IMG/VR virus record: IMGVR_UViG_3300017963_000082 | Source of the DNA: a virus | Reading direction: 5' to 3' (one strand) | DNA: 49,172 nucleotides | In this document: positions 1 through 49,172 of the stretch, one piece after another | Numbering within the stretch: the stretch's first letter is position 1 | Layout of the letters: the number at the start of each line of letters is the position of its first letter | Program-made: the position numbers and the translations under genes | Notes under the pieces: generated by a model | What the model saw: the letters and a program-made list of their open reading frames with translations, nothing else | What the model was told of the DNA's origin: nothing | The model's database searches: none

Positions 1-123
1 GCGCTGGTTGTCTCGATTGCTTCCTGTTCCAATGTGAACCCGTAGCGCACCTCCTCAGATGCTACCTGAAAGTCAGTCTGTGCTGCCACCTGCCGCTTGA
101 GTGAGTTCTCAAATTCGTCCAGA
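1..123. repeat. Contig-terminal direct repeat, copy 1. It is identical to 49050..49172 and marks the overlap of a circular, permuted or terminally redundant genome with a 49,049-bp unit.
   Basis: Read directly: both copies run gcgctggttgtctcgattgc ... caaattcgtccaga. The repeat lies inside an open reading frame (tape measure), so it is not a cos end. Confidence 0.95.
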
Positions 124-1028
124 GCATCGCGGGTGTTGAACACATTGCCCTTGGATACCGCCATCGCGTCAGACCAGGCTTTGGTAAGCATAGCCACCTG
201 GCTGATAGTCTCAGGCAGCCTCCGGATCCGCGCCGCAAATTCATCCACCCCGCCGATGGTATCCACGAGCCCAATCAGCAACTCGCCTATGCCCACCTTG
301 GCATCCTGAACCGCCGCCGTCACTTTGTCGATCTTGACCTGGGCCAGCTCGGACGTATCGCCCAATTTCTCAAGGGACTTTGCGCCCTCTTCCATCACGG
401 CGATCTTGAACGCTTCCTCGCGGGACATGTCGGCGGTTGCGGCTTGCAGCTCCTCGATGCGATTACGCACACGCCCTGAACTGATGCCAAAGTTGTCCAG
501 GCGCGGGATCGACTGGTTTGCCAACAACGCCGAAAAGTCGGCTATCCTGTCCGTGGCCCCCTGCGTCTGGTCGCCCAGTTTCGTCGCTAGTGCCGCGACG
601 GTCTCCATTTCGTCGGCATCTTCGACTAGCCCCATCTGTAGCAGGCGGGCAGCCGATGACATCGCGCCCATCTTGTCCACAGTCCCATCGGTGGCGGTGG
701 CAAACGCTTGTAGGAACTCCTCGGCTTCCTCCGCACCACCGGCGAACCGCTCAAAGCGCAATTCCGCAGCCTCGGCCTGTGCGCCCAGCTTGCCCAGTTC
801 CACGATCTGCGCGGGGAGTTGGGTCAGAAATTCGGTAGCCATCTGCCCAGCACGTTGATAGGCCCCTTGCACAAAGTTGTCAAAGGACGCGCCAAACTTT
901 TTCCCGGTTTCGTCAGCCGCTTTGAGCTGGTCTTCGGTCTGCTCTAGCTGGTCGTTGAATTTCTCGACGACGACACTACCGTCATCCTTGACGACAATGC
1001 CGACCTCAATCGTGTGTCTCTGTGGCAT
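1..1028 (-). CDS. Tape measure protein, N-terminal part. The gene wraps through the window ends into 48233..49049 and is 614 aa in total.
   Basis: The minus-strand frame is open from the ATG at 1028..1026 down to base 1. It is in frame (939 nt) with ORF 48233..49138 across the terminal repeat. It translates MPQRHTIEVGIVVKDDGSV...LQMGLVEDADEM...IRRLPETISQ, a helical Ala/Glu/Gln-rich protein directly after the G/GT chaperones. Confidence 0.85.
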   Translation of the reverse strand, partial: MPQRHTIEVGIVVKDDGSVVVEKFNDQLEQTEDQLKAADETGKKFGASFDNFVQGAYQRAGQMATEFLTQLPAQIVELGKLGAQAEAAELRFERFAGGAEEAEEFLQAFATATDGTVDKMGAMSSAARLLQMGLVEDADEMETVAALATKLGDQTQGATDRIADFSALLANQSIPRLDNFGISSGRVRNRIEELQAATADMSREEAFKIAVMEEGAKSLEKLGDTSELAQVKIDKVTAAVQDAKVGIGELLIGLVDTIGGVDEFAARIRRLPETISQVAMLTKAWSDAMAVSKGNVFNTRDALDEFENSLKRQVAAQTDFQVASEEVRYGFTLEQEAIETTS

Positions 1029-1035
1029 TCCTGCC

Positions 1036-1553
1036 TCACTTGGGTTGCAGCTTGCGCTCTAGGTTGCGCATCTCGGCTTCCGCGTTTGCGGCTTCGATGT
1101 CCCGCCGTACCAGGTGCCACGGTTGCGCCAGGGCCTCTAGCGGCGTGCAGTTGTACATCTTTTGAATCTCCCGGCGCAGCCAGTCCTCGGGCGGGTTCTC
1201 TCCTGTATTGAGAAAGTTGAGAACCCGCAGCCTCAGTTTTTTAGGTCGTCAACGGTGGGGAACCCGATCACCACGTCAAAGAGCGCGGCCACCTCAAATG
1301 TGGTCAACACGTTGATCATCTCGTCAGTGCCGTCCGGTTGGGGCAGTGGGTCGCCTGCCTTGTCCACCCAGTTCCAGCCGATCACGCGCTCTTTGATGAG
1401 TTCGTTCTTGATGATGCTTGCAGGCAATGATAGCCGCTCCCCCACCGTGAACACGACGACCTCAACCCACGAATCATCCCCCTGGATCTCCGGGGTTGCG
1501 ATCTGCAAGGTCGAACGCCGGGCCACCTTTGGGGCGTCCGCTTTCTCTGTCAT
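1036..1553 (-). CDS. Tail assembly chaperone GT-like fusion, the predicted product of a -1 frameshift at 1236..1242.
   Basis: After the slippery site, the -1 frame is open for 66 codons (KKLRLRVLNFLNTGENPPEDW...RKLQPK). It stops at TGA 1036..1038, just before the tape-measure ATG. Confidence 0.6.
1233..1553 (-). CDS. Tail assembly chaperone, G-like zero-frame product.
   Basis: A 106-aa acidic ORF lying between the tail tube and tape measure genes. It ends ...DDLKN with the slippery heptamer in its last codons. Confidence 0.7.
   Translation of the reverse strand: MTEKADAPKVARRSTLQIATPEIQGDDSWVEVVVFTVGERLSLPASIIKNELIKERVIGWNWVDKAGDPLPQPDGTDEMINVLTTFEVAALFDVVIGFPTVDDLKN
1236..1242 (-). promoter_or_regulatory. 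Programmed -1 ribosomal frameshift slippery heptamer A AAA AAC.
   Basis: The minus strand reads CTA AAA AAC TGA (plus strand gtttttt at 1236..1242). This is the canonical X XXY YYZ motif at the G/T position upstream of a tape measure gene. Confidence 0.65.
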
Positions 1554-1575
1554 TGTCTAGCCTTTCTAGCTATCT

Positions 1576-2043
1576 CTAGCTGCTGATGGTTGAACGGAAC
1601 AGCCGCGCCGCACGCACCGTGAACCCTGCTGGCGTCGGACCACCCGTCCCTGCGTCCATCTCTGGGTAGACGATCTGCGTCATCAGCGCGCCGGTCGCCT
1701 GGTACTGCTCATCACCAACCGCGCCGCCCTTGGGTGACCACCGCACGCAGATTTTGGGGGAGCACTCATCCGCTACCCACTTGTCGTGCAACTGGTCCCA
1801 CGCTTCCAGCGCAACCTCGGTATAGACGATGACGAACGTCAGATCGATCGGCTGCAGCTTGCCGCCCTCGATGATCGCGCCCTGCCCGTCCAGCGTGTAC
1901 ATCACATCGTTGAGCCGGTCCTGCGTCGGCTGTGCCAGCGATGTACTTTCGCCCGAAATGTCCACCCAGGACCCCGAGCAATCCGCCGTCAGGTTGATCT
2001 CTAGCTTTCCACAACTCCTTGGAACTGCGCCACTCGTCTGCAT
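1576..2043 (-). CDS. Putative major tail (tube) protein.
   Basis: A 155-aa beta-rich ORF immediately upstream of the chaperone pair. The assignment rests on position and size only. Confidence 0.5.
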   Translation of the reverse strand: MQTSGAVPRSCGKLEINLTADCSGSWVDISGESTSLAQPTQDRLNDVMYTLDGQGAIIEGGKLQPIDLTFVIVYTEVALEAWDQLHDKWVADECSPKICVRWSPKGGAVGDEQYQATGALMTQIVYPEMDAGTGGPTPAGFTVRAARLFRSTISS

Positions 2044-2070
2044 TTCTACCTCCAGTAGAAACTATCCTGC

Positions 2071-2409
2071 TCAGCCGGACCGTATTTTGGCCCGGTTCAA
2101 TCCCAACAATTCACGCAACTCTGCCCGCCACTTTGCGATCACGTGCGGGCGTGATCCTATTGCATCTGCTATCTCGTCATCGCCCATCGCAAAGAACCGG
2201 TGGACGTCGATGCCATGCTCCTCAAACCGCTTGAACCGTAGACGCCAGCCGGGGAGCTGGTCCATCGGCGGGACGTTGAATACAGAGATCACACCCTTTG
2301 TCACGAGGATGTCCAGACTAGCACGCTTTAGCCCTTCGAGCGGGTGGACGCATCCCTTGCCGATGAACCCATTCCCATACTGCAGGTTCTTGTGGATGTA
2401 GTAGAGCAT
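2071..2409 (-). CDS. Hypothetical late protein with a possible HTH-like C-terminus.
   Basis: A 112-aa ORF whose start shares base 2409 with the stop of 2409..2876. It lies in the neck/tail block, and its function is not recognisable. Confidence 0.55.
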   Translation of the reverse strand: MLYYIHKNLQYGNGFIGKGCVHPLEGLKRASLDILVTKGVISVFNVPPMDQLPGWRLRFKRFEEHGIDVHRFFAMGDDEIADAIGSRPHVIAKWRAELRELLGLNRAKIRSG

Positions 2410-2876
2410 CAGAATACCTCCATCACCAGGACAAACCGGATGCCAGAATAGAGAAGCGACTGGCGGTCAAAGATCACCCGCTCCGCCGTCCAGTGGATGT
2501 TACGGATAAATTCGTTGCCAAAAATCGGGCACCCGGCCCCGCCCGCCGCGCCACTTTCCAGCCGGTCCTCGATTGCATCCCAGCAGTCAACCACGTCCTC
2601 CATGTTCTCGTCGATCTGGTTACGGGTATGCACATAGACGTCAACGTGTACGGTCAGGCTATGCACACGCACGCCTTTGGATAGCGTGGTTGCGTCCGTC
2701 TCTGTGCGGCTGTCTACCTCCAAATTCTCCGGGTAGACCTCGAGCAGCGGATAGTCGGGCATTCCCTCCTTGATCTCGTTATAGTTGTCTGCCAAGATCG
2801 TGAGCCCGTTCGCCGTCGTGATGCCCGTCAGCGCCGTTGTAGTGTCTGTGCAGATTTCCGCTATGGTGACTGCCAC
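2409..2876 (-). CDS. Putative tail terminator or neck protein.
   Basis: A 155-aa ORF between the HK97-gp10-like gene and the tail tube. Its start shares base 2876 with the stop of the upstream gene. Confidence 0.45.
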   Translation of the reverse strand: MAVTIAEICTDTTTALTGITTANGLTILADNYNEIKEGMPDYPLLEVYPENLEVDSRTETDATTLSKGVRVHSLTVHVDVYVHTRNQIDENMEDVVDCWDAIEDRLESGAAGGAGCPIFGNEFIRNIHWTAERVIFDRQSLLYSGIRFVLVMEVF

Positions 2877-3397
2877 TATTTCCTCACTATCGCGTCTAGT
2901 GCGCGGTCCATTATGCGCTTGATCTGTTCCCGCCGGTCCTCTAGTGCGCCTTGGAGGAAACGCTTTGCCTTGACGCCCGCTATTCTGATAGCCTTGCGTG
3001 CTTTCCCGGCAAGTAATCCAGCGGCTTGAACATTGCCCTTTTCCTTACGCATTGCCCACCTGAACAGAGGCCCCCACTTTGCCCAAAACGGACGGGTACC
3101 CAATTCCTGATAGGGCGCGTATTTCAGATTCGAGCCCACGACGCCCTGGATCGTCTTTGGTGCCAGCGTGCGGATCTCCGGCGTGATACTGGCCCGCAGT
3201 CGTCCCCGATCCCGTGGTGCTTTCTTTTTCGCCACACGTTCCACGGCGAGGGTAGACTTTGCGACCGCAGCCACCAGCGGGGACCCCTCATCCCCCCTCA
3301 AATCCTTTGCCACAATCTCCATTTTGCGCTGCACCTCTCGCAGCCCCTTGGTCGTGATCTTGACCTCGCTCATTCGGTCATCGGCGGACGAATCCAC
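2876..3397 (-). CDS. HK97 gp10-family head-tail joining protein.
   Basis: Contains KGLREVQRKMEIVAKDL...RDRGRLRASITPEI...VGSNLKYAPYQELGT, the typical gp10-family signature (xxYAxYxExGT). Confidence 0.7.
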   Translation of the reverse strand: MDSSADDRMSEVKITTKGLREVQRKMEIVAKDLRGDEGSPLVAAVAKSTLAVERVAKKKAPRDRGRLRASITPEIRTLAPKTIQGVVGSNLKYAPYQELGTRPFWAKWGPLFRWAMRKEKGNVQAAGLLAGKARKAIRIAGVKAKRFLQGALEDRREQIKRIMDRALDAIVRK

Positions 3398-4068
3398 CGC
3401 CCCATCCTGAGAATGAATTGCACATCTGGGTCCAATGCCTGCGTGAAGCGCAACTCTCCCAAGTCCGTTGTCGCCAGGCTATCAGCCATCCCCACCTTTA
3501 GCCGCTCGAACCAGCGGGCGGCCTGCATAATGGTCGCCTGCTTGATCGCGTCGGGGACAGCCGCGGCATAGCCCCACCTGGCGGTCACTTGCACCGTTGG
3601 TTCCCGGTATTGTCCATCGTGTTCGTGGTAGCGCGTGTCGGGCCATAGGTGAGTGGCAGACGACCCACTCCCTGACGTGAATACTGCCTCACTCCCGCTG
3701 ATAGTGACCACGAGCAAGGTGTACGGCGTCCCGTAGAACTTGGGGAAGTCCGGGGCGCCCCTTGCCGCATTCCAGTCAGTCGCAGCCCACGCGGTATAGG
3801 TCGTGTCAGACGGTGACTCTTTGACCGCTACTGAGTCGATCTGGATGCATTCGTCTATCATCAGAAACCGGTTGCCACTGCCCACATACGCGCGCGCCAC
3901 CGCCGCATCCGGGGCAACATAGCCGTCCTCGATCCGGTTGGTGTAGCCGTCTATTGCCCGCGAGGCCGCACCCAACAGAACATCCAGCACGCCATCGCTG
4001 GCATTCTTGTCCTTCTCAATCTCCGATCTCAGTTCTAGAGCCGTCGCGTATACCGCTGTACTTGCCAT
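3370..4068 (-). CDS. Head-tail connector/adaptor, gp6-like N-terminus with an extended C-terminus.
   Basis: The N-terminus ATALELRSEIEKDKNASDGVLDVLLGAASRAIDGYTNR resembles gp6-like connector proteins. Its position in the neck block supports this. Confidence 0.55.
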   Translation of the reverse strand: MASTAVYATALELRSEIEKDKNASDGVLDVLLGAASRAIDGYTNRIEDGYVAPDAAVARAYVGSGNRFLMIDECIQIDSVAVKESPSDTTYTAWAATDWNAARGAPDFPKFYGTPYTLLVVTISGSEAVFTSGSGSSATHLWPDTRYHEHDGQYREPTVQVTARWGYAAAVPDAIKQATIMQAARWFERLKVGMADSLATTDLGELRFTQALDPDVQFILRMGRWIRPPMTE

Positions 4069-4376
4069 TAGACGATCTCCGATTTGCGCGCATAGAACCC
4101 GTGTTCAGACGCAGCCACGAGGGCACCGGTACCTTCCCACCGGTAGTACCACAACCCGGCCTCGTCCAGCGTGACATCAGCGTGATAGTCACCCACGCCA
4201 TCCTTGACGATGGTACCCGCCGGTGGGTACGTGTAGGTCGTTTCATTCCCCGATGGATCGCGGATGATGAATGTCACCGTAGTTGGGTCGGTCGCCGTCC
4301 CTGCCGTGTCTGCGAACACTACATCACAGCGCACCGCCTGTCCGATGTCGTATGTGTTGACTGAAAGAGTCGCCAT
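4068..4376 (-). CDS. Hypothetical small beta-sandwich-like virion protein.
   Basis: A 102-aa ORF whose stop and start are coupled to both neighbours. It is Thr/Gly-rich with ...GLWYYRWEGTG.... Confidence 0.5.
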   Translation of the reverse strand: MATLSVNTYDIGQAVRCDVVFADTAGTATDPTTVTFIIRDPSGNETTYTYPPAGTIVKDGVGDYHADVTLDEAGLWYYRWEGTGALVAASEHGFYARKSEIV

Positions 4377-4579
4377 TATGGGTCATCTCCGATTGTAGCT
4401 GTCCCTGCCGATACGTCCCCGATGGTCGCACTGATGCCCACATCGCCCACCACCGCGCCTGTCCCCGCGTCCCCGATCGTGATCTTGCCGATCGAGATGG
4501 TCCACGGCCACCACCGGTAGGGCAGAGGCCAGTAGAAAAACACCCGCGGCCAGTACGGGGAACTGTGCGGCCAGTACAC
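4376..4579 (-). CDS. Small repeat protein with a YWP heptads N-terminus and IGD repeats at the C-terminus.
   Basis: It has a GTG start overlapping the upstream TAG and a TAATG junction downstream. Third codon positions are mostly G/C. The sequence is M-YWPHSSP-YWPRVFF-YWPLPYR-WWPW... then ITIGD/VVGD/ATIGD/ATIGD. Confidence 0.45.
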   Translation of the reverse strand: MYWPHSSPYWPRVFFYWPLPYRWWPWTISIGKITIGDAGTGAVVGDVGISATIGDVSAGTATIGDDP

Positions 4580-5091
4580 TATGAGCCATCCAGGGCGATC
4601 ACAGTTCGGTTGCCATTGACCGTCACAGTTGCGGCGATCCGGTCCTTTGTGTCCCCCACATCGCGGAATGCCACCGACGCTGTGCCCCCACCGGTAGACA
4701 GGCCAGCAAGTGCTGCTAACAGAATGCGCACGATTTCCTTGTGCGTCAGCGTCCCCTCGTACACCTCGCTGGAATGCAGCAGGTCATCGACGGTTCGCAC
4801 GGTCGTGCGGAATGTCAGCGACACATCGTCCCAATCCCCGCCAGCCTGATCGATCGCTCGAATGGAAATAGAGACGCCGTTCGTCTCCGCCTGGGATAGC
4901 TGTACGCGCACCTGACCGCCAGCCGCAGGCGTCACGGTCGGCAACGTGGCAAGGTTAGCAAACGCCCCACCGTCGATGCTGATCTGGAAATCACCAGCGG
5001 CAATGGTCGGCGTCAGGTTGATGTCCGCACCGCTGAACAGGAAAAAGTAGACCTCCTGCCCTGCTGTGTTTCTAGCGATCGGTACACTCAT
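4579..5091 (-). CDS. Hypothetical structural protein.
   Basis: A 170-aa beta-rich ORF in the late operon, with its stop coupled to the next gene. Confidence 0.55.
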   Translation of the reverse strand: MSVPIARNTAGQEVYFFLFSGADINLTPTIAAGDFQISIDGGAFANLATLPTVTPAAGGQVRVQLSQAETNGVSISIRAIDQAGGDWDDVSLTFRTTVRTVDDLLHSSEVYEGTLTHKEIVRILLAALAGLSTGGGTASVAFRDVGDTKDRIAATVTVNGNRTVIALDGS

Positions 5092-5098
5092 AGCTCAC

Positions 5099-5371
5099 CT
5101 ATCCCACCCGGTCAATAAGCGCGTTGACATCGGCGGCGTCCAAGTCGTCCTGCACATTGGTGATCAGGTTGTAGACGATCTCTGCATCAGCCGCAGTTGT
5201 GCCATACGCAGCCGCCAGTGATGCCCAATCCGCACCCGTCGCGTACTGATCCGAGATGTCCTTGACCTTGATGCCCAATGCCTGCAAAGCACGTAGTTGG
5301 TCCACAAATCGGCGCACGTCTGCCGCCAGCCTGGATGCCGTGCCTTCGATGTTGATGTGCTGACTTGCCAT
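5099..5371 (-). CDS. Hypothetical helical late protein.
   Basis: A 90-aa ORF preceded by the SD-like sequence AGGAGGATCA. Confidence 0.55.
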   Translation of the reverse strand: MASQHINIEGTASRLAADVRRFVDQLRALQALGIKVKDISDQYATGADWASLAAAYGTTAADAEIVYNLITNVQDDLDAADVNALIDRVG

Positions 5372-5386
5372 TGATCCTCCTAAACC

Positions 5387-6118
5387 TCAAAGTTGCGCCA
5401 TAGCCGCCGCTATGCTAGCCGCCTCTGCCTGTACCGCTGCCGCGCCCCCGTTGTAGATAGCGATAGATTCGATGTCAGCGGTGATAGGTAGCAATAATGC
5501 TCCTACATTCCCCAATCCCCCGATGAATATTGAATCTGGATTAGCACCACCAACACCCAGTACGATCTCTGATACACCGTCTCGATAGCCATTCGTTCCA
5601 GATACCCCGAGATTCCCTGATAACAATTGCGGTCCTTGTGCCCCCGCACCCCCTGAGCCATATTGAACTCTATTTACCCCGTCATCAGGATAAACAAAGA
5701 AAAAGAATCGAGGCACGGCCCCACGGCTACCTGCCGCAACGCCATTGTTGATCACATTCGCAAACTGCACAAACATAGACCAGCTCTGATCGTTCGCCGG
5801 AACCAGCCCCGTGTCAAAATACTGCGAGTTCGCCGCTACAAAGTCCCACCCCGACGCCTGGACCCAGTTAACCGCGCCGTTGCCCTCTACCAGGTCATTG
5901 ACGCCGGGAGTAACGAGGTTGACAAGCGTCTGCGCGTATGCGGTCGGTCCCCCGCTCCAAGGTGTACCAACCGAGTTGATCGCACGGTATGCAGCCACAG
6001 CGGACAAGCCGACATTGTTGGGGTCCCACCAGTTAGCAGCAGCCCCACGCCCCTTCCACACAACCATCCCGCTGATGTCATCGTATTGAGTTGGCCCACT
6101 ACCTCGAAATGTTAGCAC
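5387..6118 (-). CDS. LamG/concanavalin-like jelly-roll, fibre-like protein.
   Basis: A 243-aa Gly/Asn/Val-rich protein with ...SQYFDTGLVPANDQSWSMFVQF... and ...SIFIGGLGN.... This resembles LamG-type domains of phage fibres. The call is by eye only. Confidence 0.45.
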   Translation of the reverse strand: MLTFRGSGPTQYDDISGMVVWKGRGAAANWWDPNNVGLSAVAAYRAINSVGTPWSGGPTAYAQTLVNLVTPGVNDLVEGNGAVNWVQASGWDFVAANSQYFDTGLVPANDQSWSMFVQFANVINNGVAAGSRGAVPRFFFFVYPDDGVNRVQYGSGGAGAQGPQLLSGNLGVSGTNGYRDGVSEIVLGVGGANPDSIFIGGLGNVGALLLPITADIESIAIYNGGAAAVQAEAASIAAAMAQL

Positions 6119-6123
6119 GTGCC

Positions 6124-6882
6124 CTACTTTACGTACTCTTGTCTAGATCCCATCGTGTCCGACTGGCGGTGCATATCCGCTGCTGTCACGTCCACGTCTA
6201 GCCCGGAGGTCTCCGCGCCGGAGAACAGCCCCGAAGCGTTGGTATAGTCCCGGTACAGCCGGATTTGCACGATGTCCGATAGTTCTGCCGCTGCGGGCGG
6301 CGTGATTGCCATTCCGCTATCCAGGATCTGGTTCAACGTCCCGGCGGCATAGGTAAAGATCGGCGTTGACAACGGCACATTGGTCCACGCTGCCGTCTTT
6401 GCCTGCCCGTTGACCTGCCAGCGGTAGCCGATCAAGAAATTGGGCTGTTCTGCGTTCGCTTGCCACAAGTGGACGTGAAACTCTACATCTGACTGCACAA
6501 GCCAATCGTGGTTCACCTGGACGTTGTAGACCACGTAATCCGTCGGGTAGCGTGCGCTGTCCTCAAAAGTGATGCTTCCCTCTGCCAAGTTCTGCACGAT
6601 GTCTGACGCGGGAGACTGTAGGCGAGAGGCCAAAAGCGGCCCTAGTTCATCGCGCCAGGTGGTCGCATCCCCATGCGCCTGCATTGTCCCGTCGGCTTCG
6701 AACTCGGTATAGTCACCGCCCGCGACGTCCCCGACTGTCAGAGTAGAGAACGACCCCGGAAAGTCACCGCCAGTCGAGGCGTCATAGACCACCTCGGCGT
6801 GCGTCCCATCGCCCATGTCCCGATAACGTGTTTGCATCGTGGACGGGACCGATTCGCCTTGCTTCAGTACAATGTCTGCCAT
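6124..6882 (-). CDS. Fibre/decoration-like protein carrying the shared N-terminal module (copy C).
   Basis: The N-terminus MADIVLKQGESVPSTMQTRYRDMGDGTHAEVV is paralogous to the two genes upstream. The C-terminal ~215 aa are a unique beta-rich domain. Confidence 0.65.
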   Translation of the reverse strand: MADIVLKQGESVPSTMQTRYRDMGDGTHAEVVYDASTGGDFPGSFSTLTVGDVAGGDYTEFEADGTMQAHGDATTWRDELGPLLASRLQSPASDIVQNLAEGSITFEDSARYPTDYVVYNVQVNHDWLVQSDVEFHVHLWQANAEQPNFLIGYRWQVNGQAKTAAWTNVPLSTPIFTYAAGTLNQILDSGMAITPPAAAELSDIVQIRLYRDYTNASGLFSGAETSGLDVDVTAADMHRQSDTMGSRQEYVK

Positions 6883-6883
6883 C

Positions 6884-7108
6884 TTAACCCCTCGTCAGCA
6901 CGAGCGCGTGTGTCCCATCGCTCATATCCTGATACCTTGTTTGCATTGCGGACGGTATAGACTGCCCTTGGGAGAGCACGATGTCTGTGCCGCCGCTGCC
7001 TGCCCGGAAACTGATCACGCGGGCGTATGTCCCATCGCCCATATCGCGGTATCTAGTCTGCATTGTCGCGGGCACCGATTGCCCTTGTGTTAGCACGATG
7101 TCAGCCAT
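6884..7108 (-). CDS. 74-aa protein made only of two tandem copies of the shared module.
   Basis: The two copies are MADIVLTQGQSVPATMQTRYRDMGDGTYARVI and TDIVLSQGQSIPSAMQTRYQDMSDGTHALVL. Confidence 0.65.
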   Translation of the reverse strand: MADIVLTQGQSVPATMQTRYRDMGDGTYARVISFRAGSGGTDIVLSQGQSIPSAMQTRYQDMSDGTHALVLTRG

Positions 7109-7113
7109 ACAGC

Positions 7114-7782
7114 CTAATGTCCGTGATAGAATACAAAGATCGACACAGTTGCCGATCCGCCGGTGTGTCCGTATTTCATAATCAAATCGCCACGCGCGGG
7201 CGTCACAGACCCCGCACCTGCAGGGCTGTCTAGATTCGCCCCCGTATTGACGGCTGCCACGTTTGTCTCTGCGAGATTCGAGATCCCGTGTAGCATACTG
7301 TTCCCGTTCAAATCTAGCTTGACCTGCGAGGGCACACCGCGCAGCGATTCGACGCGATCTTCCTGTGTCGCCCCATTGATGAATGGCAACCCGGCAAAGT
7401 AGTCAATATCTGCATTGGCCCCGTTGATCCTCGTAATCACGCCGAGTAATAGCTGTCCCTGCGTATTTGCGCCGAGATCAAGAGAATAATAGATGGATGT
7501 GATGTCCATCCGACTTGTGCCCTGCCCCTGGATGCGGTGCGGCCATAGCGGATTGTCCCGGTCTACCAGGATCACATAGGTGTCTGAGTTGAACGTGGCA
7601 GAGTACACCGCAAATACATCATTCTCGCGTTCCGTGACCGTGGTCCACAGTTCGCCATCTGACGTCAATTCTGCGCCAATGGATACCACCATCGCGTGCG
7701 TGCCGTCCCCCATGTCCTTGTAGCGGGTTTGTGTCCCAGACGGCAATGACTGCCCCTGGGTTAGCACCAAATCAGCCATCAT
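7114..7782 (-). CDS. Fibre/decoration-like protein carrying the shared N-terminal module (copy A).
   Basis: The N-terminus is MMADLVLTQGQSLPSGTQTRYKDMGDGTHAMVV, followed by a unique ~185-aa beta-rich C-terminal domain. Confidence 0.65.
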   Translation of the reverse strand: MMADLVLTQGQSLPSGTQTRYKDMGDGTHAMVVSIGAELTSDGELWTTVTERENDVFAVYSATFNSDTYVILVDRDNPLWPHRIQGQGTSRMDITSIYYSLDLGANTQGQLLLGVITRINGANADIDYFAGLPFINGATQEDRVESLRGVPSQVKLDLNGNSMLHGISNLAETNVAAVNTGANLDSPAGAGSVTPARGDLIMKYGHTGGSATVSIFVFYHGH

Positions 7783-8521
7783 GGTCCTCCAAGTACACGG
7801 CGAACTCTGAATCTCGAATCTTGTCCCTGACAGTGGGCCAGTCGCGGATCAGTTCCGACAACGGCTGTGGATTCACGCGCACCAGGTCACACCGCAGCGG
7901 CTCATAGCGGACCCCTAGAAACTCAACGATCTTGCGTGTCGCGCTGACCGGCACCTTGCCCGGCTTTTTGCTATCGGTGATGTCGGCATACGTCAGTTTG
8001 AGCACGCGCGGGAAATTGGCGAGTAGGCGGGACGTGCGCGCATCTCTCTGCCTCAGTCCCCGCGCCTGCTTCAAAATCGCATCTGCACTCAGTCCAATGG
8101 TCAGCGGCCCCGTGTCTTTGAACGTATGCTGTGGTCGCCTGATCTTGCCCCCGCGCGCCGCCCGGTTGATGAGTAGACTCACCGACTGCCGGACCACGTT
8201 CTCCCGCCGCAACCAAATCACCGGCGGCTTGTGTTTCTTGAGGTACTTCCACGCCTGCCCCACGAATGCCTGACTGTAAACCAATTTGCACATACTGACG
8301 TGATAGCCCTGCATATGCAGCAGGCAGTAGAGCAGTTGCCCATTGCCCGTTTGTAGATGCCGGTGCCACACGCTGCTATGGTGCAACGACTCGCCGCGGT
8401 CACAAAAGACCTGCGGGTGATTGCTCAGACAGTGCGCCAGGTAGGTGCCCCCAGAACGGACGCTGGCGATCACAACCGCAGGACGTGCCAGGTTTTTCGT
8501 CGCGTCATTCTCTAGCTTCAT
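7772..8521 (-). CDS. Sulfotransferase-like protein.
   Basis: Start set at the ATG 8519..8521, which overlaps the upstream TGA (ATGA). Contains the PAPS-loop-like VIASVRSGGTYLAHCL and the 3'-PB-like WLRRENVVRQSVS. The longer track ORF (to 8767) overlaps the previous gene by 250 nt. Confidence 0.6.
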   Translation of the reverse strand: MKLENDATKNLARPAVVIASVRSGGTYLAHCLSNHPQVFCDRGESLHHSSVWHRHLQTGNGQLLYCLLHMQGYHVSMCKLVYSQAFVGQAWKYLKKHKPPVIWLRRENVVRQSVSLLINRAARGGKIRRPQHTFKDTGPLTIGLSADAILKQARGLRQRDARTSRLLANFPRVLKLTYADITDSKKPGKVPVSATRKIVEFLGVRYEPLRCDLVRVNPQPLSELIRDWPTVRDKIRDSEFAVYLEDHDG

Positions 8522-9561
8522 TTCCTGACCCTCAATAGTGCGGCGAAACTTGTCTCTGAGCGGTTCAATGTCGGACGCTTGATGATTTTCCACTTGTGCT
8601 CTGTGTAGTAGCTGTACTCGCGCCCGCTCTTGGTCGCCGGGTCCAGATGGTTCAGAACCCCCAGGCCGAAGCCTGGCCAGTGGTGCGTCGCATCGTTGTG
8701 CGCGTTCTCGCTTTTCCAGTAGGGGAGCTTGATCTGGCACACACCGCCCGGCCTCAAGATGCGCCACACCTGGTCCATCGTGTCGTACAATGTCCGCTGT
8801 AGGTGCTCGAATACAGAGAGCGCGATCACCTTGTCAAATGAATCCTGCCGCCACGGCCACGGATAGTCCAGGTCTGCACACACATCGATCTCGCGCCTGT
8901 GCTGGATCAGGTCGTGGTTGACAGCGTAGGGCACGATCTTGTTGCCCGCACCCAGGTTCAGCACGTCCCACGGGAACCATCCGCACTGTAGCACTGCCCC
9001 CGCATTTGCCCAGCGTCCTTTCGGCGTTTGCAGCGCGGCATCCTTGGTGCATTCCTGCCATTCATTCGTCCCATCTACACGCTGCACATACCAGACGTGA
9101 TCGGCTCCCGTCTCGCCGGTTAGAATCGCCGTGTCTACCATCTTGTTGAACCCGACCGGGACCGTCGCCACAAACACGCCACCGGGGGCAAGCATCCCCT
9201 TGATGTGCCCGACGATGCGCTTGAGCGGGGCGGGCCTTGTCCGCTTGGCGTACTTGCCTTGCCCGATGTGCTCTAGCGTCGAGATGGACACGATCAGGTC
9301 GTAGGGTTCTTTTGGTTCGTGCTTCATTATGTCTATGTTGTGTACCCGCTCGCCCTTTTCGGTCAAGTCGATGATCGGCCAATCGGTCGGGCCATAATGC
9401 ATCAAGACGTTCCCGATCTCGAGTATGCGCCGCCGCTTGTCTGCCAGGTAGCGGCGGATAATGGGCACCTCCACGCTCCGCAGGTTCAAGGATGCGTTGT
9501 TGTAGGCGTGGTCAAAGTGCTTGAACTCGGTGCCTCGGAATGTGAACGGGGGACGGCTCAT
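8518..9561 (-). CDS. Protein with two tandem class-I SAM-dependent methyltransferase domains.
   Basis: Start set at the ATG 9559..9561, in an ATGA overlap with the GT stop. Domain 1 is ILEIGNV...DLIVSISTLEHI...LAPGGVFV. Domain 2 is VLNLGAGNK...DKVIALSVFEHL...LRPGGVCQI. Confidence 0.65.
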   Translation of the reverse strand: MSRPPFTFRGTEFKHFDHAYNNASLNLRSVEVPIIRRYLADKRRRILEIGNVLMHYGPTDWPIIDLTEKGERVHNIDIMKHEPKEPYDLIVSISTLEHIGQGKYAKRTRPAPLKRIVGHIKGMLAPGGVFVATVPVGFNKMVDTAILTGETGADHVWYVQRVDGTNEWQECTKDAALQTPKGRWANAGAVLQCGWFPWDVLNLGAGNKIVPYAVNHDLIQHRREIDVCADLDYPWPWRQDSFDKVIALSVFEHLQRTLYDTMDQVWRILRPGGVCQIKLPYWKSENAHNDATHHWPGFGLGVLNHLDPATKSGREYSYYTEHKWKIIKRPTLNRSETSFAALLRVRK

Positions 9562-11273
9562 CGCTTCGCCCTTCCCGTCGGATGTGCGGCAAGAAACTTG
9601 TCCACCATCGCCCACGCCTCGGGGTCAGTCAACCCCTTCCCTGTGGGCACCTGTCCTTCCCATCGGCGCGCGCGCCCAACGAAATGCAGCACACCGGCAC
9701 TCCCCTTGATCCCCGGCGGGTACTGTTGCCCCTTCCAGGTAATGAGCGTGTTCCACTCGTTGCACAGCCACAGCACACGCAGCGGCTCCGTGTACATCGC
9801 CCGGATGAACGCCCCCTGGTCGCGCCCCTTGTGGACGTTCCACTCGTCAAGCCACCGCTTGAAAAATGCCTTTGTCCGCTTGCACCGCCGGAACCCCCAC
9901 ACGCCGCCGTTGATCTGCAGCGCCTCGGTGGTCCCGAGTTGGTTGATCGTCCGCGTGTACTCCTCGGTGTTGTTGCGCCGCTGAAAGTCCTTCATTGTGT
10001 CTTTCAGATGCGCGTCCTTGCAGATCACGAACTCCCACCCGTCAGCCAGCCAGTCAAAATACACACGCGGATCATCTTTGGTGACCTCAATATCGGCGTC
10101 CAGGTAGAGAATGGATTTCCACTCTTGCGGTGCCAGGTCGTACACGCTCAACTTGGCAATGCGCCCACCAATGTCAGCATCGCGGAACTGGATCGGGATG
10201 TCCTCGTTGCCCAGTGGCTTGTCACTGACGACGGCGACCGGTACGCCTGGCATATTGGCGTGTATCGTGTCCACCAGCCGCTTGGCACACATCCGCGCCG
10301 GTAGGCCAAACGCGACACAGTAGATCCCATACTCACCATCCACCAATTCGATCGGCTTGATCTTCGGCTTGTTGTAGGTCTTGGCTTCGTGCTCCGGTGT
10401 GTGCTTGCCCAGGAACTCGGCGAACGCGGCATCGTTGGCATCACACCACGCCGCCACACTATGCGGTTTGGTCGCTGTCCGCAGCGCCTTTCGGTCCACG
10501 GTGCCCAGTTCGTCAAGCGCGGTCTTGAGCGCCTGTTCTAGCCCGCGTGCATCGCCCTTGTCGTAGCGGTAGATCCCGTGCGTGTCCGGTAGTTCATCGT
10601 GCAGGCCCACGCCGCGAGGGATGACCACCGACACGCCGCAGCTCATCGCCTCAAGCGTCGTCATCGGGCCGCCCTCGACGGACGACGTACACACGAACAC
10701 GTCAAGCGACTGGTAGAATTTGGGCATATCGTCCCACCGGTACATCTTTGTAGGACACGGCCACCCGCGCCCCGACGCCTTGAATGTGGCGCGATCTGCG
10801 AACTTGCGCACGAGGCGCTTGGCTAGATGCTCGCCCTTGCGCCCACTCTTGTACAGGTAGCCCGAGAACCCAACCACGGGAGTGCCGCCCGTTTTGCGGC
10901 CTGCGCTAATCGTGAACCTCTCCCCTTCCAGCGGTAGCGGGAACCGCAACGTTGTCCCGTGGCGCTTCTCTACTTGTGCCCGGTACATCTCATTCATACA
11001 TACGCGGATGTCGGCTGTCTGTGCCGATCTGTGGAATGCCTTGACCTTGCCACTATTCGGATCGTCCTCTAGGTGCGTCAGGTAGGTTGCTACCGGCGTC
11101 TCGCGGAACCCGGCGAACTTGTGGTGCTCAAAGTAGGCGACCATGTAGTTTAGGTCTGCCTGCGGGTTTGGCGTGTCGCTCACAGTCCACCCGTTGTGCT
11201 GCACGAGATAGCGGACAAATCGCGGCAACACGCGGTCATCTCTCCAATTCCGGCACACGATATGGATGTTCAA
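9558..11273 (-). CDS. Bifunctional glycosyltransferase: an N-terminal GT-B (GT4-like) domain plus a C-terminal GT-A (GT8-like) domain.
   Basis: The E-x7-E motif is VEGGPMTTLEAMSCG. The C-terminal half has YLDADI (DxD) and ...INGGVWGFRR...RDQGAFIRA..., paralogous to 11274..11885. The TTG start lies directly after the upstream TAG. Confidence 0.7.
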   Translation of the reverse strand: MNIHIVCRNWRDDRVLPRFVRYLVQHNGWTVSDTPNPQADLNYMVAYFEHHKFAGFRETPVATYLTHLEDDPNSGKVKAFHRSAQTADIRVCMNEMYRAQVEKRHGTTLRFPLPLEGERFTISAGRKTGGTPVVGFSGYLYKSGRKGEHLAKRLVRKFADRATFKASGRGWPCPTKMYRWDDMPKFYQSLDVFVCTSSVEGGPMTTLEAMSCGVSVVIPRGVGLHDELPDTHGIYRYDKGDARGLEQALKTALDELGTVDRKALRTATKPHSVAAWCDANDAAFAEFLGKHTPEHEAKTYNKPKIKPIELVDGEYGIYCVAFGLPARMCAKRLVDTIHANMPGVPVAVVSDKPLGNEDIPIQFRDADIGGRIAKLSVYDLAPQEWKSILYLDADIEVTKDDPRVYFDWLADGWEFVICKDAHLKDTMKDFQRRNNTEEYTRTINQLGTTEALQINGGVWGFRRCKRTKAFFKRWLDEWNVHKGRDQGAFIRAMYTEPLRVLWLCNEWNTLITWKGQQYPPGIKGSAGVLHFVGRARRWEGQVPTGKGLTDPEAWAMVDKFLAAHPTGRAKR

Positions 11274-11885
11274 CTAGTTGTCCCTCGCTGTTCCGTAGTT
11301 ATGGGCCACAACCGCGCCGCCATTCCAGGGATAGCCCAGCAGCCAGATTTTGACCGGTACTCTGTTCAGCGCCCGCAGTAGTGCCCCCTGATCCTGATTC
11401 TTGAACCGTAGCCACTCATCGCGCCACGCCTCAAAGAATCGCGCCACTTGCTCAGACTTGCGAAACCAGAACACGCCCGCCTGTAGCTGCAGCGATGTTC
11501 CAACCTCGTCAAGCGTCGCCGTCCGGTCGCGGTCATCGCAGTGCCACAGCCAGTCACGTCCCTGCTTCTCGCTGGGGACGATGACCATATCCCACCCGTC
11601 CTCAAGCATCTTGAACCCGACCTCTACATCTGAGTGCTGCGTGTGCGTGTCGGCGTCCATGTAGAGCGTGTCATCGTAGGGGCTCCACTGGTCAAGGTTC
11701 GTCTTTGCCCAGCGGGACATCTGGACGCTGTTCATCCCTCGCGGGTTGTCGGCTAGTCCCTGCGACCGGTCCAGGTCCATCAGGTCAGTCTCGAGATCGG
11801 TGTATTCACCCAGGCGTACACGCGCGCCCTCGTAGGCTTCTACCGCCTTGCGCCCAATGGCGACGTAGCAGACGCCTCGGGTCAC
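11274..11885 (-). CDS. GT-A fold (GT8-like) glycosyltransferase.
   Basis: The GTG start at 11883..11885 overlaps the upstream TGA (GTGA). Contains YMDADT (DxD), ...LQAGVFWFRK...QDQGALLRA.... Confidence 0.6.
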   Translation of the reverse strand: MTRGVCYVAIGRKAVEAYEGARVRLGEYTDLETDLMDLDRSQGLADNPRGMNSVQMSRWAKTNLDQWSPYDDTLYMDADTHTQHSDVEVGFKMLEDGWDMVIVPSEKQGRDWLWHCDDRDRTATLDEVGTSLQLQAGVFWFRKSEQVARFFEAWRDEWLRFKNQDQGALLRALNRVPVKIWLLGYPWNGGAVVAHNYGTARDN

Positions 11886-12577
11886 GGGTGTCCCTCCCCC
11901 GCTATCCACGTCACCGGTAGCGCGCAAATGATCGGCTTGGTCTGGTATAGCGCGCGCATAAAGGCCAGCTTGTCACTCTTTCCCCGTTCACGCTCTGCCA
12001 TCCACGCATCGATCAGGTCTTGCGTCTGTGGGCACCGGCGCACGTACACCAGCCCTGACTCATAGACCGGCACGCGGAGATCGTGGATCACCTCCCTCGT
12101 TAGTTCCTGATCCTCTGGGGTCCCTATGCCGCTAGCGAGTTTGCGGTAGCGCCACAGTGGCGCGGCGACCTGCCAGCCAGACGTCAGCCGATGAAAGCCG
12201 ACCATCATCAACTCAGTGCGCAGCGGCGTCCCTACGTCCCAGAGTAGCGTCTGTGGGTAGGGGAGCGATGGAGGCCCAGTCTGTACGTCAAGTTGATCCC
12301 CAAAACGCGAGGTGATCAACTCTTGCCCAGCCCCCACATCGCCTCCGGTGATGACCACCCCGCACGAGGCCAGGGAGACCACCTTGGCCCGGATGTCGCT
12401 GCGTAGGATCTCAGCCTGACCGCTAGCCACCCACAGGCGCGCCGTCTGCTTTTTGACCGCGACCCACTCACCAGCGAGATACCGCTGCATATGGTTGTGA
12501 TCGTCTGGCAACGTCTTTGACGTTAGCAGCCTGACCCAAACTTTGCCCATGTCCGACCTTTCAGAATGAGGGGGCAT
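11882..12577 (-). CDS. Hypothetical protein, the first gene of the glycan-island block.
   Basis: A 231-aa ORF with the SD GAGGGGG 5 nt upstream of the ATG at 12577. Its stop is coupled to the GT gene. No motif is recognised. Confidence 0.55.
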   Translation of the reverse strand: MPPHSERSDMGKVWVRLLTSKTLPDDHNHMQRYLAGEWVAVKKQTARLWVASGQAEILRSDIRAKVVSLASCGVVITGGDVGAGQELITSRFGDQLDVQTGPPSLPYPQTLLWDVGTPLRTELMMVGFHRLTSGWQVAAPLWRYRKLASGIGTPEDQELTREVIHDLRVPVYESGLVYVRRCPQTQDLIDAWMAERERGKSDKLAFMRALYQTKPIICALPVTWIAGEGHP

Positions 12578-12609
12578 TGCTACCCCCTCACTGTACTGTT
12601 GCTGCTGTG

Positions 12610-13047
12610 CTACGGTACGATCTCACCCCAGCGCGTAGTCGGGACCGGCTCGTAGTCGGCAACCAGTCCGAACAGGAAGTAGGCGAGTTCGACCTGTGCG
12701 TTGGCAACGGTGAACCGGACCTGGACGTAGGCATTGCCCGGCGTCAGTTCTTCGTTGCGCAGGCTGATGATGGGGCACTCGTCGCCGTCACCGCCAGCCT
12801 GGGTGAGCTGCGTGATCGCTTTGCCGGCGATCAGTGCCGCCCCGGTGCCTGCCGCGTCCGACGCTTCCCACAATTCCGCGTCAAGCGTTGCGCCCTGTGC
12901 CATATCGCCCACAGAGAGAACCAGCGCCTCGCGGTGGTACCGCCCGACATTCACCCACGCTGAAACATACGCGGCGGCGCCAAACGCATCGGCGGGCTCG
13001 TGCAACAGCGGGTCCATGTACTCGTATGGTGCTCGTGTAAATTCCAT
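12610..13047 (-). CDS. Hypothetical head-associated protein, a possible decoration or accessory protein.
   Basis: A 145-aa ORF immediately after the major capsid gene, with the SD GAGGAGGC upstream. Confidence 0.55.
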   Translation of the reverse strand: MEFTRAPYEYMDPLLHEPADAFGAAAYVSAWVNVGRYHREALVLSVGDMAQGATLDAELWEASDAAGTGAALIAGKAITQLTQAGGDGDECPIISLRNEELTPGNAYVQVRFTVANAQVELAYFLFGLVADYEPVPTTRWGEIVP

Positions 13048-13065
13048 CTTGTGATGCCTCCTCAG

Positions 13066-13087
13066 TAGGGGGACCGTGGTCCCCCTA
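13066..13087 (-). other. GC-rich stem-loop between the major capsid gene and the next gene.
   Basis: tagggggacc gt ggtcccccta forms 10 perfect pairs. No U-tract follows on the minus strand. It is a likely mRNA-stability or partial-termination element. Confidence 0.5.
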
Positions 13088-13104
13088 TGTTATCGTTGAT
13101 CAGT

Positions 13105-14436
13105 TTAGGTGGCTACAGTGTCACCCAAAACCACGAAAGGCGAAACTTGAGTAGAACCGTCGCTGTACGTAAACGGTGCGGACATCCACGGGTTACCGCC
13201 AACGCGATGCACGGAGCGCCACGCGGTCACGTCCCGTCGGAACTGGTAGTGCTTGGATGCGTCGATCGTGGTCGCCTGGCGGTCGCCGATCAGGTACTTG
13301 GACCAGTCAGCCAACAGGATCGAGCCCGTGACGCCCGGAAGCGGCATATGCTCAGACCATACAATCGGGTATCCAAAGAGGAACTGCGGGATGCTCTCGC
13401 GCACGTTGTCGATGAACACGTAGGACGGGTTAGCCGCAGGTCCGGCGATCTCGATGATGTTGTTCATCCACTGACGGGAGATCATCCAAACCGGATCCAC
13501 GCCCATAAACGCCTCGAGCATATTGGCAAAGTCGGTCACAGAGACCGCATTTGCCGCCTGGGGTGCCACGACAAGGGTCGGGGCATTCAGTGCCGCAGCG
13601 TTGACCACGCCCAGGGGCTGGCCTGCTCCGGTGCCGTTGATGAATGCCTCCTCCTCGTACCAGTCGGTGGTCTGCTGGAACAGGGACGAAAGCAGCGCCT
13701 CCAGGCTGATGATGCTGTCGCCCAAAAGCTCATCGCTGGCCTCGGTGTAGATCGCCAGCTTGTAGGCGACAAGCAATTTCTGCCGGAAGCTGGGCTCTGA
13801 CTCGTTCTTTTCCGTGGCTTCCTCGGTCCACTGCGCGATCATCCCGCCAAACCAGTTGGGCTGGCCGGATGTGGTCCCGGTCTGGTCAAGCACCGGGAAC
13901 TGGATCGCACGGCTGCGCATCGGGATCACGGTCGCCCGCTGGCGAACCACGTTCGGTGTGCCGGGGACCGCTAGAAGCTGCGTGCTCTGCTCGTTCGGCA
14001 CAAGATAGCCACCAGACGCGCCGATAGCCTCAACCAGATCCTTGGCTTCAAGCCAGCCGTTATTCAGGGCCTTTCCGGTATCCGGCTCGTTCGGGTCGCT
14101 GTGGATCTTGAGACCGGGATGCAACATCCCCTTGAACGATGCGACATACACCGCTTGCAGGAACTCGCCCAAATTCTTGAACTCGGCCTGGTTCGGCGTC
14201 TTTGGGTCGTAGCCCTGCCGATCCGAGTACTGAGCAACGGCGGTCTTGGATTCCGTCAGCTTGGCGTACTTTTCGAGGTCGCTGTTGACCTCGGCCATAC
14301 GCTCAAACATCCGGTCCAACTTTTCCTTGTCCTCAGCGGTCGCGGCCTTGTTGCCCATGATCTCTTCGGCGTCGTGGATCAGTTTCAGTTGCTCCTCTCG
14401 GAGCGCTTTTTGCTGGTCGTTCAACATAGTGCTCAT
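13105..14436 (-). CDS. Major capsid protein, HK97 fold.
   Basis: A 443-aa protein with a coiled N-terminal delta-like region (LREEQLKLIHDAEEIM...). It contains ...GASGGYLVP... and ...LGDSIISLEALL... and follows the prohead protease gene. Confidence 0.85.
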   Translation of the reverse strand: MSTMLNDQQKALREEQLKLIHDAEEIMGNKAATAEDKEKLDRMFERMAEVNSDLEKYAKLTESKTAVAQYSDRQGYDPKTPNQAEFKNLGEFLQAVYVASFKGMLHPGLKIHSDPNEPDTGKALNNGWLEAKDLVEAIGASGGYLVPNEQSTQLLAVPGTPNVVRQRATVIPMRSRAIQFPVLDQTGTTSGQPNWFGGMIAQWTEEATEKNESEPSFRQKLLVAYKLAIYTEASDELLGDSIISLEALLSSLFQQTTDWYEEEAFINGTGAGQPLGVVNAAALNAPTLVVAPQAANAVSVTDFANMLEAFMGVDPVWMISRQWMNNIIEIAGPAANPSYVFIDNVRESIPQFLFGYPIVWSEHMPLPGVTGSILLADWSKYLIGDRQATTIDASKHYQFRRDVTAWRSVHRVGGNPWMSAPFTYSDGSTQVSPFVVLGDTVAT

Positions 14437-14437
14437 T

Positions 14438-16135
14438 CTAAACCTCCAAAGATGGATACTGTTGTGCTTTGAGTTTGAATAGCTGTAGTGTTCTCAGCCT
14501 ATCCGCCTCGGAGGTGGGTGGTTCAACCGGCCCGGCCTCGTCCACGTCGCTGTCATCTGCGGCCCCTTCCTGGGGTGCAGCCATTTGCTTGTCTGCGTCC
14601 TCGGCAACCGGTTCAACCTCTGCCAACATCGCTTCGAGGTCGGACAGTGCCGCTTGTACATTGTTGATCGCTCCACGGATACGCTCCATTCGTGCGGCGC
14701 TGATTGCACGGCCTACTTTGGCTTCGCTGTTTAGCAACCGTCCCATCCGCGCCATTGGTTCATCAGTCATTGAATCCAGACGAATATCAGCTACCCCCTC
14801 GGGCATTCCAGAGTTAAGCGCGTCTAATGCGTCTCCTATCGCTGCGGACAATCCTATTCTTTGCTCTTGCGTCAAAAATCCGGCAATGATCATATCGTCT
14901 GCGAACATAGTAAAGACACGATGAATCAGGCCAGTCAACGTATCACCTAGCCGCCGAATAGGACGACCGTCTGATCCTAGTTCTTTCGCCGCTTTCGCTT
15001 TCTCCCACGGCGGCACGATGTTGTCATCGTCAAACTGTTCACGCATCCGGGCATAGTAGCGAGAGACGCGCCGCCTGATCTGCTCCTGGTCTGCTTCGGG
15101 AATGTCCACCCCGCCCCTTGCGCCTTCGAGCACAGCCGCGACCGCAAAGATCCCACGCGGGATCGCCGTCAACTCGCCGCCCACATCGTCGGCAAAGGCC
15201 AGCTTGTATGATCCAAACATCTCGGGCGCTTCCCCATCGTACCAGAAAAAGCCGTCCTTGTAGCTGTCGCTGGGCTCCTCATCTGAACCCGTCACGCGCC
15301 GGATGCCCTGTATCGCCTCTGCACTGTCCCAGGCGCGATCTCTGTCAGCAATGGGTAGATCGGTCGCCCCAGAGACCACTTTCTGCTCTGCGTCGTCTGT
15401 GGGGGCTGTCGTGTCGGGATCGGTGGCCTTTGCACTGACAACAGAGGTCGCCGGGTTCATCCCCCAGATCACATTGCTGTATTCCCAGAGGCGGATCGTC
15501 TTGAGCAGCCGTACTGCTACCTTTTCGCCGTCGATCTCTCGGAACTCCTCCTCAGTGTCCAGCGCATCATAGCCGATGGATGTCTCGGGGAGCAAGTTGC
15601 CGGCAACGAGATTGAACATATTGCGCCCGTTATCAGTATCAAGCGCGTACTGCGTTGTTGCCAGCAGTCCCCCGGTCGCCTCTGGGTAGCGTGCCGTCAC
15701 CTCAAGGGGCAATTCATCGCGCCCAATCTCACGGAGGCTTAGCGGCCTGCCAACCACGTCCAGCGCGCTGCGGTAGTTGTGCTGATCCAGCACGCGCACC
15801 CGCGATCCGTGCTCTGCGATCGTCTTGGCAAAACTACCCGGCATCACGATGTCACGCCCGTCGTCAATGATTCCGAACACGCTAACGATGTGCTCGACAA
15901 TCCCGCGCGCCTCATCAACCTCTTTGACGAATGTCGGGATCGTCTTTGTCTCAAATCCCGGGAGTGCCTTATAGTCTACTTGCTTGTTCATCGTTGCCTC
16001 ATTTGCCTGCTCATACAGGCTATTGCATACCGCGACCGCTTGCTGGCCGTCCTCCGCCGTGCCATCCTCCAGCACTTCGGGAATGCACCGTGCTACAAAA
16101 TCGTCTCTGCTCTCGCCGGGGTCAGGGGTTGGCAT
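14438..16135 (-). CDS. Prohead protease (HK97/S78-like) fused to a scaffold-like C-terminal region.
   Basis: The protease-like core is GIVEHIVSVFGIIDDGRDIVMPGSFAKTI...VRVLDQHN...IGYDALD...LWEYSNVIWGMNPAT. The long helical acidic C-terminus ends directly before the capsid gene. Confidence 0.75.
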   Translation of the reverse strand: MPTPDPGESRDDFVARCIPEVLEDGTAEDGQQAVAVCNSLYEQANEATMNKQVDYKALPGFETKTIPTFVKEVDEARGIVEHIVSVFGIIDDGRDIVMPGSFAKTIAEHGSRVRVLDQHNYRSALDVVGRPLSLREIGRDELPLEVTARYPEATGGLLATTQYALDTDNGRNMFNLVAGNLLPETSIGYDALDTEEEFREIDGEKVAVRLLKTIRLWEYSNVIWGMNPATSVVSAKATDPDTTAPTDDAEQKVVSGATDLPIADRDRAWDSAEAIQGIRRVTGSDEEPSDSYKDGFFWYDGEAPEMFGSYKLAFADDVGGELTAIPRGIFAVAAVLEGARGGVDIPEADQEQIRRRVSRYYARMREQFDDDNIVPPWEKAKAAKELGSDGRPIRRLGDTLTGLIHRVFTMFADDMIIAGFLTQEQRIGLSAAIGDALDALNSGMPEGVADIRLDSMTDEPMARMGRLLNSEAKVGRAISAARMERIRGAINNVQAALSDLEAMLAEVEPVAEDADKQMAAPQEGAADDSDVDEAGPVEPPTSEADRLRTLQLFKLKAQQYPSLEV

Positions 16136-16490
16136 TCAGGGTTCTCCGTGGCGCTCCGCAACCGTTACACTGACTCCACGCACCAAAATCAACACGCCCA
16201 CAAAACCAGCAGGTGGACTCAGACAATATGCGCTCTCGTCTTGCCATCGGAATGGTAGGATCTGTGAACGGATTGTGCGCGTGCGTCCCGATGGGCTCTA
16301 CAGATACATTCTCACCCAGATCATAGACAGGAACCACTAGAGCGTGTGTGCCGTCTCCCACATCACGGTAACGAATTTTGGGCGGTAGATATGGAGGACT
16401 CTTTGGCCTAGACTGCTTTTGGGGTGGATTTGCAACCGCCATCCTCTGCCTCACTCTCCGCACTAAACCTAGAAACTTCGTGTCGCTCAT
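16122..16490 (-). CDS. Small late protein with a degenerate copy of the shared module and a C-terminal zinc ribbon.
   Basis: Contains PPKIRYRDVGDGTHALVV (copy D) and CWFCGRVDFGAWSQCNGCG (CxxC-x10-CxxC). Confidence 0.55.
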   Translation of the reverse strand: MSDTKFLGLVRRVRQRMAVANPPQKQSRPKSPPYLPPKIRYRDVGDGTHALVVPVYDLGENVSVEPIGTHAHNPFTDPTIPMARRERILSESTCWFCGRVDFGAWSQCNGCGAPRRTLNANP

Positions 16491-16678
16491 TTCGTCTCAC
16501 TCGGCCCCAACGAGGACCGCATCGCCACACGGCTGACATAGATCGTCAGCCCACACGTGCAGGTCACAACCGCCTTGGAGTTTGGCGGGCGACCATTCAG
16601 ATCATAGGGAGTCCGGGCTTCACACCTTGGGCAGAACACCGCCCCCTTGAGTTCAATCACCTCGACGGTTGTGCTCAT
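16487..16678 (-). CDS. Small zinc-ribbon protein.
   Basis: Start set at the ATG 16676..16678, in an ATGA overlap with the portal stop. The sequence is MSTTVEVIELKGAVFCPRCE...VVTCTCGL. Confidence 0.45.
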   Translation of the reverse strand: MSTTVEVIELKGAVFCPRCEARTPYDLNGRPPNSKAVVTCTCGLTIYVSRVAMRSSLGPSETK

Positions 16679-18975
16679 TCTAGCCCTTCCATTATTACAG
16701 GAGATGGGACACATCTGCAATTGACTATATTTTCCGCGCTCGCCCCCATACTGCCATCAGTCGGGTACATCATCGGCTCCCCGCACACGATGAAAGGCTC
16801 ATCAACCGGGACAATGGACGGTGTGCCACCTGCTAGGAACTTGCCGCCCCCGGTCTTATGGCAGTCACGCACACGGTTGTCCTTTGAGTCAAGCCACTCC
16901 TTCATCTCGACGACGCCCCAGGCCTTGTAGGTCTCCATTGCCCCGGCATTGCTGGCCCGGATCGTCTCCGTGCGTGCAATCGCCTCTTTCCGATACCGCG
17001 GCGACCGGTCGATAAACCACTGCTTTTCCTGGTCGGTCAGCCTGGTCCCGTCGATGTCAAAGTCGGGATCAAGGTAGCGCTCAAACGTCACGTCAAGCTG
17101 CCGCCTCAGTTCATCGATCGTCCAGCCCTCTGCCTGTCCCTGCTCAATCAGCAGCTTCATATTGTCCGCTGTCGTCTGTAGCGGCTCCTGTGCAAACGTG
17201 AGTGCGTACTGCCTGAACCATTCCTGCGCCGCGATCGTGTCCACGTCGAATGAGAACCCGAACTCGGCATTTAGTTCCTCGGCTGTGTCGGTCATTGTCC
17301 CGCGTAGCACGGCAAAGAATTCATCCCGCCAGTTTTTCGGCGCTTGGTCCCGCCAATACGCATCCCAGTCGAGCGCGATCTGCGTCCAGTTGATGGACTG
17401 TTTCAACTCGAGCGCCTTCTTTTTGGCCTCGTTCGCCATAGCCAAAAGCGCACGCAAGTCCTTGCGCATCGCACGCTCTACAGCCTCCTGGTAACGCTCC
17501 TCCCAACTGACGGCGATACCGTCAATCTGTTTCCACAGGATGTCCTTTTGCGGCTCAGTCAGTCGGCGCCCTGTCGGCAATTGTTTGGGCTCTGGGAGAT
17601 CGCCGGCCAACATCTCCGGCAGCCCCTTGGCCCGGCTCATTTCCTCCCGGTCATCGTCCGTGGCCGTCACGTCTGCCGGTTCTTCCTGCTGAATTGCCGT
17701 CTCACGCGATCCCACCGGGACCAGGCTCAGCGGGATGTAGGCCACGTCACCGCCGGGGATGTCGCCAATGGTCAGCCCTACCGCCTGTGTCGCCTGGTTG
17801 GACGGGACGCCCATCGTCCACAACTGGTGAGCGGCCCCGATCAACTCGATCATTGCCTCTTTGAGCGCGGGCACCTGGGAGAGGTCAAACTCTACCCAGA
17901 CCTTCCGATCCGGCTCGTTGAGGTAGTATTGGTACTCTGCCTCAAACAGCCGCAGCTCTGGGACAAACGTGTCCTGCCAAAATGCAGACCGCGCCTCTTT
18001 GTAATTGGCATACGTCGCGCGCGCCAGACCTACCCGAGATCCGATCAAAATGGGAGGCACACCGAACGGCCGCAGGATGCGCGTCTCGTTGCGTTCGTCG
18101 ATGCCGTCAAAGCCCAGATCATCGAACTGGTAGCCGAGTGTGTTGATCTCGCCCTCATCACCCAGGACGACCGGGCGCAGCCACCCCTCCTCACTGCCTC
18201 CATACGCCTCTGCGTACCGGGCGCGCACGCGGGACACGTGTTCTGGCGTCAAGGGCACGTTGTATTTGACGTACGTGTTCGGCATCAAGCCCCGGTCAAA
18301 TAGCCTCTTGAGGAAATTCGTCACCGAGTTATCCACGTCCGCATTGCGTGCCAGCGGTGCGATCGGCGGGAACCCGTAGCCCATCCCCTCGAGCGGATCG
18401 CCAGGGTTCGCTAGCTTGGTGTGCATCATATCTTCAGCCAGAATCGGGACACCATCCGCGCGCGTCTTGCCCTCTGGTACATACAGATAGCCGACCTGAA
18501 TGCGCCCCTTGTCCGTGAACGGCACAATGCGCACGCGATCGGGACGCAGGTTGATCATCTCCTGTACGGCCTTCGTGCCCCGCTCACGCATCAGGACAGT
18601 GAAATTGTTGCCGGAGAGATTCAGGTACACGGTCCCCTGCTGCTGGAACTCGTCAAAGGATTGGTGACTGTTTGGCCTCTCAAGCAATTTGGACAAGGTG
18701 TCATCTGGCCCGAGCTGTTCCTTGTGTTCCTTGTCCCCCGTCCAGGCACGGATAGGCGCAGACGATGACGCACGCATTTTGTAGGCGATCGCCGAGTAGA
18801 TCAGGCTGTTGATCGTCCAGCCCTCGGCGACAAATGTGTTGTAATCGTACATCTGCCACTGAGGGACGCCGGAACGGTACGCAGGCCACGCGATCGGTCC
18901 CGCTTTGACCTGCGGGTAGCCGTGGCGAAAGACGTTGATCGCTGCCCGTGCTCTCTGTACGATGGTTGGTTTCAT
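16675..18975 (-). CDS. Portal protein fused to a Mu F / SPP1 gp7-like minor head domain.
   Basis: A 766-aa ORF. The N-terminal ~450 aa fit a portal by size and position. The C-terminus RTETIRASNAGAMETYKAWGV...WLDSKDNRVRDCH...ENIVNCRCVPSP is the MuF-type signature. Confidence 0.8.
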   Translation of the reverse strand: MKPTIVQRARAAINVFRHGYPQVKAGPIAWPAYRSGVPQWQMYDYNTFVAEGWTINSLIYSAIAYKMRASSSAPIRAWTGDKEHKEQLGPDDTLSKLLERPNSHQSFDEFQQQGTVYLNLSGNNFTVLMRERGTKAVQEMINLRPDRVRIVPFTDKGRIQVGYLYVPEGKTRADGVPILAEDMMHTKLANPGDPLEGMGYGFPPIAPLARNADVDNSVTNFLKRLFDRGLMPNTYVKYNVPLTPEHVSRVRARYAEAYGGSEEGWLRPVVLGDEGEINTLGYQFDDLGFDGIDERNETRILRPFGVPPILIGSRVGLARATYANYKEARSAFWQDTFVPELRLFEAEYQYYLNEPDRKVWVEFDLSQVPALKEAMIELIGAAHQLWTMGVPSNQATQAVGLTIGDIPGGDVAYIPLSLVPVGSRETAIQQEEPADVTATDDDREEMSRAKGLPEMLAGDLPEPKQLPTGRRLTEPQKDILWKQIDGIAVSWEERYQEAVERAMRKDLRALLAMANEAKKKALELKQSINWTQIALDWDAYWRDQAPKNWRDEFFAVLRGTMTDTAEELNAEFGFSFDVDTIAAQEWFRQYALTFAQEPLQTTADNMKLLIEQGQAEGWTIDELRRQLDVTFERYLDPDFDIDGTRLTDQEKQWFIDRSPRYRKEAIARTETIRASNAGAMETYKAWGVVEMKEWLDSKDNRVRDCHKTGGGKFLAGGTPSIVPVDEPFIVCGEPMMYPTDGSMGASAENIVNCRCVPSPVIMEGLE

Positions 18976-19200
18976 ATGTTTGCCTAAAGGAAAAGCGGAG
19001 CACCTATCCCCAATGGTTGCCCACTGAGAACAAATGCCCCGCTGAGATCCCCAACGAGTTATAGAATTGTTACCGCTTGCCCTGTTCCTTTTTGGTGTAG
19101 ATGCTCCGCGGCAATGACCACAGTATTTCTAGCCCAGTCAAGATGAGCCGTACACCCTCGCGGATCATCATCTTGGCTTTGTGTTCGCGGTCAGCTGCTG

Positions 19201-19401
19201 TCACACAACCACCCCATCATTGATCCTATCCCCCGCGCACCTCGGGCACATCGTCGCTATCGGCTTGCCCCGCAATGTCACCAGCCGCACCCAGCCCTCG
19301 GGGTCCGCGCCTATCTCCACCCGCAGCCGTGCCGGGCAGTAGTGGCACTTGACGATCGCGTAGCCTGCGGGTTTGGTGAGAAGGCTAGACATTTTGACCA
19401 C
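19201..19401 (-). CDS. Small zinc-ribbon protein.
   Basis: A 66-aa ORF with VKCHYCPA...MCPRCAG (two CxxC pairs). Confidence 0.5.
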   Translation of the reverse strand: MVKMSSLLTKPAGYAIVKCHYCPARLRVEIGADPEGWVRLVTLRGKPIATMCPRCAGDRINDGVVV

Positions 19402-19987
19402 TCAAGAGCCCTATCGGTGGCTCTGGTCGTGTCGGCTGCCCGGTTAGCAACCTATCCTCCACAACCCGCAAATCCTCAGCGGCAAACGTCCGAATACCCG
19501 TATCGATTGCATCCAAGATAGGGATACTGTATACCTTGTCCATTTGCATCCGCACGGTTGCAAGACCCCCGGCTATGGACACCTCTTTGATCGTCCCGGT
19601 CGCCTCAAATCCATCCCACTTGGCAGTCACCGGCGTGCCTGGTTCGTAGCCAGTGATACACCGACAATTGACATGCTCAGGATACCACTCGCCGCTAATG
19701 GTCGCGGTCCATTCTATCGGCCATTCTGGACGCAGCCCAGTTACTCGGTCAAACTCGTCCGCTATATCAGACCACCTATACTGCCACACTCGCGCTGACT
19801 CGGTGAATGTCACATGCCATGGTTGCCTCCACGTATTCTCTGCCATATCGAACACACGCCGCTTGGGTTCCGCGATCACCTGCTCAGGCTGGACCACGCC
19901 GCCCTTGACCAGCACGCCGGTGGCAACTGTGGCGAGTAGGTTGCGTAGGAACTGGCGTCTAGTCTGTTGCATCCCCGCCCCTTTCAT
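19385..19987 (-). CDS. Predicted Tat-exported protein.
   Basis: Carries the twin-arginine signal MQQTRRQFLRNLLATVATGVLVKG (the start is possibly the ATG at 19972). The mature part contains PEHVNCRC, resembling the MuF HxNCRC motif. Confidence 0.55.
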   Translation of the reverse strand: MKGAGMQQTRRQFLRNLLATVATGVLVKGGVVQPEQVIAEPKRRVFDMAENTWRQPWHVTFTESARVWQYRWSDIADEFDRVTGLRPEWPIEWTATISGEWYPEHVNCRCITGYEPGTPVTAKWDGFEATGTIKEVSIAGGLATVRMQMDKVYSIPILDAIDTGIRTFAAEDLRVVEDRLLTGQPTRPEPPIGLLSGQNV

Positions 19988-20258
19988 CCCTAGCCATCCA
20001 CCCGAACATAAACACCATTGGGATCACCTTGAACATAATGCCCAACATCGCCGGCCCGATCCGCTTTCTCTTGCGCGGTGTGAGCCCTGTCTTGTCGATC
20101 GCCAGGTTGAGCGCGGTCGCTATCGCCGCGTGACTGAGTTCGTACCACCGGCCTGTACATATCGCGTCTACCCGTTCCGCGCCTAGCTGCTCCGTGATGC
20201 TGGTCCACGTCGGCTGGATCTCGACGGTTAGCTGTAGCCAATGTGGCTGGTCGGTCAT
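19959..20258 (-). CDS. Hypothetical protein with a C-terminal hydrophobic anchor.
   Basis: A 99-aa ORF with ...IGPAMLGIMFKVIPMVFMFGWM... near its C-terminus. Its start overlaps the upstream stop. Confidence 0.45.
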   Translation of the reverse strand: MTDQPHWLQLTVEIQPTWTSITEQLGAERVDAICTGRWYELSHAAIATALNLAIDKTGLTPRKRKRIGPAMLGIMFKVIPMVFMFGWMARDERGGDATD

Positions 20259-20500
20259 CTGTGGACCTTTCTGTACAACCAGAACGCGGCGCGCCCCAAG
20301 CGGCTACAAATGAACGGGCCATACTCCCCGAATGGTAGTGTTGCATTTTTGTCCCACTCTGTACGGGGAATGTCATAGAACAACATCTCGCCGCCTTCGG
20401 TACGCAGTCGTAACGTCACCACGTCCTGATAGAATCGATGGTGCATACTGACATCGAACTTGGCGCATTTGGTGATCTTTGGATCTGATATGACCGTCAC
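20255..20500 (-). CDS. Hypothetical protein.
   Basis: An 81-aa ORF between the large terminase and the anchor protein, with overlapping junctions. Confidence 0.45.
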   Translation of the reverse strand: MTVISDPKITKCAKFDVSMHHRFYQDVVTLRLRTEGGEMLFYDIPRTEWDKNATLPFGEYGPFICSRLGRAAFWLYRKVHR

Positions 20501-20531
20501 CCGATCAAAATCCCTTCTGCCATCGCGGCCA

Positions 20532-21815
20532 TCACCCTATGAGGATGTGCGCGCTATCCACGTACATCACGGCGTACCGCACCGCGTCCATCCCGTGATC
20601 GTTGACCTTGTGCGGCGTCTCTTTGTTCGGCTTGCCGTCGGCGGTCTTTTCCCACACGTAAGCCGGAAACTCATCTGCAGTGCATAGCGGCTTGTAAGCA
20701 CGCTTTAGTGTCGGGTCCACCTCTACTAGTGCATCCCTCATCACATGCAGCCGGGGCTTGCCATCGCCCGCCACCCGTAGCCGTGCCTGGACTGCCTGGA
20801 TACCCACCGATACCGCTTTCTTTGCTGCCCTGGTCGGTACCCCGTGCCGTGTCAGCGTTGCCCGGTCCTCCGCGTCGTGGTCGCACACTGTCGCCTCGAT
20901 CTTTTCCCCTTGACTCAGCTCTACGATTTGCCTGGCGTGGTCTTCTACGATCCGCTGGCTGTAGTAGATCTCGCGGTACAAGTACATCCTACCGTCACCA
21001 TCGATCGCCCACCACTGACAGGAGAATGGGTTTGTATAGCCAAAGTCCACCACCCGGAACCGTCGCCAATCTGCCGGGATCGGGAACGGGTCAATGAGGT
21101 GCGTGTCCTCGTGCCAGTCCTCATAGATCGCCCCCTCTGCCTGCGCTGCCCGTCCCTCGAATAGCCGGATACGACGTAGCCCTGTGAGACTGGATAGCCT
21201 CTCAAGTGTCTGTACCCCCTGCGGCGTCGGCTCTCCCGTCACCTGGTCGAATAGTGCCGGGTTGTCCTTGTGCCACGAGTAGAACCTGCGGATCGTCTCG
21301 CGCTGGTACATCCAATGTTGCGGCCAACTCGGGTTTGCATCCCCTATGGTCTGGGGGTATGGGACGTGCCCAGCGCGCCCGGTGGTGCGTGTGGTCAGTG
21401 TCTCCCAGTCGTCAAGGGTCAGTTCCTCCGACTGGTTGACATAGATGACATCGTGCTCCGCTGATAGGATACGCGATGACTTATCGAGCCCTGCTACCCA
21501 GATCCGCGCCTCGTTTGGATAGTCGTACCATTGGGCCTTCTCGCCGCCGTAGGTTTCGACTACGAGTTTCATTCCCTCGCCGCCGACTTTCTCCTCAAAT
21601 GTGCGAAGGACCGTGCTGTATGTGGATGTTAAGGTCTTGCGTAAAATCACCAGCGACGCATTCGGGTACTTGAACGCCAGCCGGTGCAGCTTCCACAGTA
21701 ACGCGATCGTCTTGCCTGTCTCTGCTGGCCCGATCAGTAGCACCTCGGGCGCTTGGCATTCTATCGCGGCTTTGTTGTTGGCATAGAACGATAGGTCGAT
21801 GTTATAGGCTGTCAT
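20532..21815 (-). CDS. terL: Terminase large subunit.
   Basis: The Walker A motif is LLIGPAETGKT. There is a Walker B-like region ...DVIYVNQSEE... and a C-terminal nuclease-like motif ...VNDHGMDAVRYAV. Confidence 0.88.
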   Translation of the reverse strand: MTAYNIDLSFYANNKAAIECQAPEVLLIGPAETGKTIALLWKLHRLAFKYPNASLVILRKTLTSTYSTVLRTFEEKVGGEGMKLVVETYGGEKAQWYDYPNEARIWVAGLDKSSRILSAEHDVIYVNQSEELTLDDWETLTTRTTGRAGHVPYPQTIGDANPSWPQHWMYQRETIRRFYSWHKDNPALFDQVTGEPTPQGVQTLERLSSLTGLRRIRLFEGRAAQAEGAIYEDWHEDTHLIDPFPIPADWRRFRVVDFGYTNPFSCQWWAIDGDGRMYLYREIYYSQRIVEDHARQIVELSQGEKIEATVCDHDAEDRATLTRHGVPTRAAKKAVSVGIQAVQARLRVAGDGKPRLHVMRDALVEVDPTLKRAYKPLCTADEFPAYVWEKTADGKPNKETPHKVNDHGMDAVRYAVMYVDSAHILIG

Positions 21816-22095
21816 CGTCCACGTTGCTGATAAAGTTGACGGATACCGCCCCGCTGATCTCCGCTTGCATCTTGGGCGGTCCGTCGATGTGCTGATACAG
21901 CCACTTCACGACATCAAACCATCCGGCACCATCTATCGAGAGCTGCATCACTGACCCGTCTGGTTGTGGCAACGTAGTCTGTCCAGTCGTGGCGAGTTCC
22001 CACATTGCGCGGGCAACGATGCGCTTCCCGCTGCGGCGTTTACCGTCAACGTCCTCAAGCGTCCGCGATCCCCTCTTCTCGAGGATCGCCGTCAT
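21802..22095 (-). CDS. Hypothetical protein, a candidate small terminase subunit.
   Basis: A 97-aa ORF immediately upstream of terL and overlapping its start. The assignment is positional only. Confidence 0.35.
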   Translation of the reverse strand: MTAILEKRGSRTLEDVDGKRRSGKRIVARAMWELATTGQTTLPQPDGSVMQLSIDGAGWFDVVKWLYQHIDGPPKMQAEISGAVSVNFISNVDDDSL

Positions 22096-22354
22096 CGCGC
22101 GGTTCTTTTTCGGTCGCCCATTTGGGTTTCCGCTTTGTCCCTATTTCCACGTTCCTGCGTTGCCCACCTGTTTTCCCCTGCTTTTCAGGATGTGCCGTCA
22201 CTACAAAGTCCAACACCTGCCCATGTTGCTTGCAGGCTACCAATTCCGCAAACTGCATTATCGCTGTCTCTGGTAGATCGAGCCATACGCGCAGCCCACC
22301 GTCTACCATCGTCTGGGCCTTGGCTACCGTTCCGTAGAACTCGATCGGCTTCAT
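22055..22354 (-). CDS. Hypothetical first gene of the late operon, a possible DNA-binding or small terminase component.
   Basis: A 99-aa ORF with a basic, Lys/Arg-rich C-terminal half. It is the first ORF after the terminator at 22376..22406. Confidence 0.35.
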   Translation of the reverse strand: MKPIEFYGTVAKAQTMVDGGLRVWLDLPETAIMQFAELVACKQHGQVLDFVVTAHPEKQGKTGGQRRNVEIGTKRKPKWATEKEPRDDGDPREEGIADA

Positions 22355-22375
22355 TCAGCCCCACGTACCCTATAC

Positions 22376-22406
22376 ACAAAACCGCACTCTACACTCAGAG
22401 TGCGGG
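22376..22406 (-). terminator. Rho-independent terminator between the early block/late promoter and the late operon.
   Basis: The minus-strand RNA reads CCGCACUCU GAGUGU AGAGUGCGG UUUUGUGU. This is a 9-bp perfect stem (22382..22390 / 22397..22405) with a 6-nt loop and a U-tract. Confidence 0.7.
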
Positions 22407-22415
22407 CAGCATTCA

Positions 22416-22447
22416 GCAGGGGACGCCAATCGGTCAACGCCCCCTGC
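22416..22447 (-). promoter_or_regulatory. Leader RNA hairpin between the late promoter and the terminator.
   Basis: The minus-strand RNA reads GCAGGGGGCG UUGACCGAUUGG CGUCCCCUGC, 10 pairs including one G-U. Confidence 0.45.
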
Positions 22448-22489
22448 CCCCTCGGGAGAAAAGGAGAGAATAGACGTGTTCATGGTTCC

Positions 22490-22518
22490 ATTGTACCATA
22501 GGTGGGGTGGGATGTCAA
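22490..22518 (-). promoter_or_regulatory. Near-consensus sigma70-type promoter, the candidate late promoter.
   Basis: The minus strand reads TTGACA (22518..22513), a 17-nt spacer, then TGG-TACAAT (22495..22490). It lies about 80-110 nt upstream of the terminator. Confidence 0.65.
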
Positions 22519-22552
22519 TAGAAAATGCCAGGATTGGCAATGTGGGGTTATG

Positions 22553-22729
22553 CTATGCGGGGGTTTCCTGTTTCGCCTTCCCCTTCCTATACTGTGGGCA
22601 GCCCTTGCGGTCAAAGCTACCGCGGCACTGGCTCACGAGCGCGGTACAGTTCAGGCAGATATTGATCTCCCGCTGCTTGGGGTTGTAGTTCAGCCGCGGC
22701 GTGGTCGTAGTCTTGGGTTTGGGGGTCAT
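22553..22729 (-). CDS. Small basic Cys-rich protein (58 aa), positioned where a late-gene regulator would be expected.
   Basis: It is not in the ORF track (<60 aa). The ATG at 22727..22729 overlaps the methylase TGA (ATGA), with the SD GGAGGTG upstream. The sequence is MTPKPKTTTTPRLNYNPKQREINICLNCTALVSQCRGSFDRKGCPQYRKGKAKQETPA. Confidence 0.5.
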   Translation of the reverse strand: MTPKPKTTTTPRLNYNPKQREINICLNCTALVSQCRGSFDRKGCPQYRKGKAKQETPA

Positions 22730-23400
22730 CGTAGCACCTCCGTGAAAAGTGACATCTGGGCGACGCGCTTGACGGCGATCTCGCAGTTGTGCTCTAAAAT
22801 GTCAATGCCGATCACGTGGTAGCCCAGTTCGACCGCCGCTTCCAGTGTTGAGCCGCTGCCCATGTACGGATCAAGGATCACGCCCTGCGGTTCGATCTGG
22901 TCAATGCACCATTTCATCAATGCAACGGGCTTTTGGTGCGGGTGTAGCTTTCCTCCGTTGGTGACGTTCTCTCTACCTGCCCGCATAATGCCGCGCCACA
23001 AGTGGGTAAACATTCGCACTGGTGCATCCATGTTCGTCCATGCCAGTTCACAGTCGGACTGTTGGCACGGCGTTTTTCCCGCCAACTTGTCCCACACAAG
23101 CCATCCGCTTTGATCAGGTAGGCGTGAGGCATAATACTGCGCTCCCCACAGGACCACACGCCGAAATCCTAGCCACGGCGACGGATCAAACGGCTGATCA
23201 TCGCCCACTATCGGCGCGAAATTGCCGTCCTTGCGTATCATATCGCAATCGCCGCGCCCGCTGTTGTGGTTACTCACGTATCCTTTGCCCCACGGCGGAT
23301 CGGTCACGATTGAATCGATGGGCGGCAATTCAGGGAGGATCTGCAGACAATCCCCATAGTACACCGTAACCCCTTCCCGCTCATAGTACGGCGTGATCAC
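22726..23400 (-). CDS. DNA methyltransferase, N4/N6 (N6_N4_Mtase-like).
   Basis: Contains SIVTDPPWGKGY and ILDPYMGSGSTLEAAVELG. Start set at the GTG 23398..23400, which overlaps the upstream TGA. Confidence 0.8.
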   Translation of the reverse strand: MITPYYEREGVTVYYGDCLQILPELPPIDSIVTDPPWGKGYVSNHNSGRGDCDMIRKDGNFAPIVGDDQPFDPSPWLGFRRVVLWGAQYYASRLPDQSGWLVWDKLAGKTPCQQSDCELAWTNMDAPVRMFTHLWRGIMRAGRENVTNGGKLHPHQKPVALMKWCIDQIEPQGVILDPYMGSGSTLEAAVELGYHVIGIDILEHNCEIAVKRVAQMSLFTEVLR

Positions 23401-23675
23401 CCGTCCCTCCTCACCGCAGCCAGCACCTGATCCGCCTCGCGTTTCATCACCCACACCTGTACAATGTTCGCATCGCCTGCCGCGTCGGGATACCTGTCCA
23501 CCGCGTCCGCCAGGACCAGGACAATGCGGTTCATCCCGGTCATCATCATAGCCCAGCGGCTTTGCAGGTCGCCCAGGGCCGCACATTTGCAAAAGCACAT
23601 CATCAGCACCCCGAGTCCGCTAAAGACGATCGCGGTGAGGACGACTAGGATGAAACAGTGCGTGGTGGTGATCAT
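23397..23675 (-). CDS. Small membrane protein.
   Basis: The ATG at 23673..23675 overlaps the Dam-like stop (ATGA), with the SD GGAGGGA upstream. The N-terminal TM segment is MITTTHCFILVVLTAIVFSGLGVLMMCF. Confidence 0.5.
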   Translation of the reverse strand: MITTTHCFILVVLTAIVFSGLGVLMMCFCKCAALGDLQSRWAMMMTGMNRIVLVLADAVDRYPDAAGDANIVQVWVMKREADQVLAAVRRDG

Positions 23676-24532
23676 GGTATTCCCTCCATTGTCATCTGTT
23701 CCGGTTTCGCCAGTGCCTCGACGGTGCGCGGGGACAACCACAGAGACTCAATCCGCTTGCCGCCGCTGTTTGTTTGTGCCTCTTTGTCCACACGATGCCA
23801 CCCGTGGTCCTCGTACAGTTCGGTGTAGAGGGGGCAGGCGTAGCCACTGACGACGACGTAGCCGGCGCACAGTTTCAGCAGTTCCGCGCATTCCTGGTGA
23901 AACGACCGGGAAACCTCAAGCCGATAAATATCGGCTTGCGATCGCGTTTCCGGCAAGTAGGGCGGGTCAAAGTAGATCAAGGCGTCCGCGTTGTCGTACC
24001 GCTGGATCACGTCTTGCGCGTCACGGTTTTCAGTTTGAACTAACCGTAACCGCTCGGCGCAACTCTCCAATATGCCCTCAATCCCCACCCAGTTAGATGA
24101 TCCTGTGACACAATAAAATGTTGCGACTCGCCATGTCTTACTTGTCTTACTGTGGTGCCCTCCCTGCATCGACATCCAAGATGCCACAAAGAACCGCCGC
24201 GCCCGCTCCACCTCATCCTCGCACGGCTCAAGGCTCAATTCATACTCTGCCCTAGCCCACGGCGTCAACCGTATCTTTCGGATCAGTTCGTCCGGTTGAT
24301 CGCGCAGCACCCGAAAGAAGTTGACCACGTTCCCGTCGAGGTCGTTGTACGTCTCAAGCGGTGATCGTGGCTTCTGCAGCAACACGGACGCAGCACCCCC
24401 GCACGGCTCTACATAGTTCTGGTGCTCTGGGAAGTGAGAAATGATCCACGGTGCCAGTCGCCACTTGCCGCCATAGTAGCGCAGCGCCGGCCGCTTTGGT
24501 GCGTCTCGTGCTATGATCACCCTCTCCTCCAT
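23672..24532 (-). CDS. Dam-like (D12-class) N6-adenine DNA methyltransferase.
   Basis: Contains LRYYGGKWRLAPWIISHFP...YVEPCGGAASVLL...IYFDPPYL. The start is uncertain (ATG 24532 or GTG 24520), and the track ORF extends to 24694. Confidence 0.8.
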   Translation of the reverse strand: MEERVIIARDAPKRPALRYYGGKWRLAPWIISHFPEHQNYVEPCGGAASVLLQKPRSPLETYNDLDGNVVNFFRVLRDQPDELIRKIRLTPWARAEYELSLEPCEDEVERARRFFVASWMSMQGGHHSKTSKTWRVATFYCVTGSSNWVGIEGILESCAERLRLVQTENRDAQDVIQRYDNADALIYFDPPYLPETRSQADIYRLEVSRSFHQECAELLKLCAGYVVVSGYACPLYTELYEDHGWHRVDKEAQTNSGGKRIESLWLSPRTVEALAKPEQMTMEGIP

Positions 24533-24639
24533 TTCCTCCGGGTGGGGGCGTTCCGATCCATTCCACCCCCACCCTATAACGCGCCGGTTTCGGATGCACT
24601 GCCTGACCTCTACTCTCTCGGCTATGCCCGGCGCGTTGA

Positions 24640-24942
24640 CTACACTCTCCCAAACCAGCGCAGAACATCCTCGAGACCAGATGCAACGATACAACAGTCC
24701 GCGTGGTATTTGGTCATATAGTATTCAGCCACGGTCATATCATCCTTTAGTCCAGGCGGCTTGACCTCTACCATTACCATCGCCTCGCGTCCTAGTGGTA
24801 TGCTATACCCGATCACCAGTATGTCCAGCACCTTCCCGCCTACATTGTGTATATCCAGCACGCACAGTCCAGCATCGCGCAAGTCCTGCATTAGCTGCGC
24901 CTGGTTCGCGTCGGGTTTCGTGTGGCGCGGGCGTGCGGTCAT
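24640..24942 (-). CDS. VRR-NUC / PD-(D/E)xK-type nuclease-like protein.
   Basis: A 100-aa ORF with KPDANQAQLMQDLRDAGLCV...VLDILVIG...AMVMVEVKPPG (D...EVK motif). Confidence 0.55.
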   Translation of the reverse strand: MTARPRHTKPDANQAQLMQDLRDAGLCVLDIHNVGGKVLDILVIGYSIPLGREAMVMVEVKPPGLKDDMTVAEYYMTKYHADCCIVASGLEDVLRWFGRV

Positions 24943-25106
24943 TGGGCGCTGTCCTCCACTTCGATCTGCCAGAGGGCGTGATCAAGGCCTGCGTGGGCAG
25001 CATTATCGTTTTCCACCACGAACCGCGCCTCCTCAATCAACTGATACACTAGTCCCGCGTCCGCCTTGGTTGTCATTCCCGCCTGGATTCTCTCTACCAG
25101 TGTCAT
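24939..25106 (-). CDS. Small hypothetical protein (55 aa).
   Basis: It is not in the ORF track. The SD GGAGGAG lies 4 nt upstream of the ATG at 25104..25106, and its stop overlaps the next ATG (ATGA). The sequence is MTLVERIQAGMTTKADAGLVYQLIEEARFVVENDNAAHAGLDHALWQIEVEDSAQ. Confidence 0.45.
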   Translation of the reverse strand: MTLVERIQAGMTTKADAGLVYQLIEEARFVVENDNAAHAGLDHALWQIEVEDSAQ

Positions 25107-25107
25107 T

Positions 25108-25821
25108 TCACTCCTCCTGTGCCGCTGCGATCGCGCGGACGTCGCCCCGCAGCTCTACCAGCTTGCCCTCACGCATCCGTGAATACAGGTAGCCCAGCGC
25201 CTCCTCTGGTGGTAGCGATCGCGTAGGGTCGTCGTTCGTGGCGAACAGCGTCAGATGCCCATCCTTGCGGCGGTAACGTGTGTCCACCAGTTCGAACAGC
25301 TTCTCGCGGCTCCACTCGGTAGCGTTGAACCGTGTTACCTCGTCGATCGCCAGAACAGGCACGGCCAGCAATTGTTCCCAATAGCGGCTCGTGTTCTCGT
25401 GGCGTCCGTAAAGCATCCGCAGGTGCTCGAGAATGCGGGACATTGGTTCATAGACGCCCTGGACGTTCTCGGCGCGTACCTCGTTGACCACGATCTGCAG
25501 GGCCAGCGACTTGCCCGCTCCGAAGTCACCCCAAAAGGTGTAAAAGCCCTTTTTGTACTCGATCGCGCACTGGATCACCGTCTTGGCCTGCCTCCGCTGT
25601 ACCTGCATTTTCGGCTCGAGTGCTGGTATGCGCCAGTCCTTGAGGGTGTGCGCCTGCTCCCTCTCCTCGAGTCCTGACCGTCGGGCCATCGCCGCTTGTT
25701 GTTCCTCAGTCGCACACCGGGGGCACGGGCGGATCATATCCTTGATGTCTCGCTGCCCTGCACCTACCTTGTCATCGTTCACCAGGTAGCCTAGGCCTCT
25801 GCATATACACGGTTCACTCAT
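25108..25821 (-). CDS. DnaC/IstB-like AAA+ helicase loader.
   Basis: The Walker A motif is GDFGAGKSLA and the Walker B motif is VLAIDEV. The N-terminus has Cys pairs (CICRG...CPRC). Confidence 0.72.
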   Translation of the reverse strand: MSEPCICRGLGYLVNDDKVGAGQRDIKDMIRPCPRCATEEQQAAMARRSGLEEREQAHTLKDWRIPALEPKMQVQRRQAKTVIQCAIEYKKGFYTFWGDFGAGKSLALQIVVNEVRAENVQGVYEPMSRILEHLRMLYGRHENTSRYWEQLLAVPVLAIDEVTRFNATEWSREKLFELVDTRYRRKDGHLTLFATNDDPTRSLPPEEALGYLYSRMREGKLVELRGDVRAIAAAQEE

Positions 25822-26656
25822 CGTCTATCCATCCTGTCGCTAGTGGCACTTCTTGCACGGGTTCCGGTTGGCGTCCGTTGCCGTTGTTGCGGGGACGTTT
25901 CGGTATGCCGTCCCTGAACCAGTCGAGCATACCCGTGATGTTGCGCGGCTTGTAACCAGCCGCAAGCCAAGCGTTGATCGTCGCCTTCCACTTGTCCAGG
26001 GCGCGCGGCTCAGTGCCTACTGCGTGGTGAATGTCTGCCGCTATGTTCCAATTAGGCACGGTTGCATCCGTGAGGTCGCCCCAGACCTTGACCGACGGTG
26101 GCGGGTTGTATCTGTCATAGACGAAACGCTCACCGGGCGCGGGCGCTTCTGTCTCTCTCTCTGTCTCTGTATCTGCTTCTGTCTCTGTATCTGTCTCTGG
26201 TCCGTTACAGTCACGTTTCTGTAACGTTTCTGTAACGTTACATTGTAGCGTTTCCTCGCTGTTACTTGGCCGTTCCTCTTGGGCTTTTTTCCGTGCTCTG
26301 TGTGCTCTTACGCGGGGGGTACTGTTGTCGCTTTCGTATTGGCGCGTTTGCCAGTTTGTGCAGGTCAGGGTATTTCCCTCAAGGTGTAGCATTCCCAAGT
26401 TCTGGAATGTGTCGATCAATTGCTGCACGATCTCGAGATCCATTTCCAGATCGTCCGCTATGTCCTCAACCGTCACCGGCACACTTACAGCCCACAGCAG
26501 ACGCCCACGCTCGGGCGAGTCGTTTGCCATAGCCAAAAGTGTTAGCCAGGTACCGCGCACCTCTACCCGTTTGCAGCCGGTGATCCGACAAATGCGGGTC
26601 AACTTGCGGTCTGATAGGATCTCACTGTACACTCTGAACCACGGATACTCACCCAT
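25814..26656 (-). CDS. Phage replisome organiser / replication initiator-like protein.
   Basis: The N-terminal domain is YPWFRVYSEILSDRKLTRI...WLTLLAMAND. The acidic TETE/TETLQ central linker is encoded by the direct repeats at 26146..26255. It lies upstream of the DnaC-like gene. Confidence 0.6.
   Translation of the reverse strand: MGEYPWFRVYSEILSDRKLTRICRITGCKRVEVRGTWLTLLAMANDSPERGRLLWAVSVPVTVEDIADDLEMDLEIVQQLIDTFQNLGMLHLEGNTLTCTNWQTRQYESDNSTPRVRAHRARKKAQEERPSNSEETLQCNVTETLQKRDCNGPETDTETEADTETERETEAPAPGERFVYDRYNPPPSVKVWGDLTDATVPNWNIAADIHHAVGTEPRALDKWKATINAWLAAGYKPRNITGMLDWFRDGIPKRPRNNGNGRQPEPVQEVPLATGWIDDE
26146..26255. repeat. Iteron-like direct and inverted repeats inside the organiser gene, a candidate origin.
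   Basis: tctgtctctgtatctg occurs at 26160 and 26178 (18-bp period), with a partial copy at 26146. cgtttctgtaa occurs at 26214 and 26225 (11-bp period). The palindrome tgtaacgttaca lies at 26231..26242, and gttacag/ctgtaac at 26204/26219. Confidence 0.55.
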
Positions 26657-27167
26657 TCAACAACTCCATTCCTGCCTGCTCTGGGGTTCTACCACCTTTG
26701 GACTTATTGCAATGTTCACAGGCTGCTACGAGGTTGCTAAACTCATCCGAACCACCTTGACATCTTGGGATCACATGGTCAACTTGAATCGCTGGGGCTC
26801 TGCAGTATCGGCACGTATAATGATCCCGCTCTAGTACAGCACGGCGCCGCAATTCCCAGTCGGGAGCACGCGCATAAGGATCAGGACCACAAGCGAACCG
26901 CTCAAAGTTTGGGATCGTGATACCTGGAGGGGGAGTCAATAGCCCGATCTTAACGAGTTGATCCAACACACGCCCCAAATCTTCCTCGCTCGTATTGAGC
27001 CTCTTAGCGGTAACATACCACGAAGGCAATGCGCCGTCTTGGGCTATCTGCTCTGCAGTGACTAGAATGATCTCTACCCACCGCCGCCATAGGTGATCAT
27101 CGAGTCGTGCCACTTTGGGATCGTCCAACATCTCGATCCACAGTTTCGCCCAGTAGTTAGATGCCAT
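26649..27167 (-). CDS. Organiser-like N-terminal domain fused to an HNH endonuclease.
   Basis: Start set at the ATG 27165..27167 (SD GAGGA). The N-terminus NYWAKLWIEMLDDPKVARL parallels 25814..26656. The C-terminus is HYTCRYCRAPAIQVDHVIPRCQGGSDEFSNLVAACEHCNKSKG. Confidence 0.78.
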   Translation of the reverse strand: MASNYWAKLWIEMLDDPKVARLDDHLWRRWVEIILVTAEQIAQDGALPSWYVTAKRLNTSEEDLGRVLDQLVKIGLLTPPPGITIPNFERFACGPDPYARAPDWELRRRAVLERDHYTCRYCRAPAIQVDHVIPRCQGGSDEFSNLVAACEHCNKSKGGRTPEQAGMELLNG

Positions 27168-27175
27168 AACGTCCT

Positions 27176-27727
27176 CTAGTTGTATCCGTATGGGTTGCAC
27201 TCTGCGACTTGTAGAAACAGGTTGCCAGAACCGCCCGCCTCTCTCTCGCCGCCCTTATAGTCACATTTCACTTGGATCACAATGTCGTCTTTGGTCAGAC
27301 TTCCAGACTTGATGATAATATCGGCACCCCGGATCTGTATATCCTTGTCCGTTATGCCCGTTGGCATCGCCGGAATAGGGAACAGACCGCGCTTGATCAT
27401 TTGTAGAACCAGACGCTCTGCCTTTTTCCCCTTGACGGTCAAATGATCCGTCTCTGAGAAGCGCAGATAATCCCACACCTCAGACCGCACAGACAACGCC
27501 ACGCACTCTTTGATCTCGAATGGAGGCACCAAATAGCCGCTGGCCGTTGCCGTCTCAATTCCCTTTTGGTATCCGTTGACCTTGCGAAACAGTCCGCTAT
27601 GGATCGCCTCTATGCCTCGCCTGGTCGGATATACATAGAGCTTTTCCACAACAGGGCAGACATGAACGCGCAAATGACTATTCTCTGTCTGTATGCCGTG
27701 ATCAATTAGAGACGTGTTGCCCGGCAT
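27176..27727 (-). CDS. PD-(D/E)xK-like nuclease-fold protein (putative).
   Basis: Contains KGKKAERLVLQMIKRG...GADIIIKSG...DIVIQVKCD (an E...D...QxK arrangement). The start is uncertain (27727 or 27733), and it overlaps the end of the methylase gene. Confidence 0.4.
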   Translation of the reverse strand: MPGNTSLIDHGIQTENSHLRVHVCPVVEKLYVYPTRRGIEAIHSGLFRKVNGYQKGIETATASGYLVPPFEIKECVALSVRSEVWDYLRFSETDHLTVKGKKAERLVLQMIKRGLFPIPAMPTGITDKDIQIRGADIIIKSGSLTKDDIVIQVKCDYKGGEREAGGSGNLFLQVAECNPYGYN

Positions 27728-28832
27728 TCTCATTCCCCCAGGTATCCCATCCATCTGCGGTTGTCCGTGAGAACAACTCTATGCGTTGCCCGTGCGGATA
27801 TATCGTGTCTATGATCTCTCTGAATCGTTCCGGCTTCTCAGAGTGAACGTCTGACCGCTCGATCGTCTGAACGCTATCAAAGAGCTTTTGCACATCTGGC
27901 GTGCAGCTCCCGCGAGTGCAGATCAATAGCATCTCATGGCGCACACTGTTGTAATGCCCATAGTTGTGCCGCACCTTGTCCCACACAAACGAGGTCTTGT
28001 ACTTGAACCCCCACGACTTGATCAGGGGGAAACAGTCCTCGAGTAGTGGAGACGTGACCCACAAAAACAGTACGGCGTCTTTTGTGCAGCGCTCTTTGAT
28101 CTCTGTCCCCATAAGGCAAAGATCAGCCAGGCTCATAGGTGGATAATGTCGCTCGACGTGGCCGTAGTTGTCAGACTCACCGATCACGCCGCTGTTGCCA
28201 TATTCCCACGGGGGATCGGCGTACCATATGCGGTACTTGTCATCTGGCAGAGGGGGCGGATCTTGTTTTTGTCGGCGGGTGAGTTCGCGTCGAGCTTGGG
28301 GTATGGACTTCTCGCCGTTACGGACCTGCTCGAGTAGATCGGGGGCGTGCTGCTGTAGGCTCTTTGCGTCTTGGACATAGCGGGGATTAGTCTGAAAGAG
28401 TGCGGCGGCTTTTTCGCGGGCTTCCCCCATCTCACATTCCGGTATTATTTCCGCAATGTCAGTCCGTGTGCCTTGTCGGGCTTTTGCTTCCTTTTCTAGC
28501 ATCGGCAAAGCGTCTAGACTGATCGTCGCCCGCTGGCTGCTGCTCAAATGTCTCCTGTGCAAGTTCAAACTCACCACAAACGAGACGAGCGATCCGCCAT
28601 TGTTCCACGTTCTGAATCGTGGCTCTGTGTGCGTCTCTATGCACGCCCGGTGGCGGTTGCGCCCGTCGATAATACTCCCGTCCGGATGTAGCCAGATCGC
28701 CTCAAGTAGGCCATTCTCTGCTATGTCCTCTTTGAGCTGGTCAAAGTCTGGACCCTCGAGCAGCGGGAATAACTGTGCTACCGGGTGATACTTGCGATCG
28801 ATCTCTGCGTCCCAGTTAGTCATCGCCGCCAC
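27702..28832 (-). CDS. ParB-like N-terminal domain fused to an MT-A70-family adenine DNA methyltransferase.
   Basis: Contains LLEAIWLHPDGSIIDGRNRHRAC (ParB/Srx-like) and IWYADPPWEYGNSG...HYPPM...LFLWVT (MT-A70-like). Confidence 0.78.
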   Translation of the reverse strand: MAAMTNWDAEIDRKYHPVAQLFPLLEGPDFDQLKEDIAENGLLEAIWLHPDGSIIDGRNRHRACIETHTEPRFRTWNNGGSLVSFVVSLNLHRRHLSSSQRATISLDALPMLEKEAKARQGTRTDIAEIIPECEMGEAREKAAALFQTNPRYVQDAKSLQQHAPDLLEQVRNGEKSIPQARRELTRRQKQDPPPLPDDKYRIWYADPPWEYGNSGVIGESDNYGHVERHYPPMSLADLCLMGTEIKERCTKDAVLFLWVTSPLLEDCFPLIKSWGFKYKTSFVWDKVRHNYGHYNSVRHEMLLICTRGSCTPDVQKLFDSVQTIERSDVHSEKPERFREIIDTIYPHGQRIELFSRTTADGWDTWGNENAGQHVSN

Positions 28833-29016
28833 TCAGATCCATAATGCGGTGGACATACCACGTGCTGTCACATTCGACTGAAGGCGTGCCGTCGTCCTCC
28901 ATCTTGATCGTGCAAATGTGCTGCCCATTGTCGCCGAATACAAAAGAGGCGTGTTCCCCTCTCTGCAGCCGAATCGCGCCCAATGGTACGCCTTTGACTT
29001 CTTTACACTTTGACAT
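28816..29016 (-). CDS. Hypothetical small protein.
   Basis: A 66-aa ORF with the SD GAGGAGG upstream of the ATG at 29016. It is the first gene after the promoter and leader at 29017..29207. Confidence 0.55.
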   Translation of the reverse strand: MSKCKEVKGVPLGAIRLQRGEHASFVFGDNGQHICTIKMEDDGTPSVECDSTWYVHRIMDLSGGDD

Positions 29017-29178
29017 TGATCCTCCTCAAACTAAAAAGCGCCTCTGTGTAACGTCGGTGCCGGTAGCAATCCACCAGGGGGGTAAACGGCGACCGGCGCT
29101 ACACACAAGCGCTTTTCGATCTACTGTTCCCCGGTAGGCTTGCTACAGCCTCGGCCCGCACTTTCTCGGACCATCCTC

Positions 29179-29207
29179 ATCTTACCACATCCCGTCCCCG
29201 ATGTCAA
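29179..29207 (-). promoter_or_regulatory. Sigma70-type promoter with an extended -10.
   Basis: The minus strand reads TTGACA (29207..29202), a 17-nt spacer, then TGG-TAAGAT (29184..29179). It lies in the 208-nt gap between genes. Confidence 0.62.
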
Positions 29208-29224
29208 GCATTTTTCACCCATCT

Positions 29225-29488
29225 CTATGCGTCCTTGTCTGCGCTGTACACACAATGGAAATCGATGATGTCCGCGTCGATCCACCACGCCTCGCCCCAC
29301 TGGTTATGGTGATCGGGCAGCTTGTATGCGGGTCCGCCTTCGACCGCATAGATCACGGTCCTGTTGACTCGGATCGCCCAGGCCATAGCACCCATCAGGG
29401 TTGTAAATCCTCGGACAGGGGAACAAATGCGCCCAGCCTGACGATATGCGCGTGCCTTGGTAGGTGTTGTCGCGTGGTATAGTCTCAT
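29225..29488 (-). CDS. Hypothetical protein.
   Basis: Start set at the ATG 29486..29488, in an ATGA overlap with the upstream stop. The sequence begins MRLYHATTPTKARAYRQAGRI.... Confidence 0.5.
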   Translation of the reverse strand: MRLYHATTPTKARAYRQAGRICSPVRGFTTLMGAMAWAIRVNRTVIYAVEGGPAYKLPDHHNQWGEAWWIDADIIDFHCVYSADKDA

Positions 29489-29658
29489 CGTTTCACCCAC
29501 GGTCCCTCCCTCATCTCGGCGCCCTGGCACTTCTCGCAGCGCCATTCCCCACGCTCATACCTGAACCACTGATCGGTGTACTCGTGCCCGGTGCCAGGGT
29601 ATGTGCAGATGGTGCGGCGGTAGACCTGTTTGCGCTGCGTGTTCGGGCCGGTTCTCAT
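29485..29658 (-). CDS. Small Cys-containing protein (57 aa).
   Basis: It is not in the ORF track. There is a TAATG junction with the upstream gene and an ATGA junction downstream. The sequence is MRTGPNTQRKQVYRRTICTYPGTGHEY...WRCEKCQG. Confidence 0.42.
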   Translation of the reverse strand: MRTGPNTQRKQVYRRTICTYPGTGHEYTDQWFRYERGEWRCEKCQGAEMREGPWVKR

Positions 29659-29927
29659 TATGTCGCACCCCCGAAATAGTCCACCAACTCCGCAACCGTC
29701 CGGGGGCGCTCTTGATCATCCTCGCATACCCATCCCACGCCATTGTACACGCAATTATGATCACCAGGGCAGCACGGGTTGCGTGCGCAGCTTGGATTGT
29801 CGCAGCGCCACATTGTACCGAATACGGGCAACTTGACGCCGATTATGGTGAGGCCGTACCCATCGCAGCAAAGACTTGGAAACCGCATCCCCTCAGTTAG
29901 TGGCGTGTTCGGGCCGGTGCGGGTCAT
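29658..29927 (-). CDS. Small Cys-rich protein.
   Basis: An 89-aa ORF, MTRTGPNTPLTEG...WRCDNPSCARNPCCPGDHNC.... It shares the N-terminal TGPNT (16 identical nt) with the next gene. Confidence 0.5.
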   Translation of the reverse strand: MTRTGPNTPLTEGMRFPSLCCDGYGLTIIGVKLPVFGTMWRCDNPSCARNPCCPGDHNCVYNGVGWVCEDDQERPRTVAELVDYFGGAT

Positions 29928-30181
29928 CGGTGTGCCGCCAATTCCCGCTTGAGGTCTGCGATCTCTGCCTGGAGCTTGTCGATCTTTGTGCGCATCTTGC
30001 GCAACCTGCCGACCGCCTGGTGCTCAAGCTTGGTTCTCTCGCGCCTGTGGATGCGGTGCGCCTCTGAACTCCTACCGCACTCAAGGTACTCCAGGTACTC
30101 CTGCCCCGTGATATGCGCGGTCTTGACAAGTTCGGTGATCAACTCCCGGTCTGTCATCTGATGCGTCATCCATCCCTCCAA
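29924..30181 (-). CDS. Small coiled-coil protein.
   Basis: An 85-aa ORF with ...RLRKMRTKIDKLQAEIADLKRELAAHR. Its stop overlaps the next start. Confidence 0.5.
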   Translation of the reverse strand: MEGWMTHQMTDRELITELVKTAHITGQEYLEYLECGRSSEAHRIHRRERTKLEHQAVGRLRKMRTKIDKLQAEIADLKRELAAHR

Positions 30182-30393
30182 ATAAAGCGGCCAGACTCGT
30201 CATCGTCAATGTCGTACCAGTCGTCATCCTCTGGTAGGCCGTCCTCGCCAATGTTGCGCGATCCTCTACACTCGGGATACTGCGAACATCCCCAGAATGG
30301 TTCCCACGACTGGTGGGACTTTGGGCGGCGCAGGACCATCTTTGCGCCGCATTCTGGACAGTACGGTTCTGGGTATGTCTGTATTCCTGCCAT
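30166..30393 (-). CDS. Topoisomerase-type C4 zinc-ribbon protein.
   Basis: Start set at the ATG 30391..30393. Contains CPECGAKMVLRRPKSHQSWEPFWGCSQYPECRG, followed by an acidic tail. Confidence 0.58.
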   Translation of the reverse strand: MAGIQTYPEPYCPECGAKMVLRRPKSHQSWEPFWGCSQYPECRGSRNIGEDGLPEDDDWYDIDDDESGRFIWRDG

Positions 30394-30617
30394 CACCTCA
30401 TCCCTCCTATCACGCCCGACTCGATACGCCCCAGGATCTCCGCGTGCCATGCCCAGGCCCAAGCGCGTACCTGTTGCAAGCAGAGAACTTGTATCTCTGT
30501 GCCGTCCCGCCTGGCCTCTGCGATCTTGTCATTCAGCCGCAGCGCATAGCGGACGATCTGAATCAGGAGGCGTTCGTCGTCGGTTGTGTCGTGTGGTACT
30601 GGTTGGCGTGGGTACAT
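30393..30617 (-). CDS. Hypothetical protein.
   Basis: A 74-aa ORF whose stop shares one nt with the next ATG. Confidence 0.42.
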   Translation of the reverse strand: MYPRQPVPHDTTDDERLLIQIVRYALRLNDKIAEARRDGTEIQVLCLQQVRAWAWAWHAEILGRIESGVIGGMR

Positions 30618-30656
30618 TGGTCCTCCCTGTGAGTGTGCAGCAAGACGGTCAGCCTG

Positions 30657-30896
30657 CTAGTCGGCTTTAAGCCGGAATGGACATACCTTAGAACTTACCC
30701 CTTTGGCCCAGACGTGCGCCTCGGGGACGACGGCGTGAAACCCGTCATCCTTGCGTGTTACGAGTACCGGGCCGTCTGGCACGATCGGTGCCAGGCCTGC
30801 GATGAAACGATCCCCTCTCCACCCAAGCATCACCGCGTTAGAGGCGACGCGGGCGCTCTGTCCTACTTGCATTTCCATCACGATCTGTGGTGTCAC
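30657..30896 (-). CDS. Hypothetical protein, short version of track ORF 30657..31031.
   Basis: The SD AGGAGGTG lies 4 nt before the GTG at 30894..30896. The upstream part of the track ORF has no SD and reads poorly. Confidence 0.38.
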   Translation of the reverse strand: MTPQIVMEMQVGQSARVASNAVMLGWRGDRFIAGLAPIVPDGPVLVTRKDDGFHAVVPEAHVWAKGVSSKVCPFRLKAD

Positions 30897-31246
30897 GTTG
30901 CACCTCCTGTATACGTGAAAACGGTGTACCGTCTTGCTGCCGAAAGTGCCCGCGCATAGACTCAAGCCAGGGCAGACCGCCGGGGTCAGTATTTCCCGCT
31001 TCGACATCTCCCTGGTCATTCCTATTCTCACCCACCCACCCGTCAGTCTATGCGCAGGCTATGAAACGGTGCGGGCCAGATTCCCCACCTGGCTCCAACG
31101 AAAGAGCTTTCCCAAAAGCATTTCCGCCTCTTGGCAGTCGGCATCAGCCTGCTTGTGGCCCTTGCCCTTTCCTGCACTCCACACTTGGTCCCTTACCACC
31201 CGCTGCCACGGGTCCGCACCGTTATCAACTTGTCAATGTGCTGCTA

Positions 31247-31353
31247 GGGAGACCGGCGGGACTCGAACCCGCGCATACCATCTCTGACGTATCCGTATCA
31301 CCGGAGGCCAGTTAATCCCGGGCCGGCTGCTCTGCCACTGAGCTACGGTCTCC
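31247..31353 (-). tRNA. tRNA-like gene with canonical acceptor, D and T arms but an oversized anticodon/variable region. The isotype is undetermined.
   Basis: The minus strand reads G-GAGACCG-TA-GCTC-AGTGGCA-GAGC-A-[55 nt]-GCGGG-TTCGAGT-CCCGC-CGGTCTC-C. U8, A14, G18G19, A21, T54-A58 and G53:C61 are all in place, and no CCA is encoded. Confidence 0.5.
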
Positions 31354-31358
31354 GTAGT

Positions 31359-31403
31359 GCCTCGTGTGCCTTAGAAGTCGGCTGGCCAGGCCGCACACGA
31401 GGC
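31359..31403. other. Perfect 11-bp inverted repeat (stem-loop) 5 nt upstream of the tRNA-like gene.
   Basis: gcctcgtgtgc (31359..31369) pairs with gcacacgaggc (31393..31403), with a 23-nt loop. No U-tract follows. Confidence 0.6.
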
Positions 31404-31439
31404 GTGGATGGCCTAGACGATCCAAAAGTGCATCAGCAC

Positions 31440-31577
31440 CACGACCGCGACCACGACCCCGACCGCGACCCCGACCGCGACCGCGACCGCGACCCCGACC
31501 GCGACCCCGACCGCGACCCCGACCGCGACCGCGACCACGACCGCGACCACGACCGCGACCACGACCGCGACCCCGAC
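31440..31577. repeat. Tandem hexanucleotide repeat (CNCGAC) x 23, 138 bp.
   Basis: Counted directly, N = a,g,a,c,g,c,g,g,g,c,g,c,g,c,g,g,a,g,a,g,a,g,c. There are no interruptions. Confidence 0.95.
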
Positions 31578-31608
31578 CAGTCGTATCCAGTCCGTGCGAT
31601 CGCTGCGT

Positions 31609-31962
31609 TCATTTCTGCGTCCTTGGGATCTTGATCTCCCATAGCTGTGCATCAACAATCGATCCGCGCCCAATGACCACAGGTCCGTCTACAGGTTCGC
31701 ACTCGTCTGGACCGTTGCTGAAAAAGTCCGAGAAACGCCCGGTATCAGCGATCCACGTCGCGTCCTCAAGCACCAATTCCTGGTTGCTGACGGACACAAG
31801 CCGACCGATCCAGTAGTTCGTCACGGTTCGGATGTGATATGCCTGTCCGAGTTTCCAAGGGCCCGGATCGCTGGTGACGTTCCCTGCTAACAATGCGGCA
31901 AGTTCTGCCAAGTTCGCGTCTGGAAAACGCTCTGCCAACACTACCAACTCGTTACAGTCCAT
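31609..31962 (-). CDS. Hypothetical protein (117 aa).
   Basis: Start set at the ATG 31960..31962 with the SD AAAGGAGAAAATGAG. The sequence begins MDCNELVVLAERFPDANLAEL.... The longer track ORF (to 32217) overlaps the upstream gene. Confidence 0.58.
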   Translation of the reverse strand: MDCNELVVLAERFPDANLAELAALLAGNVTSDPGPWKLGQAYHIRTVTNYWIGRLVSVSNQELVLEDATWIADTGRFSDFFSNGPDECEPVDGPVVIGRGSIVDAQLWEIKIPRTQK

Positions 31963-31980
31963 CTCATTTTCTCCTTTAGT

Positions 31981-32023
31981 GCCCGCCCTACACCGTTGCT
32001 CCCCAGCGTAAGTGAGGGCGGGC
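31981..32023. other. 9-bp perfect inverted repeat in an intergenic gap.
   Basis: gcccgccct (31981..31989) pairs with agggcgggc (32015..32023), with a 25-nt loop. No U-tract follows. Confidence 0.5.
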
Positions 32024-32030
32024 GTTAGCC

Positions 32031-32240
32031 TCAGTCCCCGGTGGGATGAGGTTGAACCACTCTCTTGATGCGTTCCTTGTACCCAGGCCCAATGTGCCAG
32101 ATCCAGTCGTCCGCGTCCTGCCACTCGTGGATCTGCGTAGCGAAACTCTGACTGACGAGCCGGACGTGCTTGAGCGGCTTGACCGGCTTGCGGTCGGTTG
32201 GCTGGACGGCGTACCATTCGATGTAGGTTTGTTCAGGCAT
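32031..32240 (-). CDS. Hypothetical protein.
   Basis: A 69-aa ORF with the SD GGAGGCATACG before its ATG. Confidence 0.58.
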   Translation of the reverse strand: MPEQTYIEWYAVQPTDRKPVKPLKHVRLVSQSFATQIHEWQDADDWIWHIGPGYKERIKRVVQPHPTGD

Positions 32241-32378
32241 CGTATGCCTCCAAGTTACCTGTCACAATTTGTAGACGACGCCGGTTCCCCTTTATCCGGC
32301 CTTCTCCCGGCTACAGGCTTGTCTTGGTTCACGACAGCTACCAGATAGCTAGCTCGGGTTCCCATCCCCTATCGTCTT

Positions 32379-32612
32379 TTAGATATTCCAGATTTCGTTT
32401 GACTGAATCATCCGGTGGACCCAAAGCCCGCGATCTTGGCGGCTTTTGTATTCGGTCCAGATTTTGCCGATGATTTCTTGGGCCAACTCGGAGCATCGCA
32501 TAAAAACGTCGTTGGTTCTGTTTGGCTCTTGTTCAAGCATTGCGTCCCTGATCTTGACGTGCAGTTTGTTGTACATTCTGCGGTCTCTCTTGCTCAAGTC
32601 TGTCCGGTTCAT
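32379..32612 (-). CDS. Hypothetical protein (77 aa).
   Basis: Start set at the ATG 32610..32612 with the SD AGGAGACGAGAG. The sequence begins MNRTDLSKRDRRMYNKLHVKIRD.... Confidence 0.52.
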   Translation of the reverse strand: MNRTDLSKRDRRMYNKLHVKIRDAMLEQEPNRTNDVFMRCSELAQEIIGKIWTEYKSRQDRGLWVHRMIQSNEIWNI

Positions 32613-32653
32613 CTCTCGTCTCCTGTCTGTGTGCGCATCCCTTAACTGTCTAT

Positions 32654-32695
32654 AGTATACCAGAATACACGACAATAGGGAATACACAATTGTGT
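32654..32695 (-). promoter_or_regulatory. Extended -10 promoter candidate with operator-like repeats.
   Basis: The minus strand reads TGG-TATACT (32662..32654). The direct repeat gaatacac occurs at 32663 and 32680, and the 12-bp palindrome acacaattgtgt lies at 32684..32695. The -35 (TTCCCT) is weak. Confidence 0.4.
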
Positions 32696-32737
32696 GGGAA
32701 ACGCACACAGACACGTCCGGAAAGCTCGTTTCCTTGC

Positions 32738-32884
32738 CTATTTGTCTGTGGGCTTCTCGGACTCGTACAACTTGGCGACGGCGACGGCCACGGCGGTCGT
32801 CACGGTTCCGTACCGCTTGGCCAGGTAGGCGAGTTGTTCCCGCGTGGCGTCGCTTGCGCGGATTGCGATCTGTTTCTTGCTCAT
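32738..32884 (-). CDS. Small ribbon-helix-helix-like protein (48 aa).
   Basis: It is not in the ORF track, and the SD AAAGGAGAGTGAGAG lies upstream. The sequence MSKKQIAIRASDATREQLAYLAKRYGTVTTAVAVAVAKLYESEKPTDK is paralogous to 35018..35218. Confidence 0.52.
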   Translation of the reverse strand: MSKKQIAIRASDATREQLAYLAKRYGTVTTAVAVAVAKLYESEKPTDK

Positions 32885-32910
32885 CTCTCACTCTCCTTTG
32901 GTACCATAGG

Positions 32911-33267
32911 TCACCCGCCGCTGTCAAGGAACGGGGCGAGGGCTAGGGCAATGTTACAGTTATCGAGGTGTGGATGGCCCTTTTCCTCTCCGCACACATA
33001 GCAGTACTCATAGCCGCGTTCATTCTCGACCCACTCAAGATCGCGTAATGTTTCCACCAGCGCCCGGACCTCGGGGAGCAGGGCGGCGAGGATCAAGAGC
33101 TCGTCATCTGTCACGACAACGGTTGTGCTGTGCGCGTTTGGGCGCAACTCGCCTTGATCCTGAAAGCCGGATCGCAAGCCGCAATAGCCGTTTGCGTCGA
33201 AGTGGTACAGGAGCACATCTTCGGCATCTAAGTTCCCTAGTGATAGACGTCTCCAGTCTACTTTCAT
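32911..33267 (-). CDS. Hypothetical protein, paralogue pair member 2.
   Basis: A 118-aa ORF with ...LLPEVRALVETL... and a CxxC...H.H..C tail. Its start is in an ATGA overlap with the upstream stop. Confidence 0.55.
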   Translation of the reverse strand: MKVDWRRLSLGNLDAEDVLLYHFDANGYCGLRSGFQDQGELRPNAHSTTVVVTDDELLILAALLPEVRALVETLRDLEWVENERGYEYCYVCGEEKGHPHLDNCNIALALAPFLDSGG

Positions 33268-33572
33268 CTCTCCACCTCCTGAAACTGTGCAATTGCGATC
33301 CGCGCCCTCTCGCCGCAGTCATCGCGGGCCTTTGATGTCACATCGGCCAGTTCGCCGTTGCGGTATTGGTAGTTCTGGACATAGTGCCCGCTAGTCGCAT
33401 ACCATTGCAATGCCTCCACCAGCGCCCGGACCTCGGGGAGCTGGGCGGCGGCATCAAACGCCGCCTTATGCTTCTCGCGCACAACGTCCTTGGCTACAAA
33501 GTCGCCGCCATTGATGCTGATGTCCCCTTCGAGGTATGCACCGCCCCCAGTATCAATCACTCTACTCATCAT
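33264..33572 (-). CDS. Hypothetical protein, paralogue pair member 1.
   Basis: Start set at the ATG ATG 33567..33572 with the SD GGAGGTGG. Contains ...AQLPEVRALVEAL.... Confidence 0.55.
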   Translation of the reverse strand: MMSRVIDTGGGAYLEGDISINGGDFVAKDVVREKHKAAFDAAAQLPEVRALVEALQWYATSGHYVQNYQYRNGELADVTSKARDDCGERARIAIAQFQEVER

Positions 33573-33726
33573 CCACCTCCACTTGTTCCCACTGTTCGAC
33601 ATCTGGCGCGTCCCCGTACCGTCCATCCCATCCCCACTCGCTCCGGTCCATATCGTAGTCGTTGCACGCCAGCGTCAACAGGGCCAGGAGGGCGAGGGAT
33701 GCAAGTATGATGCGGCGGCGGGTCAT
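33562..33726 (-). CDS. Small secreted protein or possible lipoprotein (54 aa).
   Basis: It is not in the ORF track. The ATG at 33724..33726 overlaps the upstream TGA (ATGA). The sequence is MTRRRIILASLALLALLTLAC-NDYDMDRSEWGW..., and the lipobox is imperfect. Confidence 0.42.
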   Translation of the reverse strand: MTRRRIILASLALLALLTLACNDYDMDRSEWGWDGRYGDAPDVEQWEQVEVDDE

Positions 33727-34778
33727 TCTGGCACCGCCTCGTCCTCGGACTGATCAGCGATCCAGGCGTCGATCTGTGCCTTTGCATCGCCCATCGTCCC
33801 AGCGAAGTCGTGGATACTCTCGACCTCAAGAGCCTCATACACCTGCTCAGTCGTCAGCCCCCGGCTGTTTTCGCCGTCGCCGGTGGCCCAGGCCCAAAAG
33901 CGTTTACGGATCGGGCCGCTCGTGGTCACCTTGTCGATCCAGTGCTCCCCATTGCTCGGGACATTGTCGTCCTCGTTGTCCCCATCACCGCTGGGGGCAG
34001 TTGTTCGCGTCTCGAATGTGCCCTCTACTACACCGAGATCCAGATCCTCCAGGTCCTGTGTGAAGAACTCGGAGGCGTTGACAGTGATCAGGGTAGCGGC
34101 CACCATCGCGCGCTTCTGTGCCATCTTGAGGACCGTGTTGGCTTGGCTTGCAACGTCGTCATTGGGCACGCGGTACACGGTGGCGTTGATCTCCCAGGCG
34201 TCATATTGGGCACCTTTGGAGGTCTGCTTTTTGATCTTTTGCGCCGTGCCTGCTGTAATGGCGTCCTGGAACCGCTGCCAATATTCAGCGGGCTTGCCAT
34301 ACTTGCCCGTGGTCTCGGCCTTGTCCACCGCAAAGGTGAACTCAGAAACCTTGCCGCCTCGCGTCTTGAGTAGGTCTTTGTTCGTGCCAGGAGGCAGGTC
34401 GTCCTCATAGACCCAGCGCCAGCGGTATTTGCTTTCGTGACTGTTGCATGAGCCGTCCCCCTCGCCTACTAGCTGTGATCCTCGGTACAGTTCGCACTTG
34501 ATCCAGTAGTAGAAGAACGGCTCAGATCCATCATCACCCCAGTTCTCTTGTTCTTTGACTGTCACGAATCGAGGCGAAAGGCCGAAGAACGTGGTCAGCT
34601 TTTCGGCACCCGGCTTGAGAAGTGTGTCCTTGTGCGTGCCGGGAATGGTGTCGTAGTCAGTCCCGCGCTCCATAATCTGTTGGACAAAGCTGACCATCTG
34701 CCTCCGGCGTGCTACTGCCTGCTGAATGTCCATCACGGGCATAATTGCGTGTTGCTGGTACTGCGTGATCTCGCTCAT
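33723..34778 (-). CDS. Putative ssDNA-binding/annealing (recombination) protein. The family is not resolved.
   Basis: A 351-aa ORF with ...DTLLKPGAEKLTTFFGL... and an acidic C-terminal tail ...ADQSEDEAVPE. It lies in the early block. The coding call is solid and the function weak. Confidence 0.4.
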   Translation of the reverse strand: MSEITQYQQHAIMPVMDIQQAVARRRQMVSFVQQIMERGTDYDTIPGTHKDTLLKPGAEKLTTFFGLSPRFVTVKEQENWGDDGSEPFFYYWIKCELYRGSQLVGEGDGSCNSHESKYRWRWVYEDDLPPGTNKDLLKTRGGKVSEFTFAVDKAETTGKYGKPAEYWQRFQDAITAGTAQKIKKQTSKGAQYDAWEINATVYRVPNDDVASQANTVLKMAQKRAMVAATLITVNASEFFTQDLEDLDLGVVEGTFETRTTAPSGDGDNEDDNVPSNGEHWIDKVTTSGPIRKRFWAWATGDGENSRGLTTEQVYEALEVESIHDFAGTMGDAKAQIDAWIADQSEDEAVPE

Positions 34779-34799
34779 TCCTATTCTCCCTTTCTTGGG

Positions 34800-35021
34800 C
34801 TATATCAGCGCGTCGAGCTGCGTGTCCCGCTCGTCGCGTGCGTCCGAATCTTGAGCGGGTACGGCGTGCAGCCGCTGCAGGTGCCACACTTTGCACCCGT
34901 ACTCGTAACCAGAGGCGTCCCGTACAATCGCTCCGTGTCCGTAGATGCTCCAAAAGGTCTTGACAAGTACAACCTTCTTGCGCTTGTTTGCGTCCCAGTG
35001 GGTTGGGGCAAAGTCGGTCAT
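34800..35021 (-). CDS. Hypothetical protein.
   Basis: A 73-aa ORF whose start overlaps the upstream stop (ATGA). Confidence 0.5.
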   Translation of the reverse strand: MTDFAPTHWDANKRKKVVLVKTFWSIYGHGAIVRDASGYEYGCKVWHLQRLHAVPAQDSDARDERDTQLDALI

Positions 35022-35218
35022 TTGGCCTCCTCCCCGATCGTCGCCGTCTCGTACTTGCCCGGCGCGTCAACGAGGTGGCGGGCTTGTCGCTGTTCCCGGT
35101 ACATCCGGTCAATGGCGACGGTGACAACCTCGGTGATGGTGCTGCCGTGTTCCGTCAGCGCGTCCAATTGTGCCAACGTCCGTTCTGATAGTCTGATGTT
35201 CGTCTGCTTTTTGGGCAT
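35018..35218 (-). CDS. Ribbon-helix-helix-like protein (66 aa).
   Basis: Start set at the ATG 35216..35218 with the SD GGAGG. The sequence begins MPKKQTNIRLSERTLAQLDALTEHGSTITEVVTVAIDRMY.... Confidence 0.52.
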   Translation of the reverse strand: MPKKQTNIRLSERTLAQLDALTEHGSTITEVVTVAIDRMYREQRQARHLVDAPGKYETATIGEEAK

Positions 35219-35427
35219 TAGTCCTCCAATCTGCGGAATGCTTGATATGGTGCGCCTACCTTGACAGGCTTGCCGGTTGTGTCGATAAATTCCGCAATCA
35301 AGAAATTTGGACCCGTGCAAATGTGCGTTATTAGCTCTGTGATCCTGCCTACTACACGCTGTCCTAGCAAAGTAAATTCTACCTTGCGTCCTAGCCAATT
35401 GTCTGCGAGTTTATCAGGGTCAATCAT
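35218..35427 (-). CDS. Hypothetical protein.
   Basis: A 69-aa ORF with a TAATG junction to the RHH gene. Confidence 0.52.
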   Translation of the reverse strand: MIDPDKLADNWLGRKVEFTLLGQRVVGRITELITHICTGPNFLIAEFIDTTGKPVKVGAPYQAFRRLED

Positions 35428-35475
35428 CTCAGTCTCCTGCGCCGGGATTGTGGCTCCCGGCGGGCCTGCTCCTGT

Positions 35476-35670
35476 CTAGTCTACTACCGTCATAAACTGA
35501 CCGACGATCATCTCGAGCTTTCCGGTTCTCTGTGCTTTCCGGGCGTCCGCAACTGTCAGGTGGTGCCACTGACGGTCCCAGCAATTCGCGTGCTCAAAGT
35601 ATGTCCTATATGCTGCCTTGTTGCGTCCGGTCCTCTTGCTCTTGTAGATTCTCACCTGGGCTTTCTGCAT
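35476..35670 (-). CDS. Hypothetical basic protein, the first gene of the minus-strand early operon.
   Basis: Start set at the ATG 35668..35670 (SD AGGAGAG). The longer track ORF would begin upstream of the predicted transcription start. Confidence 0.48.
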   Translation of the reverse strand: MQKAQVRIYKSKRTGRNKAAYRTYFEHANCWDRQWHHLTVADARKAQRTGKLEMIVGQFMTVVD

Positions 35671-35706
35671 CTCGTCTCTCCTGTCTGTCTGGGCGTTTGT
35701 CTGAAC

Positions 35707-35742
35707 TAGCAATAGTATAGCACATTGCTATGAGTTTGTCAA
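35707..35742 (-). promoter_or_regulatory. Leftward early promoter with an overlapping operator-like palindrome.
   Basis: The minus strand reads TTGACA (35742..35737), a 17-nt spacer, then TGC-TATACT (35719..35714). The inverted repeat tagcaat/attgcta (35707..35713 / 35724..35730) brackets the -10. Confidence 0.68.
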
Positions 35743-35794
35743 GCCCAAACGTGACGAGTTTTACGCCTGGAATGTTAAAAATGTTCGGGAATCC

Positions 35795-35823
35795 TTGACC
35801 GTCTATAGAAGATATGGTATTAT
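35795..35823 (+). promoter_or_regulatory. Rightward promoter of the plus-strand operon.
   Basis: TTGACC (35795..35800), a 17-nt spacer, then TGG-TATTAT (35818..35823). The SD GGGAGGGA and the ATG at 35848 follow. Confidence 0.68.
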
Positions 35824-35847
35824 ATAGCCAAACAGACGGGAGGGATC

Positions 35848-36144
35848 ATGGTAGAAGGACAGCAACTAGTTACCGTTTGGGTGACACCTGAAATGCACCG
35901 AGAATTCAAGACCAAGTGCTTCCAGAATGGGCGCACCATTAGTGGCGTGCTTCGTGATGGGATCGAGGCGTACCTGGACGGTAAGAGTGCCGCCGGGCTG
36001 GCCGCAATAGGCGCGGATCTGATCGAGGGACTTGACGACTGGATGAACTTTACACAGCAGGCGTGCCCGTTCTGCAACACGCATTTCAGCCACGCGGACG
36101 ACTGCGTGATCGGGAGACTGAGGACAGCAATAGATGGGAAGTGA
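35848..36144 (+). CDS. CopG/Arc-type ribbon-helix-helix DNA-binding protein.
   Basis: The N-terminus is LVTVWVTPEMHREFKTKCFQNGRTISGVLRDGIEAYL. It is the first gene after the divergent promoter region, and the C-terminus has C..C...H..DC. Confidence 0.6.
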   Translation: MVEGQQLVTVWVTPEMHREFKTKCFQNGRTISGVLRDGIEAYLDGKSAAGLAAIGADLIEGLDDWMNFTQQACPFCNTHFSHADDCVIGRLRTAIDGK

Positions 36145-36691
36145 AATGCAATACATAGCAGCCAAGGGATCACGTCTGAATGATGACCAGGCTCAACTAT
36201 TCGGTGAACGGATCGAAGTATTACAGGAGGAGTTCAACGGCGAGGTAACGCCCGATGTCGTGTTGGGCGATGCGCAGCACGAGGATTCCCCACTCAATAG
36301 CTTCTTCGAGTGGGATGATACGCAAGCGGCGATCCAGTACCGGCGAACACAGGCGCGGTATCTGTTGCGCTCAATCCACGTGGTTGTCAAGGTAAATGAT
36401 CAAGAGACGACTACCCGCGCATTTCATCGCGTGACGATCCACGATACAGAACCAGCAGACAACGGGCACGAGGTAGACGAACCAGAACCCCGTCAGGTGT
36501 ATGTCTCTGTCCAGCAAGTGTTCACGGACGCGGAATTGCGACGCCAGGCGATCGCGGAGGCATTGCGCCAACTGACCTCATGGCGGGAACGCTACCAGCA
36601 GTATCAGGAATTGGCGCACGTGTTCAAGTTCATCGACACGATACAGGATACACTCGATCTGGCTCCAGAAGTGGAGGCAGTTGCAGAGTAG
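36134..36691 (+). CDS. Conserved-looking hypothetical protein.
   Basis: A 185-aa ORF with ...SPLNSFFEWDDTQAAIQYRRTQARYLLRSIHVV.... The family is not recognised. Confidence 0.6.
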   Translation: MGSEMQYIAAKGSRLNDDQAQLFGERIEVLQEEFNGEVTPDVVLGDAQHEDSPLNSFFEWDDTQAAIQYRRTQARYLLRSIHVVVKVNDQETTTRAFHRVTIHDTEPADNGHEVDEPEPRQVYVSVQQVFTDAELRRQAIAEALRQLTSWRERYQQYQELAHVFKFIDTIQDTLDLAPEVEAVAE

Positions 36692-36962
36692 GACAAGGCT
36701 GGCCCCGGCAACGCAAGGCGAGTCATGGCGGAGCGTGGCAGAGCGAGGTTGGGCATGGCACGGCATGGTTTGGTAAGGAAGCTTCCATAGGACGTGGCAC
36801 CGCACGGCACGGTCAGGCAGGGTTAGTCCTGGCAATCCCTGGCGAGTCAAGGCAAGGATCGGAATTATTTGGACAAGGCGGGGCAACGCAAGGCACCCCC
36901 GGGCGCATCATGGCTTGGTTAGGCGGGGCAAGGCAGAGGATTCACACAAAGGAGAAAAGGAC
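36691..36962 (+). repeat. GGCA-rich phased repeat array in a 271-bp intergenic gap.
   Basis: There are 14 GGCA on the plus strand, with spacings that are almost all multiples of 5 nt. The direct repeats ggacaaggc...ggcaacgcaaggc occur at 36691 and 36871, and ggcgagtca[t/a]ggc at 36717 and 36841. Confidence 0.7.
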
Positions 36963-37568
36963 ATGACAGATCAACAGGTAAGCATTCCGGGCGTCAAGAT
37001 CGATCGATTCCAGATGACTATTGAGGGAGACACACCGCTGCTGTGCCACAAGTTCTCGGAGCGGTCCAAGCAGGCAATGCTTGACAAGCAGATGGGCCAG
37101 CCGCGCGGGCCGAAAGCGCCCAAAGATCCGCAACAAGACTACGAGGAATGCTTGTATGTGGGGGAGGATGGCTGGTACGGATTCCCCGCCGACGGCATCA
37201 AGAAAGCGTGTGTCGATACAGCCAAGCGATTCGTTGACGACCTGCACGGCACTGAGGCGCGAGGGGCGTTTTTCATCATTGCACAGGGCATTGACCGCTC
37301 GTCCGGGCAACCGCTCGTGATGCTCCAGGGTGAGCCGGAAATGCACGAGTCAATGGTGAGAATTGCACGCGGTACAAGTGACATCCGATACCGGGCAATG
37401 TTCCGCAAATGGTCCATCACTTTCGAGGTGCGTTACAATCCCAACGTGATCACACAAGCCGGGATCGTCAACCTGCTAGAGGCTGCCGGGTTCCACATTG
37501 GCATCGGCGACTGGCGGCCAGACAAAGACGGCACGTTCGGGATGTTCCACGTAGCACGGGGGAATTGA
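36963..37568 (+). CDS. Hypothetical protein (201 aa).
   Basis: The SD AAGGAGAAAAGGAC precedes the ATG at 36963. Contains ...GWYGFPADGIKKACVDTAKRF... and ...LLEAAGFHIGIGDWRPDKDGTFGMFHV. The family is not recognised. Confidence 0.6.
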   Translation: MTDQQVSIPGVKIDRFQMTIEGDTPLLCHKFSERSKQAMLDKQMGQPRGPKAPKDPQQDYEECLYVGEDGWYGFPADGIKKACVDTAKRFVDDLHGTEARGAFFIIAQGIDRSSGQPLVMLQGEPEMHESMVRIARGTSDIRYRAMFRKWSITFEVRYNPNVITQAGIVNLLEAAGFHIGIGDWRPDKDGTFGMFHVARGN

Positions 37569-37945
37569 TGAACCCAGTGACCACCCGCCTAGTTCTCACC
37601 GTCCTCTATGGCGTGGTGACGATGTACGCGCACGCCGATCACGCCGGGAACCCGTTGCGCTGTGGGGGCATCTACGACACCAGCCACGAGTGGGTAGCCG
37701 TCGACATTGACCACACCGACTGGCGATGCGGCGACCTCGCAACGATATGCGCCGCCGGGGTGTGCAAGACGCTGCCGGTACGCGACTCTGGCCCGCTGAG
37801 TAGGTACTGTGTGGAGGACGGCGACGTGTGCAGGCCGATCCTTGTGGACGTACCCGAGCACGTGGCGTGGTTTCCGGGGCTGTCGGCAAGGGCGGTCGTG
37901 GTGAATCGGTCACTGGCTGAACAGAGATTGGAGAGGGAGAGATGA
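37568..37945 (+). CDS. RlpA-like double-psi beta-barrel (DPBB) protein with an N-terminal signal/anchor.
   Basis: There is a TGATG junction with the upstream gene. The sequence is MNPVTTRLVLTVLYGVVTMYAHA... then GGIYDTSHEWVAVDID...LPVRDSGPL...ILVDVPEHVAWF. Confidence 0.5.
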   Translation: MNPVTTRLVLTVLYGVVTMYAHADHAGNPLRCGGIYDTSHEWVAVDIDHTDWRCGDLATICAAGVCKTLPVRDSGPLSRYCVEDGDVCRPILVDVPEHVAWFPGLSARAVVVNRSLAEQRLERER

Positions 37946-38244
37946 GCGAAGATAGCGTTATGGATGCCATTGAACAAGCGCCGTGGGCAATGGGAACGTG
38001 TGATGAGCCGGAACAGTGGATAGATGAACGTCTGCCGTGTCCACCTATCGAAACCAGTACCGTAAGCCTTGTGCGGAAAGAAGCCTACGACAAACTCCGC
38101 GCCCGCGTCGAGGCGCTGGAGGAGGCGTTGGAGCATTACGCCAACGTTCACCATTGGATCTTAGACAAGGATAGATGGGTATACTTGCCATTCGGACGTC
38201 CTGAACAAGTCGCCCGTGATGCGCTCAAGGAGGCAGGGGGATGA
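37942..38244 (+). CDS. Hypothetical acidic protein.
   Basis: A 100-aa ORF with ATGA-type overlaps on both sides. Confidence 0.52.
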   Translation: MSEDSVMDAIEQAPWAMGTCDEPEQWIDERLPCPPIETSTVSLVRKEAYDKLRARVEALEEALEHYANVHHWILDKDRWVYLPFGRPEQVARDALKEAGG

Positions 38245-38927
38245 GTGCTGCCGCCTGGGTTGATCGCAAAGTAGGAGAACTGGAGGCCATTGCGCTTGCC
38301 GTCGTGGGGCGTGTTGCCTCGTGGGTAGCTCCGATCCCCGTGGCCGTGATGACAGCACGGGCGATCGCATTGATCTTTGACCTACCCGATCTGTGGGGAG
38401 GCATCACCGCCGCCGCGTTGGAATTGGTGGGAATGACTACGACCGCGCTCTGGTTGGACCTGAAAGAGTACAACCGCACAAAACGCAAGAGTGATCCAGA
38501 GGCGGGCGCAGGGCTTGCGCTGGGGATGATGGTCGCATACTTTGTGGTGGACTTGTCCATTATCGGCGTGATCACCGTCAAGGAAATACAGGACACCGGG
38601 AACTGGTCACGCCTGATCGCCGTCCTGTTCCCGGTGATGTCTGCCGTCGGCGTGATCGTCCTTAACCAGCGAGTACGGCACTACCACAGGCTCGCACAGA
38701 TCGACGTAGGCAAAGCGGAGCGCCGTAGCAAGCGATCGCATCCGTCGCAACCCACCGCACAACCTGCGGATGTCATTGTAGAGGTGCCCGTACCCGCCGC
38801 ATACCAGTGCGAACTGTGCGACGCAACATTCGATGACCCGCACAAGATCGGGCCGCATATGCGGTGGAAGCATCCGAACGGCAACGGCGTCAAGCCGCAC
38901 CGGGAGCGGGCAGAAGCGGAGGTGTAG
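38241..38927 (+). CDS. Polytopic membrane protein with a C-terminal classical C2H2 zinc finger.
   Basis: There are about four hydrophobic helices, followed by YQCELCDATFDDPHKIGPHMRWKH, which fits Y-x-C-x2-C-x3-F-x5-I-x2-H-x4-H. Confidence 0.62.
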   Translation: MSAAAWVDRKVGELEAIALAVVGRVASWVAPIPVAVMTARAIALIFDLPDLWGGITAAALELVGMTTTALWLDLKEYNRTKRKSDPEAGAGLALGMMVAYFVVDLSIIGVITVKEIQDTGNWSRLIAVLFPVMSAVGVIVLNQRVRHYHRLAQIDVGKAERRSKRSHPSQPTAQPADVIVEVPVPAAYQCELCDATFDDPHKIGPHMRWKHPNGNGVKPHRERAEAEV

Positions 38928-38928
38928 G

Positions 38929-39978
38929 GTGGCTTATACCGGCATACAAACAGGAACGCGCATCACAGCCAAGATAGACGAAAAGTCATCGATCTGGACA
39001 TACGTCAAGCAGGCGTGCATCGGTGCGGCGGCGATCGATCTGGCGTTGGCGTGTCTGATGACGATCGCTCTACTGATGGGCTGGTGGTCCGTGCCGGTTG
39101 TGTTCGTCCTGACGGGACTATTGATCGCGTGGACAGTCGTGCGCCTTGTACGTCCAGAGAGCATGGGCGTTAAGGTCATCGTGGGCAACCTTGCAGGGTT
39201 CGGGCTGATCCTGGGCGTGTTATTGGGGCGGCGTATCTGGCACTGGCTGCTACTAGGATCGGTACGGGACATCGTGGCGCAAGCGGGGGCGGCGATTGCA
39301 CTGCCCTGGTGGGCGTGGCTTATCGAGGCTGTGCTGTGGTTCGTGAGCGCCTGGAAAAAGCGTGGTAAACTCGTGGGCGGCGTGCTGGCGATCGGCACAC
39401 TTGGCTATGCCGGGTATCAGTTCGAGGGATGGGTACTCTTGTCCCTGATCTGGTCACGGCTGCGCTGGGCACTGATCCCATTCCTATGGCCTGTGATCGG
39501 GTTCGCCCTGTTCCTGGCGATCGTGATGTTCAAAGAGATGGCGCTGCCCAATTGGGAATGGACAATGCGCCCTGTGTCGCTCGAGGAGGTCCGCGAGATC
39601 GGCTTAGTGGGGCTATGGTTCCCGCACCTATTCGGTGGACCACCACCTGATCCGATGCCTGATCGACACGTCAAAGTCGAGGTGCTGGAGAATGGAGGAA
39701 AGACCAGCAAGATCGGGTTGCTGCCAGATACATTTGCTGCACGGGCCTTTTATGCCGCCGTTCATCGTGGGGAACCGTTCACCTCACGTACCGCCCGGAA
39801 ATATGGCGTGAGTCTAGTCGTATTCAACAAGAGGATCAGAGATGTATTCTTTGACCGGGGGTGGGCAGAATGGGAAGACGAGGAACACCACGAACAGGGG
39901 ATCAACGTCTTTCCAAACGGAATGCAGACGATTGAGCACTTGGCATTGACTGGCACAACCCCCTCCCCTACTGGCTGA
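38929..39978 (+). CDS. Polytopic membrane protein with a soluble C-terminal domain.
   Basis: Start set at the GTG 38929, in frame with track ORF 38833..39978. There are about seven to eight hydrophobic segments, and the C-terminal ~110 aa are hydrophilic. Confidence 0.55.
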   Translation: MAYTGIQTGTRITAKIDEKSSIWTYVKQACIGAAAIDLALACLMTIALLMGWWSVPVVFVLTGLLIAWTVVRLVRPESMGVKVIVGNLAGFGLILGVLLGRRIWHWLLLGSVRDIVAQAGAAIALPWWAWLIEAVLWFVSAWKKRGKLVGGVLAIGTLGYAGYQFEGWVLLSLIWSRLRWALIPFLWPVIGFALFLAIVMFKEMALPNWEWTMRPVSLEEVREIGLVGLWFPHLFGGPPPDPMPDRHVKVEVLENGGKTSKIGLLPDTFAARAFYAAVHRGEPFTSRTARKYGVSLVVFNKRIRDVFFDRGWAEWEDEEHHEQGINVFPNGMQTIEHLALTGTTPSPTG

Positions 39979-40051
39979 TTGAACGTGTACAGGCGGGGGA
40001 TACGGGGTTTCGCACACGCACACACGAACACGACACGAATGGAGGTGTACC

Positions 40052-40291
40052 ATCGCGCTTGACGTAGTTTTCACCCGAGAGATTGCACGGTCAGTCACCG
40101 CCGGCCTAGTCCTGGCGATTGAGGCAGATCGGGGCCGCAGCCTCGAATTCGTGCGCGGCGTGTTCAGCATCGCCCGCCACCAGGCGCGCACATTCGGCTG
40201 TGACTGGGGGGCGATTGTACAAGACGCACGGGCAGAACTGGGGACGGATGCGGGGAGGTTGATCGACGCTGTAGCGAGATTGGAGGGGTGA
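40052..40291 (+). CDS. Possible small ORF with a non-canonical (ATC) start.
   Basis: The frame is open from 39983 to the TGA at 40289..40291. The SD GGAGGTG lies 6 nt before the ATC at 40052. The nearest in-frame canonical start (GTG 40151) would give only 46 aa. Confidence 0.3.
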   Translation: MALDVVFTREIARSVTAGLVLAIEADRGRSLEFVRGVFSIARHQARTFGCDWGAIVQDARAELGTDAGRLIDAVARLEG

Positions 40292-40292
40292 T

Positions 40293-40499
40293 ATGTATTG
40301 TCAACTTTGTGGAAAGCTGATATACACGATCGGCGGCCTGTGCAAAGAGTGCTCACCTGAGCTACATCGCAAATGGGAGGAACGACGCGAGGCGGTCAAT
40401 GCCCTCTGTGATGAGTACGAGGCAGAAACAGGGATCAGTGCTCTCGCAAACTGGACAGCATTTGAGGACTGGTGTACAGAAAAGGAGGCGATGGGGTGA
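40293..40499 (+). CDS. Small zinc-ribbon protein.
   Basis: A 68-aa ORF, MYCQLCGKLIYTIGGLCKECSP..., with the SD GGAGGGG upstream. Confidence 0.55.
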   Translation: MYCQLCGKLIYTIGGLCKECSPELHRKWEERREAVNALCDEYEAETGISALANWTAFEDWCTEKEAMG

Positions 40500-41200
40500 T
40501 AGACCACCTCGGTCCGTACCTGCTAGGCCCAAACGACACGCCCGAGAACGGGATATACACGGGCGATGCGCGGGAACTGGCGAAGGCGATACCGGATGAG
40601 AGTGTGGATCTTGTGTTCACGGATCCACCATATCCAAAGCAGTATGCTGGCGTGTGGCCTGTTCTCCGCATACTCGGGGAGACATTGAGGAATGGTCGCC
40701 GCCTGATGACTCTGTGCGGACATTATCAGATCCCTGAAGTGCTGGCTGTAATAGGCATATCACTCACTTATGACTGGATCATAGCAAACACAGCACCCGG
40801 TAAGACTGCGGCAATGTTTCAAAAAAGAGTATGGGCAACCTGGAAGCCGTGCCTAGTATTTAGACGGGGAACACTCGATAAGTACGCCAATTTCGCAAAT
40901 GATCTGTTCGTATCTGACAAGACGGCATTTACCCATGCAAAAGAGTTTCACCGGTGGGGTCAGGGGGCTCCGTTTTTTGCATACTACATAGATCGGTGGT
41001 CGGAACCTGGCGATATAATCGTGGATCCCTTCACCGGCGGCGGCACCGTCCCCGCTGTCTGCAAAATGCTAGGCCGCCGCTACCTCGCCTTCGAGATCGA
41101 CCCCGACACGGCACAACTAGCCCGCGACCGTGTACGTGACACACAACCACCCTTGTTTGTACCGGAACCGGAACAGCTACCGTTTGACGACGTAAGGTGA
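40496..41200 (+). CDS. DNA methyltransferase, N4/N6 (N6_N4_Mtase-like).
   Basis: Start set at the GTG 40496, in a GTGA overlap, with the SD AAAGGAGG upstream. Contains LVFTDPPYPKQY and IIVDPFTGGGTVPAVCKMLG. Confidence 0.78.
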   Translation: MIDHLGPYLLGPNDTPENGIYTGDARELAKAIPDESVDLVFTDPPYPKQYAGVWPVLRILGETLRNGRRLMTLCGHYQIPEVLAVIGISLTYDWIIANTAPGKTAAMFQKRVWATWKPCLVFRRGTLDKYANFANDLFVSDKTAFTHAKEFHRWGQGAPFFAYYIDRWSEPGDIIVDPFTGGGTVPAVCKMLGRRYLAFEIDPDTAQLARDRVRDTQPPLFVPEPEQLPFDDVR

Positions 41201-41253
41201 GGCTCAGCGCGGGTCATCAGCTAGGGGGGGATAGCCTCGCCGCGCTGAACCTC
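41199..41253. other. Imperfect 14-bp inverted repeat between the convergent operons.
   Basis: gaggctcagcgcgg (41199..41212) pairs with ccgcgctgaacctc (41240..41253) at 13 of 14 positions, with a 27-nt loop. No flanking U-tracts are present, so it is only a weak terminator candidate. Confidence 0.35.
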
Positions 41254-41261
41254 ATAAAGGG

Positions 41262-41564
41262 CTAGGGTGACTTCTCAGCCACCTTGACCGCTCGACGTGT
41301 CACGTCCTCCCCAACATACGCCGCGAGAATGATCGCCTCTGCCGACATCGCCATCCACACGTCACGGATCGCCTCGGGGATCAACGATAGCCCGAACACC
41401 ATCGACGCCGTGAGGAATGCCGTCAACAGCTTCCACTCCCACGCCGGCCACGCCTTCCAGGTGTTCTCCTGTGCCACGAGCCGGAATCCCTCCAAGATGT
41501 ACGGCACAAAGAATCTTAGAGCGCATCCTAGAAGCCAAAGTCCAACCACTGCCCAGATAGTCAT
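41262..41564 (-). CDS. Holin-like three-TM membrane protein.
   Basis: A 100-aa ORF with three hydrophobic segments and a charged C-terminus (TRRAVKVAEKSP). It is the last gene of the late operon. Confidence 0.5.
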   Translation of the reverse strand: MTIWAVVGLWLLGCALRFFVPYILEGFRLVAQENTWKAWPAWEWKLLTAFLTASMVFGLSLIPEAIRDVWMAMSAEAIILAAYVGEDVTRRAVKVAEKSP

Positions 41565-41565
41565 G

Positions 41566-42138
41566 TCACCACCATCCTTTCAACATCGCAATCAGGGATT
41601 CACCCCCCACACCCGCACCGGCCGCCAGAATGGCCAGCACGACCACTAGATACCTGATTCGTGAGACCCGCTTGTGTAGCGCCTGGATCTCGATCTTGTT
41701 TTCTGCACATTCCCGGTAGGTCATGATCACCTCTCTGTATTTCTGCATAATAGCTCTGATCGTGTCGCCTGGTACGTGTTTCTGTAGGACATTCCACGCA
41801 CCGTGGGCTAGGTGTTGGTTGATCTGTTCCCGATCCAGATACGCCGATAGCACCAGTGCTGGGCCTTTGCGCTGTTCTACCCAGTGCTGCAGTAGCACCG
41901 CACCATCCCCGTTCAGGTGTAGGTCCAGGATCAGTATGTCCGCCTCGTCAATGGTCTCAAGCGCCATCCCCAGCGAGTCAGCGGCAAATACTGTAAACCG
42001 CATTGACGTGAGGATCTGGTGTAGCAGTCGCCTTTCAACTGGGTCATCCTCAACGATCTGGACCGCAATCTCGTCAGACAAAATGGGCCTCCGGTCACGT
42101 GTCGAACTCGAATCTAGTATGCCCTGTGACATTCTCAA
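41566..42138 (-). CDS. Response-regulator receiver (REC) domain protein with a coiled-coil linker and a C-terminal TM anchor.
   Basis: Contains VQIVEDDP (acidic pair), ILILDLHL (phospho-acceptor Asp), LVLSAY (Thr/Ser position) and LQKHVP (Lys). A helical region and YLVVVLAILAAGAGVGG follow. Confidence 0.68.
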   Translation of the reverse strand: MRMSQGILDSSSTRDRRPILSDEIAVQIVEDDPVERRLLHQILTSMRFTVFAADSLGMALETIDEADILILDLHLNGDGAVLLQHWVEQRKGPALVLSAYLDREQINQHLAHGAWNVLQKHVPGDTIRAIMQKYREVIMTYRECAENKIEIQALHKRVSRIRYLVVVLAILAAGAGVGGESLIAMLKGWW

Positions 42139-43711
42139 ACGCGGCGCGGATCTCGCTGCGAACGATAGCGCGTACCTGTTCCTCTGTCAGCGCGTGACAC
42201 TCTGTCGGCGGCGGGTCAGGGGGGTCGGGCGGCTCGGGATCTGTGCCGTCCTCGAACCATTTCAGGTCGTCTACATAGATGTCGTTGTGTTTCAGCCTCC
42301 ACTTGTTCCAGGCACGGATGTAGACGGTCATTGCCCCGTCCTGCGCCTCTACCTTTTGACTGGCGTAGGTTTCATAGTTGGCGGTCACTCGCTGCCAAGG
42401 GGACCACACGATCCCCTGGGCTTGTGCGTCCTCGCGCCCGTACGGGTCAAGACCCAGGGATACGTACAGCTCCCCGTCTGCCGTGTGCGGATTGTCGCTG
42501 TCCGAGCACCACGCCTGTCCCTCGACGGTGAAATAGTACCGCTTGCCCTGTGTGACCGGCACGACCTGTCGCACGCCGCCATCCATCACCTTGTACTGAA
42601 TGAACCAGCATTGGGCGCTCAATCCCTCGGCGACACGGTGCGGATCGATCGCAATCGGCGCTTCCTTGTACTCAGGCATAGCAAGCGGCCCTTGGTTCTG
42701 CTCTGCCGGCGGATCGCCCTCGTTGAACCAAAACTTCCAGCCCGCGGCAACAAACGCGGTCCCGGCCTGCTTTTCATACGGCTGCTCAAAACTCGGGTTG
42801 ATCACTGTCCCCTCCTGTGGTGGGTCTGGCGGTTCCGGCTCATCTGTCCAGGTGTACTCTTCCGACTGCGCCTTTTGCCAGTCGGCGATCACGTGGTCTT
42901 TGCCTTGGATGCTGTACTTGTCGTACTTGGGCCAGCGGTACAGGATTAGCGCCCTGATCGTCTGGTGCGTCGGGTCTTGGTTCCACTCGTTGATCTCTCG
43001 GTATGCCTCCTGGCACCACGTATTAGGGGCGTCCAGCCATACCGCGTTCTGGTTAGTCTCGGTGATGTATGCAGGCCGGTCACGATAGCGGGGCGGGATT
43101 GCCGCCATCCAGTCCCGGTACGTCTGGAACCCGTTAAAGTATGCCCCGTATGGCGCGTCCATCTTGTCGGGCGCGGTGATAGACGCCGGGTTTGCGCCTC
43201 GGCTGTACACGTGCAAAGCAAACCCGTCCACGTCCTCTACCGCCTCGATCAGCCTGGCGAAATACTCGATCCAGTCATAGCCGATCTGGATATTCCAGGG
43301 TGCCACGGCGGGCAGTAGCACATCACCGTCAATAACGTCCCGGCAGCGGTCATACACGTGCGCCACATAGGGCGGCTCGAGAGGCCACACGTCGGGCCAT
43401 TCCTGCGCGTGGTTGGGTTCGTTGGCAACGGTCCAGATGTCACATCCCCGGCTGTTCTGTGCCAGTGTCTCGACGCGGTACATAAAGCCGTCCAGGTGCT
43501 CCGGCTTGGGGATACACCCACCACCAACACCCCACTCGTGTTGTATGCGACAGATCACCCCATATCCAGCGTCAGCCCACGGGCGAAAGTCAATGCCGGG
43601 ATGTGGCGTGCTGCTATGTCCTGTTTCAGCCAGAAACAAGATCCAGCCCTTCGGCATCACGTCAAAGGGCATTGCCTCGTGGCACCCCTGCAGGTACGGA
43701 CTTGTCGGCAT
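42095..43711 (-). CDS. Clan GH-A-like TIM-barrel glycoside hydrolase with a C-terminal CBM-like jelly-roll.
   Basis: Contains TVANEPNH (NEP acid/base-type motif) and AYITETNQ (nucleophile-type Glu). A PEPPDPPQ linker follows, then INPSFEQ...GWKFW...YYFTVEGQAW...IYVDDLKWF. Confidence 0.62.
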   Translation of the reverse strand: MPTSPYLQGCHEAMPFDVMPKGWILFLAETGHSSTPHPGIDFRPWADAGYGVICRIQHEWGVGGGCIPKPEHLDGFMYRVETLAQNSRGCDIWTVANEPNHAQEWPDVWPLEPPYVAHVYDRCRDVIDGDVLLPAVAPWNIQIGYDWIEYFARLIEAVEDVDGFALHVYSRGANPASITAPDKMDAPYGAYFNGFQTYRDWMAAIPPRYRDRPAYITETNQNAVWLDAPNTWCQEAYREINEWNQDPTHQTIRALILYRWPKYDKYSIQGKDHVIADWQKAQSEEYTWTDEPEPPDPPQEGTVINPSFEQPYEKQAGTAFVAAGWKFWFNEGDPPAEQNQGPLAMPEYKEAPIAIDPHRVAEGLSAQCWFIQYKVMDGGVRQVVPVTQGKRYYFTVEGQAWCSDSDNPHTADGELYVSLGLDPYGREDAQAQGIVWSPWQRVTANYETYASQKVEAQDGAMTVYIRAWNKWRLKHNDIYVDDLKWFEDGTDPEPPDPPDPPPTECHALTEEQVRAIVRSEIRAAFENVTGHTRFEFDT

Positions 43712-43713
43712 AG

Positions 43714-44529
43714 CTACACTCCAAACAGTGCGCGGGTCTGATAGAACATCAGGTCACAGAGGGTATCGCTGAGATAGGCGGCGGCAATACCAGCGAGAGA
43801 GACGCGCCCCTGGTAGTGGTTTGCACCGCCAGAACGTGCCCCTATCGTGAATGCGCTTGTACTATTAAACACTGATGCGCGGGCTGTGGCTTGATTAACC
43901 TCTGTCCCATTCACGATAATATCTACGTTGGTCGATGGATCGAACCGCCCGACAACAAAGTACCAATTGTTTACCGACACCGCCGCGCTCGTCGCTGTAT
44001 CGCTGTTCGTGCCGTCATCGCTGATGGTAAACGTGAATTGATCAGACGCATCGATGCGAAGTCTGTATGAGCGCGTTCCAGCCCCCACCCACTTGGTTAT
44101 AATATCCTCTAGCGTGGATGTCTCCTCTGGGTACAACCACGCCCAGCATGTTAGCCCGTTGTCATTAACCCACGGTTCCGCTGCTGCTGTAGCTACGATG
44201 TCAAAAGCGTTAGAGCTTGCCGCGTCTGTGATCGAGTGATAGTCTCCAGTGCCGTCATAGGCAACGTATGGGATGATGCCGTCATAGTCGAATTGGGGAT
44301 TTCCGTTCAGCGTCAGGTGATTGCCGAGCCCCTGAACGTCAATGAGTTCACCCGAGACACCAGCCGGGCCACAGGGCCACAGACCACGCAGCACGGGGAT
44401 CATTAGCATCGTCGATATAGCGTGACTGAATGCGTGCTGGTTCCACTTCTGGACCTCGACACGCCGCGATCCCCGCGTTTCTTTTTCAAGCCCAGCAACC
44501 TTTTTGACTAGAACCCGATCTATGCTCAT
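43714..44529 (-). CDS. LamG/concanavalin-like domain protein, a candidate receptor-binding protein.
   Basis: Contains ...LTLNGNPQFDYDG...LTCWAWLYPE...YRLRIDASDQFTFTISDDG...NNWYFVVGRFD...IIVNG.... It is the last tail gene. Confidence 0.55.
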   Translation of the reverse strand: MSIDRVLVKKVAGLEKETRGSRRVEVQKWNQHAFSHAISTMLMIPVLRGLWPCGPAGVSGELIDVQGLGNHLTLNGNPQFDYDGIIPYVAYDGTGDYHSITDAASSNAFDIVATAAAEPWVNDNGLTCWAWLYPEETSTLEDIITKWVGAGTRSYRLRIDASDQFTFTISDDGTNSDTATSAAVSVNNWYFVVGRFDPSTNVDIIVNGTEVNQATARASVFNSTSAFTIGARSGGANHYQGRVSLAGIAAAYLSDTLCDLMFYQTRALFGV

Positions 44530-45632
44530 ACTGGCGCCTCATATTCCAAACGCACGCTAACCCGCTCCCCACTATTCGGGGCAATGTCCAATTGCACTGC
44601 CTTGATGATCGCCTCAAACTCGAGTTCCCTGTACCTGGCGATCACCCGGTCGCCCCAATTCCACGCCACGCCAAACCGCGTCCCGCGCGTGTCCACCGGT
44701 TGCGAACTGAAATAGATCCGCGACCGCTTCAACTCAAGCATCGCCCGCGCTTCCTCACGAACGCCGTCTGCGTCCTCCTCAAGCCGGGCATCTGCGTAGC
44801 CCTCCGCCCGCGCCCAGAATGAAGCGGTTGAGCTGGTTGTATCCTCTACCTCTTGCTGTTCGCGGTCCTCTCCCTCGCCTTGCCCCAGGCCGTAGATGTA
44901 GTTCTTTTCGTCCGTCCAGTCCTGAATGTAGGACGGGTCGCGCATGTTGCCGCGGTACTGGTCGAACACGACCTGGTTAGCCCCGCTTGTCAGATCCGCG
45001 CCCGGCTGCCCGGTCGCCGTCCGAAAGTCCCACGATAGCGTGGTAGTGGACGGGATCGGCACGACGTCGAAAAAGACCTCTGTCCCTTCCGCCCGGCTGG
45101 CCTCTTGCAGGTCTTGGAGCACGTCTAGCACATTGCGCCAGGCGAACTGCTTGGTCAGCGTCGGCCCTGCGGACACATCGGCCTGGATGGTGAATAGCGT
45201 GGACATATCCCGGTCGCCGCCTGCCGTCGCGCCTAAGTTCTCCTCGACGATCTCTTTCATCATATCGTCACTGGCGTCTGTCTTTGCGGCTTCATCTGTC
45301 CCCGCCGCGTATGCCACGATGCGACGGCCCAAGATGTCCTTGCCGTCGTAGCCTTTGACCACGATCGTTTCCTCGCTGCCCACTGTCTGATATTTCGGCC
45401 TACGGATCAGGTAAGCGTCAAACAGGGATAGCGTACCGCCTGCAGGCCCGCGCCATAGATGCCACTGCCAGTCCTTGTTGAGCAGCGAGTCATCAAAGTT
45501 GCCCTTGAGCACGACGCTGATCATCCCCCGGTCGCCGTCCACCTTGGAGGCGGTCACGGACAGGAAGTCATCAACCAGCAGCTTCCGGTTGCCTTGATCG
45601 TCCGCTAGCCACAGTTCATAGTTACCGGCCAT
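44526..45632 (-). CDS. Tal-like baseplate hub / minor tail protein.
   Basis: A 368-aa ORF directly after the Dit-like gene. The N-terminus is MAGNYELWLADDQGNRKLLVDDFLSV.... The assignment rests on position, size and general resemblance. Confidence 0.55.
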   Translation of the reverse strand: MAGNYELWLADDQGNRKLLVDDFLSVTASKVDGDRGMISVVLKGNFDDSLLNKDWQWHLWRGPAGGTLSLFDAYLIRRPKYQTVGSEETIVVKGYDGKDILGRRIVAYAAGTDEAAKTDASDDMMKEIVEENLGATAGGDRDMSTLFTIQADVSAGPTLTKQFAWRNVLDVLQDLQEASRAEGTEVFFDVVPIPSTTTLSWDFRTATGQPGADLTSGANQVVFDQYRGNMRDPSYIQDWTDEKNYIYGLGQGEGEDREQQEVEDTTSSTASFWARAEGYADARLEEDADGVREEARAMLELKRSRIYFSSQPVDTRGTRFGVAWNWGDRVIARYRELEFEAIIKAVQLDIAPNSGERVSVRLEYEAPV

Positions 45633-48217
45633 TAGTCGTCACACCCCGCCCACTGTGTACGCCATTCCATCGTGGCGGTGATGGTGGCGCCGGTGTTGTC
45701 CACGAAACACGTTACCTGGTTGGTGCCGGGGTTCAGTCGCCACGTTCCAAAGTCGGAATTTGGGAGAACCGCGCCGGGCACCTCGCCAGCGAACGAGGAC
45801 ACGACTGTCTTGTTCTCTGGTGCGAGGTCGATGGTTAGCGTCTCGCCGTCTTGGAGGTCATAGTCGAATAGGAGTTCTAAGCCCAAGGTTTCGTTGCGTA
45901 TTTGTATCAGCTTGGCCGAAGTTCCTCCCGATCTTTCTATCGTAAAGATTGGAAAAGCCTCCGCAGTCCCGTCATTGCTTACATCCACAGTGCCAGCCAG
46001 ATTTCCGGCGCCGGTAGCATCCAGGCCCAGATACACATCATAATTACGGGTTATGACGGGATCCGGTGGACCAAACTCAAACTCCTCCAAATATATGATT
46101 CCTGCCGGCAGACTTATATCAAGACCGACCCACGATGAGCCATTCCACCGTGCTGTCTGTTCTGGAACGGAAATGCCCCCAATTGTCGTAAACGCACCAG
46201 CAGCATAAAGAACCCCATCAGGCGCGAGGCCCAACCGATACACAATATCATTTGCCCCGGTCCCTAATGGTTCCCAGATTGCCCCTCGTGTCTTAGCAAC
46301 TCGATCCGCATTTGCATCCCCGCTTGCATTTGTGAACGATCCGCCAATGTAAATGACCCCATCTGACCCGATCTCGATAGCGTATGTCTGTCCAGTCAGC
46401 GAATCATCGGCTACTGCATTCCAGCTTGAACCGTCCCAGCGTGCAATATCGGTTAGGGCGACTCCTCCCATAGAGGTAAAGCTGCCCACCACATAGACAT
46501 CGCCATTAGGCGCTACCGCGACCTCATATACAATTCCACCCCCGCTCACGCCCACATCTGGCGCCGCATAAGCCGACCCATCCCAGGTCACAACCCCATC
46601 TGCATTGGCGATGCCATTCCAGTTGGTGAAACTCCCGACTATCCACAAAAGACCATCAGCATCAAATGCCAAGTCACGAACAATTCCTGTTCCACCACCA
46701 GACACCGCAGACCAGTTTGCGCCATCCCACTGTGCAATATAGTCAGCGTTTGCATCTCCGGCGACGTTAGTGAAATTGCCTCCAGCATAGATTGTCCCAT
46801 CTGGGCCCTCAATCAGTACAGCAATTCCACCTCCAACCGTCGCAAAGTCACCATTTCCCCCTACCGTCTCCCAGGTGTCTGTCTGAGGGTTGTATCGTGC
46901 AACATAGTCTCGGCCTGCGACACCATCCCAACCAGTAAACGGCCCTCCAATATACAAGTAACCATCTGAGGCGTACAGCATTGCCGTAACCCATCCCCCG
47001 GTGGTTGGGTTCGCTGTCAGCCCCAAATCATCCCACTGTCCCGTGCTCCGCAACCTTCCAGCGATGTACCTCCATGTCGCTGAATCCTCCACATCCAGCA
47101 CCGCCGCCTCGTTCCCGATCTCCTTCCAGAATGGGTCATCGGCGATAAACCGGAACGCCACACGCTCCCAACACGGAAAGCGTCCGTTGATGCGCAGCTC
47201 TAGCCCCGCCTCGTAGTGCGCCGCCAGTTCCTTCTCAGTCGCCGCACCAGTGTACCGGAACCGTACCGGCTGTGGGTCGCCGTCCACGTATGGGTAAGCA
47301 TTCGGCCTGAATAGGGCGATCAGCGCCTCACGTGCCGCGTGAACATCTGCCAGGTCGTCAAATCCAATGCCCACCGTGTCCGTGATCGCACCGGTCAGCG
47401 TGAATGCCAGCGATCCCTCACGGACGCTGGTCATCTCGCCACCGGGGAGAATGGCGTACTCTTGCAGTCCCAACTCCTGCGGGGGCATTCCGGTGCCATC
47501 CATCCGGGCGATCTCAAAGTAGTAGTCTGTCAGCGGACGCACACGGCCACCGGCACGGGACAGCGCCGAGCGGCTGGATGTGCTGGCATTCTCCGCGCCG
47601 TTCCACTCGCAGCCCTCTTGTCCGCCGTCGCAGTAGGTGGTATAGTAGCCGGTCTTCTGTTCGACCTGGATACCGTCAATGTTAAAGTCGCCCGCGCCCG
47701 CGCCGTTTTGTCGGATGTAGAGTGTGGTGGACCCGTTCGCCTGCGCAGCGGGGAATTGCAAGCCAAACAGGTTCCAGTTTGTATCGTAGGACTTGAGCAG
47801 CGTCGGCGTGGTGTACGTCGCATTGTCAAGCGACCAGTCCCAGGTTGCAGGGAGTGTGCCCGTCACGCGCACCGTCACATAATGGATCGCGTTGTCCAAT
47901 GCCTGCAGCGTGACCGATCCGCCCTCATTGTTCGCGGCGGTCTGGATGCGGTACGAATAGACACCGACCCACTGCGCGGTTGTCACGCGGGTCATTGTCC
48001 CGCCACCCACGGCGGCAAAGTTGCCCGCGATCTCTCCGCTCGGGTTCAGCGTCTCATTGTCTGTCGCTTCCGGTACGACGATCGACCAGATGCCCATGTA
48101 ACAGTCTCCTCTATCGCACGCGGCGAAGGGCAGATAAACCGTGTACGTCTCCTGCGCTTCCACCGCACCGCACGCCACCAAACACAGAGCCAGCAAAAGC
48201 GTAGTGAGTTTTTTCAT
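45632..48217 (-). CDS. Evolved Dit-like distal tail protein with an N-terminal CBM-like domain, a ~6-7-blade beta-propeller insertion and a possible N-terminal lipoprotein signal.
   Basis: The C-terminus is FPIFTIERSGG...IQIRNETLGLELLFDYDLQDGETLTIDLAPENKTV...WRLNPGTNQV (Dit-type). The repeated blades read G(G/S)xFT...A(D/N)...WDG..W. The N-terminus is MKKLTTLLLALCLVAC. An alternative ATG at 48097 has the strong SD AGAGGAGA. Confidence 0.62.
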   Translation of the reverse strand: MKKLTTLLLALCLVACGAVEAQETYTVYLPFAACDRGDCYMGIWSIVVPEATDNETLNPSGEIAGNFAAVGGGTMTRVTTAQWVGVYSYRIQTAANNEGGSVTLQALDNAIHYVTVRVTGTLPATWDWSLDNATYTTPTLLKSYDTNWNLFGLQFPAAQANGSTTLYIRQNGAGAGDFNIDGIQVEQKTGYYTTYCDGGQEGCEWNGAENASTSSRSALSRAGGRVRPLTDYYFEIARMDGTGMPPQELGLQEYAILPGGEMTSVREGSLAFTLTGAITDTVGIGFDDLADVHAAREALIALFRPNAYPYVDGDPQPVRFRYTGAATEKELAAHYEAGLELRINGRFPCWERVAFRFIADDPFWKEIGNEAAVLDVEDSATWRYIAGRLRSTGQWDDLGLTANPTTGGWVTAMLYASDGYLYIGGPFTGWDGVAGRDYVARYNPQTDTWETVGGNGDFATVGGGIAVLIEGPDGTIYAGGNFTNVAGDANADYIAQWDGANWSAVSGGGTGIVRDLAFDADGLLWIVGSFTNWNGIANADGVVTWDGSAYAAPDVGVSGGGIVYEVAVAPNGDVYVVGSFTSMGGVALTDIARWDGSSWNAVADDSLTGQTYAIEIGSDGVIYIGGSFTNASGDANADRVAKTRGAIWEPLGTGANDIVYRLGLAPDGVLYAAGAFTTIGGISVPEQTARWNGSSWVGLDISLPAGIIYLEEFEFGPPDPVITRNYDVYLGLDATGAGNLAGTVDVSNDGTAEAFPIFTIERSGGTSAKLIQIRNETLGLELLFDYDLQDGETLTIDLAPENKTVVSSFAGEVPGAVLPNSDFGTWRLNPGTNQVTCFVDNTGATITATMEWRTQWAGCDD

Positions 48218-48232
48218 TGCCTATCCGTTCTG

Positions 48233-49172
48233 TCAGTTCATCGAGTTCAGCAGGTCAAAGTCCTGGATGACGCTGGATTGCGTCGCCCTCGTGTTGACGG
48301 TCAAGTTGTTGTTGGTGATCGGCTGGACCATCACGCGCTCAGGGGTTGCACCCTCACCGACCAACATCCGACGCGGGCCCCCGAAGCCGGGACCGACCAT
48401 TCCATCGAACCCGGTCTGGAAACCCTCTTGGAGACCTGTATCTGTCGGGCGTGCAGTGGTTGTAGGTGGTACTGCTGAACTTGTACCGCGCTCCGTGATC
48501 ACAACCTCAATATCAACCCGTTTCTTGTCCGGTATGTCATCGATCAGCGTGGCTAATTCCTCAACCTCATCTTGCCCCGTGCTGGCGCTCATAATGACAT
48601 CTTGCAGCGCTTCGTCAAAGTCCGTTGCCGCGATCTCGCCAGCGCCAAAATCACCGACCAGCTCCAAGATGCTAGAGGAGAGCCGGATGCTTTCCTCGTC
48701 TGCAAGACCAAAAGCGATCTGCGTTTCTGTCACAGCAGTCGCGTAATCTTCGGCGGTGATCGTGTCCTCTGCCATCAACTCACCCAACTCAGTGATCGCC
48801 GCCGATGCTATTTGTGCGTCTGTTGCACCCATCAGACTCTGCTGGAGGTTTGTTTGTTCTGTCGCTGCTGCTTTTGCCGCTTCTGTCTGTGCGGTCAGCG
48901 TTTCGAGATATGTCGGCGCCGCCGCAATAGCCGCATCCTGTGCTGCCTGTGCCGACGCGATCGCTTGCGCGTACTGGTTGTGTGCTAGTGTCGAATCGCC
49001 AGCGGGGACAATGCCATTTCTAACCGTCTCCTGGTAGGATAGCATCGCAGCGCTGGTTGTCTCGATTGCTTCCTGTTCCAATGTGAACCCGTAGCGCACC
49101 TCCTCAGATGCTACCTGAAAGTCAGTCTGTGCTGCCACCTGCCGCTTGAGTGAGTTCTCAAATTCGTCCAGA
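48233..49172 (-). CDS. Tape measure protein, C-terminal part, continuous with 1..1028 through the terminal repeat.
   Basis: The ORF 48233..49138 has no true start: its first codons RQVAAQTDFQVASEEV continue the frame read at bases 1..123. It is Ala/Thr/Gln-rich and helical. Confidence 0.85.
   Translation of the reverse strand, partial: LDEFENSLKRQVAAQTDFQVASEEVRYGFTLEQEAIETTSAAMLSYQETVRNGIVPAGDSTLAHNQYAQAIASAQAAQDAAIAAAPTYLETLTAQTEAAKAAATEQTNLQQSLMGATDAQIASAAITELGELMAEDTITAEDYATAVTETQIAFGLADEESIRLSSSILELVGDFGAGEIAATDFDEALQDVIMSASTGQDEVEELATLIDDIPDKKRVDIEVVITERGTSSAVPPTTTARPTDTGLQEGFQTGFDGMVGPGFGGPRRMLVGEGATPERVMVQPITNNNLTVNTRATQSSVIQDFDLLNSMN
49050..49172. repeat. Contig-terminal direct repeat, copy 2 (identical to 1..123).
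   Basis: Read directly. Confidence 0.95.

Follow-up and report, generated by a model that had tools for sequence, protein, structure and literature searches.

What is a phospho-receiver protein, predicted to be anchored in the membrane, doing at the end of a phage late operon, between a glycosidase gene and a gene for a small membrane protein? Here we analyse this protein, hereafter referred to as REC-TM, in a 49,172-nucleotide stretch of virus DNA (IMG/VR record IMGVR_UViG_3300017963_000082; the whole stretch is called the window). The genome is complete (49 kb), with a terminal repeat of 123 bp.

A three-gene cassette at the end of the late operon

The initial annotation had described a 190-amino-acid open reading frame (ORF) at 41566-42138, and this ORF is present on the minus strand as the maximal reading frame (41566..42138). 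The true start is most likely the TTG at 42081, giving 171 instead of 190 residues; the JGI gene call P0001 uses the same start (171 residues), and a GGAGG ribosome-binding site was read in the sequence 6 nt before it. With this probable start the overlap with the glycosidase gene (42095..43711) that had been described disappears, the glycosidase stop codon and the TTG being spaced by 13 nt. On the other side, 1 nt separates the REC-TM stop codon from the ATG of a 100-residue ORF. Given this tight packing, REC-TM is probably co-translated with the cytoplasmic glycosidase and the small multi-TM protein. The cassette closes a minus-strand late operon, and a convergent methylase gene on the plus strand ends at 41200. 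The ORF map thus bears out the location reported earlier, with the glycosidase and the holin-like gene on either side at the 3′ end of the late operon. That REC-TM might be a chance ORF was considered and rejected on the grounds of its conservation in more than 100 sequence clusters. The features of the cassette are as follows (residue numbers of REC-TM refer to the 171-residue protein throughout).

42095..43711, minus strand: 538-residue clan GH-A-type glycosidase, endolysin candidate (fold, motifs, homologue fusions)
42088..42092, minus strand: putative ribosome-binding site GGAGG, from reading of the sequence
41566..42081, minus strand: gene for REC-TM, the predicted membrane-anchored receiver protein (171 residues), TTG start at 42081 and stop codon at 41566-41568
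41728..42069, minus strand: REC domain, residues 5-118 (Pfam, PDB alignments, AlphaFold2, Foldseek)
41650..41727, minus strand: helical linker, residues 119-144, continuous with α5 (model, column profile, linker lengths)
41569..41649, minus strand: predicted C-terminal membrane anchor, residues 145-171 (hydropathy; likewise in 113 of 150 relatives)
41262..41564, minus strand: 100-residue small membrane protein, holin candidate (ORF map, hydropathy)

Fold and motifs uphold the earlier reading of 42095..43711 as a glycosidase. The protein begins with a TIM barrel (residues 1-290), which is followed by a CBM-like β-sandwich (residues ~305-488), a linker rich in Pro and a helix at the C terminus; overall the fold resembles that of GH5/GH30/GH39 proteins with a CBM. 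Two motifs, NEP and ITETN, are invariant, including residues N97-E98 and E218 in the barrel. Searches of the 538-residue protein against Pfam, PHROG and PDB sequences gave no match, and thus no established peptidoglycan-hydrolase family, and only a few homologues match PF11790 (Glyco_hydro_cc). In proteins from Anaerolineae and Caldilineaceae metagenome-assembled genomes (MAGs), domains homologous to the catalytic one are fused to Amidase_2, LysM, Peptidase_M23, muramidase and SH3_3 domains. The layout is therefore of the endolysin type: a catalytic domain followed by a β-sandwich, no signal peptide (and no hydrophobic segment), and homologues that their domain fusions place at the wall. The protein could also be a virion-associated depolymerase, since its gene comes after the tail-fibre genes. 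Judging solely from the MAG homologues named for this domain, the host is likely a member of the Chloroflexota.

The 100-residue ORF has hydrophobic segments at residues 1-24 and 45-66, a weak one at 69-85 and a charged C terminus (EDVTRRAVKVAEKSP). It was previously taken for a 3-TM holin-like neighbour; it does adjoin REC-TM and has two to three hydrophobic segments, but it matched nothing in Pfam or PHROG and so belongs to no described holin family. Its only homologues found are the ORFs at the same position in two relatives (contexts L002 and L039). It nonetheless displays the general traits of a holin, being small, with at least one TM segment and a charged C terminus, and encoded in a cassette with a lysin candidate. 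Pfam and PHROG scans of the complete genome returned no recognisable lysin or holin outside the cassette, which leaves the glycosidase as the only lysin candidate.

A receiver domain continued into a predicted membrane anchor

The identification of REC-TM as a response-regulator receiver holds in both profile and structure comparisons. Pfam Response_reg (PF00072) matches it with 48.4 bits (cut-off 30.2; E 1.2e-12), covering profile positions 1-109 of 111, and phmmer against the PDB returns receiver domains as the sole matches. The AlphaFold2 model (pLDDT 94.2) displays the (βα)5 fold, with five strands and five helices, and Foldseek aligns the receiver part with those of KdpE, PmrA and Spo0F with TM scores of 0.85-0.89 and an r.m.s.d. 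of 1.4-1.7 Å. The acidic pair, acceptor Asp, Ser and Lys noted from the letters are all present at the expected strand ends of the model: E11/D12 follow β1, D53 lies at the end of β3, S79 at the end of β4 and K101 after β5, and all align with their equivalents in 8svz, 4yn8 and other PDB entries. One departure is K101-H102, where Lys-Pro is usual (Pro is present in 101 of the 113 family members described below); a Lys followed by a cis-Pro is common in receivers, not obligatory. Sequence and model thus identify REC-TM as a genuine receiver with an intact phospho-acceptor pocket, its phosphorylation being predicted. The protein was said to lack an output domain, and Response_reg is indeed its only Pfam match.

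In place of an output domain, the model continues α5 unbroken towards the C terminus, residues 105-170 forming one helix. Within the linker (residues 119-144) the hydrophobic residues follow heptad a/d spacing, with a basic patch at its end; the column profile places hydrophobic positions at 125/128/132/135/139/142/146/149, the last two beyond the linker. Y115 and L142 are 16, 20, 27 or 34 residues apart in 105 of 113 family sequences, and compared with most of them the window protein carries one extra heptad, an insertion of 7 residues. Lengths quantised in this way preserve helical phase, which suggests that the linker passes a signal into the membrane helix and is not a mere tether.

The anchor itself begins with an apolar stretch rich in Gly and Ala (LVVVLAILAAGAGVGG); E-S and a short amphipathic tail (LIAMLKGWW) follow. 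In outline, the segment has about 16 apolar residues, a Gly/Pro/acidic break and an amphipathic tail of roughly 10 residues. Kyte–Doolittle hydropathy peaks at 2.2 across residues 142-165, and a basic stretch (K137-R138...R141-I142-R143) lies just N-terminal of the anchor. The protein therefore has the marks of a tail anchor: one hydrophobic segment less than ~30 residues from the C terminus, basic residues before it and no N-terminal signal. The prediction that REC-TM is membrane-anchored is solid. The earlier proposal of a helical stretch followed by a single C-terminal TM helix stands for the helix and the anchor, on hydropathy and the model; a full membrane crossing is less certain, and so is the topology, because the apolar run before the Gly/Pro break is short (~16 residues).

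Two other assignments were considered and rejected. In an i-spanin the TM segment would lie at the other end, and the helical region of REC-TM is predicted to be cytoplasmic; a virion or tail protein is contradicted by the membrane anchor and by the lack of any structural-protein match.

The family and its genomic neighbours

The REC–helix–anchor design recurs in 113 of the best 150 library representatives. The acceptor D53 is conserved in 106 of the 113 (94%), and conservation is also high at the other phospho-site positions (E/D11 in 100, S/T79 in 92 and K/R101 in 103 of 113). W67 and P74 are each present in 112 of 113 members and, together with Y115 and N/H at position 97, are the invariants of the family. 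The relatives form more than 100 sequence clusters, exclusively of metagenomic origin and from uncultivated tailed phages, and a motif scan of metagenomes identified 20 true members. A tblastn search of GenBank phages with three diverse family members as well as the window protein found no family member, only weak REC-only matches to ordinary regulators, and megablast with 19 kb of the window found no match. In IMG/VR, a scan with the motif GAWNVLxKP yielded one match, due to chance, and a single-protein scan yielded none. The 25 motif matches in GTDB genomes were chance hits or ordinary longer response regulators; none was a prophage copy, so they give no direct host assignment. REC-TM is thus one member of a large, architecturally coherent family of receivers with a membrane helix as output, which is unusual for response regulators.

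Genes of the family usually close the tail operon or immediately precede the terminase genes, and both are classical positions of lysis cassettes. The order seen in the window (glycosidase, REC-TM, small TM ORF, strand switch) is repeated in L002 and L003, with REC identities of 37-39%. A small TM ORF also adjoins REC-TM in L010, L037, L039, L042, L043, L048, L050, L056, L058 and L061. When the contexts were surveyed for neighbouring holins, small multi-TM ORFs directly abutted REC-TM in 13 of ~22 evaluable contexts, and one of them (in L050) matched PHROG 1299 'holin' (E 6e-11); roughly 9 of 22 (~40%) had no adjacent small TM ORF. These neighbours fall into five or more unrelated families, as would be expected of holins, and most of the others matched no known holin family, just as most neighbouring ORFs matched no lysin family. 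In L058 a 3-TM protein is fused to a CBM-like domain of the kind seen in the window glycosidase, which ties parts of the module together. Other settings differ: REC-TM is flanked by a DUF2292-like ORF and terminase genes in L041 and L047, and lies immediately 3′ of a major-capsid-like ORF in L057, ahead of a β-helix protein in L045 and beside a lipoprotein gene in L046. The neighbour labels in these five contexts come from reading the translations, the only library matches, both weak, being those of the terminase-small-subunit-like ORF of L047 and of the DUF2292-like ORF.

A possible phosphorylation switch for lysis

The best explanation of these observations, on the basis of genomic context, is that REC-TM is a tail-anchored, phosphorylation-switchable regulator in the phage lysis module, an assignment we make tentatively and at somewhat less than even confidence. 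The initial annotation had likewise suggested an antiholin or lysis regulator gated by phosphorylation, and this idea gains indirect support from the conserved design and acceptor Asp, from the recurrent small multi-TM neighbours and from the domain fusions of the glycosidase homologues. A more specific version is possible, though doubtful as it stands: the receiver would read a host kinase or the acetyl-phosphate/energy pool and gate the holin directly through the phase-locked helix, as a phospho-regulated antiholin or activator that is widespread, probably in phages of Chloroflexota.

Under this scheme REC-TM would insert into the cytoplasmic membrane late in infection, with REC presumably on the cytoplasmic side, given the basic residues ahead of the anchor. 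The phosphoryl group on D53 would then come from a histidine kinase of the host or from a small donor molecule, for instance acetyl phosphate. The donor is assigned to the host because the phage itself has no recognisable kinase: HisKA and HATPase_c were unmatched in every Pfam scan (five large ORFs, at 8518-11273, 13105-18975 and 44526-45632, were compared with PHROGs only), and neither an Hpt nor an output domain was found to go with the orphan receiver. Phosphorylation may rearrange the α4-β5-α5 face of REC, and the anchor helices might then change their oligomeric state or rotation, given the rigid link that the model shows between α5 and the membrane helix. The altered anchor would hold back or release the adjoining holin-type protein, whose gating would set the moment at which the glycosidase gains access to the wall. 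The phosphorylated form could either block or trigger lysis, and sequence alone does not tell which.

Some features of the data temper the lysis assignment. The cassette placement puts REC-TM between the sole lysin candidate and a holin-like ORF, both of which are candidates, and ~40% of relatives are without such neighbours. Departures from a full active site also occur, with Ser/Thr and Lys missing in ~10-20% of the family and Lys-His in the window protein. Each of these bears on other readings of the gene. The lack of any neighbouring small membrane ORF in some family members, for example, would suit a kinase decoy or phosphate sink, in which the tethered receiver drains or blocks a host membrane histidine kinase (for instance, of the KdpD type or one for envelope stress); the host response would be blunted during infection and the closeness to lysis genes incidental, accessory genes often gathering at operon ends. 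The receiver is complete and orphan in this genome, and receivers of the KdpE type are its nearest relatives among cellular proteins and structures, as a decoy would predict. We nevertheless consider this unlikely, since the gene lies at the distal end of a late operon, when rewiring of host transcription has little value, since the phase-locked linker suggests signalling into the membrane helix beyond tethering, and since a decoy leaves unexplained the enrichment of adjoining small multi-TM ORFs, among them the PHROG holin.

The departures from the active site bear instead on a role that would be independent of phosphorylation, with REC-TM as the accessory subunit of a two-part, XhlA-like holin and the REC fold as a dimerisation or scaffold pseudo-receiver. 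The topology (cytoplasmic domain, coiled coil, C-terminal anchor) would fit, as would placement within a lysis cassette of the monoderm style, the absence of Lys-Pro from the window protein and that of Lys or Ser/Thr from 9%-19% of members. An acceptor Asp in 106 of 113 sequences and an acidic pair in ~90% are, however, difficult to account for unless metal and phosphoryl chemistry is at work, and a Pfam scan of ten family C-terminal tails (E ≤ 5) found neither XhlA nor any other family, only sub-threshold coiled-coil noise; such a subunit therefore seems quite improbable. Variation in gene position (ahead of terminase, after a capsid-like gene, beside lipoprotein genes) would in turn be consistent with a phosphorylation-regulated membrane protein that acts outside lysis, in superinfection exclusion, control of DNA entry or exit, or late membrane remodelling, and the functions of the neighbours in the window are predicted, not proven. 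This we regard as very unlikely, because both main gene positions are classical lysis-cassette sites and because small multi-TM ORFs and the CBM/glycosidase module are frequently associated with the gene.

REC-TM can be compared with several known systems. CheY, Spo0F, DivK and CpdR are likewise receivers without an enzymatic or DNA-binding output, with a full phospho-site and acting through protein–protein contacts. They are soluble, whereas α5 of REC-TM continues into a coiled-coil-like linker and a predicted membrane anchor, and REC-TM is phage-encoded with no partner kinase gene. The closest match to its REC part is the receiver of KdpE (OmpR family; 27-30% identity, r.m.s.d. 1.4-1.7 Å), which carries a winged-helix DNA-binding output absent from the phage protein; W67, P74, Y115 and N/H97 are specific to the phage family. 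The phage antiholins λ S107, phage 21 S21-71, T4 RI/RIII and P1 LydB are, similarly, small regulators encoded in or beside a holin–endolysin cassette; they are mostly membrane-located and set lysis timing. Those of λ and phage 21 are N-terminal variants of the holin, and T4 RI senses a periplasmic signal. To our knowledge, none of them has a receiver domain or known phosphorylation control.

XhlA of PBSX (PF10779) and the two-component holins of monoderms resemble REC-TM in layout, with a cytoplasmic helical domain and a single C-terminal TM segment encoded beside holin and lysin, but XhlA has no REC domain and no detectable sequence similarity to the REC-TM tails. Two-component phosphorylation is linked to holin/antiholin-like membrane proteins in LytSR-LrgAB/CidAB. 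That system is chromosomal and transcriptional, working through a LytTR DNA-binding regulator, whereas the REC-TM receiver would sit in the membrane beside the holin candidate, implying post-translational control. Our literature searches returned nothing relevant on links between phage receivers and holins, membrane-anchored response regulators or phospho-regulated antiholins, and we know of no antiholin wired to two-component phosphorylation.

The timing of lysis is central to phage fitness, and known antiholins answer to membrane potential or superinfection. If the REC-TM family gates holins, phages would exploit host phosphorylation signalling to time the bursting of the cell, and lysis timing could be tuned to host physiology or cell density. 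Environmentally tuned lysis timing, a long-standing question, would then become testable with point mutants such as D53A and D53E. The loci also offer candidate lysis cassettes from phages of poorly studied hosts, with a CBM-bearing GH-A-type glycosidase and small membrane proteins that belong to several new families. Whatever its function, REC-TM could serve as a minimal phospho-to-membrane switch.

Genome organization

The ends of the window carry an exact 123-bp direct repeat (1-123 = 49050-49172) and the assembly is thus circular, representing a complete tailed-phage genome of 49,049 unique bases. A near-identical contig of 49,085 bases is present in a JGI metagenome, and no GenBank phage was similar to the window at the DNA or protein level. 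The assembly cut point falls inside a tape-measure-like gene, upstream of Dit. The gene in question, REC-TM (a receiver (REC) domain, a helical linker and a C-terminal membrane anchor), lies near the end of the minus-strand gene order, which stops after a 100-aa open reading frame (ORF) and is convergent with a plus-strand methylase gene.

Minus-strand genes of the window, in gene order
(-), replication genes and several DNA methylases, first in order
20532-21815 (-), large terminase
16675-18975 (-), portal
13105-14436 (-), protease and major capsid protein
(-), connector genes, after the capsid and before the genome junction
spanning the junction (-), tape-measure-like gene
45632-48217 (-), Dit
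44526-45632 (-), Gp37-type tail protein
43714-44529 (-), Laminin_G_3 protein
42095-43711 (-), 538-aa protein, directly before REC-TM
41566-42081 (-), REC-TM, probable start at 42081
41262-41564 (-), 100-aa ORF, last gene of the operon

Several further features were observed. Four DNA methyltransferase genes (22726-23598, 23672-24694 and 27702-28832, all (-), and 40472-41200 (+); two N6_N4, one D12/Dam-like and one MT-A70) make up an unusually heavy anti-restriction complement for 49 kb. A modification-enzyme cluster at 7772-12577 (-), flanked by the capsid and connector genes, comprises a sulfotransferase-looking ORF (7772-8767), a methyltransferase (8518-9615), a 571-aa glycosyltransferase (9558-11273) and a nucleotide-sugar-transferase-like ORF (11274-11927), all (-), and suggests that virion proteins or host glycans are glycosylated or otherwise modified. 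In translations, a ~30-aa module, ADIVL(T/K)QGQS.P..MQTRY(R/K)DMGDGTHA.VV, recurs at the N-termini of three adjacent ORFs at 6124-7782 (-) (6124-6882; 6884-7108, with two copies; 7114-7782), and ORF 16122-16490 (-) has a related motif, YRDVGDGTHALVV. The hexanucleotide ACCGCG is repeated 23.5 times in tandem at 31438-31578 and reads on the minus strand as a (V/A/G)n stretch within ORF 31413-31673, the apparent multi-TM protein of which is probably either of low complexity or an artefact of the repeat.

The REC-TM protein and its family

The initial annotation described a 190-aa ORF overlapping the glycosidase gene. This ORF exists as the maximal frame (start 42138), but translation probably begins at a TTG at 42081, 6 nt downstream of GGAGG and 13 nt past the stop of the 538-aa gene; the 171-aa product is identical to an independent JGI gene call, and the overlap disappears. 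The receiver assignment holds up firmly: REC-TM scored 48.4 bits against Pfam Response_reg (threshold 30.2), all of its PDB sequence matches are receiver domains, and the AlphaFold2 model (43 relatives in the alignment; pLDDT 94.2) has the classic five-strand, five-helix order and superposes on the KdpE, PmrA, Spo0F and PhoP receivers with an rmsd of 1.4-1.7 Å (target TM 0.85-0.89). The canonical phospho-site residues reported earlier occupy the expected positions in both PDB alignments and model, with E11/D12 after β1, D53 ending β3, S79 ending β4 and K101 after β5. The acceptor site is intact, and the sole departure from the receiver pattern is His for Pro after K101, all other defining features being present. 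Taken alone, the REC part is a normal receiver-superfamily domain.

Searching 1.84 billion representatives exhaustively with HMMER gave 452 matches at E ≤ 1e-3. Among the 150 best of these, 113 are 140-220-aa proteins in which a helical linker joins the REC domain to a C-terminal hydrophobic segment. Metagenomes (JGI, ENA, Logan) supplied every member; GenBank phages and GTDB genomes yielded none, nor did motif and single-protein scans of the IMG/VR copy. The acceptor Asp is kept in 106/113 (94%), the first acidic residue in 100, Ser/Thr in 92, Lys or Arg in 103 and the following Pro in 101. With only 25-39% identity between the members and the window protein, such retention argues for use of the phospho-site chemistry. 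W67 and P74 (112/113), Y115 (101/113) and an N/H at position 97 are also near-invariant; ordinary receivers are not known to share W67, P74 and Y115 and usually have Asp at position 97.

The model shows what would be a rigid α5-linker-anchor helix, predicted to run uninterrupted from residue 105 to 170. Hydrophobic linker positions in the family column profile (125, 128, 132, 135, 139, 142, 146 and 149) follow a 3-4-3-4 heptad pattern that continues directly into the anchor. Linker length is quantised in steps of 7 or 11 residues: the Y115-L142 distance is 20 residues in 62 members, 27 in 24, 16 in 17 and 34 in 2 (105/113 in total), and the window protein, of the 27-residue class, has one extra heptad. 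With these lengths the angular phase of the membrane helix relative to α5 varies little, as expected of a rigid helix or coiled coil that transmits a conformational signal mechanically.

The most hydrophobic segment of REC-TM (residues ~145-160; KD 2.2) is preceded by basic residues (K137-R138...R141-I142-R143), which would place the REC domain in the cytoplasm. Across the family, the anchor comprises ~16 apolar, Ala/Gly-rich residues, after which come an almost invariant Gly (96/112), a Pro/acidic break and an amphipathic tail of 10-14 residues. Hydropathy and the model bear out the helical stretch and the C-terminal hydrophobic helix originally described; membrane association is a secure prediction, complete bilayer crossing a less secure one.

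Neighbouring genes

About 25 distinct genomic contexts of REC-TM were recovered, nearly all clearly phage. The gene lies at the distal end of the tail operon in the window and in metagenomic loci L002, L003, L006, L010, L037, L039 and L056, and immediately upstream of terminase genes in L041, L042, L043 and L047 (terminase, capsid and lipoprotein labels in L041-L057 come from reading translated ORFs, not from family-library matches). Both dominant positions are classical lysis-cassette sites. By simple ORF calling and hydropathy thresholds, rather than a dedicated topology predictor, a small multi-TM ORF adjoins REC-TM in 13 of ~22 evaluable contexts; such proteins number 1-3 among the ~79 window ORFs. 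At least five families, none related to another, are represented among the adjoining ORFs.

Small multi-TM ORFs adjoining REC-TM, by family (locus, then length in aa where given)
window-100, L002-105, L039-141
L003-132, L010-115, L056-115, L058, L008
L037-67
L042-62
L043-93, L048-97

Conserved position combined with diverse sequence is typical of holins. In L050, REC-TM shares 4 nt with the ORF upstream of it, and that ORF matches PHROG 1299 (holin; E 6e-11), the only link of REC-TM to an already named lysis family. The placement beside holin-like ORFs that was to be surveyed is borne out in part, a sizeable minority of members lying elsewhere. Two hydrophobic segments stand out in the window's 100-aa ORF, with a third that is weak, and its tail is charged; it matched no Pfam or PHROG family. 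Its ATG, 1 nt past the REC-TM stop, suggests translational coupling.

Other neighbours recur. A conserved ORF for a soluble protein of 66-96 aa, weakly similar to DUF2292 (E 0.014), stands immediately upstream of REC-TM in L041, L047, L054 and L059, where REC-TM stands just before terminase genes, and may encode a second partner for the family. By eye, in translations, lookalikes of BMP-family (PnrA-like) substrate-binding lipoproteins occur close to REC-TM in two unrelated loci (L042, 2-1075; L046, the ORF immediately downstream of REC-TM) and may be phage morons or prophage-border marks.

The 538-aa protein gave no Pfam, PHROG or PDB sequence match. Its relatives keep N97-E98 (NEP), E218 (ITETN), H167 and Y169, which amounts to the clan GH-A signature for acid/base and nucleophile. 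The AlphaFold2 model (pLDDT 91.5) has a TIM barrel (1-290) followed by a β-sandwich (~305-488), with a Pro-rich linker leading to a terminal helix, and Foldseek matched it to GH5, GH30 and GH39 enzymes with CBM6/4/16/61 modules, in support of the earlier glycosidase label. Catalytic-domain homologues are fused to Amidase_2, LysM, Peptidase_M23, muramidase, GH108 and SH3_3 domains, several named ones come from Anaerolineae, Caldilineaceae or Chloroflexota MAGs, and a few match PF11790; this points to cell-wall substrates and, from the MAG names, tentatively to a Chloroflexota host. Monoderm endolysins share this layout, in which an N-terminal catalytic domain precedes a C-terminal binding domain. 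The protein lacks a signal peptide, so its access to the wall would depend on a holin; Pfam and PHROG scans of the complete genome found no other lysin or holin family.

The CBM-like domain (~305-488) also occurs beside REC-TM in other loci, anchored by an N-terminal TM without a catalytic domain in three and fused to a 3-TM holin-like protein in L058.

CBM-like domains beside REC-TM
L039, 9065-9967, TM-anchored
L053, ORF upstream of REC-TM, TM-anchored
L056, 3823-4152, TM-anchored
L058, 417-1559, holin-like fusion

The L058 fusion would link components of the REC-TM module functionally. A putative membrane-anchored wall-binding module is present in putative lysis cassettes. Separately, a 125-aa ORF at window ~37568-37945 (+), whose N-terminus (…VVTMYAHA) looks like a signal peptide and whose body is Cys-rich, resembles by eye a double-psi β-barrel or 3D-domain wall-binding protein, gave no Pfam or PDB sequence match and could be a second wall-active protein. 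The opposite-strand module facing the putative lysis cassette encodes, at 38833-39978 (+), a 349-381-aa protein with at least four TM segments and a soluble C-terminal domain, without a Pfam or PHROG match.

A possible role in lysis

The best-supported reading, held with slightly less than even confidence and drawn functionally from genomic context, is that REC-TM is a membrane-tethered, phosphorylation-dependent regulator of a lysis step. Scans of the phage genome recognised no kinase, and phosphorylation would thus come from a host kinase or acetyl phosphate. The signal would be transmitted to the anchor helices, and the anchor would act on the adjacent holin candidate, either to block or to trigger; the window's holin and endolysin are both candidates.

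The KdpE-like affinities of the REC domain, together with family members without membrane neighbours, would also fit a decoy or phosphate sink for a host membrane kinase, which we consider unlikely. A phosphorylation-independent, XhlA-like accessory of a two-part holin is distinctly improbable, given an acceptor Asp conserved in 94% of members and no XhlA similarity found, and an unrelated membrane function such as exclusion appears very unlikely.

For the regulator of lysis that we favour, no precedent emerged: as a whole, REC-TM fits neither any response-regulator architecture that we found described nor any described antiholin, and nothing was found in the literature on membrane-anchored receivers or phospho-regulated antiholins. 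Unlike REC-TM, the antiholins λ S107, phage 21 S71, T4 RI/RIII and P1 LydB are not known to have a receiver domain. The receiver domain itself is known; what is new is a phage-encoded receiver whose output is a membrane helix. If its lysis-gating role is real, REC-TM would be a new category of lysis control.
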